DNA from: Kondoa subrosea
Lineage: Eukaryota
Assembly (NCBI GenBank): GCA_039545335.1
Contig: BCIN01000001.1
Location: 2,483,136 to 2,547,135, forward strand
Direction: 5' to 3'
DNA length: 64,000 bases
In this document: in pieces, positions 1 through 64,000 of the stretch
Numbering within the stretch: position 1 is the stretch's first letter
How the letters are laid out: the number at the start of each line of letters is the position of its first letter
The notes under the pieces: generated by a model
Seen by the model: the letters and a program-made list of their open reading frames with translations, nothing else
The model's database searches: none
What the model was told of the DNA's origin: nothing
Program-made: the position numbers and the translations under genes

Positions 1-34
1 GCCTAATATCAAGATCACTTCCGCATACCCGAAG

Positions 35-1786
35 TTGGATGGCCTTCCTTCGCAATCACCTTTGCGCAAAGCATGGATAGAAGCACTTGCATCTCTATCG
101 ATCGTGGCAGGAGAACAGCTCAAGAAAACTTTCCTTCCTGATGAGCTAGAATCGTATCAAGGCATTCTGGGCACAGGCATTACTACAATCGAAGAAGCTC
201 AGCGATTACAAACCTATCTGGATTGCGTGGCTTCTCAAGGATCGTGGATTTATGATCCGCAAGGCANTCTNTTCCCTGATGCNCATGGTGGATTGACCGT
301 TCATAAGCAATCTGGGAACTTTGCTACTTGCGATAAGAAGTACTACAAAAGTCGCGATCCAATTGTGACAAACAGGACAGATGGNGNTTGGGATGTNCGC
401 GAGAGTTTGAAATATCGCTGGNNGGCTTCTAAGACATGTTTCAAGAATTTACCTAAACACGTCAAGTCCAACCCGACCTCTGGCCTGCCTTCGCGCATCT
501 CTCTTTGTGATCTTCTTCGTCACAAATACATACTCTTGGTCGGAGATGCGCCTTCCCAATATTTCTTGCATGATGTTCTTTTGGATTGGGCAAACACCGA
601 TGCAAAGAGTTGTTATGGTGATTCATATTGTGCGGAGCATGGTTTATGTGGAACATGGTCTTTACAGAAGGGAGCTGGAGATTGGNATAGCGATGATGCT
701 ATCTTTCATCGATTACCGGATCCTCCAGCTCAGTCAACCAAAGTAGCANCAGAACCCAAATCAATACATCATTGGGGTCAAACCAGCAACAATAACAATA
801 TCAATAAACGCGCCCTGCTATTGACTGTTTAGACCCGTGAGGAAAAGCCGCCTGCTTTGTCACATTCAGATGTTCTGGACGCACGCAGGCAATACTCTAC
901 AATCCTTCGCTACAGAAGATCAGATGGTCTCTTTTTGGACAGCACACCTGCTCATCCCGCTCTTGATCCTGTCCATTTACACGAAAACACCCAAGTGCGA
1001 GAAATCAATAACTTTGCTTTGGCTGATGTCCGAAGATCTGATATTGTCATTCTCGCCAAAGCTCCTCTTCCATTACCTGCCGAACCTTATGGACAAAAAT
1101 ATAGCTGGATTGAGAAAGTAGAAGATCCGAAATTGTCTGGTGAACAGCAAGCTCTTTTGATTCTACAAGCCGTAGTCAAGATGACGGAAGAGATTTGGAT
1201 ACCTGAAATGCTGAGCGCTTTAGTCAGGACAAGAGTTGGTGCCAGAGTGGCTAATTTGATAATTTGGCGAGGTGGATGGAGAATTCAAGCGGAATGCTCT
1301 ACAGCCACAGAAGAAGACTCGGACTGGTGGTCTTCGCCTGGTGATGGTCCTCCTCCTTATCTGCAAGATGTTTCTTTGCAGCGAATTCTATTTCCCTCAA
1401 ATTCTACAACAAAGAAACCACGTATATCAGATATTGGTTCTCTTTTCTACAATCTTCAAGCAACATTGCAGAATCATTTAATGAGAACTTCAATCCTTCC
1501 TCAACTTGGGATGCCCTACCTTGACATGGAAACACCGATGAGCGTTTGGCGATCTGGTATGGTTGGCGGTTCAGCGTACAAGCCAGGATCGTCCTCAGAC
1601 GGACCTACTTCTCCCTCGTCAAGGAATTGCTTGCAACCTTGTATTCCATCAGCTGGTATGTCTGTTGAAGAAGCCTTCATTGGAGGTTTGCATCGGGTTC
1701 TAGAATGGGCTTTCGAAGGAGAAGGTAGAGAAGGTGTATGGGTGGGCAAGGAATATGTTCCCACAAGAGTGAGAGCGAAGGACTAG
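35..1786 (+). CDS. PC-esterase/TBL-like (SGNH-fold) protein, 5' end outside the window; catalytic motifs look degenerate
   Basis: ORF 35-832 joins ORF 857-1786 through a probable intron ending at AG 831-832. Motifs C..QGSW, KYRW..C, LLRHKYILLVGDA (GDS-like) and C-terminal NCLQPCIP (DCxHWCLP-like). Confidence 0.5.
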
Positions 1787-1861
1787 TAATACAGCATACG
1801 CGTTTCTATCTGTAGTATGTTTCTACATCTATATACTTGAAGTCGGATACTGATACAAGAT

Positions 1862-4800
1862 TCAGAAGAGCATATAATTCTGCGTCAAAGGCAGTTCAGT
1901 CGCTGGTCCAACAGTCGCATGTTTGCCATCCGCCGTCACAACGTAGGTTTCAGGGTCCACAGTGATTTTAGGAAGACTCGTGTTGTGCTTCATCGACTTT
2001 TTCGATATGTTCCGGCAGTTCTTCACAGCTCGAGCCGGCTTCTTGAGCTTGTATGAATCGAAGACGCCTGTCAAAGCCTTAGTTTTCAAGATCGACGATA
2101 ATCAGCAAGACCGACCTGAAGAAAGAGATACTGCAGAAACAAAGTTGAAGCTTGTCAGAGAGGCGGCGCTTCCCGTCATACCCCATGACGGACGCCCGAT
2201 CACTGGTTGTACAGTCGGGATGGACTGCTTATGAATTAGCCCTGTGTCGTAAGGGAGGCACTTCATTTCTCACCGCATTAGCTTCTCCCATCTATTGCTT
2301 TTCATTAGCCTGTGTTGCGCGAGGTCTCAGCGCAGCTCTCACCTGAGTCCAAGCTACAAAGCCGCCTTTGATGACTTGATGCGGTCGCTGACCGAAATCG
2401 CAAGGCCGCCAAAGGACCAAGTCTGCTAATTTCCCGACAGCGACGTCGCCAACAATATGCGAGACACCGTGGACAATAGCTCTGGAGCATCTTGAGCATC
2501 TTGACACTGCATACATCAATGCGAAGACTTACGGGTTAATAGTGTACTTCGATATATATCTCTTGACTCGATTGTTGTCGTCCGTTTCAGAGTCTTCCGA
2601 AAGCGGTCCAGTGAAAGTACGCATCTTCGCTGCCGTTCGCCTGTTCTTGATCAGTTGAAGTAGGCGCGACTCGAATATACCACCTACCATGTGCGAGACA
2701 CGACCTCGCCAATCCGGCCTTTGCTCATAGATTAGAAGATCGATGCATATATAGATATCAAGGCATACCCATAGCTTGGCTGTCAGAGCTGATCATCGAG
2801 ATAGCTCCGGAGTCTTGCAGCACCTTGCAATAACCGCCTCAGCACAGTTCATACGCAAACAATAGTATTGCGTACATCTTCAGAAGCGACGGTCTCAGCG
2901 CGAATACGAGACTCGGCGAAGGCGATGTCTTCCGGAATCGAGCGACTCAAGTGATGACAAACCATCAACATCTGCTGCCACTTTAGCAAGTCATCTAGCA
3001 CGAATACTTCACATACATCCAGATGCTCATCAAGCGTGTTCTTGCAGTACGGCCGAGTAGGATTTGTAGATGAAGGGAGAACATTCTCTTGACCACAAAC
3101 CACGATGATATCTAGGGCGGAAATTAAGCAACATCAGGAGCTCAAGTAGAGAACCAATCTACCTGGTGCATGACCTCCTCCAGCGCCTGCTCTAACTTCA
3201 GCGAGTTTCGTAGAAAAGTGACAGTGACAGACCTTCACTGTGATAAGTATGAATAGTGCGACCTTTAAAGGCAGCGATCGTATCTGCATCCGATGTGAGC
3301 ACTGTAAGTGATACTTGTGTCCCAATTGACCTTCGACGAAGCCCGACTCATTGAGAGTATCGGTATGAATGTTACACTGTGAGAGTTTCAGCCAAGATTA
3401 CCGATCACTAACCGTGGACTGACCTGAACGTCGTACCTATCGCACACAGTGAGACAATTATCTATAGTCGAAGGTGTAGTTCCCCAATCTATGGAGCTCA
3501 TCCATTAGGACATTTCGGCTGTTGTTGAACGGATGCATACCTTCGTGTAGCTTCAATCCGGCAGCACCAGCACGAATGATGTCTTCCAGTCCTCCAGGTG
3601 CACTATCATTGCCTTTGCCAGTGATCAAGATGTTCATTGGAAAATCATCCATTGCTGAAAACATGCGCTCCATGTCGGTTTTCGAAGGAGTACATGTTGT
3701 TGCTGAAGTGCCTGCTACTGGTCCAGTACTTTTTCCAATTGGTAAGTGGGAGTCAGAATAGTGACAATAACGTCTTACCCGCCTCCGACCAATGTCGTGA
3801 TACCAGAAGCCAAAGCTTCAGTCAGGAGTTGAGGGCAGATATAGTGCACGTGCGCATCGATCGCCCCAGCTGTCCTACGATGAGCGAAAGATATGAGCAT
3901 AAGCAAATGCTCTCGGGATTAAGTCTGAGTCTTACAAGATCATGCCTTCACCTGCAATCGCTTCTGTGGTCGATCCTACAATCAAATCTGGATGTACACC
4001 AGCCATGACATCTGGATTCCCTGCTTTCCCAATCGCACAGATGTAGCCTTTCTTGATTCCAATATCTGCCTGCTCCGGGGTCAAATAAGGATTGGGACAG
4101 ATATATATCTTTTTACCTTGTAGATTCCAGACCAGTCAAGGATCAGAGCGTTCGTGATGACTTGATCCAAGCAATCGTCATCTCTCATTCCAGTAGCTTG
4201 TCCCATTCCTTCTCGGACAGTCTTCCCTCCACCTTTGACGATACCGTATTCAGCAAGATACTCTTGGAAACGTATGAGCGCTCACCAAACTTGAGCTCGT
4301 CACCAAAGACAGTCAGATCTTTCTCTACCCGAATCCAAAGATCTGTGTCTCCCAATCGAACGCGATCTCCCGTAGTAGGACCAAACATTGAAGCATAACT
4401 TTCTCTAGAGATCTCAAAGGGTCTGATCTGATTTGATTGCTGACTTATTTGAGAAGATAAATGAGCGAAACCATTTCCAATCAATTTGGCTATAACTTGA
4501 TCTCTCTCTTCATCCGTCGAATCGAAATTTAAACCAGTACTGATCTTGTTTCCTCCAGTCACTCTTTTCTTGCCCGCTATTTCAACCAGAACGACCGAAC
4601 GAGTTTCACCAGGTTCGAATCTAACTGCAGTACCGGCAGCAATATCAAGTCTTTTGAACAAAGCGAGTTTTCGATCGAAAGATAATTCGCGATTGACTTC
4701 GCTGAAATGATAATGACTTCCTACTTGTATAGGTCGATCTCCTTTGTTAGTAACTTGAATTTTGACTCTTGGTCGATCAACATTGATTGCTATAGGTCCC

Positions 4801-5457
4801 GCGGAACGAGATACTTGAACAGCTCCGGGAGCAACTAAATCCACTTCTGCTTCGACGGAAGGAAAGAGAGTTGGAGCAGGTAGTGGGAAGAAAGTACCAT
4901 AGAGAGCGAGTTCAAGTGTAGAGACATTTTCTGATGAAACAGGTTCGTGTCTGTTCACACTGTCAGCTAACTCCTTCGTTCTTATGAGTAAATCTGTACA
5001 TACACTGTTACCAGGAATGTACCGTCTGGAAACGTTCCCTCAACCATAATCTCATGCAACAAAGCAGGTACACAAGGCAGAACATGTCTGCGGCCTAGAA
5101 TCGTTTTGCCAATAGACATAAGTTGGGCGACGGAATGTTTTCCATCACGAATCTAATCAAGTTATTGTGTAAGAAGATGGATCGATATAGCACTTTCCTA
5201 CTAACCAATTCTTGCAACACGGTAGCAATGAGCGCTGTGGCTTCTGTGACATTCAACCGAACCCCTCTAGCCAAACGCTTTTGAGCGAGAGAGCCGGCCT
5301 AAGTAGACAGGCATAGGTATGAATATGGAAGAGAGATAAGGAAAGATAAGAGGGAAACAGACAGAATGCAAGAGTAGCTTGTCGATTTCTCGAGGTGACT
5401 GATGCAGAATGAGATCAGTGCAAACGCATCTAGTAAGCCGGAGCGTACGAGATGCAT
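1862..5457 (-). CDS. URE1: Urease (fused gamma-beta-alpha, multi-exon)
   Basis: [14 protein letters not shown] start; [66 protein letters not shown]-terminus [10 protein letters not shown]. Confidence 0.97.
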
Positions 5458-5579
5458 TTCGTGAGCAGCCTAGCCCTTTCTATATTTACGCAAAGTCGCT
5501 TGTTCGCAAAGAACCACTACACACGCGAAATGATTCGCTCGACGTCGTGATCTACACCTTCTGTACCTTACGCAAGTCA

Positions 5580-7426
5580 ATGATCAACGCCAGGACAGCA
5601 TCGCTGACAGCACTTTGCGTTCAGTAAGTGTCTTTTGTTTACATTTTATGCGCAGAGTTTTGTGCTGAATGGGTTTCTCTTAATGAAGCTATGCCACTCT
5701 CACTCTCACGATTCACGCTAGTCGAGTCAACACGGCACAAGAGACGCGGTACAAAGCTTCAAGCGCTGTCCTGTTGACGGAAACTGGCAAGGCATTGATC
5801 TCCCTGGTTCTCGCTTTCATTGAGCTGGGATCTCGCGCAAGAGAGACTCCCGTCCGGTCTGGCTACGATACCCCACCAATATCTGAGCAGCAAGAGAAAT
5901 CCTTCCTTTCATCTGGAGTTGGCCTGGGCATTATAGAAGACCAGAATGATTCGCCCGATAGGACTGTTCTGGAGAAATCCCACGGCAGAAGACGCTCAGC
6001 TAACCAGAGTCCTCAGACATCAAGACACGCCCACAGCAGATCTACATCGCTCAAGATCATTCCCTCAAGTCCCGATACCGTAATTCGTCAGCCTGCTTAT
6101 CCACCGCACTCGACGGATCTCTATATCAATCAACAGTCTGAAGAAAACCATCAACTTCTAGATATTGATCCTGAAGAGAACAATGAAGAATCATCCAGTT
6201 CAAGCCAGTCTTCGTTTCGGCAAGTGTTTCAGCAAGTCTTTGCTGGGAAGTTCTACAAGCTAGCCTTACCAGCTGGACTGTTTGCACTGCAAGGCAACCT
6301 TCAGTATTTGGCAATAAGCAATCTGAGTGCACCAGTATTTCAAGTGACTTCGCAATTAAAGGTAAGACAACTTCTTCCGTTAAGTGTTTAATGCTGAAAA
6401 GATACTTCAACAGATTCTTACAACCGCGATATGCTCGGTCTTGATTCTTCAGCGGCATCTCTCCGCTCAGCAATGGCTCTCTCTGTTTATTCTGGCTCTT
6501 GGCGCCGGTATCGTTCAACTTCAAGCTTTAAGAGAAACTCTACACACAGCACTTCCCTCAATAAACCCCATGACCTCGAACACAACAACCACACCATCAT
6601 CTACATTCACTCTTCCCGCTCCATCATCAAACGCCTTTCTTGGTTTTTGCGCAGTATCCCTAATGTCGCTATCCTCCGGATTTGCAAGTATTTACTTTGA
6701 AAAGATACTGAAATCCCTTGCTACGCCAATGCCACCAGCTTTACCTTTCTCTTCTCCTCTGCCACCTCCGCCATCTACAAGTACAACAACAACACAAAAC
6801 GCAATGAAGGAATCTTATTCCAAACCTCCTCAACTAACACCTATCTCTCTACCAATCCCATTACCCAATCAAGAACCAAGCGAACCTGTCAGCCTTTGGA
6901 TCAGGAACATTCAATTGAGCATGTTTGGGCTACTGTTTAGCGCTGCAATGTGTGTAATAGAGAGCAATCAAGATTCTTGGGGATCAGATCATCAAAGGTT
7001 TAGGACATTGAGCGAACTGCACAATGGTTTTCTTGAGGGCTTTACCGGTATTGTTTGGGTCGTCGTTGGTTTGCAGATCGTGAGTAAACATGGTTCACGC
7101 CTTCGTCTCTGCCTGATTCCTTTGTCAACACGCAGATTGGCGGTCTATTAGCTGCACTGGTGATGAAGGTTCGTTTGCTTCCAAGTGTTGTTACCTCAAA
7201 AGCGCTGAGCTGTCGTATTGGATTCTAGTACGCTGACAACCTAGCAAAGAATTTTGCAACCAGTCTTTCCATTATCCTCAGCTTCGTAGCATCTATGGTT
7301 CTCTTCGACTTTGTTCTCACTTATGAGATCGTTTTCGGAAGTTCATTAGTCATTGGCGCTACCATTCTTTTCAACAGTCGAAATCAAGACCTCGCTGCTC
7401 TCGTTGGTTGGTCTTCACCACGTTGA
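5580..7426 (+). CDS. Nucleotide-sugar transporter, SLC35A (UDP-galactose-like)
   Basis: KLALPAGLFALQGNLQYLAISNL..FQVTSQLK, SGFASIYFEKILK, SLWIRNIQL, KYADNLAKNFAT; multi-exon. Confidence 0.85.
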
Positions 7427-7638
7427 TCGCCAACTATAGATTTACACCATTCGAAATTTTCAAGCAAGAGTCACTCGTATCGTTCAATTGTATAGCATAG
7501 TTCGGCTCGTTTCTGTACTAAGCATTGCATCATTATTTATCAGAGCACAACCCTGCTATTAACACGGCCTAAAAAAAAAGGAGGAAAATCTACTAAATGG
7601 ACTGTCCGTAATGCTCGATGTATCTATATTTACAAAAG

Positions 7639-10600
7639 CTACCGCCTTGCACCAGGCGGGAGTGAAGGCAGCGTGTCTTTCAGAGTAGGGGATTGAGGCA
7701 CCATGACTGGCGAAGTAGCGGAAAGAGACGGTGTAGCTTGAGATGACCGTCTTGTCCTGTTTACTTCCTTGAAACCGGTCGATGAAGCCACAGGCCCATC
7801 ATCGCGAAGTGATACACCGCCAAAGCGTGAGGCAATAGATGAACGTTCTGGTCGCATTGATTGACCCGGTCTTGGTGACTGTTCGCCTTCTGAAGACTGC
7901 TGGTCCATCAGGTTTTGTTCTTCAGGGGTTCGTGGGCCTTGCGAGCGGCCACGATGATAGACAGAGAGATCAGGAGAGGACGGAAGAATGCCTCGCGAAT
8001 CGTCTTCAGATCCGTGAGGAGGTGTGTGTTCAGGAGGAGTAACAGCGCTATAGTCTGAAAACCGGTTGGGACTGCCTCGAGATGAGACTGCAGCCAATGG
8101 TGCCGGAAGTTCCAGCTGTGTGACACTGTGACGATTATAAGAAGAAATTACTGAAGCTTCATCGCCAAATGGACCAGAAGAATGATGAGGCAGAAGAGGT
8201 GGGTTGATGGGACCGCGCAGGACAGCGTGATGATCTTGAGAATAACTTGGGTTGGAGTAGCCTGTTTCCGACGCTGCAAAAGAGAAATTAGCGAATTGAT
8301 ATGCCAAAATAGCAGTACACACATGATCCAGCACTCAAGCGATGACCATCGTAGTCCTTCAGCGGCTGAATATCGCGCATGACTTCATAAGTTGACTCCC
8401 GCGAGTGATGATTGTTGTTCAGCTTCCATCGTCGTTCCCTCTCGAATTCAGCCCATCGCTTCATCACGATATGTGTGGAGTCAAATTCGCCTTCCTTGTC
8501 GCCATGATCGTCTCCTTTGTCTCCTACGATCTTACGCGTCTGACCCCAGGAGCTTTAAAAGGCATGTTAGATAATACTATGACGACAGATTGTTGCACTT
8601 ACAAGTCATCCATGTGGAAGTAGGCGTATGCAGGTACTGTGCTGTCTTTTAGCATGCTGTTGTCAAATCGCACATATCTTTACGCACAGACAGCATTCCA
8701 GATTGGTAGCGATAGAAGATAGATCATCATCCTGCCAGCGTAAAATCAGCGAGTGGATAAGTTTATGAGATGTGTACAAACCATCCTACGTAGGCCAATC
8801 GCCGCGACGTCAACACGATCAGACAACCAGGTAAGCCAAGAATGATAGCTAGAAGGATAAGAGGAATAATAGGCTTGACTGTTCCAGGTATGATGGTCAC
8901 AATCTAGACGACTATTGAGTTTGCGCTTGCACACGACAAGTACACGAAGCTTACAATGAGATACAGAGTGAAAGCAATAGCAGCGGGCAAAACAAGTGTA
9001 CCAACGAGTTCCATGAACTGAGCAGTTCATCAGCGGGCGAATAACAAAAGCAAAGTCAGACTCACCACCACGAACTGCATCGAGAAACAGAACGTTCCAC
9101 AAAGATCTCGGACGAGTACCAATTCGAACAAGTTGTGAATAGTCGAATTGATCCATCTTCGCCTTTGCGACAAAAGAACTCGGAAAGTGTCTGGTACAAC
9201 CGTTTTGCATACAGCTTGCGGGCAGAACATATTCTTGCGGCGAGGGAAAGTCTTGAGGAGTAGAGTAGTCAAGTATCGATCTTCACCCAACAAGAGCAAG
9301 TTCTTCTTATGTAAAGTGTCCACGACATTTTCAGAATAATGTTCAACGATATCTGGATTGGCCAAGATGGGAACCCAGTAGTTGTCGTTACCTTTAGGTG
9401 ATTTGATTCGATACATGCTGAAGCAACCTGGGAGACATGTCACACCGCCAAATGTTGCTTCAAAGGCTTTTGTCAGATGATGGGAAATGTAGTATTCGAA
9501 GACTGTTTGAAAATTAATCAGCTTAAGCAGTAGCAACCTGAAGTCAGGTTTACCCTGAATCATAGTGACCCAAGTCTCAGCTTTGTTGGCGATCTTTGTC
9601 TCTCCGCAAAGACCCATGATCTCCGGATCACGAACCATGCAAGCGGTCATTCGAGAAAGCGAATCGGGGAAGACCTTGGTATCGGCATCCACCATAAGAC
9701 AGATTTGGTAGTTATCGGGACTAACGCCAGTGCATCGCCACCAGGAATTGAAGAATTCGTAGTCGAAAGTAGTCATTCGCTCATCAAACATGATCTTCTG
9801 AAGGAAACTCATTAAGAGCACTTGAGAATCTCGCTTTCCTCTATTTCCTGGCTTTGCATCATGTGCTTCTAGCGGATTACCGACTTTGGCGACCAAAATC
9901 ATTGGAACTCTTTGCTGCTTTGATGCTTCTATAGTTTTGTCGTCATAGGAATAGAAACCAGCATAGACCTTTGCCAAATTATGTCGCTTGTGCCCATCAG
10001 CGATAGCAACATAGGAATGACCGTCCACCTCTTCTGGTGGGATGACGAATTCCTTCATCATGGTCAAGCAAATTTCTGGAGTTGTGAGGTTGTTTCCGGA
10101 ACCTTTGACCATGCCATCTGCGATGACAAGAAGAACCTTGTGCGAATTTGGGTAGTCCGTGGTAGCCAGTGAATCCAAAGTCGTTCTCAAGCCTTCTACC
10201 GATTCGGAATACGCTGTAACGAGAAGAATGTTGTGCGTTAGAGGGAAGTTGAAAGGTTCATAGTCTGCTGGAGGCTGAGGTATACAGTTGTGAAGGGGCC
10301 AAGGACACGAGCTGGCCGGCGAGCCAAGGTCCGACATTGATGACACGCGAGACTCTTTACCAATGGGCTGAAGGAGCTGTTAGGACGTTAACATTATCTT
10401 GAGCTGGAAACTCACTGATGTAAAGCCAAGCGAGCTGGAGCTACGTGATTCCCTATCCAGGCCTCCAGGAGATCCAGGAGGTGAGTTCTTCATCGACATG
10501 CCTTGAAATTTGACGATGCCAGATGTTTGCGAAGCCATATTGCCACTTGTTCTGGGTGAGTACGCTCCGTAGCTGGATATCCGATTGCTAGATGTAGCCT

Positions 10601-12587
10601 GCTTGCCAGTCTGTTGCTGCTGTTGGAAAGCGGCACTACTGAAGCGACTTTTGGTAGGCAGCATGCTCTTGCGAGCGTTTGGACGATACCGTGCTGGCGC
10701 AGGTTTGTAGATATCCGAAGTCCAGTTCTCAATTTCTGCTGCTCTAGCTCTTCTTTGGTCGTACGTCTCTTTCGGATAACCTCCAATCCGCCATGATAGG
10801 AACCAACCGAAACCCACTGCCAAAGCAAATTTGATGAAGACGACACCAATGATGAAGACCAACGAGACGTAGAGAACGATGTCGGCTGCTATACAACCCA
10901 CAGTTTTGCTGTCGACAAAGCCGACTCGAACGATATCGCTCAAACAGTCTACCAGATCTGTTTGTTCATCTCTGACAATCTGCATAGTGATGTCTCGACC
11001 GCGATAATTGTCGTCTCCTCGAGCAAGCTGTGTAAAGAAGGCTGGGATATTGACTTGTGTTGGACTGAGCCAATTAAGAAGGTCGAAATCCAAAACAGAT
11101 CTGTGGAACGAGTAAGTCGGGAGCGTTTGGGAAGCAAACACGCCTTACGATTGGAAGACAGCCAAGTTGCGACTGCTATTCCGAATATCATCCCACAGGT
11201 AATACACTGGACCCTCGCGCTTCATACCCAAAATTCGCTCGTTTGTGGCATCGGAGAACTGTTGACGAGCTAAATTCGAAGTATGACAAAGCTCTCCCGT
11301 CGCATAGCCGGTCAAGTTGGTAGAACTTGTGCCGAACTGATTGTACATGTTGCAAGGGAAATACCATCCCATTCGGAGACCATCTGTCGGGATACCAGTA
11401 GTGGCAGAAGGTGTGAGTATACCGTAACATTTCTGATTGACTTTTTGAAAGAGAAAGGAGCCATCCATACTGCCTGCGTTGAAATCGGAAAAGAGGGGAT
11501 TCGAGTTTTCTTGTATGCCTGCTGCGCCAGGATGTTGGAATCGATCCATAGAGTAGTCGTATCCGTGAAAGATCATAGATCCGCCTGGAACGGTTCCTTG
11601 TCGATATCTTGTGGCTTGAGTTCCGCAGACAGCTTGAGTAAAGCCGAAAGTAAGGAAACCAACAGCTGCCATCAGACCAAAGATGATAGATAGCAGACCA
11701 ACTTTCTCTCGCCAGGCGCTTTGTCTTTCCTTTGTTTTCAGGCCTGACGCGCAAAGATAAGCACAGGCCTAATTGCGTTAAAACAACTTACCCATTTTCT
11801 TCAGCAATACACTTGGAAAGATCGCTGTGACTGTTTTGTAGTAGATCGTCCATGCACCAGGTGGTCCCTTTTTGGATTTGGGCATTTGCTCAAGTTCTTC
11901 TGTGCGACCTGCTTTTCCTCTATTCCGCCGTATAGTAGCTCCACGCTTCAGAATTGCTTGACCACTGTCTACTCCAACATCTTCTTCTCTTGCCAATATA
12001 CTCTTCCCCCTGCGAAGGGGCATTGGTCTCGCAGCAGAAGAAGTTGGATCGTCTCGACCTAAAGCATGATAGGCAGCTGAATGCGATGGTGGTTCCAGAC
12101 CGATACCAGCTTGAGGATAGTTTCCTGTCGCGCTAGGGCCAACGACACCAGTACCATCCATTTCCATTGCTGCCGCATGGTTGCGGTAGTTCCACAAGCG
12201 ATGTCCAGGATCAATGCGCTCGCGATCTGGGCGGACCAGTGACTTCTTTCGCTTAACATCGACTTCTCCGTGTTGCGCAGATGTATTGATATTACTGTTA
12301 CGAGGTAAATCCTGGCCAAACGAAACCTGAGGTCCGCCTGTGGAAGTACCGGGTCTTTGTTGTTGGTTGTGAAGTATCGGAACATTAGGAGAGTCATCCA
12401 AAGTGTCATATTTTGAGGAGGACGCCTTGTAATTGGACTCCAAAGTCGCTGTGGAACGTGAAGAAGAAGTTTGAAGGTGCAATGGAGCTCTTTGGCGTTC
12501 CGGTCGATCTGCAGATGGTACGAAAGCACCAGAAGCTGGCTGCTCGCGCGCAGGCCTGTTAGGGTCTTGATAGCCTGACGATGCCAT
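7639..12587 (-). CDS. Chitin synthase, class IV (Chs3-like)
   Basis: [53 protein letters not shown]-terminal [14 protein letters not shown]. Confidence 0.95.
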
Positions 12588-13002
12588 GCTTATTGAGAGT
12601 GTTTTTCAGGCGAAGCGTTGGACCGAGCAGTTGTTGCTCAACTGATGTGTGCTGCCTGGATAGACCCTTTGTGATGCTCACTACGCTTGCAGCATTCAAA
12701 GTATATAGCTCTTGCTCTAGAGATGTAGGAAAAGAAAGGAGAGTAGGTTTTCTTGCCAATTCTTGCGACCTGCAATACGGCCGGGTTCTGTTCGTATTGC
12801 TGTGCAGTGTACGACAGAGTGTGTATCTATCTATGTTCTATACAGGGTATCAGTCGCTAAGGATATGCGGTTTTTGTCGACAACGGGCAGAAACAACGCA
12901 GTTTAACATGTGGCTAACTTGAACTGGAGTGGCCGTCTTGCTAAATAATACATACAGTACTGAATAGATGGATCAATTACAATTACAACACAAGCAATTC
13001 CT

Positions 13003-16000
13003 TCAATCCTCATCCGAATCGGCTACAATGGCTTTGCGTCGCGTCCGTACAGTCAGCATTTCTTCCTCTCCTTCTGCTGGCTGAGATAGTTCATGAGGTT
13101 GAGGACTACTCGCAGAAGTGGCAGGAGTTGATTGTTGAGCAGATGGAGAGGAAGAACGAGCAGAAGTAACTGTCGATGCAACATCAGCAGCTTTCCTGCT
13201 TGTGCTTGTTGGTTTCGCCTTGATCCTCTTGGCTGGTTGAGCAGGAGCAGAGGATGCAATCGTCTCATCATCTTCATCCAATTCAGCGGCTTTTGATTTC
13301 CGTTTCTTCTTCGGTGCTGATTTGCTTGCTTGACTCTTCTCCAACCGAGCTTGTTCTGCTGCCACATGCTCCGCATCCAATCTTTCGCGCAACAATCGTT
13401 CTCGCTCAAAGAATGCAGCGTCTCTTTCTGGGTTGTCCGCATCATCATCGCTGTCAACGAATTGAGCAGATTTGTAGGACAACAGTTTTGCTTCAGCTCT
13501 GCGTTTCTTCTTGCGTTGTTTGGCACCTTCAGCTTCATCTTGGTTGTCCGACTCGTCGGAGTCTGCAGCTCTCTTTTTGCCTTTTCGACCCTTCTTTGGT
13601 TTGACAATGAAATCTCCGTTATCGTCAAGATCGCCTTGTTCCGCGTCCGAAAGAGACACGAGCTTCTCTTTTGCTTCCTTCCTTGCGCGACGCTTGACAA
13701 CTTTCTTGACCAGGTCAGCAACGCGTCTGCCCGTGCCGGGGTCAAGAGGATTGATCAGGAAATTGTCGATGAGTTTGATGTCTAGAGCAAGATCTTTGGG
13801 TAGACGAGAAGCGGGAATAGTCCAGCGAAGGCATTCGCCCGCGAAGTCTGTCGTAGACTCACTGTTCAGCAGCTAATCACATCAATCTGCTGACAGCGTA
13901 CCTTCTTTCGATTCCCAAGCCAAAACACGCAATAATAGCTTGAAGTTTGAGTTCTTGGTGCCCGCAATCTTTTGCTCGTCGTCGACGTAAGGTACTTCTG
14001 TATGGCATCTGTTAGCTTGACTTCAGCGCAACAATGCTCTCATGACGAACCATAGGGAGCGAATTTAGAAACGGCTTCCTCGCTCGGCGGACGTGTCATC
14101 ATACTTGTTCGTATTGCGTTCGCATCTAGATCGCCATCGAGATCCATAGGTGCCTCTTTCACTGGTAGACCATCTGTGGCGAGTACGATTTCATCGCGTG
14201 CGGCAGCAGCAAGTCGCAATGCCTGGACTAGTATTAGTGGTAGCATAGTAATGGCTGATTACATCGCCCACATCTTTGACCCAATCGAGGAGAAACTCTT
14301 CGTTGCGTTCGCTGAGCAAAGCAATCGCGATTCCGAGTTTCTGACTTTCGGACCAGTCCTCCTTGATTTCCACTTCTGCAGGCATTGTAATGCGCTGTGC
14401 AACAGATAGCATAAGTTCTCTTGTCCTGGCTTCCCGAGAGCAAAAGGTGTACCTCTTCTTTATCTGATTCAGCGAAAGCGTCCTCTCCACGCATCATCTT
14501 CTTGATATCGCCTTTTCTATGGGGATAGAAAGCCTGTTGCAAATGGTCAGAAAGTGCGTAGAAGAAAGCTGCTACTCACTTCAACAAGTAACAAAGGCTT
14601 TTCTCTGGCCATCTTAAAGAATCGCTTGAGAATGAAATCGATCAGTTTAATGAGATCTTGGTAAGGTTGTTGCCGAGGCATCGATTTCTTCTCGTCCAAC
14701 ATTCGTTTGAAGAGACTGAGCACAGAGACTTTGTAAAACAGACCGTCTGCTTTAGCTTTGACTGCTTGACGATGCATCAAAGAAACAATTCGCTTCATCT
14801 GCTCCTCTGAGGTAAACGTTTTATAGCTGGCTAAGTATGTCATGCAAGTAGCAAGGACAGCTTCGCTCGCAAAGCTCTGTATCTTGAATCAGCGGTTGTC
14901 GAAAATTCAAGCTTTGCGACGCGACTTACAGCCTCAAAAGAAGAAAACTGGAAAGAATGAGTCGCAAAATCAGCTTGGCGGGATTCTTTGTCTTGTTCCT
15001 CATCTTCGCTCGCATCATCTAAAGGCGCTCCGTCATCTTCAGCTTGCTTGTTTTTTCTCTGACGTCTACGCTTGGCCGCGCGCTTCTTCTTCTTCCGCAC
15101 AAACATGAATTCGTTATTTTTGCTATAACGCTCCAACATGCGCAGCAGAATGTAGGTCAAATTCATGATAGCATCCAAGTATCGCTTTGACTGGTCCTTG
15201 AACTTGGCAACAACTTCAAGAACCATCTGCAGCGTTTCTGCTTCGTAATAAAGTTTGTTTTGCAAAATGTCTGCAACTTCGCGATACTCTTCATTACTCG
15301 ACTGCGCCAGAGCTTCGATGGTGAGGAGCTGAAATTACACAAAGTGAGGCAGAGTTTTCGCAGAAAAGGCGAGTTTTTGGCTTACAATCTGAATAAAGCT
15401 GTTGACAGCTGCGTGCAGTTCTGTCCACATAGGCGGTTTCTCTTCCATTGCCATCCTCATTCGCGCACAAACGTATCCTATCGAGCTGGCTTCCGTCATT
15501 TCTGCAATTAGATCGAAGTCGTGCCCTTGTTCAGAATCTGGCGATATGCCTTGTTGGTTTTCTGATTGGCGGAGAAGAAGAAAGTATTCAAGGAAGAAGG
15601 ATGATAGCACAAGGAAGCGGATGTTGTCGATTTCTTTGACTCCCGCGCGTTCGATTCGAATATCGTGCAAGATGGAAGCGAAGAAAGCTGAGCACCTGTG
15701 ATTAGCATACTGGGACAAGGAGATATCATGTACATACGATTGAAAGCGCTGTCTATGAAGCCAAGGGCTACTTCTGCCAAACATTTGACTGCCTCAGGCT
15801 TTAGGTCGGATGAAGCAGGCGCCAGATCATCTTCAAGCCTTGTTTTCTTCTTCTTTCCCTTTTTGACTGCATCCAAGATCTTGCTCGGGGACAACACCAA
15901 AGCCGACTGTTTGTGCATGATGTATCGCTTGTTGCTTCCGTCACTTGTTTGCAGGGCCACTGTTGTACCAAACCGAGAATGCCTGGTATTACTCTTCCGC

Positions 16001-17078
16001 GAGTCGACTTTCTTTGCTTGCGTTTCCGCCTTCAACAGATCAGCAAGCTTGTTTGAGCGAAGTGCTGAGAGGCCATTAGCGCCTGTCGCTGTGGCTGTTG
16101 TTACCGAGACCAGTTCTTGAGCCTTGACTGACCGGAAGATGAGATGCAGCAGATCGAGCGCGATTAACGTCCAGGCTTTGAATTCAGATGTGTCCGCGTT
16201 GGACGCTATCGTGACTAAGAAATCGAAGACAGATGAAGAGTGCAATTGTATGATGAGCTCGCTCTAGTTGGGACATTAGTCTACACAATTGTAGATCTGC
16301 ATCTTACTCACTTGCAGGGACGCTTGTTCCAATGCCTCGGTTGATAGGGATGCGCCGGCGACTGAGTCTTTCAATGCAGCCAGATTCCGGAAGATGTGCA
16401 AGATCATCGAAATGATGTTTACATCACGTTCTCTTCTGTCTCGTTTCGACTTCTCCAGCGAAGGCATTGTTATAGCGAACAGAGTTTGGATTGCATTTTG
16501 TCGCAGAATTGCTGCCTTGTACGATGATTGTATTGCCAGCAAACCCTTGTAATCAATCTTTGCCCGAGCAGCTGGATCTTCGCTACTTTCGTCTAATAGA
16601 TCAGCATCCTTCAATTCTTGAACTGGATCAATAGGCCAAGTCATGGCTAGAACCAGGTCTGCTGTTGCCAAAGCCACTTTGTGTGCCGTTGTTCCAGGTT
16701 CGTGATGCGCTGTTACTTGCAGGATAGGAAGCAGATCTTTCCTAAGAAGAGCCGTTTCGTGAAAGATCCTTGCGATTGTACGATTGTCATCGAATTCATC
16801 GAGCTTCCACATCTTCTTGAGATCCTTGATACATGAAAGACACTCATCACCTAGTCGAAATACGCGAGAGCTTTCTCCAGTCTCTTCGTCCAATTCGTCT
16901 TCGTACTTTGCGATAAGTCAGCGCCGCAACCTGAAGGCAGCTCATAGTAACGTACACCGCCCAGAGCAGCTACAAGCATCTCAACTGGCTTGCGCAGAGT
17001 TGCTTTGAGGGAAGCTTTCGCTTCTGCCTCGTTTTGCTGATCATCTGGTTCTTCGTCAGAATAGCCATTGCGGTCCAT
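13003..17078 (-). CDS. TOF1: Replication fork protection protein Tof1/Swi1/Timeless
   Basis: LGDECLSCIKDLKK, LAMTWPID, RHSRFGT, LMHRQAVKAKADGLFYKVS; acidic/basic tail YKSAQFVDSDDD. Confidence 0.9.
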
Positions 17079-17499
17079 GTTGACGCGTCAAGGAAGCCTG
17101 GGGTGCTGTCGAAAGCGATGTTGGGCCTTGTGTAGACCAGATCAGGCCAAGCACAAAACACCAAATTCTATTGACGCGCTTTCGAATAGCAGATTTGTTG
17201 CTGTTTCTAGGCTGCTGATGAACAATCAAGGGAGAGATATCAAGGAACAGGTATAGAAGTCTAGCCAGATTGCGACAATCAGCGAAGAGAGGGTTTGGAA
17301 ACAAGCGCAATTTCACAATCATAAGTAAACGTCCTACATCTTCATGAGTAAGAGCCTCAAAGGAGACTTCGGATGAGACACTCCAACGATACATTTTTTG
17401 CAGTAGCTATGAACTATATACAGAGCGAGCACTAATTTCTGAATATTACGATGTCATATATATATCATATACATCATCCTTCAAGACTGCATTTATTGT

Positions 17500-20465
17500 T
17501 CAAGCCTTCTTGTTGCCATCGAATTCTTTGTTCTGGCTGATGTAGTCATCGTTCGTGTCATCGAAAGACACCAAAGGCTCGACCGGGGCAATATTCTTCT
17601 TGCGTAAAACTTCAAGATGCCAAAGAGGATCAGACAATTCAGTTGCTCAGACTTAACACTTACTGGCAGTCTTGAAAAAGTGCGGCAAGACGACCTTCAT
17701 TCGGTAATTGACGAAAGCGCGGGAAGAGACACCAAAGATCCGATCAAGTTCTTCTAATGTGCGTCTGTGGGACAGACTTTCAGGCGTTTGCACGTGGATT
17801 GATCAGGAAACTGACTGTTTAGTCTCTGTGATTGACTGATCAGCGTTGTCAAATCTCCACGAAAGAACATCACATACCAGGGACGAATAAGAAGATCAAG
17901 CAGAAAGCAATCAGGTTTAGTCCAGCATAGAAGCCAAAGGCTCCGACTTGAGAAATAGCTACTTGCAGTGCCGGGAAAGAAATGGTCAATACAGCTGAGA
18001 AACCAAGACAGACGGTGCTGTTAAAGTTATGTCAGTCTGAACGAATGCCTGTGTAAGTGAACATCGTACACAGCCCATGACATTCCTACTTCACGGTGTG
18101 ACAGAGGGAACACTTCGGCTGAATAGGCGAACGGTACTGGTCCTTCTCCGACAGAGTAGAACATGGCAAAGATGTAGATAAAGAGCGCGACCAGAGCCAA
18201 ACGAACTTGTAGATTGTTGATCAGAGTGCATAGTCCTGCAGCCAAGAGTGTCCAGGCCATCTAAGACATGTTTAGTAATCAAAAGCGAAGACAAATCGCG
18301 GTGCTTACATTGGGGAAGGTAGTCAATAAAAGCCAGCGACGACCGTATGTCTAAATAGTTGGTTCATCGGTCAGTGCTCATCGAACTTGCTTAGTCGTTA
18401 CCTTACATCAATGGTGTAGAAGGCGCTACAAAAGCATGTTACACGTCAAACGCGAATTGGGACATCAGCGGTGGACTCACGGAATAGCGAACAGGAAATT
18501 GATTGCTCCAAAGCCAAGAGACGCGTATAGAGCTTGTCTGGCATCAAAGCCACTTTGTCTGAAGATGGTGGAGCTGTAGAAGGCAATAATGTTGATACCA
18601 CACATTTGTTGAGCCAACATGACTGTGCCGGAAGCGATTGTTGCGCGGCGGACGCGAGGAATAGTAAAGAGCTCAGCGAATCTTCGTGGGTAAGAGTCAG
18701 CTTTCTTGACTGAATTCTCGAGTTGGAGTTGGACGTGGACAAAATACATATCTCTTGCGGCTTGAAGAGGAGTGAACCTGAGTCTACAGAAATTTTTGAA
18801 TGCCTGAGGGTAGCGGTCCTTCTTCATCAGCCATCTTGGCGATTCGGGTACGAGGAAGATTAACACTATGTAAAATAAAATCAGCAGCCGTCAGAAGGGC
18901 TTATTTTTCTTCATGACACACTAAGAGGCACTGCAGGAATGAATGCACTCCCTAATTGGTACCGCTTAGCAGTCGCGAAGCATGAACATGAGCGAACGGA
19001 GTTGCTACTGAAAAAATTCTTGACATACCCAGACATCTTGTTCAGGGAAGACCAAAGAAACGACCTGAGCAGCAAATCAGTCTCTAAGTCTTCTGGGTCA
19101 GCGAGAACAGCGGCGTACGTTCGCGACGAAGCCCAAAAAGATACCTATGGCAGGTGATCAGCATTCAGAAGTATAGTGAGAAGCTCAGCACGCACCGAAA
19201 GCAGTCCAGAATTGCCAAGTCATGGTCAGAGCGCCTCGACTGTGAAGCATGAGAAGCCTATCGCACTGCAAATCGTGCAATGCTCACATGTTGGCAGGGG
19301 AGTTTTCAGCGGCGAGCACCGGAACAGTAGAGCCTTTGGCTCCCATACCAATACCTACATAAGTAGATCAGTGTGATTTGATCGACAGAGCAAAGCAGAA
19401 GTATTCACCCATGATTAGACGGACAACGAAAAGAGTTTCCCATGAATGTGTAAAGCCAGATGCGATTGGAGTGGCTATCAGGATGAGAGCGGTAATAAAG
19501 CTGTTTACAAGATCAGTTCCAAGTTGCTAGCCTGCCACATGACTGCGTACATTGTTCCACGTCGACCAAACATGCGATTTAAAGGATCAGACAACCAGCA
19601 ACCGAGAGCGCAACTGCCAATGTATGGACCAGCACTGAGAAGCGAAATTAAGTAACAGCGGAGCTTCCCTTTGCAGGGCACTGACTTTACAACACCGACC
19701 AGCCATTCATCAGCGAGAGAGCCGCTGCCAATACCGAACTCTTGAGGAAAACCGAGATTTGCACCGTTACTTTAGAATAAAATTGTGTTAGTACAGAGCG
19801 CAAGACTCAGCATGTTGCCCATGTACCTTCCAGTCTGATCCCATCCTTGAAAGAGCATTGTTTGTCAGTCGAGAAAATTCATATTAGGCCTCGAGCATAC
19901 CTTGTACAGCGGCTCCGATGGAGCACAGACCAATGGTCACGTACAACATTGCGGGACTGAACAGAGCGATCAGAGGGTGGCAAATGCAACGCATGCGAAA
20001 GACTCACTGTGACCATCTGTGCGTTCTCTCGTGATGAATCGCTTGCCTGTCCTGGTCGTCAAGTTCTTCTAATGAATCATACCGATTCTGCCACACAACA
20101 TCCCCTTTAGCTTTGGCTGGGCCTTTCGTCCAAGATTCTCCTCACCGGATTCTGAGCAAGGATGGCACCCTTTTGAAAGATGGCAGTATGCTCTGTGAGT
20201 CCTTTCTCTTGAGTAAACGCTTCCACATTAGCAGCCAATTCTTCGCGGCTCAAGCCATAAAGTGGATTTCGCAGCTTGGCTGCAATCTTTTACCTCCTGT
20301 TAGCGCAACTCCAAATCTGTACCAGAAAGATAAACCTACATGACCATTAGGGTCGACATCAGTATGCTCTTGATGCTGTTCATAGCCAGTCAGGCGGCAC
20401 ACTACGTTGCACAGCTTAATTTCTCTTACCTGCTTCTCAGAAATGTTCTTTTCGCCAACTGCCAT
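17500..20465 (-). CDS. MFS sugar porter (polyol/inositol-transporter-like), many exons
   Basis: [47 protein letters not shown]. Confidence 0.9.
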
Positions 20466-21029
20466 CGTGTTTGTTGTGTGTTAAAAGCAAAGATGTAGGT
20501 GTAGTAGAAAGAAAGGTAGAAAGGGGGGCATTGCGGAGATCCATTTGGTACAGCGCGGCACCGGCAAAATCATGTGTGCAATTTGCCAATTTGCTTGGCT
20601 TCCCGGAAGTACGTCACCATTCCTAAAGTTCACAGCACTTTCCACAGTTTCCACAGTAATCACGTATTGGTACTCAGAAAGAGTTGCGAACTAAGCAGAT
20701 CGCAGAGGAATGTTGGGAGCACGAGAGTGGGAGCATAAGCAAAGGGAACTAACTATACATCAACCAGGTTGCAACGTTCAGTACTTCTACTATCACTGAG
20801 ATCATGAAGAAAGGGACTATGAGCACAGAAGCGATTCTCAAGGTCAAATGGAATTCGTTCAAAGAAGCGTTCATACAAGGTTCAGCAGCTTTGACTCGTG
20901 ACATGATCTTCGAAAGAAGAAGAAGATCCAGTCGGTAACATAGAAGTCATCATAAATAGACTTGCGTCGGTTTGATTCCTCCTTGAAGCTTTTACTTCAT
21001 GTTAGATCTTCATCAATCGAAACGTTTGC

Positions 21030-22662
21030 CCAATCTCTTCATTCAAGTGCTTTCGACAGGACAGCGCAGTGACTACATGCGAGCGCAGCATTATGTTCCG
21101 CTTAGAGAAGCGATGCACATTCTGCATAGGCGCTCAGGGCCGTTTCCGGGCATAATTGTCGCTTCAGCTCCATTTTGGCTGCTTGCTCTANTCTGCGTCG
21201 AGACAGCCATTGCGATACATAACGACGTGTCGAATGAGTACAGACAACTATCTCAAGCCATGTACATCTTTTGCAATCCAGGTCAAGCACAGAACATCAA
21301 AACTTGAAAATGCAGGTGGAAAGCTGATCTCTCCCTAGAGGGAGGCTTTTGGCATATGATGAAGCGAGGGAAGCAATGGAGCAGGTACAGATCTCTCCAT
21401 TAGACATCGACAACAAGCGAGAACGGCGTTCAAAGGCAAGGTCGCTTCCATGCACCACCTCGTATTGACTTTTACCTTCAAAGGTCTGATCATCATTACG
21501 CGTCATTGCATTCAGCGTTTCTTCTCAAGTGATCCTCCATCAAGTCATTCCTGAAATTGTCGAGTTCGAAGCCATTCTTTACTTCTCGTTTGTGCGTCTC
21601 GATTCTTCTGCTGCGCTCTATCGGTGCTGCCGCTATGTTGTCTATCGCTCTCTCCGTCTCTTTTACCTCTACGTGCCATCTTTGATGAGATTTGCTTTGA
21701 TTTCGATTCCCACTCGCGAATCCGACTGTTGGTCAAATTGACTTGCAATCAGTTGTAAGCTCAAAGACTCCTGTCAAGCCATTCATGTAGCTGCTATAAC
21801 AGTTGGAATATTCTGTCTCCTTCCTCTTCTTCATTATCAACTGTTTCCATCGAGTCGAGCGAGCACTAGCATATCAAAACCTTTTACCTGCTATACAACA
21901 ATCATCATGCCGCTCTTCTCCTTCTTCAATCTTTACAAAGATGGACCAGTTCGATCTACTTCAAAGCGCAGCAGCAGCACTCCTGCCAAGTCTGCTCGCA
22001 GCGGCATTCGCAAGAATGAAGCTCACCTTTGCTTGTCGCAATGGTCAGCATTCGGCACAACCTACATCCCTGATGTCGACGCAGAGCAGGAGCGAACTCT
22101 CTCGTCGCGCATTCAAGCTGCTGCCTCTCGCTTCGCAAAGCAACAACACGCTCAGAACGTTCTTCAACGCTCTCGTGAAAAGCTCGCACGATCAGTCTAT
22201 ATTCCTGCTTGTCAGGAAGAATGCGATCGCCGCATCGTTCCAACTCCGGAACTCATCACACCTTTGGCTCATCGCAAGCAATTCACACTCAAGGCTCAAT
22301 CTTCAGCATGCACCTGTTCTTCTCTTCTTTCTCCCTCCTCACTCTCTCTTACCACTTGTTGGTCAGACGAGGAAGAAGATGAAGACATGGACTGCTCAGA
22401 ATTGGCTTCAAATTGGGGTCTCACGCCTCAACAGCTCGCTCAACATGGCCTTTCAATAAATCAACTTCTGTGCAAGGCTTGTCAAGAAGAGGAAGAAGGC
22501 TTCATTCATCTTCCTCGACTGCCGATGCCTCAAAGTCGATTGGCCAAGGTTGATCAGCGTGCTCAATTGTCTCAATTGTTTCCCGCTGAATACGGCGCCA
22601 AGCAAGTGGAGTCAAACGCTTTCCGCATCTATGCAGCTTGCCAGCGATATCCACTCAAATAG
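21030..22662 (+). repeat. Inverted duplication, copy A (~1.63 kb)
   Basis: Reverse complement of 44122-45757; runs from ccaatctcttcattcaagt to the stop codon of the 251-aa ORF. Confidence 0.95.
21907..22662 (+). CDS. Hypothetical 251-aa protein, paralog A
   Basis: Intronless ORF whose frame and length are conserved in the second copy (19 aa differences by hand count, no indels). Confidence 0.7.
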   Translation: MPLFSFFNLYKDGPVRSTSKRSSSTPAKSARSGIRKNEAHLCLSQWSAFGTTYIPDVDAEQERTLSSRIQAAASRFAKQQHAQNVLQRSREKLARSVYIPACQEECDRRIVPTPELITPLAHRKQFTLKAQSSACTCSSLLSPSSLSLTTCWSDEEEDEDMDCSELASNWGLTPQQLAQHGLSINQLLCKACQEEEEGFIHLPRLPMPQSRLAKVDQRAQLSQLFPAEYGAKQVESNAFRIYAACQRYPLK

Positions 22663-23301
22663 GTGACGGAAAGAAGGAAATGAAGGAAAAAGGGAAGCAA
22701 GATCGGGCTCTATTTGTTGTGTTATAGTATTAATTGGGTTTTGTGGATTTGTATTGGCTTCAAATTATGTCTTGTATCGATAATTTGTGCGGTTGCGAGT
22801 CGAATGTAAAGCTTTGTGGTGCTTGGAGTGTAATCTTGATATTACTTCGCTTTCGAATCTTTTCTTTCTGGTTTAGCTCTTCTTCTGCTCTTCTTCTGCT
22901 GCTTTTGCATTCCTTCACACGTGCAACTGCGAGATCTCAGCACAAGAGCTTAATCAAAACCGACACAAATTGTAGAAGAAAACCATTAACACAGGATATG
23001 AGCGGCATCTTTCAGAAGAGAGTATGAGCATAGAATAAGAAGAGGAAAACAAAACGGTGACGCGAATGAAAGAAGTTCTAGAACACTTTTGGTTTTACAA
23101 TTTCGTGCGATAAGTACTAAGAAGAGTATGAGAAAGTCCATGTACAGCTCAATTACCCTGTGAGCACTGCTTTCACAGAGGTACTGATTTCGACAAATCG
23201 ACCAACAAACTGGTCTCCGACGTTACGACTTGCAAGCTTCTTGCTGGAGAATGTTGTGTGCTGTGATTTAGATGTAGTGGATCTTCTTCGATCGAGAGTG
23301 A

Positions 23302-25045
23302 TTAACCTTGCTTGAGTGCAATGACCATGACTGAGAGATTATCGCTACTGAATCTGGACAACGCGAACTCCAGGAGGACACGGCTTGCTTCTTGCGGATC
23401 GAAGATCCTAGATTTGGTGATGATATCCACAGCTTCTTGATCTTCGCATACATCCCAGAGCTGTAAGGATTTGCGCTTTAAATGAGACTGTATCTCAACA
23501 TAAAGCAAACATTCTCACCCCATCACAGGCGATGATTAAATAGTCATCATCCGGTCCAAGAGTCGTCTCCGTTGTGTAAGGCGAACCCACGACAAATTCT
23601 TTCATAGCTGAATCGCCAAGAGATCGAGTGACCGCAAGAACGCCTGTCATACCCGCAAAAGACAAAATCAGTTGTGATACTGAAACAAGCCTCGTCAAGG
23701 CTGACCATTGACCCGATTGTTCATCACGAATCCTCCTGCATCAGTAATACGCTTCGCTTCTTGGGCATCTGAGCCTTTGTGATCGTAGGTTAACCTGACC
23801 GCTTTCCCGCCTCGACTGTGAGAAACAGTCAAGCTCTTTAAGCATTCTAATTATGCGAAGAAGAGATGAGCTGCTCACCACAAGACCGCTCTCGCATCAC
23901 CAACATTAGCAGTATACAAAGTTCTCTTGCATCCAGCCGCTGTACCATGCGGTATTGAATCCTGAGGTATTTCCCTTGGTTCCGTTCCTTTCTTGCTCAA
24001 ACTGCTTCCACTACTCGTTCGAGAAGAAGACAAGAAACCTCTAATCTTTTCTCTGTGTACACCATCACCGAACCGACGTTTCTCTTTCTCTTCTTCCGTT
24101 TCGTTGCTACTTGGTTCTATAGTAGTAGTAGGTGATAAAGAGGGTGAATTGCTTGCTGATTTGATAGATGTGGCAGGAATAGCTTTCCCATTAAGGTCTT
24201 CTAGACGAAGGAAACAGGTAACGGCCGTACAACCTGAATGAGTACCATCTTCTGCAGCTAGTTTAGATAATTCGGTATCGGCTACATGGAACGTTGAGTT
24301 GAGAAGATCAGGTATAGGTACATCAGGTTTTGCATGAAGTTCATTAAGTAGATACTGTATAATCACTTTGAATTCAGTTCTGTGTCCTTAAGCTTGAAAT
24401 GAGAGCGGAACGAACGTCATGAAAGTTTGCGCCACACCATTCGGCAGCATGTTTCCCAGCATGACCATCAAAGACAGCAAAATAACCTTGACCTTTAACT
24501 CCATCGAAATCGTAAATGAAAGCATGAGCATCTTCCATTGTTCTTCTGCATTTCTTGTTCTTATCTTCTGATACACCTACTCTGATAGGTCCTGAAGAAG
24601 CAGGTGCTGGATGTCTATTGATCAACTGTTGATGATAAAATCAAACACGAACGGCTTGAATAAAGAGCTGTCGCCATCGCAATAAGAACTTACCCCTTGA
24701 GTATCTTCGCCATCTGCTATTGAGATAGTCTTACTTCTTGCATTGGGACTTGTAGCTTCATCTGAACCTTTGTTACGCCTTGATTCTTTGGCTGGAGGAG
24801 GAGCAGCCGCGACTTGAGATGAAGACATATGTTCTGAATCGCTCATTGCGTTGGGTGACATAGTCAATCGATTGTCAATCTCTTCTTCTCCTGTACATGT
24901 AAGGCATGCATTAAACAATGAACCATGAAACCATGTTAAGGGGAGACCAACCGTTTCTACGTGAAGGCTGATCTAGACCCAAGTCTTGTGGGTGATTAGT
25001 AGCCTTCTGAGGTGTGTGAGTCTCGCTGTCCACTACTTCAGACAT
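23302..25045 (-). CDS. PTC1: Protein phosphatase 2C (Ptc1-like)
   Basis: [62 protein letters not shown]. Confidence 0.9.
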
Positions 25046-25231
25046 CTTAACGGCAAAGGCGAGGGTCGTTGAGACGAACTAACATGGGCTGACGTTCGTC
25101 ATGGGCAAAACATTCAAGTTCTACTATATAGACTTTCTATGGTATATACTATGCATATGAGTAAGAATGAAGTACAAACAAGAAGACTGATGCTAAAAGT
25201 GTCCATGCGAATGCGCTGAAACTGATGTGAA

Positions 25232-26319
25232 TCACCTTCGACGAAGAACTCTTGCTGCGCCTAGTAAAAAGCAAGCAGCAGTAACGAATAGACCTAGGGA
25301 GCCAAATGGTAGAAGTCTTGCGGCAGCTGAACAGTCCTGACACGTCCATTGACTCAATGGAGTATACGCTGCGGCCTGTAAAAGACGAGCCTTGTCTAAG
25401 CGATGACACTCCGCTATCAGAGAGACACTCTCACCCTATACATCGCAAATTGAGGGCCAACATTGGGTGAAAGTCGACCGGGTCTGAGCGCCGATCAGGA
25501 TGAGTCCAATGCGTCAGGCAAAGGAAACGACTCACAGCGGTGCAGCTGCTAGACCTCGTTCGTCATACATTCTGAAGACGTAACTCGCTTCCCTGTGAGA
25601 ATACGGACGTTTTCATGTGGTGTAAATGGAACGAAGAATTATAGCTCACGCCCAAGGATGCGCTCCAGGAGAGGATTCTTGAGCCGCAATATCCCATGCG
25701 AAAGTCGTTTGCGCAGCTCTGTAAGTATCCAAAGCTGAGCTCGCATGAGCATTGAGACCGATTGACTTACGGTACACTATTGAATCGCATTAGCTCATGA
25801 TTTTATCGAATACACATAGGAATGACCTACGTGGCCACTGGATAAGTTACGCCATTCTGAGAGCAAAAAGCTTCAATCGTGACTGGCCCATCGCGAATGA
25901 GCATGTTGTGCATCCTTAAACACCTTGCATAATTGACTTACGAGAAGTAGGTGTCGCGATCAAACCAGAATAGGACCATTCGAGCATAAAAGTACTAGAA
26001 GGGATGATTTTGATCAGTGTAGCTAAGAGTAGAATCCCCATAAATTCAGCTCGGGAGTTTCGTGCTATGCATAGGATGCTGACGAACCTGCGCTGGTAGC
26101 GGCCGGTTGAACCCTGTATCGCATTATCAGACTCGAAGAATACTTTTCAAGGGATGCAGAAGCGTACATGGACACCATACCAGCAGGTAAAGAATTCGCT
26201 ATTGACAAACTTGACGATACAGCCTGAGCATTTGATGATGTCGGACGCGGTGTTGGCGTGACTTGCGCGTAGACTACATTGCTCAGAGCTGCTACCAGAG
26301 CAAGCAAGAAGAAATGCAT
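25232..26319 (-). CDS. Small secreted, Cys-containing, probably GPI/membrane-anchored protein (many short exons)
   Basis: Signal peptide MHFFLLALVAALSNVVYA, S/T-rich stalk, hydrophobic C-terminus LLPFGSLGLFVTAACFLLGAARVLRRR*; internal exons only partly resolved. Confidence 0.55.
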
Positions 26320-26872
26320 TCGTCGAAGTTTGAGACAAAGTCTTCCGTTGGTCTTGCACAGCGATGCGATCGGCGGCAGTCTTCATAATATCGAACACAG
26401 GATCTTACTTTGCTGTACTGGATATTGTCTGTCTGCTTCATGCGTGCTCCGGCGCTATTTCTGGCGTTTGACTATGGAGCTTGTCGCGCCGCTTTGCGTG
26501 CAATTGCCCAGCTTCACTTTATGCTTGCCAGATGCCTTGGTATCTGTTTGTGCCCGTGCTTGCTCCTCTCTTTTTTGTTGGCTTGATATGTGCATGAGCT
26601 ACAGCGTCAATGCTGCTTCGTCAGGAAGCTCTTATGCCAGTGCTTCCCATTTAGTATGATGTTTGCTCTCTCTCCTACTCACACTAACAATCTACTTTGC
26701 TTCCGCTGACGGACCGCTCTGATCCCGAGTACATTCTATTTACGCATTTCAGTTCCGGTCCTTCTTCGTATTCTCATCTTCCTGCAGAAACGTTCGACTG
26801 TCCTTGGTAACAGAACGTTCTCTGTCTGACGGACACTCTCAATATGATATATCTTTCGCCGCACATTTTGCT

Positions 26873-27224
26873 ATGCCTAGCTCTTCGAGACCTAAGAAGT
26901 CGAGCAAAACACCTCTAGAAAAGGCTCAGAAACAATGGATCAAGACTATTGATGGATACCTGCAACAGGTAAATTACAACGACACTCTTCAACACCTACA
27001 TCTGACCTTGAGTGTTCCATTAGCAAGCATCTTACGAACAAACGCTGGCGGAATCAGCTGCAGCCAAAGCGGCATATGAGAGGGATCTAGCTGCATGGAG
27101 AGCAGGTCAAGCGATCTACATTCAATCTGTTGAAGTGAGTTTCGCATTACATTTCGAGTTATACTCTACTGACTTGGATCGGCTAAAGGCATATCAGAGA
27201 GCGATAGCCAATTACGGACGATAA
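26873..27224 (+). CDS. Small hypothetical helical protein (3 exons)
   Basis: MPSSSRPKK..IDGYLQQ|QASYEQTLAE..IQSVE|AYQRAIANYGR* joined through GT-AG introns. Confidence 0.35.
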
Positions 27225-27506
27225 AGATACGTGTTCGGAGCGAATCAGTGGCACGATAGACCTGTACAGCGCATGACTTATTTACACCTACCTATAGTCT
27301 CTTGTTTCAAACCGTCAAAAGTCGTGTTTTCTTCTATATCTCTGCCCCGGATCTCAGAATACTACGTCTTTTGACACAGCTCTCGCTTTGCATCTGATAA
27401 TTCGCGCAAGACTCGCTCCTTTGTAACCTTTCAAATCACAAATACTTGCTCGAACCTTCTTGCAATTGGCTTTTCTGCAACAAGACTTCTCAAGTAGCCT
27501 TCAGCT

Positions 27507-30500
27507 ATGTCGCTATTAAAGCTTCCACCAGAATTGATTGACGATATCGTTCAATGGGTTGATAAAATCGCTTCAGAAGAGTCCTTGCGCCAGAATTTAC
27601 TTGATGATCCTGCTGACGGGCATGAGCACGGCAATGAAGAGCCTATAATGGAAGGATTGGATGGAGTAAGTCTGCTCGTTCAGCAGTGAAGAGGTCAAAT
27701 GCTGATTAATTCAAACGCAGCCTGATATCAATGGTCTTTTAGGCGGATTATTAGGTCAGATGTTTGGCGGAGGAGGAGGAGGAGGAGGAGATAATCATCT
27801 GCATGGCAATGCTCATGGAGGACCTCAACGTCCAGCTCAAAGAAATCGACCTGCAAACAATCGACCGGCTGTCAATGTTCAAGCAGTTCGCGTAGACGTT
27901 GGAGGAATACCAGCCAATCCTGCTGCACCTCGTCCTAATCAAGCCAATCAAGGCAACAACAACAATAATAACAACAATCCATTTGCATTCTTTGGAGTTC
28001 CAGCAAATGCGGGAAATGGGAATAACGCAAATCAAGCCAACGTTGCAATGCCACAGCCGGCTCAGCCTCAATTCGATGTCAATGCTTTTGCAGCCAATCT
28101 ACGTGCTGCTATCCCACGTTTGAACCCGGCCAACGCGAATACTAATGCCAATCCACAGAATGCCAATCCACCAGCAGCAACAAACGCCAACCAAGCTCCT
28201 GCACCACCTCCAGCTAACCGACCGCAAGCTAATGCTGCAAATGTAAATGGGAATGCCACCCAAGACAATGGTGGTTTCTTTGGCATGTTTCAACGTAATG
28301 TCGGAAGAGCGCAAAACATTATAGGTCAGAACGGCAACAATCCTTTCGCTGGAATGTTTCAACAACCTGCTCCTGCTCAAAATAGACCGCAAGTTCCTCA
28401 ACAGGTACCTGCTGTACCACCACTTGCACCCCATCCTATGAATCTGACGGATGACGGAAACAACATGGATTTGGATGATATGCCTCCTTTGGAACATGTG
28501 GATTCAAGTGATGGTGAAGAGTTGGGAGATGCAACTGCTGCGACTGCTGCTAGTCCAGGAAGAGCGGAATCTGGAGAAAGGAATCAGCAGCAAGGACGAG
28601 AAACAGTCGATAACTCTGATATGCCTGCTCTGACGGAAGTTTCGGATTCAGATGCAGACGATGATGATTGTAAGCCTTTGGATATGGAAGCGGTGTGCGC
28701 TGCTCACGCATTCGGATACTTTGCAGACGATGATGAAGATGAGGATGATGAGGATGGATCGTCAGAGAATTGGGAAACGGAAGATGAATCGGATGGTGCG
28801 GCTGAAGAATTGCGATTGAAGGAAGAAAGAGAAGCTGAAGAAGAAGCCGCTCGTACCAAAGCGTCTTTATGGAGAGAAGACTACCATGTACCTGAAGAGA
28901 CTTTCTCCTACCCTGAAGGTTTACCACGAGAAGTCGCTTTACCTTTGATGCTGGTCTCGAAACCTTTCCTTCACGCTGCTCGCAAAATTGTTTATGGTCA
29001 ACAAATGATTCATATAGACTCACCCTATCATCTTTCCCTACTGGTCAGGACTCTGGAAGAAAAGCAAGTGTCAGCTTTCGATGAAGAGGCGGAAGATGTA
29101 GAAATGGCAATGATTGGGTCAGCCATGCCTGATCATTCAGTCGGGACAATGATCAAGGGACTGGATCTTCACATCGGTAAGAAACTTTGCCATTGCGTAC
29201 GACGGATTGTTAGCTCATGCAATATCCTAGCATGTGGGCCACAAGCCGCCAGTCTGGGTCGAGGCGCAATGGGTCTCATTGTCAGAGCTTTGAAACGTAA
29301 GTCATTGCTCCGTTCAAAGATCTGAAGCTAATGTTGGAGCTGTAGAGTGTCGAAGACTGAAATCACTCAAGCTTCGAGCTAATGCGCTCAATTCGGTTTG
29401 GGAACCTTTGAGAGCAGCTCTCTCCGATCTGTCAGAATTGGAAGACATCAGTATGCGATCTGGAAAGGATCCCAAATACCCGCTAGTGCTATCAACTGAT
29501 CGAGTTGCGTCTTTGGCGAAAAGCTGGCCGAATTTACAAAGTTTGGACTTGTGCAGTCAGTACTCAGTGCTCTGATGTCGCATGACACTAACAGGTAGGA
29601 CAGGGCTCCAGCCTGCTGCTGCGGCTGGTTCTGTCTTCAACTTTGTCGAACCACTGGCTTGTCACTTGACCAGTGTCTCGCTTGTTCATCCTAAATGCAA
29701 AGCTTCGGAAATCGAAGCACTTCTGGCTGGCGTAAGTTTAAAAGCTGTTCATGATGGGCTGGCCTGATCAATGTCGTTAGGCGGTCGGGCATCTTGAGGT
29801 TTTCCGCTTATCGCATCCTTCAAGCGCTCTCACCCGTGGCGACTTGGCTTCTATGCTCAGCAAACACACTGACACTCTCCTCTCGCTCGAAATATCAATC
29901 ACTGCCGAATGGCATTCACGAGCTCGTGACTTACCACCTTCCTCCTCGCCCGAATCATCTGCATGGTTTCTTAATACCTTCATTTCGAAGTTCTCAAAGC
30001 TAGCTAGTCTGAATATGAGTGGACCGCTTGGCAATTCTGCACTGGTCAACTATTTGCCTGCATCGCTGGAAGTATTGATTTTCGGTCACTGTCCAGCTTT
30101 CGAGCCTCAGAAGTAAGAATTGTTGCATTCTCCTTTCTAGGCTGACAATGAATGTTCAGAGTCGCCAAATTACTCAATCTACCTACCAAGAATGGTAAAC
30201 TCAGAATACCAAAGCTTCGATGCGTTACTGTTGTTCACGATGATCTGCATTGGAGTCAAACGCATCGAGCTGCTCTTACTTCGGCTTTGGCTGTCAGAGG
30301 TGCTTGTTTCCATCAAACATCAATGAATGGCATGATGGGAATGGGTGGACCCTTGTTCGTCTTGTTCGCTCTGTCTTACATTCGTTATGCTGACTTGAGA
30401 ATAGCGAGCTCGATATGAACATGGCTGGCGGTGCTATTCCTGTGAACATGGGAGCAATGTTTGGCGTGAGTTATGAGCTGTCCAAGTTGTAAAAGACAAC

Positions 30501-30536
30501 TGATGGTTTCCATAGATGCCTTTTGGTGGTCCTTGA
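27507..30536 (+). CDS. F-box-like/LRR (RNI-like) protein with a long N/Q/A/P-rich and acidic insert
   Basis: MSLLKLPPELIDDIV (F-box start), LMLVSKPFLHAARKIVY (F-box end-like), followed by LxxLxL repeats in the 3' exons. Confidence 0.6.
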
Positions 30537-30692
30537 AATGCGAAGAAGGGCGTTCTTTCGCGTGTATACTAGACTACCCTAATTCAGACATGTTTAGCTA
30601 TCACATATGCGATCTGTCCTTACTCTGTCTTCACTTTGCCTCGCCCTTTCGAAATTTAGAGATGTTTTGACTTTCTTCGCTTACAGTCAAGC

Positions 30693-32956
30693 ATGTCTTC
30701 CTCGATGGTTCTCGACGACAGCAAGCCGTACCAGGTAGGTGACAACCTGCTGATACGCGTCTTTGATTGACACTGTCCTCAAGCTGTCATCGGACTGGCA
30801 AACAAGTTATGTTTTCGCATTTCTATGGAAGGTGAGCAAATTGCAGGCTACAAGTCGGTTGTATCGAGACTGTGTGTAGTTCTCCGACATGTCCACGTCT
30901 TGGGATTGGCCCTCAACATGCGCTGCTTTCGAAGATGCTTTGTCGCAAGAAAGTGCACCTGCTGACGATCATCTGGTACGATCTGTGTTCGCGCCAATAC
31001 AAGAAAAGGTCTCTGACATGGGTGCGTAGACGCAGGAGACTGTCAAAGACGATTGGAAGCCCTCGATTCAGCCAGTGCTTCATTGGTTTCACTTGACGAT
31101 ACATCCTTCTGCTACCGAAAAGTCAGCCAAAGACTGGGTACAGCAAGACTTTCCATGAGAATATATCGCTAGCTGATACTTCGTTTCAAGCTGCGCAAAT
31201 TCATTGAAGATAGACGACCAGAAAATACAGCGCTATGGCAATCAGACTTCTACAATCCTTTAGGGAACAAGCTTACAGGCGGTCAAGACTTTTGGTCTCT
31301 CAGCCTTCCCGATAGGGTGAGTTACAATCATCTCGGCATTGTTTATGCTTATGCTTAATGTTCTCATCAGGTCACACTTTTGCGTGTTCTGGTCGACCAT
31401 TGCTTGTGCTACGTGAATGCTGTACGCGAGGTGATAGCAGAACATTACAATTGTGAGTACGCACCGCTGCAGCTGTGCTGAAAATATTCATTCCTCTTGA
31501 TAGTGGTCAGCGGGCGTGTTGCGAAGAGGTAAGATCAGTCTACAGGGCTTGTTGAGAGGGACTTAGCTCTATCTAGGTTGTCGGAAGACAATGAATTGGT
31601 CATCGATTCTCTCGGACGAGACAAGAATAAGGCAACTTACTTCCATTTGGATGATTCGGCGCGTATCTACAGAGGAGGCAACCCTTACAGATTAAATAGC
31701 TCATGGGGTCAGCATCAATCTTCTTCTATCTCTGACATTCTCAACCCTCAATTACAGAGGCTGTGTCTACTGTAGAAGCTGATTTGAAAGATTTGCCTGA
31801 AGAAATTGCTGCCACCCAACCTAAATCTTCCACTTCTGGTTCACCTGGCAAAACACCTGGACAAAAGAAGCTCCCTAATGCTGAAGAAAACGTCTTGATC
31901 AAGACCATTAAGAGGAAAGGTTTGCTTTCTCGGTCCAATGCGTTTCCAGATTTTGACCTATATGACGCTCCAGTCATCAAGAATATTTCAAAGTCTGACG
32001 AACGCTTGGCTGAATTAGCGCAAGAGCGGAAAGAAGTGTATGAAGCCTTGCTGCAAAAGAAACAGCAGGAAAAGGAGCGAGAAGAAAGGAAAAGAGAAGA
32101 AGAGCGTATCGCCGCTTTGCCTGTGGAAGAACCAGTCTTTATACCTCGAGAAAGCCTCGGAAGAAGAGCTGCTGCCAAACGTGTTGATTACAAGGCCATT
32201 GAAGATGGAGCTGACGCTTATGCGAGAGGTCATCATAGCGAGTAAGTCTCACTTGAATCCAAACTGACCTTCGCTCACAAAGGATGGCTAGCTATGAGAC
32301 TCGTCGATCCAAGCGAATCAAGACTATGGGTGATGAAGATTTTGAACTGGAAGCAGCTGAAGAAACTATTTCGTAGGTTCTGCTTATTGGCGTGCGGGAG
32401 CACATTTCTTATGTCACATGTAGACGTCGTTCAACGCGTACCTCTGGCGCCCGGAATGCGACCGCACCTGCAGTTGGATCTAGAAGTTCTCGACGTTTAC
32501 GAGGCAACGAAGAAGCGGATCCTGTAGCCGAAGTTGAGGCCTACGAAGCTGCTCAACGCGCTGGCGCAGCAGATCGTGGTCTTACTGTGCGACAGTATGC
32601 ACCTAGGCTGCCAGATGGGGCAAACAAGAAAGATTATGATCTGAACGCAGAGGAAGATGTAAGTCTGCTTTCTGTTTGATCGGAAGCGATGCTTATACAC
32701 ATCTCAACAGTACACCATCTTTTCCAAAGGTCGCGAGAAGATAATAAAGGGACGATTGACCGCTCAAGCTGAAATTGCGGCTCAGGAACAAGAGAATGAG
32801 AACGAGTCTGGTAACGCAAGCGAAGAAGCAGATGCCTCGAAACTCACTAGCACTGTTCCAAGCTACGCAGATCGTTCGTCTTCTGAAAGAGATGAAGAGT
32901 CTCGCGCTCCATCAGCTATGTCGGAAGGCGACAACATGGATATGGAAGAAGATTAG
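30693..32956 (+). CDS. DDT/WHIM-motif chromatin protein (ISWI accessory, Ioc3/RSF1-like)
   Basis: Spliced WQTSYVFAFLWKF (DDT-like), LSLPDR|VTLLRVLVDHCL (WHIM1-like), SLGRDKNKATYFHLDDSARIYR (WHIM2/3-like), charged tail. Confidence 0.55.
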
Positions 32957-33090
32957 GTTACAGCAGAGTCCACACTGTGTGTTTCGTTTGTGAATGTATT
33001 TCCACTAGTTTGCCCCATTACTTGCACTGCCTGCCTGCCCACTCGATAAGTTTTGATAGCGCTTATCTTTTGACATCCAATCTCCTCAAC

Positions 33091-34944
33091 ATGACTTCAA
33101 TTGAGATGGTTTCCGCACCGCACCTGCATACAGCAGATCCAGAGCACACAGCTGCAACATCTGCTGTGCATTTGCCAGATCCACTCAACCTCAGAGCTCG
33201 AATGGTTGAGGCGAATTATTTAGAGAACGCTTCCAAGCTCTTCAAGTTCTCTCGTCAGCGCAAGCAGTATACTAAACTGCAGCAATTCTACGACGATCAA
33301 GCATGTCGCTTTGTTCTTATGCGGGAATTGCAAAACTTATAAAAGGCTGTGCAGAATGAACACATCTCGAATCTCCTCAAGCCTATGCAGGATCACACAG
33401 CAGAAGCCAATGCAGCGGAAGATGCTGCCCGTCTCAAAGTGGTCCGGTCACCTTCTAGCAAGCGAGATGACAAGCTGCTTACTAATACCCCTATTACAGA
33501 AAATTGCTGTATGGGGTTCCTTTGTTTGCAATCTCGCTCTAGCTGGTCTTCAGCTCTACGCTGCTATCTCTTCTGTTTGCTCCTACCGCTTTCATATGCA
33601 TGATTCCTGCTCACATATTATCAGCTCTCCCTTTCATTCTTCGCTACAGCTGCCGATAGCGTCTTTGATCCTTTTGCAAGCTTCATGTTGGGTCGGTGGA
33701 TCTATAATAGTGGTTTTCAAAGTACTCATGACAAAGAACAGCCTATGTTCACCGACGAGCGAAAAAGCTCGACCACGATAAATGGCCAACAGGCGGATCG
33801 AGGCTAGAGACAGTCGCAAACAGTGCGTATCTGGTATCGTGACTTATCGTTGAAGTCTGAAGTGTCCATCCAGTCTGTTATAGTTTCCTCATGATCATAG
33901 TCAATATGATTCTGGTATGTGTTCAGCGCGTTAATTACAAGTGCTATTCTGATCTAATAACAAACAGATTGTCGAGTCAATCCGAAGCATAGCAGAAGGC
34001 AATCCAAACGAAAAATACGCCTTAAATGTGCCCGCTATTATTTCCGTCTCGATTGCATTGGCAACAAAGCTGGCTCTATTCTGCTATTGCTGGACACTGA
34101 AGAGCGGGAGTCCTCAAGTTCAGATTCTGTGGGAAGATCATAGGAACGATTTGCCTGTATGTGCACATTGCGACAAGGTGAATGCATGTTGACAGTATTA
34201 CAACACAGGTCAACAGTTTCGGTATATTGACGAACGCTGGAGGTGCTCGGTTGAGATGGTGGATCGATCCTATGGGAGCTAGTGAGTTTTCGTCATTTCC
34301 ATACAAATAGGCAAGCTAAGATATTTTGCAGTGATAATTGCGACTGGTGTCATTATTTCATGGACGATTACTGGCTATTGTGAGTGGATCCTAATATTGA
34401 TGAAGCTAATGCTGATGCCCTTTAGCCGAATTCGCTCTATTAATTGGCAAAACTGCCGAACCTGATTTCTTGCAATTCATCAGTGCGTCCTTAATCTATG
34501 CATAGAGTACTAGCTGATAATATACGGGCAGTCTACAAGGCAATGACTTTCAGTGATGAGATCAAAGCCATCGATTCCTGCAAAGCATACTCTTCAGGCC
34601 CGGTAAGCTTCTCAAGCTGTCTATGTTGGACAGGTCCCTGATTTCAATGTGAAGGATCTCTACGTCGAATTAGACATCGTTATGGCACCCGAAACCTTGT
34701 TGCGAGATGCTCATGACCTGAGTCAAGCGTTGCAAGATCAGCTTGAAGCGCTTCCTGGTGGTAAGTCTCATCTATTTCTAGCAACTTGCACTTGTTAAAT
34801 AGTGCGTGCAAATACAGTTGCAAGGGTATTTGTTCGTGAGTATTCTGTCCTGCGCAACTTCGCTTTGCTCACGATAAATGGCTTCTTCTTACAGACGTTG
34901 ATCACGAAGTGGATCATGCTCCGGAGCATCGTAAAGAGAGGTGA
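33091..34944 (+). CDS. Cation diffusion facilitator (Mn-CDF/MTP-like) metal transporter
   Basis: KLQQFYDDQ, SFVCNLALAGLQLYAA, WEDHRND, WWIDPMGA, C-terminal DHEVDHAPEH. Confidence 0.85.
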
Positions 34945-35023
34945 TCAATGCAGCTGTCAGCTACCCCTTTGTAACATTAGAATTCAGAATTAGCATGACG
35001 CGGTTCTTCCAAAACTGCCAGAC

Positions 35024-36804
35024 ATGTCCTCTTCCAACTTTCAGACCACAGTACGCTCCAAGGAGCTGTTCCGAATCTCGCTGAGACCCGCTATTAGATC
35101 TCGCCTATCGACTCTAAGCCTGTCACAACACGAGAATATCAAAGTGATGAACAAGTGAATCAAGCTGTGCAAAGAGCCAAGGATGCCTTCAAGTCTTGGG
35201 TACATAGTCTTACCATTCCGCTGGCCATGTCACCTGACACAGAATGCAGCGCTCGACTTCCTTGAATGACAGGATTGCTATAGTCAACAAGTTCCTCACA
35301 GCGTTCGAGGGCGAGAAAGATTCCATAGGCAAAGAGATTACCGAGGAGATGGGTAGACCTATCAGATATGGAGCTGGCGAAGTCTCTGGTTTCCTTGAAA
35401 GAGCTCACTACATGGTTTCTGTCGCAAAGAAGTCTTTGGCAGATATAAGCCTGCAAGACACTGATAAGCCTGGTTTCAAGCGATTCATCCGTAAAGAACC
35501 GCTTGGTGTAGTCTTTATCATTTCTCCTTGGAACGTAAGGTTTCCACTCATTGAACTGCTCTCCAAATCGATTGACTTTGTGCTACAGTTCCCTTGTAGG
35601 CAACTTCGGCGCACGCTGTGGCCAACTTTCTAAAGCATACATGACAGATCTCACTCAAGTCAACTCCATTATCCCAGCGCTGTTGGCAGGTAATACTCTT
35701 CTGGTCAAACCTTCTCCTCAAACACCTAGCTCTTCGGAGCGTATCGGACGACTGCTGCAAGCATCCGGTCTACCTAAAGACGTCTTTCAAGTTCTTCATC
35801 TCTCTTTAGCGCAAAACGATATGGTCGTAGCAGACAAACGAATCGCTTTCGTTTCCTTCACAGGATCAGTAGCCAATGGGGCTCGAGTAGAGTCCTGTGC
35901 TCGAGGGATCGGTGGAGCTGGCTTCAAACGTGTTGGGTTGGAATTGGGTGGGAAAGATGCAGCTTACGTTCGCGAAGATGCAGACCCAAAATTCGCAGCT
36001 GGCGAAATCGCTGATGGTGGATTCTTTAATTCTGGTCAAAGCTGTTGCGCGGTTGAAAGAGTCTATGTGCATGAGAAAGTCTACGATGCTTTCATTGAAG
36101 AGATCAAAAATGCTGTTAGTGCGCTCAAGTTGGGTGATCCGAGGGAACAAGACACTACTCTTGGACCTGTCGTATCAGTAAATTCGGCGAAGACAATTCG
36201 GTCACATGGAGAAGACGCTCGTGAGCTGACACCTCTTTGATGAATTCGGCTATTTATAAATTATGGTTCTAGTCAAGAAAGGTGCAAAGGCTTTGATCGA
36301 CGAGAGCAAATTCAGCGCATCGAAAGAAGGCACAACTTATGTTGCACCTCAGGTCTACGTTAATGTGAATCATGATATGCTCGTAATGAACGAGGAGACC
36401 TTGTGAGTGTAACTTAACCGACCGTGGATTAGCTCTTGGACTGAAATGTTGTTTTCAGCGGACCACTACTCGGCGTGATGAAGGTGAAATCCGACGAAGA
36501 AGCTATTCAACTGATCAATGATTCGAAATACGGCCTCACATGTTCTATTTGGACCAATGATGACAGCAAGTTTGCTGAGGTCGTGCCAGACATAGAGGCA
36601 GGTACAGTTTTCCAGAACAGGTCAGTCCAACCACAAGGTGACTCTTTCAACCCTTCCTTACACGAGTTGTGCAGATGCGACTACTTGGATCCTGCTTTGG
36701 CGTGGACCGGAGTGAAAGACAGCGGCAGAGGTGTTTCGCTCAGCGCGTATGGATACGATGCAGTGACACAGCTCAAGAGTATTCACATCAAGACAGTGTC
36801 CTGA
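35024..36804 (+). CDS. NAD(P)-dependent aldehyde dehydrogenase
   Basis: EPLGVVFIISPWN, SFTGS, LELGGKD, FFNSGQSCCA, NDSKYGLT, WTGVKDSG. Confidence 0.93.
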
Positions 36805-36926
36805 GAGGGATGATGCACGCACTATAGAGCTAGATATCATAGACCTAGAAGCATTGCATTCACATTCGCCGGATGTTCTTGAATATTGATGCATTAATGC
36901 ATCTTGCCTAGACACCAAACCTTCGA

Positions 36927-38033
36927 ATGCAATGCTTCAAGCGCTTGACCCGGAACCCATCAATATCAGCCTGTCGTAGTTTCACGAGCTTCCCTTCATT
37001 TGCGAAAGACCCTCAGATTTTGTTCGAGGATGCGAAAACAATTTGCATTCATAAACCTGCTGGCGTGGCTATTCAAGGACTGGCAAACAGCGCTGCTCAC
37101 TTAGCTTGGCTCGATCTTCTCTCTCGCGCGTCTTTCTGCCTTGCTTGTCTATGTTCCGGCTCATAAAGTATGCAGAGCTAAAGTCTTGTGCTTCTTGCGT
37201 CGCGCTATTTCCCGTTCATCGCCTTGATACTGTGCTTCATTTGCTCCAAGGCTTTCAAAAACCCTGCCTGATCAAAACGTACAGGGTGTTTCTGGGCCAC
37301 TCCTGCTTGCGAAATCAAAAGCCCAAGCTAGAGTTTTGTCGACGCAATTCAATTCGCAGAGTATCGTCAAGCAGTATCATGCTATTGTCTATCATGAAGC
37401 AGAGCCTACGACACCAAAAGGCCGACTGGAACATTGGATCAAACAGACATCGGGAGGTGTTGTGTCCAGCCAAAGTTTGCTGCCAGCATCCCTTCAGCTT
37501 AAGCTGAGCGCCCATAAACAGTCTCTGTCGATGTCTCGTATAAGCGAGCCATTACCGACTGGAACATCAAGGCGTCCGAGGTAGTTTCATGACTTGCTCG
37601 AGAATTAATTTACTGATCTTTCTCCCAGAAAGGCTACAGTCTGGTCGAGCTCTCTCCTCGAACCGGACGTAAACATCAGCTTCGACTTGCATGCAGAGAT
37701 TTGCAGAGTATGGATTACCCTTACTGCAATCTTTTCAAGTCATTAATGCTTTACTATCGCAGTGCCTATTCTCTTTGATTACAAGTATGCTGGTCGATGC
37801 GAGCGAATCTTCCGCTATCTGGAACAGCAGGGAGCTTTAAGGATTGACGGAAGAATCATGTTGCATTGTTCAGCGATTTCATTTTGGGTTCGTGCTCTTT
37901 CTCTACAAGACTGGGAGCTAACTTGAAGTGAAAGCAATGGGACAAGACTGGAAAACGCTATTCCATCCATATTCAAGATCCTTTCCCACCTGACTTCACC
38001 GCTCAGCTCAACAACATGTCATTGACAAGGTAA
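36927..38033 (+). CDS. RluA-family pseudouridine synthase, probably mitochondrial (Pus5-like)
   Basis: HKPAGVAIQG, catalytic FPVHRLD, PRTGRKHQLRLAC, MLHC; basic presequence-like N-terminus. Confidence 0.8.
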
Positions 38034-38720
38034 TTACGTCAACAAGCAGTTTCGCTGCAAATTCAGGACTGGCTCGACTGTCCAGCTTTAATACAGTTCA
38101 GTGACGGGGTCTTCGGTAATTCGAGCCATCAGAAATTCGGCCATTTTCAAGCCTCCCGACTCATGCTGAGAAAGGAAGTTTATCCTCGGTCTACCATTTT
38201 TATGGCTCTGTCTGCACCAAGAACGCGCCTTTCCGACCATCGCAAGTGTACAGAATGCCAGCAATCTGCATAAAGCTCGGAGGAATGTCGGTCTTCGATT
38301 ATTTGGCGGAATTTCGTCAGCAAATTGGTTCGCGTTGAAAAGATCAAATCGTCCTGCTAGCTGCTTGTCGCCTCGGTATTCAGCACAGATACGCGTCAAA
38401 GAATTCTTGCCATACAAGTTTGGCGCATTCCATACGCGGCGAGCAAGATGCCTGTGCCTGCCATCTTTGTTGCCTTTTTCGACGAAAGTTCAGCTTGCTT
38501 TAACTACTAGCCATCGAATAAGCCTCTTTGTTAAATTCCGTCGCAAACATGTCCTGCCAGTTGCGGCTCTTGCAGTCTTCTTCTCAATCCATTCCCAAAA
38601 CCGCTCATTCAATATCCATCGCATCCGGATTGTGCCTCAGTTCTTGCAACATCATAGCACACATACAGTAAGCTGCTTTGTCATTGATGGCAGAGCCAAG
38701 CTAAATGTAGCTACGCAGCA

Positions 38721-40115
38721 ATGGATCAATCGCTTTATGATGCTCTCAACGAGTTCACAAATCCTCAATTCGTTGCTATTCAAGGAGTGAATCCACTACT
38801 CGAGAACACTCAATATGATGACATCTACAATTATCCTCAAGATAAGGCCTCGGACTACCACTTCGGTCATATGGCCAACCATTCAATGCAACCAATGCAA
38901 CGCCCAGCAGGCCCAGCTCCGCTAATCTTACCTTCTCCTGGCAGCTCTCCTGTGCCATCTCTTGCATCCACGCCTTCGGTCTCAACTTCTTCTTCTGCTC
39001 CTTCATCCGCCGAAGAAGTTCCGCTGCTGTCACCAACTTATTCTTCCACCTCAAGCTACAGCAGTCCTACCCGATCTTATCCAGGCCCAAGCCCTTCTTA
39101 TAATCCAAGCTTCTTTGCTGCAATGCAAGATGAGTATTTGGCTCAAGAACATTATCAACCACGGATGCAACGCAAAGCATCCATGCCTTCGTTCCACTCT
39201 CAGCATTTGGCTGTTGCCCACCAGGCTGGACTTCGTCGAGCTTCCTCCGCATTGTCTATGCATCACCCATCCCCTTCCAGATCATCGCATCGCTCTCAAG
39301 TTGCTCTTGCGCCTCATTATCACAATGTGCATCAAGCTTCGCACTTTTCTCGCCATCACACACAGCCCCTTCCTGTTTCCTCTAGACAGCAATTGCTTCC
39401 AGCCTCGCCTTTGCAATTTCGCTCTCAATCATACCTTTCTCCATTGCCATCACCCGGTCTCAGCTCTTCCATGTCTCACATGAACATTGCAGGAGTCAGC
39501 CTTGGCTTGGACGATCTAGAATTACTGGAGCAACTCAGTCCTGGAGCATCTCCGCCGACTGCTTCACCCATGCCTATGCCCATGTCAGCTCCCGCTTGGC
39601 AGGTCTCTTTCAACTTGCCCGAAGGTTCATCATCAAGCTCAAACAACTACACCTATCAGCCAAGTCAGCCTTTCTATGGCGACAGCAGTTTCAATCCTTT
39701 TACGCCGGCTCCTCATCAAACCTATCCTGGCGTTCAAGGCGATTCTGGACTTCGATCGGTGCCGGTCTTACAGGAAGATGCCATCCCAGACTACTTTTCT
39801 AGCCCTCTTGCTCGAAGACGTCGTGGTTCTTCGATTGATTCGGTGGTTAACCAGGCTCTACCTCAGAATGGAGCTCCGTTCGCATACACGCACTTATCTC
39901 AAGCTCCTCCACCTCGCAAGATCAAAGCACTCAAAAAGCCATCAGCTAGTCGAAGCTTCTCCGCACCTCCACCACCGCCTTCAGCTCAATTCGTCAACTT
40001 TACCTCTGCGGATTCGAGGAAGATTTTGACTGGCGTTGCACCTAGTGGTTCGAGCAAAAGGAAGAGAGAAGAAGCGCAGGAGAAGGCAGGGAAAAGAAGA
40101 GTCGCATCAGCTTGA
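38721..40115 (+). CDS. S/P-rich protein with C-terminal WetA/ESC1-type motif; putative transcription regulator
   Basis: QFVNFTSADSRKILTGVAPSGSSKRKR resembles the conserved WetA C-terminal motif FVNFT..D..K(I/L)LTGVAPSGSSK. Confidence 0.7.
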   Translation: MDQSLYDALNEFTNPQFVAIQGVNPLLENTQYDDIYNYPQDKASDYHFGHMANHSMQPMQRPAGPAPLILPSPGSSPVPSLASTPSVSTSSSAPSSAEEVPLLSPTYSSTSSYSSPTRSYPGPSPSYNPSFFAAMQDEYLAQEHYQPRMQRKASMPSFHSQHLAVAHQAGLRRASSALSMHHPSPSRSSHRSQVALAPHYHNVHQASHFSRHHTQPLPVSSRQQLLPASPLQFRSQSYLSPLPSPGLSSSMSHMNIAGVSLGLDDLELLEQLSPGASPPTASPMPMPMSAPAWQVSFNLPEGSSSSSNNYTYQPSQPFYGDSSFNPFTPAPHQTYPGVQGDSGLRSVPVLQEDAIPDYFSSPLARRRRGSSIDSVVNQALPQNGAPFAYTHLSQAPPPRKIKALKKPSASRSFSAPPPPPSAQFVNFTSADSRKILTGVAPSGSSKRKREEAQEKAGKRRVASA

Positions 40116-40345
40116 GAACCTTTGGTCATCGTTTTTAGTATACTGGTTTGCAGGGATTTGTAACTTATTTGGGTTGTTGTGCTGTACATGGTGTATCGTT
40201 TAATTTATTCATTGTCATATATATATCTTACACTCTCATCCAATTGTGCTTTGACTTCTTCCTTTGTTCACTCCTTGTTCTCCTGTCTCGAATTGCTTCC
40301 CTCGCTTCTCAACCTTGCCCATGTCTCCAAGTTATATCAATAAAC

Positions 40346-41389
40346 ATGGACGAAGCGAAAGTGGGTGTCAGCGCTCTATATGATAGCCTTGACTGAATGT
40401 GATATCAGCGCAACGCTTTAAGTCAAGCCTTTCTACAATCCAAAGTCGAATCTTTGCAAACATCTCTTGACGATCTCAGCTTCTCTCGCAACACAAGAGG
40501 AGGCAGAGAAGGTAACACATCGCGAGGCAATCATGCTGGCCGTGGAACAACGACTGGTCGAAGAGCTCAACCCAAGAAGGCTTCTTCCAATGCAGGCCCG
40601 CAAAATATCATGATCCTTGATGCATCTGTGTTGATTCATGCTCTACCTCTGGTCAAAGAATGGGCTCGTGAACCAAACAACCAAATTATTGTACCTCTGG
40701 AAGTCATTTCCACTCTGGACATTCTCAAGAAGTTGCCACGACCTTTTGTAGATCTGGCTAGAGAGACTACTCGATACTTGGATACTCAATTCGATCGCAA
40801 CAGGTCAAGCAATCGTTCTGCCCGTGTATCTTTACGCGCACAATCCTCTGATGATCAAGTCGAATGGGCTTTGGTTGCGGAGCGCTTTATTGTACCCGAG
40901 AAACCACTACAAGTAAGGTCAGCACCACATGAAGCTGAAGAAGTCAATGCAGAAGTAGCACCAGAAGAGCAAGCTAGCGATACCCCTCGTTTCCTTCGTT
41001 CCTTACTTCAGTGCTATTTCTTTTACGCCGGGCCCAACACTCGCTTCGTCATTGCCAAACCCAATGCAATCACCGAACAAGCTATAGCTGCTCTTCCACC
41101 TTCTTCAATTTCGCCAATCCCACCAGATCGTTCTGCACCAGGTGAATCAGGAAAACAATCTATGTCATCTATGTCATCATCATCAAGACGAAGTTATTCA
41201 GCAGCTGAAAGATCTTCTGGACATGAAGCTGAAGCATGGGCTAAGAAATTCAGAGGGATGCAAGTGAAAGTTGTCAAAAATTGGGAAGTTGAAGCTGCTA
41301 CTGAACGATTCAAGGATTGGCAAAGAAGTCAGAATAACAAGCGAACGGAAGAAGCTGTAAAACCTAACAAAACTCTTTTTGTTCCTTGA
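40346..41389 (+). CDS. PIN-domain protein (SMG5/6-type PIN-like)
   Basis: MILDASVLIHAL...IIVPLEVISTLDILKK...ARETTRYLD; short first exon MDEAK. Confidence 0.7.
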
Positions 41390-41405
41390 AGAACGTCGCT
41401 AGGGT

Positions 41406-41981
41406 TTATGAAAGAGGGTGGTGTAGGAATGGGATAGTCCGCATGCTTTGCGAGAGAAGAGCATTGATAGTCTCCGTATCGCCTGAAGTTGTAAGTGCAC
41501 TTGTCACTGCTGACTTCATATGGGATGATGCCGTGGTTATAGTATGTTCTATCGGCATTTGCGATTCACTCAAGCCTGCAGCATGCAAGACATGGGGCTT
41601 ACCGGAAATCCCCGCCTACAGTCTGCATCTAGTCTCAACTCATCAGAATCCACCTCATTTGGTGTCGCAGAGATGTGCAAGAGAGTCAAGGAAGTCCACG
41701 TTGGACGGAACATGGCTTATGGATTGCAAGTCAATCTCTTTTGAACAAAGGTACTGCAGGAAGATGAACATCAAGTTGCAGTAAGCCAAGAATCGCAAGC
41801 GCTGTGCGGTGCGTATGGGATACTGCAGGTCAAGATCTGAGCTGGAGCGATGGATTAACTTGGTTGAAGTTGTTTCATGCTGAGACGAAGAGAGGGTGAG
41901 GAAGTGGGAACACGGTGCTGCAGTCTCTAGTAGTGTAGAAATCCAAGCTTGCACAGGTGCACTCACATAGTGAGAAAACAT
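41406..41981 (-). CDS. Possible small hypothetical multi-exon protein
   Basis: Consecutive minus-strand ORF pieces between the PIN gene and RPN5 with plausible splice sites; no recognisable motif. Confidence 0.25.
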
Positions 41982-42023
41982 CCCATCCGCGTCAGCCTGT
42001 CGCTTGCACACGAGCAACGAATC

Positions 42024-43812
42024 ATGTCAGAAGCTATTGCAAGGAAGCAGGGTGCGCTGCGTTTATCCTATTCGGTGATGCTGGCAGCTCATCTCTCGAC
42101 ATTGCAGAGGCGGATCTTACTGCAGAATGCGACAAGGTCATTCCCCAAGCTGAAAGTTTAGCAAAGGTCTGCTTCTGGTGCCATAACGGTACACAGTCAA
42201 CTGAATTGCCGCAATTACAGGATGGCCAAGTAGATCAGGCTATCGACAAGCTTCTTGTGCTCGAAAAGCAATGTCGTAACGTAAGTCTAGTAAATCCTGG
42301 CCTATATGCATGTATACTCACACGCATCAATAGGCGGCAGATCTCGCATCCACTTCTCGAACTCTTCTTTCCATCCTTTCCTTATTGTGGCAGAGCAAAG
42401 ATCAAACCAAACTGCGCGAAACCACAACAGCTTTGTCAAAGAAGCATGGTCAACTCAGGCAGGCTACAGTTCGTATGGTGGAACAGGCTATGGCGTATTT
42501 GGATGAATTGCAGGGCGAGGATAAGCTGAGATTGATTGAGTGCTTGAGGGACATCACAGAAGGAAAGGTGCGTTGCATGTCAATCACATATGGTAGTGTC
42601 TTTGGCTCATGGAGAGGCTGTGATAAGATCTATCTCGAAGTGCAAAGAGCTCGAGTCACTCGACAGCTAGTCGAAATTAAGGAGAATCAAGATAAAGACA
42701 TTACTACCGCATCAGATCTGTTGCAAGACTTAGCGGTCGAGACTTTTGGTTCTATGGAACGAAGAGAAAAGACTGACTTCATTCTGGAACAAATGCGTCT
42801 TCTTTACTTATCTAAAAATTGGGACAAACTTGCCATCACAAGCAAGAAGATTAATACCCGTTGGTTAGTCGGAGAGGAAAATCAAGACCTCAAACTTCGA
42901 TTCTATCAATTGATGGTACTCTATGCTCTTCAACATGATCGCTATCTGGATGCCAGCAATTATTTCAAGCAGATTTTCGAAACACCCTCTGTTCAAGCTG
43001 ATGAGGTCCAATGGCGAGCAGCTCTTCGCAATACTGTTCTCTTTGTCATTTTGGCTAGATACGACAATGAGCAAGCCGATCTTCTGGCTCGAGTATCGCA
43101 AGAGGAAAAATTACCTCAGATGGGCGAATGCCAGTCCGTGCACCTTGATTAACATCGGCCGCAATAGCTAATGTCTCCATATAGTAATCTGGTCAAATGC
43201 TTTACTACTCCAGAACTGATGCGCTGGCCTGGTATTCAAGAGCTTTATGGTCCATCTTTGCGTCAAACGAGAATTTTCGGCGAGAAGGGTACCCCACCTC
43301 TGGATGTCGGTGATGTCCAAGAAGCGGAATCAGACTTCAGAGCGGACAAAAGATGGACTGATCTACACAAACGAGTTGTAGAACACGTAAGTCTTGTTTT
43401 TCACCTCATGCAATGTGAGATTGATCTGACGTATTATTATCAATCAAAGAACGTTCGAACGATAGCTAAATACTATACTCGAATCACTCTTTCTCGAATG
43501 GCAGAACTCTTGGATCTTTCATCTAAAGAAACAGAAGAAACTTTAGCTGCTCTAGCCAGTTCTCGTATGATATACGCTAAAATTGATCGACCAGCTGGGA
43601 TTGTCAGCTTTGTGGAAGCCAAGTCGACTGATAAAGTCTTGAACGAGTGGAGTTCAGATGTTAGCAAGTTGATGGTCAGTTCCTTTCTTTCCTTTATGGG
43701 CAGACAGAGAGCTTATCAAGATAAACAGGGATTGATCGAGAAGACGTCTCACTTGATTGCAAAAGAACAAGCTGTTGCAGCTGCTAAATCCAAAGCGGCT
43801 GTTAAGGCGTAG
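42024..43812 (+). CDS. RPN5: 26S proteasome lid subunit Rpn5 (PSMD12)
   Basis: LLVLEKQCR, SKKHGQL, ITEGK|IYLEVQRAR, VETFGSM, LHKRVVEH|NVRTIAKYYTRI, AKIDRPAGIV. Confidence 0.96.
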
Positions 43813-44121
43813 TTCAAGTTTAGGCTAGGCTGTGTTGTAGAACATCCGGCAAATGAAGTCGTACTGCTCACAACTTGCTGCTTTAAATACTGCGGCGTAC
43901 AATTTCACGAGAGAAAGAGATGGAAGAAGAGCCATTGTCAAGGCCAAAGAGTGAGAATTATGCAAGAATACCCTTTTCAGTTGCTACAGATGAATCTTCA
44001 TTTCCAAGTGATATACCCATAATCTCAATACAATCGATACAGCCCAAATACAGTGCACAAATACAGAGAACCGTTTCCAACCCGACCATTCCTTTCCCTT
44101 TCTTTCCCTTCTTCCCATAGC

Positions 44122-44877
44122 CTATTCGAGTGGATATCGCTGGCAAGCTGCATAGATGCGGAAAGCGTTTGATTCCACTTGCTTGGCGCCGTATTCAGCG
44201 GGGAACAATCGAGACAATTGAACTCGCTGATCAATCTTGGCCAATCGACTTTGAGGCAAAGGCAGTCGAGGAAGATGAACGAATCCTTCTTCCTCTTCTT
44301 CACAAGCCTTGCAAAGAGGTTGATTGATTGAAAGGCCATGTTGAGCGAGCTGTTGAGGAGTGAGACCCCAATTTGAAGCCAATTCTGAGCAGTCCATGTC
44401 TTCATCTTCTTCCTCGTCTGACCAACAAGTAGTGAGAGCGAGTGAGGAGGGAGGAAGAGGTGAAGAACAGGTGCATGCTGAAGATTGAGCTTTGAGGGTG
44501 AATTGCTTGCGATGAGCCAAAGGTGTGATGAGTTCCGAAGTTGGAACTATGCGGCGATCGCATTCATCCTGACTAGCAGGAATGTAGACCGATCGTGCGA
44601 GCTGCTGACGAGAGCGTTGAAGGACGTTCTGAGCATGTTGTTGCTTTGCGAAGCGAGAGGCAGCAGCTTGAATGCGCGAGGAGAGAGTTTGCTCCTGCTC
44701 TGCGTCGACATCAGGGATGTAGGTTGTGCCGAAAGCCGACCATTGCGACAAGCAAAGGTGAGCTTCATTCTTGCGAATGCCGCTTCGAGCAGACTTGAGA
44801 GGAGTGGAGCTGCTGCGCTTTGTGGTAGATCGAACTGGTCCATCTTTGTAAAGATTGAAGAAGGAGAAGAGCGGCAT
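44122..44877 (-). CDS. Hypothetical 251-aa protein, paralog B
   Basis: About 92% amino-acid identity (232/251, hand count) to 21907-22662. Confidence 0.7.
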   Translation of the reverse strand: MPLFSFFNLYKDGPVRSTTKRSSSTPLKSARSGIRKNEAHLCLSQWSAFGTTYIPDVDAEQEQTLSSRIQAAASRFAKQQHAQNVLQRSRQQLARSVYIPASQDECDRRIVPTSELITPLAHRKQFTLKAQSSACTCSSPLPPSSLALTTCWSDEEEDEDMDCSELASNWGLTPQQLAQHGLSINQPLCKACEEEEEGFVHLPRLPLPQSRLAKIDQRVQLSRLFPAEYGAKQVESNAFRIYAACQRYPLE

Positions 44878-45757
44878 GATGATTGTTGTATAGCAGGTAA
44901 AAGGTTTTGATATGCTAGTGCTCGCTCGACTCGATGGAAACAGTTGATAATGAAGAAGAGGAAGGAGACAGAATATTCCAACTGTTATAGCAGCTACATG
45001 AATGGCTTGACAGGAGTCTTTGAGCTTACAACTGATTGCAAGTCAATTTGACCAACAGTCGGATTCGCGAGTGGGAATCGAAATCAAAGCAAATCTCATC
45101 AAAGATGGCACGTAGAGGCAGAAGAGACAGAGGAGAGCGATAGACAACATAGCGGCAGCACCAATAGAGCGCAGCAGAAGGACGAGTCGCGCAAACGAGA
45201 AGTACTAAAGAATCGCTCCGAACTCGATAATTTCAGGAATGACTTGATCAAGGATCATTCGAGAAGAAGCGCTGAATGCAATGACGCGTAATGCTGATCA
45301 GATTCTTGAAGGTAAAAGTCAAGACGAGGTGGTGCATGGAAGCGACCTTGCCTTTGAACGCTGTTCTCGCTTGTTGTCGATGTCTAATGGAGAGATCTGT
45401 ACCTGCTCCATTGCTTCCCTCGCTTCATCATATGCCAAAAGCCTCCCTCTAGGGAGAGATCAGCTTTCCACCTGCATTTTCAAGTTTTGATGTTCTGTGC
45501 TTGACCTGGATTGCAAAAGATGTACATGGCTTGAGATAGTTGTCTGTACTCATTCGACACGTCGTTATGTATCGCAATGGCTGTCTCGACGCAGANTAGA
45601 GCAAGCAGCCAAAATGGAGCTGAAGCGACAATTATGCCCGGAAACGGCCCTGAGCGCCTATGCAGAATGTGCATCGCTTCTCTAGGCGGAACATAATGCT
45701 GCGCTCGCTTGAAGTCACTGCGCTGTGCTTTCGGAAGTACTTGAATGAAGAGATTGG
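44122..45757 (-). repeat. Inverted duplication, copy B (~1.64 kb)
   Basis: Reverse complement of 21030-22662. Confidence 0.95.
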
Positions 45758-46548
45758 AACTAGCTGCCAAATGGTATGCCGTGGCCGAGCGCCTAGCGTG
45801 CATCATGGATCTCATGAAGCTGTGAGCTTTCGAGGGAATGATTGCAGGATCACAAACTCTATGACAAGTCTTCTGCACCGAACGGGTCTCCTTCGTCGTG
45901 CAAAGATCGCCTGTCTACCTTCTTCTTCCCCGCGATGTACCACAAAACAGGGCTATCAGCATGCCAAATTGCTTTGGGATCGTTGCATGTGTGTCCAATG
46001 ACCTCCGAGCCAGTTCAACTTGGAGTTGCGATCCTGTCAGATTCTGAACAAGTCTTTGCTTTCGACTCTGATGAGCAAACAGAAGTTGTTCTGGCTTGAT
46101 GAGTCTACTCTTTGGTGTTATGTCGACGAACGATGAACGATATTCTCGATTGTCTCTGCCAGGTCTTCGGAGCAGTAGATCATTCAACATGCAGCCCGGT
46201 CTCTGCAGAAAGCCCATTTCGCGACAACCACGCCGATTTAGGACATGGAATCAGATGGATTAATTCAGAGGCAGAAATCTCAGAGTGATCGTGGGGCATT
46301 TGTCTTCACAGTCCTAGACTAGTCTTCGCCTAGTATTGTCTCATAAGAGAATCAACTCAGATCAATCTGATCAGCAAGTTGTCTCCTCTGTCATATTAGG
46401 AGCTACAGTGCTGTGCGAAGCGACATGTATAGCTCGTCGAGAGAAATCACATGCTTAGTTAATTTGAAACCGCGAATTTGACAGCTTCTATATTCTCCAT
46501 ACTCGTGTACTCAAGTCGAATAGCTGAAGACAGTTCTAGTAATACACC

Positions 46549-47941
46549 ATGAGCGACTCAGGGTGAGATCTGGTCCATAATATGCATAATAGCAAGCTCA
46601 CTGCTCGAGCAGGATTCACGCGCTCTCGGGTGCAGCTGGAGGGATGCTTGCCAGTGCGTACACTACATATAGTGCCGCTGCTCTACCCAACGCGTTCTTG
46701 CAGTGACTATTACCTGTGAGCTTGCACACATCGAACAACCCGCGATATCTGAGACAGGATATGCAGACCCATTGATCAACGTCAGCACGAAAGCTCAAGT
46801 GGAAACCAGACATTCCGAAGAGGTATAACCTTCACTCTTCATGTGTGACTGTGATCTGAGCAATATGATAGTCGTCCATCTCGGTCATTAAGCGAGCTAT
46901 ACAGCGTGATGGTGTTCTATCACTCTTTCAAGGACTCGACTCTTCGCTCGTTGCTATTGGAGTAACCAATTTCGTCTACTGTAAGTCTACAAGCCAATAC
47001 GAGCAAAGTGAGGATTGACACTTTTGCTAAACAGATTTCTGTTTCGAAGAAGCGCGGCATGTCTTATTGACCTACAAACAAAGCAAGAGCAAGCTATCAA
47101 AGGAAACGCTCAGTACTTTAGAGAGTATTCTCGCGTCCACCGTTTCTGGCATAGCGACTTCGCTTGCTGTCAATCCTATTTGGGTTATCAATACGCGACA
47201 AACTTTAGGACAAGGGTCGGATGGAGAGAAGAAACGATTGGGCTTCTTTGATACACTCAAACATATTATGGATACGGATGGGCTAAGCGGATTTATGAGA
47301 GGAATCAAACCTGCTTTGATATTGGTCATCAATCCTATTCTGCAAGTGAGTTGGTGTGGCGCAGTGATTATATGCGGATCTGATTTAGATTATGCTTTAG
47401 TATACGGCTTTTGAGCAGCTTAAAAACTTACTTGTCGCGCGAAGACTAGCTCGAATGCCGAGTCAAAGCATTAAAGGAGCTGCGAACGGTCTACTAGATC
47501 GACCTGCACATCTACCGCTCAGTGATCTGGATTACTTTATGCTAGGCGCGATCTCTAAGCTGTGTGAGTAATCATTATTGTTTGTCAATTCGCTCCGGCT
47601 GACGTATGACTAGTCGCAACTGGTGTGACTTACCCTTACCTGACACTGAAGAGTCGGATGCAAGCTGGTCATACCACTCATCGATCAACTCTCGGTGCTC
47701 TGGTCCAGATCTATCGCAAAGAAGGCGGAATCAAAGCACTTTATCGAGGAGTTCTACCAAAACTGACTCAAAGTGTCTTAATGTCTGCTATCCTCTTCAT
47801 GTCAAAGGTGCGTCTAATCAAAGACCGTCGTACTTGTCTGATGATGTATTGATGTAGGAGAAATTGTATCTATACGCCAAATCGCTCATTCTTCGCTATG
47901 CTGCGTTGAAAGCAAGCAAGCAGAATCTGGCTAGGGCTTGA
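46549..47941 (+). CDS. Mitochondrial-carrier-family protein, peroxisomal PMP34/PMP47-like
   Basis: HALSGAAGG, NPIWVINTRQ, GIKPALILVINPILQ, TYPYLTLKSRMQ, LYRGVLPKLTQSVL. Confidence 0.88.
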
Positions 47942-48243
47942 TAGTGTTGTACTGAGGTTGTTCCAACTGTATTCGAATGTTGTTTTTTTCGCGATCAATT
48001 CGATCGACAGGGATAAATTACTTGTCGCGACTGTCTTCTCCAAGCAACCATTCTACAATCGTTTCTAGCATTGACACACTCATTTGAACCCTCAACACAT
48101 CGTCTAACAAGACAAACGCGTGGACCTTCGAATCTTTGGTGCGAAAGCTTTGGCCCCTTTTCGTGATAATCTTGCAGCAAATCCACTCTACTTGACGACC
48201 ACTCACGCTCTTTTGCTTTTCCTCAATTTCCCCTCAGCTAAGC

Positions 48244-49787
48244 ATGTCAGACTATAATGAGAAACATCAACATACAAGCATTTCCATGCAACAACCTCTG
48301 CTCAATGAAAAGAGCTCAACACCACCTACAAGTCCTGTATTACGACAAGAGGAAGCTCCTCCTTCACGGCTGGCCGTGCTAGGAGCTGTATCATTCTATA
48401 TGGTAGCTGCTTTAGTGGTCCGTTCGACTTCTTTTCCTCATGCAAGTGTGCATCAAGCTGAGTATTGGTGATATAATACAGATGATCTTTGTCAATAAAG
48501 CAGTCTTGAATAAAGTCTCTGTACCCATCTTCTTCCTTTTCTGTCAATTGGCTATAGCAGTGTTGCTTTTGCAAGGGACGGCTGTATTGGGTTATTTCAC
48601 TCTGCCGCCTATCAGAGTGCAGGTTGCAAAGGATTTGTTACCACTCATTATGATTGTGGGTCCTCACTTAGCTCATCGATAGCTATCACTTACAGCTCTT
48701 TCGCAGAATGTCTGCGGCCTAACATTCAACACGTTCGTCAGAATAGTGGATTAGCTATATTGAAAGCTCATCCTTGATCTGATGAACAGATACTGCCTCG
48801 CATTGGTCGACGCAAGTTTCTATCAGGTCGCAAGAGGATTAGTCTTGCCTTTCACCGTCTTTTTCTCCTACATCCTACTCAAGCAAAGATCAACCCTGCC
48901 AGTACTAGCTGCCGTCGTAGTAGTCTGTATTGGTTTCTTTGCCGGAGTTTCAGCAGATTCTTTAACCGTTTCCAAAGTCGGTATCTTTATGGGCATCACT
49001 TCCTCAATAACGACTAGCGTTCATGCTATTGTGGTCAAGAGAAGTTTACCTGTCGTTCAGGGCGATACTATGGCTTTAGCTTATTACAATAATGCGCTTT
49101 CGGCGCTCTTCGTTTCGCCAATCATTGTTCTGACGGGAGAATGGCCTTTAGTAGTGGAGATGTTCGTAGTGGGAGGAGAGAATTTCAAGACATTCATGAT
49201 TGGAGCTGTTGTCACTGTAAGCTCTGCGGGTATTTCGTGTTGTCTAGAAGAGTGCTGATCAGAAGTTCAACCGCAGGGCGTCTTTGGGTTCTTGATATGT
49301 TTGGCTGGATTCATTTCAATCAAGATCACTAGTCCAGTCACACATATGGTTTCATCCGCTTGCAGAGGTGTCATTCAAACATTTTTGGGCCAATGGCTCT
49401 TTGGAGATATTATCTCGAGGTACGTTCCCAATTTACAGGAATGCAGGTAAACACTGACCAGATGTTTACAGTGGACGGGCAACAGGCATCGCTTTCATCC
49501 TGCTTGGCTCTATAGGCTACACTTTTGCGAAATCCCACGAATCAAGTAAAGCAGCTGCTATAGCCTTACCCAATTCACCTATACGATCTCCTCGACCTCC
49601 AACATCGGAAGGCATGTTCCGCAATGTGTCGAACAGCAGCAATTTCGCTTCTCGGTCTTTATCTTCGCCTATACTTCGACATGCTTCAAATCAATCCGTT
49701 GATTTAGAAGGCAATGAAACCACTTCTGCTTCGCCTATCTTATTCACTGTACATGCGCCACAAGAAGAACATCATAAGAACCATTAG
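48244..49787 (+). CDS. Nucleotide-sugar transporter, SLC35C1/TPT family (GDP-fucose-transporter-like)
   Basis: FYMVAALV|MIFVNKAVL, VDASFYQVARGLVLPF, LAYYNN, IKITSPVTHMVSSACRGV. Confidence 0.85.
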
Positions 49788-50166
49788 GTAGATCAGAGAT
49801 GGATTTTGGGATCTTCTTCTAGCTCTGGAGCAAAAAAGAAGAGGTAGAAGGAGGAGGTTGTACAATTATTTCGCACGCATGATCATGACTCTCGCTTAGA
49901 CTTGTAGCAATTGTATGCATACATTCGTTTATTGTTATAGATCAGTCTTTGTGTTCACGAACGATAGTCGCGCCCAATTGACAAGCAAGGTCAAATTGCG
50001 AGAAATATTAAAATAGAAACAGAGAAGAAGAGGAGGAGACACCAGCGTCAGATGTGCGTCAAATATCGGTACTAGAAATGCAATGTACAAAGAGATAGAG
50101 ACCCTGAAAATCATAGCACTTGACATCAATCACAAATAGGTAGAGCCAATCCGATTCACTGACCAT

Positions 50167-50896
50167 TCAAATTACTACAATCTGCGATGGTGTCCACTTC
50201 GGTGAGTTGTATACTGATTTCCCGACCTGTTGCTCGAAGCTTAGTACTCTCGCTGATCACAAACTCCTAGATTGACTTACCTCCCAACCTTGAACATCCT
50301 TCATGATTTCCTTTTCTCTTGTTTGAGCTGCGTGCGCTCTTCGGTAAACGTCCCTACATCCGATGCACATTTAGTGCGCAATGATGGGTATGTGAAGAGA
50401 ATGAGCTGACCTATCGCCCTCTGCCATGAGTAGCGGAACTAGGTGTATCCTCGACCAAGCTCTTTCTCTGAATAGCTCCCTGTACGCAAGAGCAATACAT
50501 TAGAAGAGGTTACTTCACAGTGAAATCGCTCGAAGCACCTCTTTTCGATATTCGCCTGACCGACTTTGTAAAACCCGAATGCACACACAGTGAAGACACC
50601 AGCAAAGATCATAGCCCCGCCTGTTCGTTCCACCAATATAACCCCATGAGCTAAGGCTCAAGGCTGCCTGTAAAACGAACCTGGTCCTCGAACTGGGAGA
50701 TTCCTCTTAAATCTCAGTGGTTCATAGCCTATTCTATAGCATCAGAGAGATGTTTTTGAACTTTCGAGAGACCAGCTAACCATCCTTGGGAGGCATCTGT
50801 ACGCATCGAAACAGTGATTAGCTAAATAACTCGGTTGTAAGGGCGCAGAGCAATACTGACATCCTGGCGATAAGTGCCCCATCTTTGTGCATCCAT
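50167..50896 (-). CDS. NDUFA13: Complex I subunit NDUFA13/GRIM-19
   Basis: Spliced YRQD|MPPKDG|YEPLRFKRNLPVRGP, AWSRIHLVPLLMAEGDR, EKEIMKDVQGWE|VGKSVYN. Confidence 0.9.
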
Positions 50897-51019
50897 CTCG
50901 AGATTTTGAGCTCTGTAGCAATCACAAACAAGCAGGAGAGAGAAGATCGCTGTCGAAAGCAACAAGAATTGCTAGACACTCCTCTCGAAACAGCCTTTCA
51001 CCTTCGCAGACTCATCGTT

Positions 51020-52508
51020 ATGGACGTCGACGAGCCTGTTCAGCCTCAAGCGAGCGTGAATGAAGCGCCAACTCCAACGACTTTCAGATTCAAATTTGGG
51101 CAGTCATCTACTGCTATGCCTACCGAATCTATGCAGCCAACTCATGCTGCTCTACCTTCTCAGCAACCTGTAGCTGGTCCTTCTGCTGCTTCCACCAATC
51201 CCCTGGACATGCTCGCTGCTTCAGCTAGTCAGCAACCTCAAGCTATCGAGACTGGGCCTGCTCTGCCTGCTGCGGCAAGTGTTGAGCCGCCGGCTAAGAA
51301 GAAACGAGGGCCAGCAAAGAAGAAAGCAGATAAACCTCCTTTGGCAGAAGGTGAAGTCAAACCGCATTGGAGAAGAGGTCTCAAGGGGAAGGCTGCAGAT
51401 GCTGCTGCTTATTACAACAGTATGTCTCGTCTCTTGCTTCTACGAACTTGGTCGTCCCGATGTCTTATTATGTTGTTATTAGCTGAATTGAAACCTGACA
51501 CTCCGCCTACCAGAAAAAGGAAACCCAAAGCGACTACTGCTGAAGGCGGAACTCCTGAACCTGGAGCTGTACCTGGTACTGGATCCTTCTCTGTCGCAGC
51601 ACCAAGAGTGAGCTTCTAGTGAACGCGCAAACTATATGCTTACTCTTCACTTAGGCTGCTACTGGACCTTTGACTGTCTTTCCGCTCGCGAGCAAGACAC
51701 CTGCTGCTAGAAAATGGACCAGAGCTCCCTTAAGCTTTGTGAACATCACCGGAAGTAATCTTTCTTTGGCTACTTGGACGGGTTGTAAGCAATTCTCACC
51801 CCTACAAAGTTGTTCAAGCTGATTTGTCATCTAGCTGAGAATTCCGCCTTCGCTGATTATCAAGCGAAAAATGCTCCACCTCCTGAAGAAGAAGCCGTAG
51901 AGGAGAAAACAATGGCCCCGGTCAAAGAATCCAAGCCAAAGAAACGTGCTTCAGCCGTAGTACCAACACCCGTTGCTTCAGCGGTACCTATCGGTCCACC
52001 TGCTGTACCTCAAACTATCGATCCAGTATCTCCCTATCCAAACGACTCCGTCTCATCTTATCCTCGTCCTGCTCAAACGCAATCACCAGTTCCGCCGTTC
52101 TTCAGTCCTTTCCCGCCTTCTGACACATTTCAACCAGTGCAACATCCTCTTCCTCCAATGGCATATCATTCACCTCCAGTACCAGTCTATCGATCACCTT
52201 CTTTACCTCAGCACGGCTCCTTTTCTACCCCTCATCATGTTCCTCGTCAACAATCGCCCTACGCTTCTTTGCCTCCTGCACCTACGCTAGTTCAATACCC
52301 TCCTCAATACTCTATACCTCAAACTCAAGCTTCATCAAGTCATGCAGGTTCAGCATCACCAATGTCTTTGACGAATCTTGTCTCGCCTGACAATTCAATG
52401 ACGGGCAATGTACAGTATTTTGCGCCTCACAATCATCAACAGCAGCAGCAGCAGCAAATCGGAATGTATCCTCAACGGAGATCTTATGATGGTTCTTCAC
52501 AACCCTAA
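51020..52508 (+). CDS. P/Q-rich nuclear protein, possibly INO80 Ies4-like motif
   Basis: NLS-like PPAKKKRGP; exon PAARKWTRAPLSFVNITGSNLSLATWTG resembles the Ies4/DUF1711 RKW..TG..W motif. Confidence 0.45.
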
Positions 52509-52563
52509 ATGTTACAAATACAATTGGTTAATGAATTTAGACCTAAATAATGTGTCTCTTTTT

Positions 52564-55500
52564 TCAACCCTCGAAGATATCGGCTTCTATAGATTCTATT
52601 ATACAATCCCAATCTATCACTTGACAAGCGTAGATACTTTCGTAGCTGCTTAAGCTGATACGGGAGAAGAAAGGTTCCAAAGGCGTCAGGGAATCGAGTT
52701 TCGTAGCTAGCCGGACTTGAGACAGAAGAGGTTGACGTAATGAGTTGGTCGATGTTACTGTAGAGGAAGGTTGAATTCGAGGAGTATCCTTCGCATGCAA
52801 GTTGAGAAAAATGACAGCGACGACATTGCAGCAAGGACTCACCATAATCTTACTTGTCGGCTGTTGGTGTAGGATCTCATTTAGTCTGTCAACAATAGCT
52901 TGTGGTGACCAATTTTCGGGTGGATATATCGCATCGACCGTGTCAGTTACAAACATCCATTGATGACTGTCGTTTGATGAGCTGAGGCTTTGTTATACGA
53001 ATAAGGAGAGACTTACATCTGAAAGTCTTCTGTCTGAAGAACTAAGAGTAGATCAAGGAATTTGCAAGCCGAGAGTATAAGTTGAAGGTATTCCGATGAA
53101 GTTTGATTAAGATCGTCGAGAAGACTCTCGAACAATCGCAACTGCGCAGATTTTATTAGAAACAAGATATGTCAGCATTGCAGTACCACCTCACCAGTTC
53201 AGTCAATATGATTGGCCAGAAACTGCTCAAATGCTGCTCGCCTATACGACACAGCAGGACCCTCAAGCAGAGATAGACCTGTTCCCAGTGTCAGTAGAAT
53301 ACATACGGCACTAAATAGGAGGACGTACTTCACTATGAACAATGTCTCCAACGCTTGCTCGCAATATTTCGACTACTTTTTCTTGTATAGCCGGCAGCTG
53401 AACCAAGTAGGCGTTCTTTTCGCCTGCCAGTATCGCGTACGACAGCCTTCTCAAGCTGAGAGCGCGACTGAGCATTTCCAGCTCGCGATTTGTGAAGATA
53501 TTTGCGGATGAGGCGGTCGAGACTTTCTCTGACCACAAAGTTGCCTTTAGTACAGATAACAAATCAACAGCGAGATGTCTTACGAATAAGATCTGGAAAG
53601 CGTTCTTTGTCCGATGTCATGAGCGCGTGGACGATAGGTTTCCAATTGCAACTTATTGCTGGAGAGCTATCGAAGAAGCGATTGTCTTGGAAAACGTCAG
53701 TGACCGTAGCTCTCCAGGCCCGGATAGCTGCAGGATGCTTCGTCATTTCTTGAAGTAGTTCAAGTATATCTTCATCGACAGCAAATGTCTTTAAACGAGT
53801 CTTGAAGGCAGGATTGATACAGTAATAGACGATGTTGCCACACAAAAGGTTGACTTTGTCAGCTTCCAATAAGAAGCGCTTCAGATTGGGCAAGAAACAT
53901 TTGCACAGGAATTGGTTCAGCTGTGAACAGGTCAGCCCATAGCATGCATCACCGAAAGTTTCACCCTACCTCTCGTACAGCAGAAGTAGCAGATGTATCT
54001 GCGCCGGCCGGCGGTGCAGTTTGCGCTGACTTCTCATCCACTATGCCGTTTGTATTGCCAGCAATTGCTAGATTGGCAGAAGGCATTTTACGCAGACCTA
54101 TGCCCCCACGATTTGCCAGCGGTACTGTGACATCACCCAGTTTTGTGATAGTGTCCTAGGAAATGTCAGAAAAGTTCCATAGAAGGGGCAATCTCACACA
54201 TACTTGTAAATCCCTGCGCATTCGACGGTCTTCCAGTGCCGAAGTCTGAGAAACCTTGATGCACAAGGTAGTGAAGCATCTACAATACTGATAAGAGCGG
54301 TCAGGCTGTAGTGAACTGAGACCTTACTTCCAAGTAGGTAATAAGGCGAAGCGATGTGACATTGCCTGATTGAGCATATCTTTGGCAAAGGCCAGAGCTG
54401 CGGGCCAGGCTTGCACAGCGCCTGGACCTTCGAGCGATTCCAAATAGCTATTCAGGAAGTTGAACAGCGATGTGTATGCTCTGTAGGAGCTGATTAGTCA
54501 GAGCTCGGAAATTCACACAAACATACAAGTCGGGGTTCGTGACGACAACTCGATGCTTTGTATCAGGTGGTGGTAGTCTTGCTCTCAGTAGCTCGCATGT
54601 ATTGAGCACTACAGTATGATGATTGGGAACCAAATGTCCGACGATGGTGAATAAACGTGTTTGTTGCGTTGACTCGTTCTGCTATCATAAGCAATCAAAT
54701 CTGCTCTTAAGTCATATTATAGACTTACCAAAGATCTATCACTTGCATTGTCGTGATATAGGATGATGTCCTCCAGCGATTCTGATGGACACGCTTTATG
54801 CAGCCTTTCAAGGCATTTACGGGTGCGGCTGCTGACACGCTCTAAAACTTGCGTTCTTGTGGAGCTGAGATCTTCTTGTGGGATCTGAAGACTGGTCGAG
54901 ACATCCCATGCGCGGAGTAACACATGGACAACTCCCTCGAGATGTTGGACTACTTGCGATTTAGTCTGTGTCGGATTGAGTCTAGATTACTGAGGTACGG
55001 CAGACAATCCTACCTTGGGCATTTCCGACGTCTTGATGCCGTCCGAAGCTCCCAGCACTCCAGTAACATACCCAAGAAACCCGCTTGTCTCCGTTGCTGT
55101 ATTATCTCCACCTATCGAATCGAGGTGAGGCGAGTTGATATTCTTGGACTCTTCTACTACCAAAAGCATCAAGCGTTCCAAAGCACCAACTAGCGCGACA
55201 AAGTCTGCATCTGTGGTATTGCTTGCTGCTTTCTTGCCTTTGACTGCTAAGTCATAGGTAGCTTGAATTTCGTCGATATAACGGGAGATACACTTGACGA
55301 GGCAATCGATGAGAGGCATCAAAATGGAACCACTTGCGTCTTTCAGTTGAGGAATTGACATGAACAGAAAATCGACCCAATAGTGTATTGTAGCACTGTC
55401 ATGGCCTTTGGTAATCCCCTCTTGCAATACCAAGGGAAGAAGGTCATCTTGCGGAGAAGAGTTGTCCAACTTGTCATGCCTGCTGTCTGATGATATTCGA

Positions 55501-58500
55501 TTGATGCGAGTGCGTTTCCGCTGAAAAGCTGAAAGACCTTGGAAAGTAGCATGGAGAGCATGCAGGAGCTTGTTTTGGAGGTCCAGCTGTTCGCGGTCGA
55601 TACATATGAGCAATCGCGACAACAGGCAAACTTGAATCTTGTACAGGAGAGACTGATCAATCTCTCCTCGTTGTATGACGACTTGCAGTATATCCGTTGC
55701 TGCCAAATGAATCTGTAGGTTTAGTCCTTCCATGACAGAACTCAGCTCTTCCGTCGGATCAGATGACAGAAAGTTGACCATGACTAGACAAGTTGCGTCT
55801 AGATAGGTAGTTGATGACATGGCGTTCGCCTCCGCCAACTGTTTTAGAGCAGAATAAGCCGTAGATGAAAGTTGAGCGCCTTTTGCCGTCCTCTGAAAGC
55901 CCGCTCCTCGAGTCAAGAAAAGATTGTGAAGGGTGGAAAGAGCGTAGTGACATTGGGCTTGATCAAAGTTAAATCGATATTCGTTCATTGACAGAGTTTG
56001 GCCGCATAGACTTATTTGCCGTGGACTTCTTCTGATGCGAGTATGTAATAACATCACCAGAACGGGATCCAGAAGCCTAGGATAGATCATCAATAGTGCG
56101 CAACGGCTATAAAGAAGAATTCACCGAAGATAGCTTTTGAAGCTACAGCGCATCCATGCTTCAGCAGCTCTGCGTGTAGTGAGGCTATCGCTTCGTACCC
56201 CGTCTAGAACGAGGAACAGAGGTGCGGTCAGATATTGGGAGGGAAGCGACGAATCCTCTACTTCTCACTGTCAGTCTCTTCTTTGACGCAAGGAAGCTCA
56301 TGCACGCACCTGACGTCCGCCAAAGGTTTCCAAATGCATCGTGGCCGTCAGATCGTGTCTTCTCGTCAGATGAGGTCATCTGTTCGCAAATAATGGCTTC
56401 AAGGTGATTGACCTGAGTGACAGAATGAACCAGCCATATCAAGCGGGTGGTTTCGACAGAGAATGGTAGACGATCAGCAACAAGGAAGGAAAGCAATCTA
56501 TGTACGATGGTTCTGACAAGCGATCGCGAGTCGATGTCAAGGACAGGTTGAATGGGTGACTGATGCAAGGCTACTATGGCTTGAACAATCTGTGAGACAG
56601 TTTCGAAATCTTCTGATGACTGATCTAGGTTTGCAAACGTAGATAAGACAGCGATGACCCATTCTTGCGGCTGCCAGTCGATTTGAGTTTCTTTTTCGAG
56701 AGCTGCGGTGATCAGCGAGATGGCATCGCAAAGAGAACTGAGGAGGCCCATTGAAGATTTTTCAGTATCAAGGGATAGTGCTAGTGAGCTTGTAAGGCGA
56801 AGAAGCACCGCTAAGCCTTGGGTAGAAAGAGTGATCGAGAGTGTTTCGGCGGGTAACGAAGCTTGTTTGATGTCCGTCGACTGATAGAAGGTAGTCGCGA
56901 TATCCAAGGATGCTCCCGTAGAGTAAGAAGGCGTCACTTGAACGGCCCTGGATGCAGTATAAAAGTCGACAGGTATATCGTCTAGCAAATTGTGAAGAAG
57001 TTGACATGCAACCTTGTGCTTCAGTGGGAAGTCGCCGGCAGAACTTATGGAGATCTGAAGTAGTTGATGAGCTATAGAAACGAATGATCAAACAAGTCTT
57101 TACCTCCAACAGGTCGAGAAGCGAATATGCGAAGATTGGCAGATGAACGCGCAGAATCTCTTCTTCGTGTAGCTTGAACGTTTTTAGGACGAAGATGACC
57201 AATTCGATGTTCTGAGTCCGTATGTCTGAGTTCAATCCGTTGACAAACAAGATCAAAGCCATACCTCTGATTGATCCGCTGCATCTTGCATATCTTTCTT
57301 GACGGCATCAAAAAGCATCTTCCAGGTCAGATATGGGTCCAGCCCTTCCCAGAGCACGCCAGCCGTAACTCGCAATTCTTCTTTCCCTGTTTCACCCTCC
57401 AAGGCTTTGCGTAATGCGCGAAAGGTGTCCAAAACCAAAGCTTCAGTGAGAGGGTAACCAATTTCCCATTTATCTAATAAGGCGACAAATATTCTGAAGG
57501 GTCTTTGCTCGCTCGCCTCCATTTCTTGCTTCAGCGCAACGCAAACGATATCCAATCCGTTCGCTCTGAGGTAATCGACCGCATTCTCTTGATCGTTGCC
57601 TAAAAGCCAGTGATGTAATCTTCTACTTAGACTGAGGTCTCTTTTTAGTACCACTCCGAGCAGAGAGCGCACGAGCAGAATCTGATCATCTTTTCTTACT
57701 TCTTGCTTAAATCCTTCTCCATCCATTTGAAGCAGATTCAATAACAGATCCAATATTCCACGTTGAACCAGAACTCTTCCATCATCTATCGCAGCTGCGA
57801 ATCCTCTAACCATCAAACCCACGTCTTGTCCCACAAGAGGACTTAATGCTTCTTCTTTCCCTAAAGCAGGTAATCTTTTGCTCAAATAGTTCAAAGCTGC
57901 CACTCGAGAATTAGGGCTAGTGAGTAAGATGAGCCAAAGGTGTTGAAAGAAGAAAGCAGGATCCACAACTCCTGAGATCGAGTCGAGCAAAGATGAACAT
58001 TTGTCAAAGAATTCGGAAGTCTCTTCATCCACGCCTGGTAGAAGCGCTAAGATGAAAGCTTTTGTTACTGGTCGTAGAGCAGATGAAAGTGGAAGGTAGA
58101 ATTTCGAATAAATGCCCAAGACGATGGGCTACAAAAGAGAATTCAGCGCAAGACGAATGGACGCTTATAGCAATTAACTCACGCGAACAGATGTAGCTGC
58201 GAACTGGAAGAAGGGAAAAAGACCTGAAGACCATGCTGCCAGATCATACCGCAAGTTATCAGGCTGCAGTCTTCGCATCAGAACTGACGACACTGTAGAA
58301 GATTGCTGACATACACCTATAGTATTGAGTATATGGACATAGACGTCCAAAGCGCGTTGATGTACGCCAGTAGGTAGAGCTGGATTTAAGCATTGCGCCA
58401 ATCTCTTCGCTACAGTGAGTTTGTGAGGAATGATCTGAAACTGCGGATATGCTTGTAGTGTCTGTATTATTACACACAGATTGAATTCCAGCGATAGACA

Positions 58501-58771
58501 TGAAACAGAGTGAATTGACCTTGAGCAGTCTCGCCAAGAAAGTGATGAAGTCCGCCCATTCAGCTACAGATTCAAACAGTGCCAGGGACCTTTCGACTGA
58601 AGCTTGATATTTGCGATACTTTGGATCCGCCAGCAGAACTGTTTCAACCACAACATTCATGCATTTCGTTTCCTGGTACTCATGCCAGCTGCAAGGCTCA
58701 CCCTTCTCTTGTCTAGCATAGGGCGTCACAGCAGCCTGTCTGATACTCCCAGTCGAGCCACTCCTGATCAT
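52564..58771 (-). CDS. DOP1: Dopey/Dop1 trafficking protein
   Basis: DPKYRKYQASVERSLALFE..EWADFI, AQCLNPALPTGVHQRALDVY, LLPGVDEE, LVQRGILDLL, RDLSLSRRLHHWLLG, LRRLSYAILAGEKN. Confidence 0.93.
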
Positions 58772-58909
58772 TCAAGGCTGCGAGAGTCGAGTCGAATTGG
58801 TTGAAGAGCAACGTCGAGCAACCGCATCTAATCCGTACAATCCCCATGTACTCTTTCCTCGAGACGCGCTTTACCACCACCCATACGGTATGTCAATCCC
58901 CGATATCAA

Positions 58910-59035
58910 ACTAAAGTTTTAACCGGAGGTCATCCAAAAAATGCATATCGTTCAAAACCACATAGCCCGAAGGATCACACGTGACCTGGAATGCCAGTTA
59001 AGGACAACTAAAACGACTTATGTCTTCAAGAGGTT
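58910..59035 (-). ncRNA. Candidate omegaRNA scaffold downstream of the Fanzor-like gene
   Basis: Nested stems found by eye, including a cUUCGg tetraloop, 3' of the Fanzor-like stop codon; boundaries uncertain. Confidence 0.4.
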
Positions 59036-59219
59036 GTTGAGCAATGGGGTGTTGGAGAGTAGATGAAACAATCGAGCCAACACTTGAGTACAGAAAGAGC
59101 AAACAATAAGCATCTGTCAAATACTGATGTCAGAGCAGCATATTGAGAGCCTTTGTTTTGGTCTCACATTGACTCATAACCCAGAATGCATGCTTGACTT
59201 GCCAAAGTACCAAAACGAT

Positions 59220-62200
59220 TCAAGCTCGAGAACGTTTATCGAGGTGATTGAGATAGTACGGATTGGCTGGAGTTCCTCCTCTCTGATCAACCCAATTCCC
59301 TGCTGCTCTAACATCTCTTTCTTTTTGCCTGATGTAAGGCAAAGAAGCAGGATAAGCGTTATGAGCAGGTAATTGTCCAGACCTCATGAAAGCAATGCCA
59401 TTGTCTCTTATATTACTTGCTGCTGCGCCATCTCTAGGTCTGAGAGATCTCAATTGATTGGTCTGAGGAGGAGGAACATGACGAGCGTATTGACCAGGTG
59501 GTAGTTGCCGAGGAGGAGTAGCTTGAGAGGTAATGTAATTGATAGCGCCATTGATGTTTACGTTCGGCGGTTGAGTTGGTGGACAGATAGTGCAACCAAC
59601 TAATCTCGTTGCTTCCTTATCCTCGGTTTCGTTATGAGCAGAAGTAGGGCGAAGTGATCCATCAGGTATAATGCAATGCTTGCGCAGTTTGTGATTGCCT
59701 GGACCAGGAGGTCGAGCATATTTGGTCCTAATATTGGCCAATCAGGAACAATGTACTTGGTGCAAATATGCGACTCACTTATGTCCTACCGGGCAAACGT
59801 AAACTTTGCTCTTGATCTTGACGCCTTTATGAGGTGTGAGACCAGAGAGTAGTTCGGAAGGATCAGCGCCAGGTAAAGGAGGAGGAAGGCCATGATCCAA
59901 AGAAGCAGAAGAAGTGCAGCATGTTTGAGTCGTATCATACTTTGGTACGGTAACAACGCTATATCGACCTTGCACAGCGCTGCCTCGAGCAAATCCCTTA
60001 AAGAGATGCGTGAGAAAGCGTTCGGATATGAAAAGCCAGCATATATACCTTTTGAGCAGCGGATCTTTTCCCTCTCGCAGCTGAACCATAACCCTCTTCC
60101 CAAAACAGTACAGCATCTTTCCAGGGCTCCTTCGGTTCTCTTTCTACAGTAGGAATCATCTTTCTCTGCTTCCGCTTTGCTTTCTTTTTCGCACGCCATC
60201 TTCTTCGCTTCCGATTTTCCCTGAATACCAGAGACTGTCCTTCTTCTAGGAAATGGTAGTGAGAGAGGTTGAAAGCATTGTAACGATAAGCTTTGGCATG
60301 AGTATGAGCTTTAGCCCCAACACGGTCGAAATGACGGGATGACGCTTTCAAGATAGGATTGGTGAAACGACTCATAGGTCGCCAATGATCGCAATGCAGA
60401 GAGAAGTAATCTGAAAGACCTTCCAGGCCTCTTTGGTAGAGCTTGGCTACTCCATCAGCCAGTTGTTGTTGGCGTTCATCATAAGTAAAGACTTCAGGCA
60501 ATGAGCCATTAGCTATCCAAGTTCGGACATTCTTGGCTCGAGCTGCAGCGATCATCCTCTCATCTCTTGCTGACAAACACTGTTCTCCCATGAATTTACC
60601 AGAAATCGCTCGCCTATGACTCTTGAATTCCTTTACTGCCATCTCATATTCATAATTATAAGTTCCTTGACTAATCTGACCAGTGTTCAGCTCTTGGTCT
60701 AATCGAATCAAAGTTGCGGAAAGGTCTTGTCTAGCTTCTCCCAGATTCTTGTCAACAGATTGAGTCAGAAATGTTTGACCTGGATCAACACCAGCAGCTT
60801 TTTGGGCACCAGGAGCTGGTGTGTCAAGGAATTGTTGAGCTGGCATACGAGGATTATTGTGAAGAGTAGTAAGGAAGCCTTCATGGTTGGTATCAGGGAA
60901 GACTTGATTCGGCAGAGGCATATTTTGACCTATGTTCCGTCTTTCGCTGAGTTCTGCGTAAGTAGCAACTCGATTCGCTATAGCTAGATGTGGCTTTCGA
61001 CGAAGTTGTTCTGCAGTAGGCTTATATTCGAAACAAATTTGCATCTCTTTGTCGCCATCTGATTTGAAATAGAGCTTAGTGAGAGGCAACTGCTCTTTAC
61101 ACTTGTTGAAATAGAACTTTCTTCCCTCTTCATCGCATTGCAAAGCCCAAACATTAGGAAAAGCAGTTACTTTGCCAGTGTCTTCATCTTGATGTTTGAA
61201 GAAATGAGCCATATACGCGATTTGGTCCTCTTCTGCTGCTCTAAGTGTTGGCATACGAAGGACATTCCGCTGTCCAATATTATTGAGCTCAGTCGCGCGA
61301 ATTGAATCAACCAACTTACTTGTGTCAAGATTTGAAGGTTCTCCAACTTGATGGCAGGCAAAGAATGGTATTTGTGTTGTACAGCAGGTACAATGATACC
61401 CCTTAGTATTTTGTAATTGACGAGCAGAATTTCTCTTTTCATTTCGGTCTTGCGCGGCGCCATCTTGAGGTGAGAGAAAGGTGGTTCGACTTCGCCTTCA
61501 TCGTTTGTAGCTAACACAACGGCACGGGTAGACATATAGACCATTATAAGAGCAGCTGGTTCATAGAGTACATCGTTGTTTTCAATTATGGTTGACCAGT
61601 CTGCTGCATATCGCTTGAGTTGAAATCTTGCATTGCTTACTGATTCAGGGAGAGGATTAGGAGCGCCTGCTATCGCTTTGAGGTGTTTGTTGCCCAAGGT
61701 TCTTGCAGGGTCCAAAGCCCAGACTAGTAAAGAATATAGTCGCATAAGGGAGTTTACAATTATCTGGCGATCCGCTTGACTGTATTGGAAGAGAGAATTT
61801 CCGTTCTCGTCGAAGAAGGCATGATGATCTGGCCCCCAATTGTACAAGACCATTTGACCTTGAACGTGAAAATTGGCCACGTAAAGTGGTTGAAAATAGA
61901 TGTGAATGATTATTGCCAGTTCCGCCATCTCAACTTCTGGAAATTCAAGAGCCGCTAGCTCTAATTGTATAAGCTTGAGAAGGCTAGAGTCGAACTTGTG
62001 GGTGTAAAAGCCTTTGACTTCGCCCATCAACATAGGCGCTTGACTTTGCTTGAGCCATGTCCATGATTGGTCTCTAGAAGGATGATGCAGTTCGGAAAGA
62101 TCAATTTTGTCGAAAGGAGCGTTTGGAGGTGCAAGATCAGGAAAAGCAAAGTTAGCAGGCTTCTGTGTAGTGAGCCCAGGTTGTATGCAGTGTAGGTAAG

Positions 62201-62666
62201 AAACATCAAGGTGATTGAGCTGAGGGCTATTGGGTTGTACGTTATCTTGTACTGTTTTCAAAACAGCTTCCCCAAAAGGTGCGTCGAAGTGAATTGACGG
62301 CCTAACACCGGTAGAAATTGGTAAAGGCTCGTCTCCAACTGGAATGTGAAGGAAAGGCACCACTCCAGGCGGATTTGGAGTCAAAGTAATTTCAGTAGTA
62401 GCGAAATTCTGATAAGGCAGTAAAGGTGCGTTTGCTGTTGCGACGGCAAGATTGTGATTTATAAGAAAAGCATAGGCACCTCTTCTAAGATGAGCTTGAA
62501 CCAGATATAGCGCCACGTAATGCCAGTGAGTCCAGGTGCCCGCGGTTGCTTTTACTTCGGCTTTAAAGCGCAAGACACCTTTACCGCCAAGCATACTTTC
62601 GGAAAGAGAGCTTCGAGGCGTTCCATGCCTCCTCGTTTTTCGTTTCAAAGTTCTACTTGCAGGCAT
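59220..62666 (-). CDS. Fanzor1/TnpB-like RuvC-domain protein, 4 coding exons, ~1097 aa
   Basis: Exons 62666-61320, 61269-60049, 59996-59779 and 59727-59220 total 3294 nt in frame. Motifs FKSDG..MQICF (WED TDG-like), AAGVDPG (RuvC-I), VLFWEEG..RGKRS, VVTVPKYDTTQTCC, Cys-rich zinc-finger-like region, RPRDGAAASNI (RuvC-III). Confidence 0.8.
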
Positions 62667-64000
62667 AGTGGGTCTATCAGCAGGATCAGCAAAGAGGCAA
62701 CGAGCATCTCGTTCACTCACAGTTTTCAGAGGACAGTGCGGACAGATAGACAACGAAACAAGTAGATGACAAAATTTAGCTCACTGTACAACCTATCTCA
62801 GCTATACTGAGCAGACTGCGGTCCAGCTCAACTTACAAGGTGCCCAAAATGAGCTGTTGCCCGACGCACAAATTCGTCAGACTGGTCTCTTCAATAAGCA
62901 GGTACAACTCACAAATGTGAAGATGATGATACAACGTTGATTCTCGATGGTATATTGCCAAAGTATGAGGTCTGTGCAAGGAAAATAAGGAAAATTGGGT
63001 TGCATAATTCGGGAAGCATGACTCACGCTTGATGCTAGAGAATACGGAGTACCAACGTGCGAACAAAGAATTGTATTTCAGATACAAACGAAACGTTTGA
63101 AATAGTCAAGTCAAACTTGAGACGAAATTTGCGAAAGAAGATAAAAAGAAGAAGCACAAAGATACAGCGAGAGTCAGACCAGCTTCAAGTATGCTCGCGA
63201 AGAGAGCTAGAGCATTTGTCCGTCGTGGTAGAGATAGACAGACAGACACAATTTTTCTCAGATATAGCGAGACAGGTCCGGTTGAATGCGACGCGGCAGA
63301 ACAAGTGCACACGTACAAATGCAGTGTATCGCACAGTCCTTGTAAAGCGCTAATGATAAAAGTCTACACCGGAAGAAGGTCAAAGCTTTGCTCTTTCGAA
63401 AATCACAAAGGCAAAAAATGGAAAGGCAAGTCAATCCGTACCCAGACTTGAAGCGATTCTGAATAGGCCATTCTGACGGCCTCGATACGATCAACACAGC
63501 TGTGGTCTTCGTTTAGCCAGAGCTTAACGAGGGAAACGTATAGACATATCTCCCAGGCTTCCTTTTGGTTTTGGCAATAAGATAGAGCTCAGAACAGCAG
63601 AACAGAAGGCATGAACATTATCAAAGGATACCAGTCAAAGCGAGGAGGAGGATATCAGTCAAAGCGAAATAACAGATCCAAGCTTGTTCGAACGAATCTT
63701 TCTTCGCGTCTTTGTCCGCCCAAGCGGAAGTTTGTCAGCAAGAAGGTCTTTCAGCCTCAAGTACTGTGATCGAAAGGAGCTTTTATCGTGTTGCGTCGCA
63801 ATCAATAGGTTCGTTGCTTAAAAGAAGGCTCCTGTGCGAAATTCAAACGACTTTTGTGCTGAAACGATTCAGTCAGAAGCTCAGACTTGTGATTTGAGTA
63901 CTCTCGGGCACCTATAAACACCTCTGACACAATCCTAGCCTAGTGGGTAATTCTCCTTCTTACTTTGAACTCGAAGCTGAAATCAAACAGCAGAGAAAGA

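Follow-up and report, generated by a model that had tools for sequence, protein, structure and literature searches.

TnpB and Fanzor proteins share a superfamily signature, D-X(125,275)-[TS][TS]-X-X-[C4 Zn]-X(5,50)-RD, as set out by Bao and Jurka (2013; PMC3627910), and Fanzors are described in PMC10530073 as carrying a relocated catalytic Glu, with the RuvC-II Glu replaced by Gly or Pro and a compensating Glu ~45 residues downstream. We compared with these systems a gene on the minus strand of the window (the whole 64-kb stretch of DNA that was analysed), and on balance we lean toward reading it as a fungal gene that is real and spliced, occurs locally as a single copy, and is a resident, possibly domesticated Fanzor derivative and not an active transposon passenger.

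That a spliced minus-strand gene lies hidden behind three short introns is confirmed (Table 1). The original prediction had joined four minus-strand ORFs through three GT..AG introns; its coordinates match, and the frame obtained by joining the exons at these coordinates has no internal stop over 3294 nt (1097 residues and a stop codon). From stop to stop, the frame of exon 1 is open for 537 codons and that of exon 2 for 499, and the model frame scored best in all four exons (4/4) by host codon usage (trained on the 2420 codons of 8 ORFs in the window that have Pfam support); the gene model is beyond chance because of these long open frames and the best in-frame codon scores. Intron 1 is placed by canonical splice signals and by VLRMP, which stands directly past its acceptor and is conserved in the homologue P0005 upstream of the first usable Met. 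A gtgagt..atag stretch 5′ of the ATG is a candidate 5′-UTR intron.

Table 1 Features of the nuclease-like gene and its downstream neighbor (window positions)
Feature	Position	Strand	Details
Whole coding region	59220..62666	-	4 exons, 3 introns; 3294 nt, 1097 aa + stop
Exon 1	61320..62666	-	449 aa; N-terminal extension without recognizable family
Basic stretch RTLKRKTRRH	62625-62654	-	Near exon 1 start
Intron 1	61270..61319	-	50 nt, GTAAGT..ACAG
Exon 2	60049..61269	-	407 aa; beta-rich segment, RuvC-I motif, ~230-aa conserved helical insertion, basic helix, RuvC-II strand
RuvC-I-like motif GVDPG	60778..60792	-	Residues 609-613; putative catalytic Asp611, codon 60786-60784
Basic stretch RKRRRWRAKKKAKRKQRK	60160..60213	-	Residues 802-819, just N-terminal of RuvC-II strand
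RuvC-II-like strand end FWEEG	60091..60105	-	Residues 838-842; WEEG 839-842
Intron 2	59997..60048	-	52 nt, GTATAT..TAAG
Exon 3	59779..59996	-	72 codons + 2 nt; [TS][TS]xxC strand, first zinc knuckle, proline-rich insertion, CPVGH
PKYDTTQTCC	59916..59945	-	Residues 874-883; counterpart of TnpB/Fanzor E-x-x-[TS][TS]-x-x-C-x-x-C-G motif
Proline-rich insertion GLPPPLPGADPSELLSGLTPH	59829..59891	-	Residues 892-912, within zinc-finger region
CPVGH, candidate second zinc knuckle	59781..59795	-	Cys924..His928
Intron 3	59728..59778	-	51 nt, GTGAGT..TTAG, phase 2
Exon 4	59220..59727	-	168 codons + stop; more Cys residues, ~50-aa linker, RuvC-III motif, C-terminal tail
CTIC	59583..59594	-	Cys974-x-x-Cys977; sole intact CxxC knuckle
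RuvC-III-like motif RDGAAASNI	59409..59435	-	Residues 1027-1035; putative catalytic Asp1028, codon 59432-59430
DOP1 (context)	54987..58771	-	Pfam Dopey_N, TPR_DOP1_M, TPR_DOP1

A metagenome contig carries a 48%-identical homologue (L018), the introns 2 (GT..AG, 54 nt) and 3 (GTGAGT..ATAG, 53 nt) of which match those of the window gene in position and phase. Exon 3 is 218 nt long in both, with 44/72 identical residues (61%) and with differences distributed over codon positions 1, 2, and 3 as 19/19/40, i.e., with a third-position excess; its longest near-identical run is the proline-rich insertion (20/21 residues identical), and the first 73 residues of exon 4 are also alignable. Only four relatives of exon 2 were found among 1.84 billion representative proteins, and a word search with exon 4 returned none. 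The family (5 clusters, 14 sequences, every cluster on 1–2 contigs) is very rare, and is known only as unannotated fragments in a few assemblies, with no homologue sequence extending to the RuvC-III region and no homologue DNA to the 3′ end. A Val codon (GTN) stands directly past the end of exon 2 in the ORFs of the P0005, P0006, P0008, and P0009 clusters, P0007 being ambiguous.

GVDPG, WEEG, PKYDTTQTCC, and RDGAAASNI were all located, in the same order, where the original prediction had put them; the WED motif and NLS-like stretches that it also named are putative. The joined protein fits the superfamily signature as D611-X266-T878 T879-QT-C882 ... C974xxC977-X49-R1027 D1028 (PMC3627910), that is, an Asp, then 266 residues, then [TS][TS]-X-X-Cys, and an RD 49 residues past C977, both spacings being barely within the permitted ranges. 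The signature, written as a regular expression, occurred in 2/20000 shuffles in a loose form and in 0/20000 in a stricter form. Six blocks, for which 73 viral TnpBs were the sole source, were positioned in order on the protein by dynamic programming and scored 40.9 bits, which was reached by 0/1000 shuffles (mean 18.7, sd 5.6, z = 4.0), the best null (40.4) being near the real score; blocks 2, 4, 5, and 6 were placed on GVDPG, KYDTTQTCC, VCPVGH, and RDGAAASNI, respectively. As controls, z was 16.6 for an independent giant-virus positive and lay between -1.6 and +1.5 for the 13 other ORFs of the window (13/13). Taken singly, the TnpB RuvC-III block at RDGAAASNI (14.2 bits) was reached by 3/2000 shuffles, PKYDTTQTCC was the top site of the protein for its block (72/2000), CPVGH the top site for the "W.C..CG" block (108/2000), and GVDPG the top site in the whole protein for the RuvC-I block, which alone is not significant (761/2000). 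G.DPG and RD..A[AS].NI each occur once in the six-frame translation of the window, as GVDPG and RDGAAASNI.

Alignment of the family with the TnpB profile by hhalign was colinear (score 31.8, P = 0.0036, with a probability of only 9%), and its score was reached by 0/60 column shuffles (maximum 22.9). Shuffles of 12-column blocks, in which the motifs are kept, averaged 24.4 and went up to 36.5, exceeding the real score, so the signal is mostly in a few short motifs. The colinear likeness to true TnpBs is weak but significant, exceeding chance. Between exon 2 and giant-virus Fanzor2-like proteins, just 16 columns (the DPG block) were aligned (E = 0.055). In the ESM Atlas, 21 of 30 matches of exon 2 belonged to clusters with PF26935/DUF8286 from Nucleocytoviricota and Mucoromycota, and one of these also carried PF07282 (score 0.95, 173/256 features); exon 4 drew clusters of Mucoromycota, Zoopagomycota, and giant viruses, with PF18516 (RuvC_1) in seven matches and PF07282 in one; we take these Fanzor/TnpB/RuvC neighbors as leads, not tests.

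Profile searches with the exon pieces, of the kind by which the original prediction had proposed to check itself, gave it no support. The exon pieces returned no family at E ≤ 1 from Pfam, NCBIfam, and PHROGs save one noise match; PF07282 (TNB/OrfB_Zn_ribbon) and PF01385 (OrfB_IS605) were among the families looked for with all four pieces, the Pfam version searched being one without PF26935, to which the ESM Atlas points, and the PF07282-type domain being split across exons 3 and 4 with a ~90-aa insertion. Sequence and profile searches of PDB with the exon pieces gave no Fanzor, TnpB, or Cas12 chain at E ≤ 10, and exon 1 gave no match, or noise only, in Pfam, NCBIfam, PHROGs, and PDB. Pieces of L018 matched no Pfam family at E ≤ 10 except one unrelated DUF, and an HMM of the 73 TnpBs scored the joined protein no higher than 3000 shuffles.

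Structure prediction gave low-confidence models. AlphaFold2 models of exon 2 had a pLDDT of 43.9 from the single sequence and 47.7 from a 6-sequence alignment, with the RuvC-I region below 50, and fold searches with the low-pLDDT model recovered helical hairpins only. An ESMFold2 complex of three chains (residues 145-407 of exon 2, exon 3, and exon 4) scored 0.55, graded as "weak support" (runs 0.55, 0.58, and 0.34; best of three controls 0.00), with at least 52% of contacts shared between runs and a partner pLDDT of at least 39. In calibration, the mark was reached by 51/78 solved complexes and 2/108 mismatched pairs, and scores ≤ 0.60 included only five of the 78 solved complexes and all four passing mismatches (of 180); this three-chain job, with the alignment left out, differs from the calibration set.

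These results bear on whether the gene is kin to TnpB and Fanzor at all. A lineage-specific fungal gene with RuvC- and zinc-finger-like motifs that arose by chance is an unlikely alternative that deserves to be taken seriously: the curated profile libraries and PDB were blank for the exon pieces, the TnpB HMM did not beat shuffles, the hhalign probability is low and its score can be topped by motif-keeping shuffles, the AlphaFold2 models are poor, the signature spacings are at the limits of their ranges, and the motifs were initially chosen by eye. However, blocks that are independent of the gene fall in order on four predicted sites at a score that no shuffle reached, the RuvC-III block alone is rarely matched by shuffles, exons 2 and 4 separately draw Fanzor/TnpB/RuvC neighbors, the E..[ST][ST]..C..CG of L018 is closer still to the canonical form, Asp611 is invariant, and the blank profile searches used a Pfam version without PF26935 and pieces that divide the PF07282 domain. 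The Fanzor/TnpB identity of the original prediction stands in part, with the signature, the block test, hhalign, the Atlas neighbors, and the L018 motif on its side, but with no profile match and no usable fold for the exon pieces; support for TnpB/Fanzor kinship, as judged from sequence, appears real but modest.

The putative catalytic Glu sets the window copy apart within its family. Asp611 is invariant in 6/6 aligned family sequences. Glu840 falls at the canonical RuvC-II position, and in the hhalign alignment AVLFWEEG stands opposite the IfvGnV strand of the rearranged type of TnpBs; Gly occupies this position in 13/13 homologue sequences and Glu occurs in the window copy alone. At the Fanzor-type relocated-Glu site, the window copy has Lys875, and L018, the sole homologue clearly seen there, has Glu. 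The relocation described for Fanzors in PMC10530073 otherwise fits the family (Gly in 13/13 homologues, relocated Glu in L018), but the window copy departs from it, and its Glu appears to have returned to the canonical RuvC-II position, the comparison at the relocated site being with the single homologue L018. The Asn of D.NAA is Ala in the window copy, and the active site may be dead because of this Ala, the Lys at the relocated-Glu site, and CC in place of CxxC. Every homologue has a basic run at the position of RKRRRWRAKKKAKRKQRK, with R356 of exon 2 invariant; this stretch could be an NLS or a nucleic-acid-binding helix.

The zinc-finger (TNB) region is likewise altered. At the position of PKYDTTQTCC, L018 reads PEYASTVRCCTACG, the canonical E-Y-A-S-T-x-x-C-C-x-x-C-G, and in the window copy CxxC has shrunk to CC with the loss of one zinc knuckle. 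L018 has CPDGH for CPVGH and CSIC for CTIC, and in the hhalign alignment with rearranged-type TnpBs, CTIC falls on their second C..CG. The putative Zn ligands (C882 C883, C924-x3-H928, C947, and C974-x-x-C977) are spread over 96 residues; these provide four potential ligands in a finger that is stretched and has one degenerate knuckle, L018 keeping C-C-x-x-C-G and C-x-x-C.

The flanking genes are housekeeping genes. DOP1, which the original prediction had placed beside the gene, is indeed its co-oriented downstream neighbor (Pfam Dopey_N, E = 4.8e-54), starting ~450–560 nt downstream of the stop codon, and the 3′ flank of the nuclease-like gene doubles as the DOP1 promoter region. We think it rather improbable that the gene is a canonical, still mobile Fanzor1, i.e., a transposon passenger nuclease with a 3′-encoded omega RNA that cuts DNA to aid its spread. 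The signature, block test, and hhalign would apply equally to such a gene, Fanzor1 is reported as common in fungi, with introns and NLSs, and RuvC insertions of ~100 aa are known from PpFz1 (PMC10432273, PMC10530073, PMC11423790); its left end could also sit beyond the window, the edge of which is 1.3 kb upstream. However, no convincing inverted repeat was found in 56000-64000, up to the edge of the window, the best pairs being 72–75% complementary and inside coding sequence, and the 64-kb window contains no paralogue, second copy, fragment, or repeat, and shows no sign of carriage by a transposon through terminal repeats or copies. The 3′ flank (58930-59300), which overlaps the DOP1 promoter region, showed no structured RNA (z = +1.2, 88/100 shuffles folding as well), and a search of the window for Rfam families gave none. 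The family clusters occur on 1–2 contigs each, codon usage is host-like, the length of 1097 aa compares with 400–700 aa in known Fanzors (PMC10432273), and the intron positions are shared with the 48%-identical L018, which fits long vertical residence.

There is only a small chance that the gene model is too long, in which case exon 1 would be either another gene lying upstream or an addition specific to the lineage, and the start would be near Met455. The resulting ~643 aa would be an ordinary size for Fanzor1 (mostly 600–700 aa according to PMC11423790), gene callers began the homologues P0010 and P0006 within exon 2, exon 1 has no homologue among the Pfam, NCBIfam, PHROGs, and PDB matches, and its frame is open for 50 codons beyond the donor. 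Against this, an unspliced exon 1 ORF would run ~87 nt into the second ORF, which is on the same strand, and leave no promoter room for it. The GTAAGT donor of intron 1 is perfect, its acceptor is CAG, and its length of 50 nt is like that of introns 2 and 3; the VLR ahead of Met is kept in P0005, and the in-frame codon usage of exon 1 is host-like.

Our preferred reading of a resident, possibly domesticated gene follows from its host codons, host-sized introns, housekeeping neighbors, and lack of visible transposon ends. The C-terminal ~490 residues would descend from the RuvC nuclease core of TnpB/Fanzor and have diverged from it very far. In this part, RuvC-I is followed by a long helical insertion, the strand of RuvC-II, a zinc finger (TNB) that is stretched and partly degenerate, and RuvC-III; a ~600-residue N-terminal part to which no fold is assigned precedes it. 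By analogy with the family, the protein would enter the nucleus, bind nucleic acid, and cut DNA with a D-E-D RuvC center formed by Asp611, Glu840, and Asp1028. We infer its fold, catalysis, and RNA guidance in this manner, and its domestication would be of the same standing.

Among known systems, Cas12 proteins (1000–1500 aa according to PMC10432273) are similar to the window gene (~1100 aa) in size and in having a RuvC split by large insertions, and exon 4 draws Atlas clusters of the Cas12-type PF18516, but the window gene is eukaryotic and spliced, without a CRISPR array or a sequence match to Cas12 structures. Prokaryotic and phage TnpBs (IS200/IS605 and IS607 OrfB; ISDra2 TnpB) share the order D..[TS][TS]xxC..Zn finger..RD (PMC3627910), and the likeness in the block test and hhalign is to the 73 viral TnpBs; the TnpB1-like canonical RuvC-II Glu is present within the family only in the window copy. 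TnpBs differ in being 350–450 aa long, intronless, and part of IS elements, which have a 3′ omega RNA, and the TnpB HMM misses the window protein. Giant-virus TnpB/Fanzor2-like proteins (L001-L017; ApmFz2-type) have the RuvC-I DPG (GIDPGVRTF vs. GVDPGQTF in the window gene), and their canonical RuvC-II Gly, NEA[FY]TS..CS.CG, and DRD.NA[AS]KNI are counted as shared features; they match PF07282 (E = 1e-17 to 1e-18) and PF01385, which the window gene does not, and have ~80 residues between RuvC-I and RuvC-II vs. ~230 in the window gene.

The comparison with Fanzor1 (SpuFz1 of Spizellomyces punctatus and PpFz1 of Parasitella parasitica) shows differences as well as similarities. The window gene has no inverted repeats, copies, or detectable omega-RNA structure within the window, and its exon pieces have no sequence or profile match to solved Fanzors in PDB. 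Its 1097 aa exceed the 400–700 aa given for known Fanzors (PMC10432273), with ~264 residues from the RuvC-I Asp to the relocated-Glu site vs. 158 in SpuFz1 (D383, E541), and ~150 from that site to the RuvC-III Asp vs. 65 (E541, D606). It resembles Fanzor1 in being a eukaryotic gene with introns, in the basic N terminus of its product, and in having RuvC-I, the [TS][TS]xxC zinc finger, and RD in matching order. The homologues, with the canonical Gly in 13/13 and the relocated Glu in L018, conform to the Fanzor pattern of PMC10530073, which is reversed in the window copy, and the RuvC insertions have counterparts in SpuFz1 and in the ~100-aa FRI domain of PpFz1 (PMC10432273, PMC11423790).

The minus strand was read from 58900 to 63100, its stop-to-stop frames were listed, and the exons were joined by coordinates. 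Four ORFs in overlapping frames were found, and the original prediction that three introns unite them into one uninterrupted frame was borne out: the spliced model is open throughout (3294 nt, 1097 codons plus a stop, zero internal stops), and the motifs, together with the codons for Asp611 in RuvC-I and Asp1028 in RuvC-III, lie where they had been predicted. With a codon table built from eight Pfam-supported window ORFs, the model frame scores best for all four exons.

Exons and introns of the Fanzor-like gene model (exon products, P0001-P0004)
Feature	Coordinates	Strand	Length and ends	Basis
exon 1	62666-61320	-		coordinate join, product in P0001-P0004 series
exon 2	61269-60049	-		coordinate join
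exon 3	59996-59779	-		coordinate join
exon 4	59727-59220	-		coordinate join
intron 1	61319-61270	-	50 nt, GTAAGT..AG
intron 2	60048-59997	-	52 nt, GTATAT..AG
intron 3	59778-59728	-	51 nt, GTGAGT..AG

Introns 2 and 3 are well supported because of codon usage, the exon 3 comparison, and the match in position and phase with L018, a JGI metagenome contig that was retrieved with a DNA pattern derived by back-translation of an invariant peptide. In L018, the final 324 codons of exon 2 are followed by a GT..AG gap of 54 nt, an exon 3 of 218 nt, a GTGAGT..ATAG gap of 53 nt, and exon 4, of which 74 codons are present before the contig stops; both L018 introns fall at the same codon and in the same phase as in the window gene, and the joined L018 frame is stop-free. 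Exon 3 has equal length in the two copies, with 44 of 72 residues identical and 19, 19, and 40 nucleotide differences at codon positions 1, 2, and 3, respectively. Homologues of the P0005, P0006, P0008, and P0009 clusters end within a few codons past exon 2, and Val (GTN) invariably follows it, as a conserved GT donor would give (P0007 is ambiguous at this point). Intron 1 is based on its splice signals, its size, and the VLRMP upstream of the first Met that is kept in P0005; if exon 1 is not part of the family, a protein of about 643 aa would be left. Just 5′ of the ATG, a gtgagt..gatag stretch (62676-62720, minus strand) holds an out-of-frame ATG, and splicing out this putative intron would delete that upstream start codon.

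Relatives of the gene are few. When 1.84 billion representative proteins were scanned in full with HMMER, only four relatives of exon 2 were returned, and a profile word search with exon 2 added a single one (P0009). Their clusters total 14 sequences, each on one or two contigs and all lacking an informative name (P0005 comes from a contig of 27.6 kb, P0010 from one of 3.2 kb, P0011 from one of 57 kb, and P0018 from one of 131 kb); every one of these protein homologues is an ORF fragment of exon 2, and none of the homologue sequences found includes the RuvC-III region. Word searches gave no match to exon 2 among longer proteins and no homologue of exon 4. No related locus was found in viral contigs with A1, a family alignment of exon 2, or with exon 1, nor in metagenome contigs with another alignment, A2, and a DNA pattern search of viral contigs for the L018-type motif returned zero matches.

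The TnpB/Fanzor family is defined by Bao and Jurka as D-X(125,275)-[TS][TS]-X-X-[C4 zinc finger]-X(5,50)-RD (PMC3627910). In the spliced protein, D611 is followed by 266 residues, T878 T879 Q T C882, Cys/His residues on to C974-x-x-C977, 49 residues, and R1027 D1028, with the spacings of 266 and 49 at the upper edge of the allowed ranges. A loose regular expression for this signature matched 2 of 20,000 shuffles and a stricter one 0 of 20,000, both composed after the sequence had been seen. Across the six frames of the window (127,996 residues), G.DPG and RD..A[AS].NI occur once each, in either case within this gene. Our comparison set consisted of giant-virus TnpB/Fanzor2-like genes (PF07282, E about 1e-17 to 1e-18) and 72 phage/virus TnpB ORFs. 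The giant-virus motifs are GIDPGVRTF, FYG[ND]I, NEA[FY]TS..CS.CG, and DRD.NA[AS]KNI, and those of the window gene are GVDPGQTF, FWEEG, PKYDTTQTCC, and RDGAAASNI. In four of the giant-virus loci (L001, L002, L003, and L005, with ORFs of 631-643 aa), the HTH_OrfB_IS605 match is preceded by some 300 aa of N-terminal extension, and in L010, a 40% identical relative, the same region (477-2404) is present as two overlapping ORFs (477-1388 and 1376-2404).

An ordered block test used six blocks of 12 columns, the most conserved ones of the TnpB alignment, which were picked without this gene and placed in order by dynamic programming. The protein scored 40.9 bits, a score reached by 0 of 1000 shuffles (mean 18.7, sd 5.6, maximum 40.4; z = 4.0), with four blocks landing at residues 608, 875, 917, and 1025. 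A giant-virus protein outside the profile gave z = 16.6, 13 other window ORFs gave z = -1.6 to +1.5, and the truncated L018 product, without RuvC-III, gave z = 1.3. When blocks were taken singly, the number of 2000 shuffles reaching the observed score was 3 for RuvC-III, 72 and 108 for two others, and 761 for RuvC-I. Aligning the joined family alignment to a 73-sequence TnpB profile with hhalign gave a score of 31.8 (P = 0.0036, probability 9%) and a colinear pairing of RuvC-I, the [TS][TS]xxC strand, VCPVGH with W.C..CG, and RuvC-III. The score exceeded those of 60 column shuffles (mean 14.0, sd 2.3, maximum 22.9) and of the reversed alignment (20.8); 60 shuffles that left the motifs intact by moving blocks of 12 columns averaged 24.4 and reached 36.5, so the signal lies mostly in short motifs. 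Against a profile of 12 rearranged-type TnpBs (P = 0.021), hhalign paired AVLFWEEG with IfvGnV, VPKYDTTQTCC with VnE.yTsQtCS.CG, CTIC with C..Cg, and RDGAAASNI with DRD.NAAkNI. In an hmmsearch with an HMM built from the 73 TnpBs, the joined protein did not outrank 3000 shuffles. With hhalign, exon 2 and the giant-virus set aligned over 16 columns only, and the single joined sequence against four giant-virus proteins gave E = 0.38.

The original prediction had also looked to profile and fold searches, and here it found no backing, with queries that were unspliced exon pieces dividing the RuvC and zinc-finger region over three exons. The four pieces matched no Pfam or NCBIfam family at E ≤ 1, in a Pfam copy without PF26935/DUF8286, the family nearest to exon 2 in the ESM Atlas; PHROGs gave one noise match, the L018 pieces matched only an unrelated DUF in Pfam (E = 0.048), and no Fanzor, TnpB, or Cas12 chain came up at E ≤ 10 in sequence and profile searches of the PDB. 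AlphaFold2 models of exon 2 were poor (pLDDT 43.9 alone, 47.7 with a six-sequence alignment). Because this model is unreliable, its lack of a Foldseek match in the PDB at E ≤ 0.001 and its VIA-align matches, limited to a helical hairpin at residues 160-232, are uninformative. An ESMFold2 complex prediction with exon 2 residues 145-407, exon 3, and exon 4 as separate chains scored 0.55, labelled 'weak support' (best of three controls 0.00), with contact agreement between runs of at least 52% and partner pLDDT of at least 39. In calibration, 51 of 78 solved complexes attained the mark, as did 2 of 108 mismatched pairs, and passing scores of 0.60 or under comprised 5 of the 78 solved complexes and all four passing mismatches (of 180); a job with three exon chains differs in kind from that set. 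As leads only, the ESM Atlas placed 21 of 30 feature hits of exon 2 in PF26935/DUF8286 clusters of Nucleocytoviricota and Mucoromycota, with a further set carrying PF07282 (score 0.95, 173 of 256 features; recognition 2008, below the mark of 2300), and gave exon 4 (recognition 2311) neighbours from Mucoromycota, Zoopagomycota, and giant viruses, with seven PF18516 RuvC_1 hits and one PF07282 hit. We found no mention of DUF8286 or PF26935 in the literature searched.

Taking all tests together, we consider it likely that the window gene is related to the TnpB/Fanzor superfamily. The predicted Fanzor-like identity holds in part: signature fit, block test, and hhalign speak for it, but the exon pieces match no curated profile, and membership is supported at the level of the superfamily signature and not by curated profiles, structure, or the functional hallmarks of guide RNA, transposon, or activity.

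In Fanzors and some TnpBs, the canonical RuvC-II Glu is described as replaced by Gly or Pro, and a Glu some 45 residues further downstream is said to compensate (PMC10530073); the catalytic residues of SpuFz1 are given as D383, E541, and D606 (PMC10432273). The canonical position is Gly in 13 of 13 homologue sequences, and only the window copy has Glu there (Glu840; 60097-60099, minus strand). The residue after this Gly is Glu, Gln, or Ile, and even inside one 90% cluster it is Glu in two members (P0013 and P0016) and Gln in two (P0008 and P0015); because it varies, it is unlikely to be catalytic. L018 has Glu at the relocated, downstream site (PEYAST) and an intact C-C-x-x-C-G; the window copy has Lys875 (59940-59942, minus strand), and CC-T-S-S replaces CC-x-x-C. 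The C-terminal tail of P0007 (ILEYCTSS...) was considered as a second relocated Glu and left uncounted, being possible intron read-through on which the MAFFT alignment did not agree. Relative to the homologues, Glu840 and Lys875 may form a compensating pair. Judged from one informative homologue, either the glutamate would have moved back to the canonical site or the window copy would be losing its active site. In the zinc-finger region, a proline-rich stretch, GLPPPLPGADPSELLSGLTPH (59829-59891, minus strand), is identical in L018 at 20 of 21 residues in proteins elsewhere about 48-61% identical, and looks like a candidate protein-binding motif.

Fanzors are, to our knowledge, the only eukaryotic RNA-guided DNA nucleases, and we know of no established natural role; described members are carried on transposons. 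The window is densely packed with fungal housekeeping genes (urease, nucleotide-sugar transporter, chitin synthase, Timeless, aldehyde dehydrogenase, PSMD12/CSN4, DOP1). About 450 nt (58772-59219) separate the end of the gene from the start of the co-oriented DOP1 downstream, no element end is visible, and the gene's 3′ flank, which doubles as the DOP1 promoter region, folds as RNA no better than shuffles (z = +1.2). No paralogue or repeat of the gene was found within the 64-kb window, no inverted repeats flank it in a window that stops 1.3 kb upstream, and no Rfam family was found in the window; the gene's composition is that of its surroundings. Within this window, ending 1.3 kb upstream, the context agrees more with a resident gene than with a transposon. 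At E ≤ 1e-4, two long plus-strand ORFs elsewhere in the window (27706-29325, 539 aa; 38688-40115, 475 aa) have no Pfam match; the second of them lies in the sole 2-kb bin with strong GC skew (-0.25 at 38001-40000); ten of the twelve N bases cluster in 267-749, the others being at 21191 and 45596.

The best explanation, which we favour by a modest degree, is a resident, divergent, Fanzor-derived fungal gene. If the kinship is not borne out, it is just an orphan fungal gene. A more specific account, which we regard as improbable, is a domesticated Cas12-sized Fanzor lineage: a single-copy host gene inherited vertically in a small fungal group, whose catalytic Glu would have moved from the relocated site (Lys875 here, Glu in L018) back to the canonical one (Glu840, Gly in all relatives), and whose strictly conserved proline-rich insertion (GLPPPLPGADP.ELLSGLTPH) would recruit a host factor, similar to the binding of cyclophilin by the PpFz1 insertion. 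If true, it would represent the first case of a Fanzor recruited to a cellular role, as well as a natural experiment indicating that Glu at either site suffices; a brief literature search gave nothing relevant on a domesticated single-copy fungal Fanzor, and supplementary catalogues of Fanzor papers may list relatives. A spliced, single-copy, host-adapted relative of 1097 aa would offer a candidate for domestication and would widen the known Fanzor sequence space, because annotation pipelines miss such a gene entirely, standard profiles being blind to it. The apparent swap of the catalytic Glu between two known positions in one small family would bear on the evolution of the rearranged RuvC site.

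If the resident, Fanzor-derived gene works at all, it would do so in the Fanzor manner. Known Fanzors are described as 400-700 aa long, most Fz1 proteins being 600-700 aa, and PpFz1 as having a cyclophilin-binding RuvC insertion of about 100 aa (PMC10432273, PMC11423790). Compared with them, the window gene would be about 400 aa longer; it has about 100 additional residues from RuvC-I to the glutamate site and some 90 more in the zinc-finger region, where its proline-rich stretch recalls the cyclophilin-binding insertion of PpFz1.

Follow-up and report, generated by a model that had tools for sequence, protein, structure and literature searches.

The closest described systems are the Fanzors, RNA-guided RuvC nucleases that differ from canonical TnpB and Cas12, with their D-E-D triad, in the RuvC-II motif. 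Fanzor1 proteins are recognized by a RuvC-I D-P-G motif (PMC10711439), an inert Gly or Pro at the position of the canonical RuvC-II Glu, an alternative catalytic Glu with six residues between it and the first zinc-finger Cys (the ExxxxxxC rule; PMC10711439), a CxxC...CxxC zinc finger between RuvC-II and RuvC-III, a RuvC-III Asp in N-R-D-x-N-[AG]-A-x-N-I, 4 to 8 residues past the second CxxC, a PF07282 match, and a guide (omega) RNA encoded at or past the 3′ end of the gene. All Fanzors without the canonical Glu are reported to have the alternative Glu (PMC10530073), and those "Fanzors" that had been described with the canonical Glu were reassigned to wrongly annotated TnpBs of prokaryotes (PMC10711439). 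Both positions have been mutated in ApmFz2, where cleavage is abolished by E467A (PMC10530073). According to a 2026 preprint (10.64898/2026.06.23.733943), G416E combined with a small residue at 467 (E467P) gives trans-cleavage with minimal cis-cleavage, and when the residue at 467 is bulky, G416E leaves little activity or none, as measured by trans-cleavage; the accompanying modelling lists Lys among the long side chains. Eukaryotic domestications of Fanzors are expected to turn up, as stated in a further report (10.1101/2023.11.30.569447). Here we describe a eukaryotic gene, from Kondoa, in which the canonical Glu is present and the alternative Glu is missing. It is a natural counterpart of the swap engineered in 2026 to alter Fanzor cleavage behaviour and therefore a ready test of that swap's effect in nature.

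The gene lies on the minus strand of the window, the whole 64-kb stretch of DNA that was analysed. A scripted gene model (62666-59220) has four exons and 1097 codons plus stop, with no in-frame stops in an open frame of ~3.3 kb, and its three introns of 50, 52, and 51 nt are all GT..AG. Exon 1 (61320-62666, residues 1-449), which lies inside a 528-codon ORF, starts with a basic N-terminus (MPASRTLKRKTRRHG) and encodes an N-terminal region without detectable relatives: Pfam, NCBIfam, and PHROGs give no match for it, and its top score in the ESM Atlas is 0.78. Exon 2 (60049-61269, residues 450-856) encodes an SDG motif, RuvC-I, a helical region, a basic stretch, and the first RuvC-II strand; exon 3 (59779-59996, residues 857-929) encodes the strand on which the alternative-Glu position and the zinc finger's first Cys lie; and exon 4 (59220-59727, residues 929-1097 plus stop) encodes a CxxC, a P/Q-rich spacer, and a RuvC-III-like motif. 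With three spliceosomal introns and fungal housekeeping surroundings (chitin synthase, urease, Timeless, and Dopey genes nearby), the gene is unambiguously eukaryotic. GC content is uniform across the region, and codon usage is host-like (RSCU correlation with pooled neighbour ORFs, r = 0.67). Within the 64-kb window the gene model matches its own place only (tblastn), with no second copy; terminal repeats around the gene were not found in 56-64 kb of the window; and gene and flanks occupy one 20.6-kb contig in each of two Logan assemblies. The locus looks single-copy. The two assemblies are identical over 58700-63200 at depths of 142 and 53; they represent two DNA runs of one sample, which might itself be the origin of the window, and hence do not count as independent.

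The RuvC-II region departs from Fanzor1 at two positions. Its first strand (minus strand 60114-60085, gct gta ctg ttt tgg gaa gag ggt tat ggt) reads A-V-L-F-W-E840-E841-G-Y-G, in which E840 is encoded by GAA (60097-60099) and E841 by GAG (60094-60096). The second strand, V-T-V-P-K875-Y-D-T-T-Q-T-C882 (59919-59954, minus strand), has a Lys codon, AAG (59940-59942), 7 residues ahead of the first Cys. E840 and E841 in exon 2 are split from K875 in exon 3 by a 52-nt GT..AG intron (60048-59997), and E840 and K875 are 35 residues apart in the spliced model. An HMM of 30 giant-virus Fanzor1 ORFs places its Gly column, which is the canonical-Glu column of TnpB, on E840, the next column (Asp) on E841, the alternative-Glu column on K875, and the first zinc-finger Cys on C882. 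The alignment crosses the junction of exons 2 and 3 and keeps the reference spacing, which is 35 residues in 28 of the 30 references and 34 in 2, and the piece spanning residues 860-1012 scores 2.9 bits, a value that none of 1000 shuffles reaches. All 30 viral references have Gly in the Gly column, and the alternative-Glu column is Glu in 30/30 only because the motif used to select them contained that Glu. E840 thus occupies the position of the inert Gly or Pro, and K875 that of the catalytic Glu of ExxxxxxC. These codons and HMM columns bear out an earlier note on this DNA, which had put Glu at the ancestral TnpB position and Lys at the Fanzor position of a Fanzor-type RuvC and had given the same three codon coordinates and 35-residue gap; the profile of genuine Fanzor1 sequences backs the RuvC assignment and puts WEE on the RuvC-II strand column, and both Logan assemblies, from one sample that is maybe the source, read AAG at 59940-59942. 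Each swap is one G-to-A transition from a Gly or Glu codon; no RIP signature that could account for both changes was detected, the two indices (0.76 and 1.42) being like those of the window.

The remaining motifs are preserved to different degrees. RuvC-I is G-V-D611-P-G (60778-60792, minus strand), the Fanzor "DPG" signature, with which the Fanzor1 HMM aligns its own RuvC-I (8 of 1000 shuffles score as well; hhalign P = 0.013), and residues 450-600 give no signal against that HMM (675/1000 shuffles as good). The second zinc-finger pair, C974-T-I-C977 (59583-59594, minus strand), is present as CxxC. The first is degenerate: it reads C882-C883-T-S885, so that a Ser stands where the second Cys belongs. 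All 30 Fanzor1 references have Cys at both columns (C562 and C565), and the Kondoa finger has four Cys in total. A P/Q-rich spacer of 50 residues then separates the second CxxC from the RuvC-III-like motif R1027-D1028-G-A-A-A-S-N-I (59409-59435, minus strand; D1028 codon, 59430-59432), compared with the usual 4 to 8, and the Asn of RDxN, present in 30/30 references, is replaced by Ala. This motif scores 6.5 bits against a phage TnpB HMM (0/1000 shuffles) and is matched by 10/1000 shuffles against the Fanzor1 HMM. A look-alike string with Asn in the place of Asp, N984-V-N986-I-N-G-A-I-N-Y (59535-59564, minus strand), lies 8 residues past the CxxC, at the usual spacing, and is aligned with Fanzor1 RuvC-III by hhalign; by HMM it is insignificant (93/1000 and 335/1000 shuffles as good), and R1027-D1028 is the better supported RuvC-III motif. 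The proposal that both RuvC Asp residues are intact therefore stands firmly for D611; in RuvC-III the motif of D1028 is supported but displaced, and the Asn look-alike sits at the usual spacing. We also considered an internal duplication of the RuvC-III region and rejected it, as look-alike and downstream motif share no similarity (571/2000 shuffles).

As a whole, the spliced protein scores 12.9 bits against the Fanzor1 HMM (E = 7.8e-4 among 501 sequences), and the best of 500 shuffles reaches −0.6 bits; the match is weak and local (residues 796-887), with an hhalign probability of only 3 to 4%. Within the reference set, the L117 ORF matches PDB entries 9cf0, 8gkh, and 9cer at 4.6e-41 to 1e-21, and L064, L117, and L178 pass PF07282. 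Searched as separate exon translations rather than as the spliced protein, exons 3 and 4 of the Kondoa gene have no match to PF07282 (Cas12f1-like TNB domain) at E values up to 10; Pfam, NCBIfam, PHROGs, and PDB sequences yield no match for the exon pieces or for the family profile, and against the phage TnpB HMM the whole protein falls within the range of its shuffles, without any signal. An AF2 model of exon 2 from six sequences is poor (pLDDT, 47.7; pTM, 0.29). In the ESM Atlas, the nearest clusters come from giant viruses and Mucoromycota and are annotated with PF26935 or PF07282, which we treat as a lead only. Distant descent from a Fanzor1-type RNA-guided RuvC nuclease is the best explanation of these sequence likenesses, and guidance by RNA would follow by homology.

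We compared the protein with the solved Fanzor1 proteins of Spizellomyces punctatus (8gkh), Parasitella parasitica (9cf0), and Guillardia theta (9cer) and with the giant-virus ORFs L117, L178, and L064. It shares with Fanzor1 the DPG of RuvC-I and an upstream [ST]DG motif, the order and 35-residue spacing of the RuvC-II strands, the x-Y-x-T-T-Q-x-C strand, the CxxC, the RD..A.NI motif, spliceosomal introns, and basic NLS-like stretches, and with L178 a long insert within the zinc-finger region. In contrast to Fanzor1, it has Glu for the invariant Gly and Lys for the invariant alternative Glu, a degenerate first CxxC, RuvC-III 50 residues past the second CxxC, and a 449-residue N-terminal exon without relatives, and its similarity is so low that a dedicated profile alone detects it. 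Fanzor1 is transposon-borne and usually present in several copies, whereas the Kondoa gene has no transposon ends and is apparently single-copy in the window and in the contig of the two assemblies. Like canonical TnpB and Cas12, it has Glu on the canonical column at the end of the RuvC-II strand, and its RuvC-III stretch RDGAAASNIRDNG resembles that of phage TnpB (the 6.5-bit match above). Unlike TnpB, it has DPG rather than D-hydrophobic-G, it lacks a whole-protein TnpB HMM signal, it is a eukaryotic gene with introns, and its Glu is secondary, as its relatives have Gly.

These relatives are rare. We found four matches among representatives of 1.84 billion proteins; in a 5.8-billion-protein collection there were none among longer proteins, three among proteins of similar length, and four with the family profile; and cluster members added five further sequences. 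Exon 2 is 46 to 48% identical to P0001, P0002, and P0005 and 22 to 23% identical to P0003 and P0004. The E840 column is Gly in 5/5 relative clusters and 10/10 sequences, which read WGEG, MGEG, or VGIS, and Glu at 840 is therefore derived rather than inherited, as judged from this alignment. The K875 site is readable in the P0003 cluster alone, because in the three closest clusters and in P0004 every gene call ends or goes astray at a shared intron, just after QK or QD. This distant cluster has, in a by-eye alignment, G followed after 35 residues by E-Y-x-T-S, and thus Glu at 875; its tail gives no signal against the Fanzor1 HMM (162/1000 shuffles as good). A reading of the P0001 read-through tail as an in-frame exon 3 was dropped, since by eye it has no Cys and no motif. 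Loci of the relatives were not found in metagenome contigs (two scans) or in viral contigs. Of six relative-rate tests, one exceeds a chi-square of 3.84, indicating no clear acceleration, and at columns invariant in the relatives the window sequence differs at 4/25 and P0005 at 3/24.

The earlier note had offered two readings, a Fanzor that uses the D-E-D triad and a nuclease-dead binder, and each retains some probability here. Our preferred reading, held tentatively and at a little under an even chance, is that the gene encodes a nuclease-impaired Fanzor1 derivative, either domesticated or relic. The Gly at the ancestral TnpB position would have become Glu (E840) and the relocated catalytic Glu would have become Lys (K875), with loss of the working carboxylate of the Fanzor site; the long cationic side chain of K875 would then fill the pocket beside E840, which would need that space to reach the metal. 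With Glu for Gly and Lys for the catalytic Glu, normal DNA cutting would most likely be gone, and, by analogy with the engineered ApmFz2 variants, guided double-strand cleavage is most likely lost or strongly reduced. Those variants (ApmFz2-EX, G416E plus E467 substitutions) change the same two positions in the same direction, and the Kondoa gene represents the combination of Glu with Lys; they are laboratory mutants of a giant-virus Fanzor2, whereas the Kondoa protein is natural, Fanzor1-like, very distant, and known from sequence. As the sole experimental comparison, they lean toward impairment. The activity inference draws on this one preprint, and ApmFz2 is very distant from the Kondoa protein.

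If the impaired protein still works, it would bind instead of cutting, as a domesticated derivative; if not, it would be a slowly eroding relic. Erosion near the site is visible in the Ser for the second Cys, the Ala for the RDxN Asn, and the 50-residue P/Q-rich spacer; signs of maintenance are the 1097-codon frame, the three canonical introns, and the lack of clear rate acceleration. Domestication, as we infer it, would make the gene comparable to the TldRs and other nuclease-dead TnpB/Cas12 derivatives, in which a TnpB-family scaffold likewise lies outside a mobile element with its catalytic site altered. TldRs, however, are RNA-guided repressors of bacteria, with a guide RNA gene next to them and with defined targets, and neither a guide RNA nor a target was detected for the Kondoa gene; the Kondoa protein also retains residues at two of the three acidic positions, and its inactivity is argued by analogy. 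A more far-reaching version is conceivable, if doubtful: the fungus may have domesticated a Fanzor1 as a single-copy host gene with a naturally rewired RuvC-II. The product would be a eukaryotic equivalent, the first of its kind, of the nuclease-dead RNA-guided regulators of bacteria, or else a natural canonical-triad Fanzor with altered cleavage. If maintained, the gene would be a candidate for the predicted Fanzor domestication, undescribed in the literature searched.

Against impairment, E840 falls on the exact column of the canonical TnpB/Cas12 catalytic Glu, and both D611 and, in the RD motif, D1028 are present, so that a working D-E-D triad is chemically possible. The protein may accordingly be an active revertant whose catalytic Glu is back at the TnpB/Cas12 position and which cuts with D611-E840-D1028, K875 being tolerated or even helping, e.g., through a phosphate contact. 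The frame is intact and the rate not accelerated, as would suit such an enzyme, and ApmFz2 G416E with a small 467 residue is an active trans nuclease in the 2026 preprint, so that the scaffold can use the canonical position. In that same preprint, however, bulky 467 residues leave little or no activity, Lys is named as long, and even the best variant shows minimal cis-cleavage; in Kondoa, moreover, the zinc finger and RuvC-III show erosion and displacement, and no guide-RNA signal was detected (folding of the 401-nt 3′ region does not surpass that of shuffles, z = +0.78, and Rfam gives no match). We regard an active revertant as unlikely.

Functionless decay of an old, immobilised Fanzor copy, in which the two catalytic changes are unconnected neutral hits, seems to us improbable as well, and would make the gene an ordinary dead copy whose two hits resemble the engineered swap by accident. 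The Fanzor1-invariant Gly, Glu, second Cys, and RDxN Asn are all lost and a P/Q-rich low-complexity insert has been gained, as expected of a relic, and no RNA runs with the gene are listed, with four relatives among the 1.84 billion proteins' representatives. A Gly codon GGA or GGG would turn into Glu by a single transition, so a random Glu at that site is not unlikely. Such decay sits poorly with a 3.3-kb open frame, three intact GT..AG introns, an exon 2 that evolves no faster than that of its relatives, neighbour-like codon usage, and the missing RIP signature. That the protein is no RuvC or Fanzor protein at all, and its four motifs are chance likenesses, is highly improbable: the blank database searches, the lack of a whole-protein TnpB signal, and the poor AF2 model would fit, but the shuffle controls for the Fanzor1 HMM (0/500 above −0.6 bits), RuvC-I (8/1000), and RuvC-III (0/1000 with the TnpB HMM), the collinear matches at the reference spacing of 35, and, as a lead only, the PF26935 or PF07282 annotation of the nearest ESM Atlas clusters speak against it.

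The basic stretch R802-K819 (RKRRRWRAKKKAKRKQRK; 60160-60213, minus strand) is a basic run that is kept in the relatives; it may serve as an NLS or as a helix that binds RNA.

Both flagged codon sites lie in one minus-strand gene, which a plain ORF listing breaks into pieces. Joining four minus-strand exons (62666-61320, 61269-60049, 59996-59779, and 59727-59220) gives a single open frame of 1,097 codons; the three introns (50, 52, and 51 nt) are all GT..AG. From N to C terminus, the spliced frame reads G-V-D611-P-G, a basic run (R802-K819), A-V-L-F-W-E840-E841-G-Y-G, V-T-V-P-K875-Y-D-T-T-Q-T-C882-C883, C974-T-I-C977, and R1027-D1028-G-A-A-A-S-N-I, with 35 residues from E840, at the canonical TnpB Glu position, to K875, at the Fanzor alternative-Glu position. 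Rereading the sequence gave the same codons as the earlier note: GAA at 60097-60099, GAG at 60094-60096, and AAG at 59940-59942. Exon 1 (449 residues) has no detectable relative or family; its best ESM Atlas score, 0.78, is to Basidiomycota hypothetical proteins.

General libraries were silent: Pfam, NCBIfam, and PHROGs had zero matches for the exon translations or for relatives, PDB sequences had none with the family profile or exon pieces, an HMM from 65 collected phage TnpBs gave no signal on the whole spliced protein, and AlphaFold2 of exon 2 (six-sequence alignment) was unusably poor (pLDDT, 47.7). We therefore collected genuine Fanzor1 genes for a dedicated HMM by scanning a set of viral contigs for two RuvC-III motif patterns. 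From a listing of 55 unique viral ORFs of at least 300 aa, we took 29 with both DPG and E-[YFWHL]-x-[TS]-[TS]-x-x-C, plus that of contig L064 (n = 30). The 658-aa ORF of contig L117 matches solved Fanzor1s (Parasitella 9cf0, 4.6e-41; Spizellomyces 8gkh, 2.8e-38; Guillardia 9cer, 1e-21), and the L064, L117, and L178 ORFs pass Pfam PF07282. Against the spliced protein the Fanzor1 HMM scored 12.9 bits (E = 7.8e-4; best of 500 shuffles, -0.6), in an alignment that crosses the exon 2/3 junction and sets E840 on the Fanzor Gly, E841 on the Asp after it, K875 on the alternative Glu, and C882 on the zinc finger's first Cys, upholding the earlier placement of the two RuvC-II positions. RuvC-I aligns with Fanzor1 RuvC-I (8 of 1,000 shuffles scored equally; hhalign P = 0.013), and RDGAAASNIRDNG aligns with RuvC-III (0 of 1,000 shuffles with the TnpB HMM, 10 of 1,000 with the Fanzor1 HMM); hhalign also gives a long collinear alignment (P = 0.0097), though its probability is just 4%. 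The HMM score and the collinear local tests point to a very distant Fanzor1-type protein. ESM Atlas neighbors, a lead only, come from giant viruses and Mucoromycota and carry PF26935 or PF07282. The same RuvC-III pattern also caught ORFs of about 500 to 550 residues with DPG and an N-E-S-Y-T-S strand on contigs L124, L161, and L191, which are of a different, TnpB/Fanzor2-like type; Pfam, run on L124 only, found IS605 OrfB HTH and core domains.

The RuvC-II arrangement of this gene is probably derived. The Gly column is Gly in all 30 Fanzor1 references, with the Glu 35 residues on in 28 and 34 in 2; the Glu column is invariant by construction, because the selection motif contained that Glu. Relatives are scarce (4 matches among 1.84 billion representative proteins), and searches of a 5.8-billion-protein collection with the gene and the family profile found no more. 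Identity to the window protein is 46 to 48% in three clusters and 22 to 23% in two, and all five (10 sequences including cluster members) have Gly at the E840 column, as WGEG, MGEG, or VGIS. Because relative clusters and references all carry Gly, E840 is a secondary Gly-to-Glu change. Toward the second site, gene calls in the three closest clusters and in the more distant P0004 stop or derail after QK/QD at a Val (GTN) that is the donor of the window's 52-nt intron (59997-60048, minus strand); this shared intron is therefore old, and the second site is unreadable in these relatives (P0001, P0002, P0005-P0008, P0004). The P0003 cluster lacks this intron and, aligned by eye where the Fanzor1 HMM stops short, reads G, 35 residues, then E-Y-C-T-S, the normal G-then-E order of Fanzors. 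K875 thus seems to replace the Glu inferred for the family, the second site being read in the P0003 cluster alone. P0001 starts at a point corresponding to the acceptor region of the window's intron 1.

Surroundings of the site are worn: the second Cys column of the first zinc-finger pair is Ser, and the Asn column of RDxN is Ala. In Fanzor and TnpB, the RuvC-III Asp sits where the window protein has N-V-N986-I-N-G-A-I-N-Y (59535-59564, minus strand), a look-alike 8 residues past C974xxC977 with Asn replacing the catalytic Asp. This stretch was not significant by HMM, and hhalign put it, rather than R1027-D1028, on Fanzor1 RuvC-III; the RD motif, which scores better, comes 44 residues later, behind a 50-residue P/Q-rich spacer that follows CxxC. 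D611 and D1028 are both present, but with Asn at the usual RuvC-III place the earlier note's statement that both Asp residues are intact is likely but not certain; if the look-alike is the structural RuvC-III, a second catalytic residue is gone. A similarity test ruled out the look-alike as a duplicate of the downstream motif. The giant-virus Fanzor1-type ORF at L178:2838-5795 (minus strand; 986 residues) carries some 130 inserted residues between its zinc-finger halves, with G, alternative Glu, and RD all standard; long inserts therefore do occur there.

In the portions consulted, PMC10530073 reports that every Fanzor without the canonical Glu carries the alternative one and that E467A kills ApmFz2, a giant-virus Fanzor2; PMC10711439 defines Fanzors by DPG and a Glu six residues ahead of the zinc finger and takes canonical-Glu "Fanzors" to be prokaryotic TnpBs annotated in error. 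A 2026 preprint (10.64898/2026.06.23.733943) introduced the corresponding swap in ApmFz2, whose residues 416 and 467 are the counterparts of 840 and 875: G416E+E467X variants were active with small or medium X and had little or no activity with bulky X, G416E+E467P gave strong collateral and minimal targeted cleavage, and its modeling names Arg, Lys, and Met as pocket-filling long side chains. The window protein corresponds to the "E plus Lys" combination. Because engineered "E plus bulky residue" enzymes are weak or inactive and the site surroundings are worn, we tentatively favor a nuclease-impaired Fanzor1-type derivative, which would either persist as a binder or undergo slow decay. Guidance by RNA we infer from homology alone; folding of the 3′ region and Rfam gave no guide-RNA signal, though these tests are unable to show absence. 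An active D-E-D revertant, using E840 as the small-residue variants use their introduced Glu, seems doubtful with Lys at 875. The literature consulted yielded neither a natural eukaryotic Fanzor with a canonical-site Glu and a non-acidic alternative site nor a domesticated Fanzor; in the parts seen, a 2026 review counts Cas12 and TldR as the sole domesticated forms (PMC13565253), and the TldR preprint predicts, no more, Fanzor domestication (10.1101/2023.11.30.569447). The main interest of this case, which is based on one gene, is as a natural counterpart to engineered RuvC-II rewiring.

A relic without function is an unlikely reading of the same wear: of 25 residues invariant in the family, 4 are lost from exon 2 (sisters, 0 to 3), and exon 2 is not clearly faster evolving than its relatives (one of six relative-rate tests >3.84). 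That the likeness to Fanzor1 arose by chance is very improbable. Two Logan assemblies (from two runs on a single sample, which may be the window's source; depths, 142 and 53) are identical over 58700-63200, including AAG at 59940-59942, and in each a single 20.6-kb contig covers gene and flanks, which argues against base-call error and a high-copy repeat. No terminal repeats were found around the gene and no second copy within the 64-kb window; GC is even across the region, RIP indices are ordinary, and codon usage correlates with pooled neighbor ORFs at r = 0.67 (neighbors among themselves, 0.44 to 0.67). Neighbors are ordinary fungal genes, including a proteasome/CSN subunit. A Dopey (DOP1) family gene (57253-58771, minus strand) starts at 58771, some 450 bp downstream of the stop codon of the Fanzor-like gene, so its promoter region would contain any guide RNA or element end. 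Urease, a class IV/V-type chitin synthase with a CHS4 domain, and Timeless lie at 4185-16893. The window holds 12 N bases, ten clustered in 267-749 and the others at 21191 and 45596, and the Logan assemblies come to about 19 million letters, pointing to a small fungal genome.
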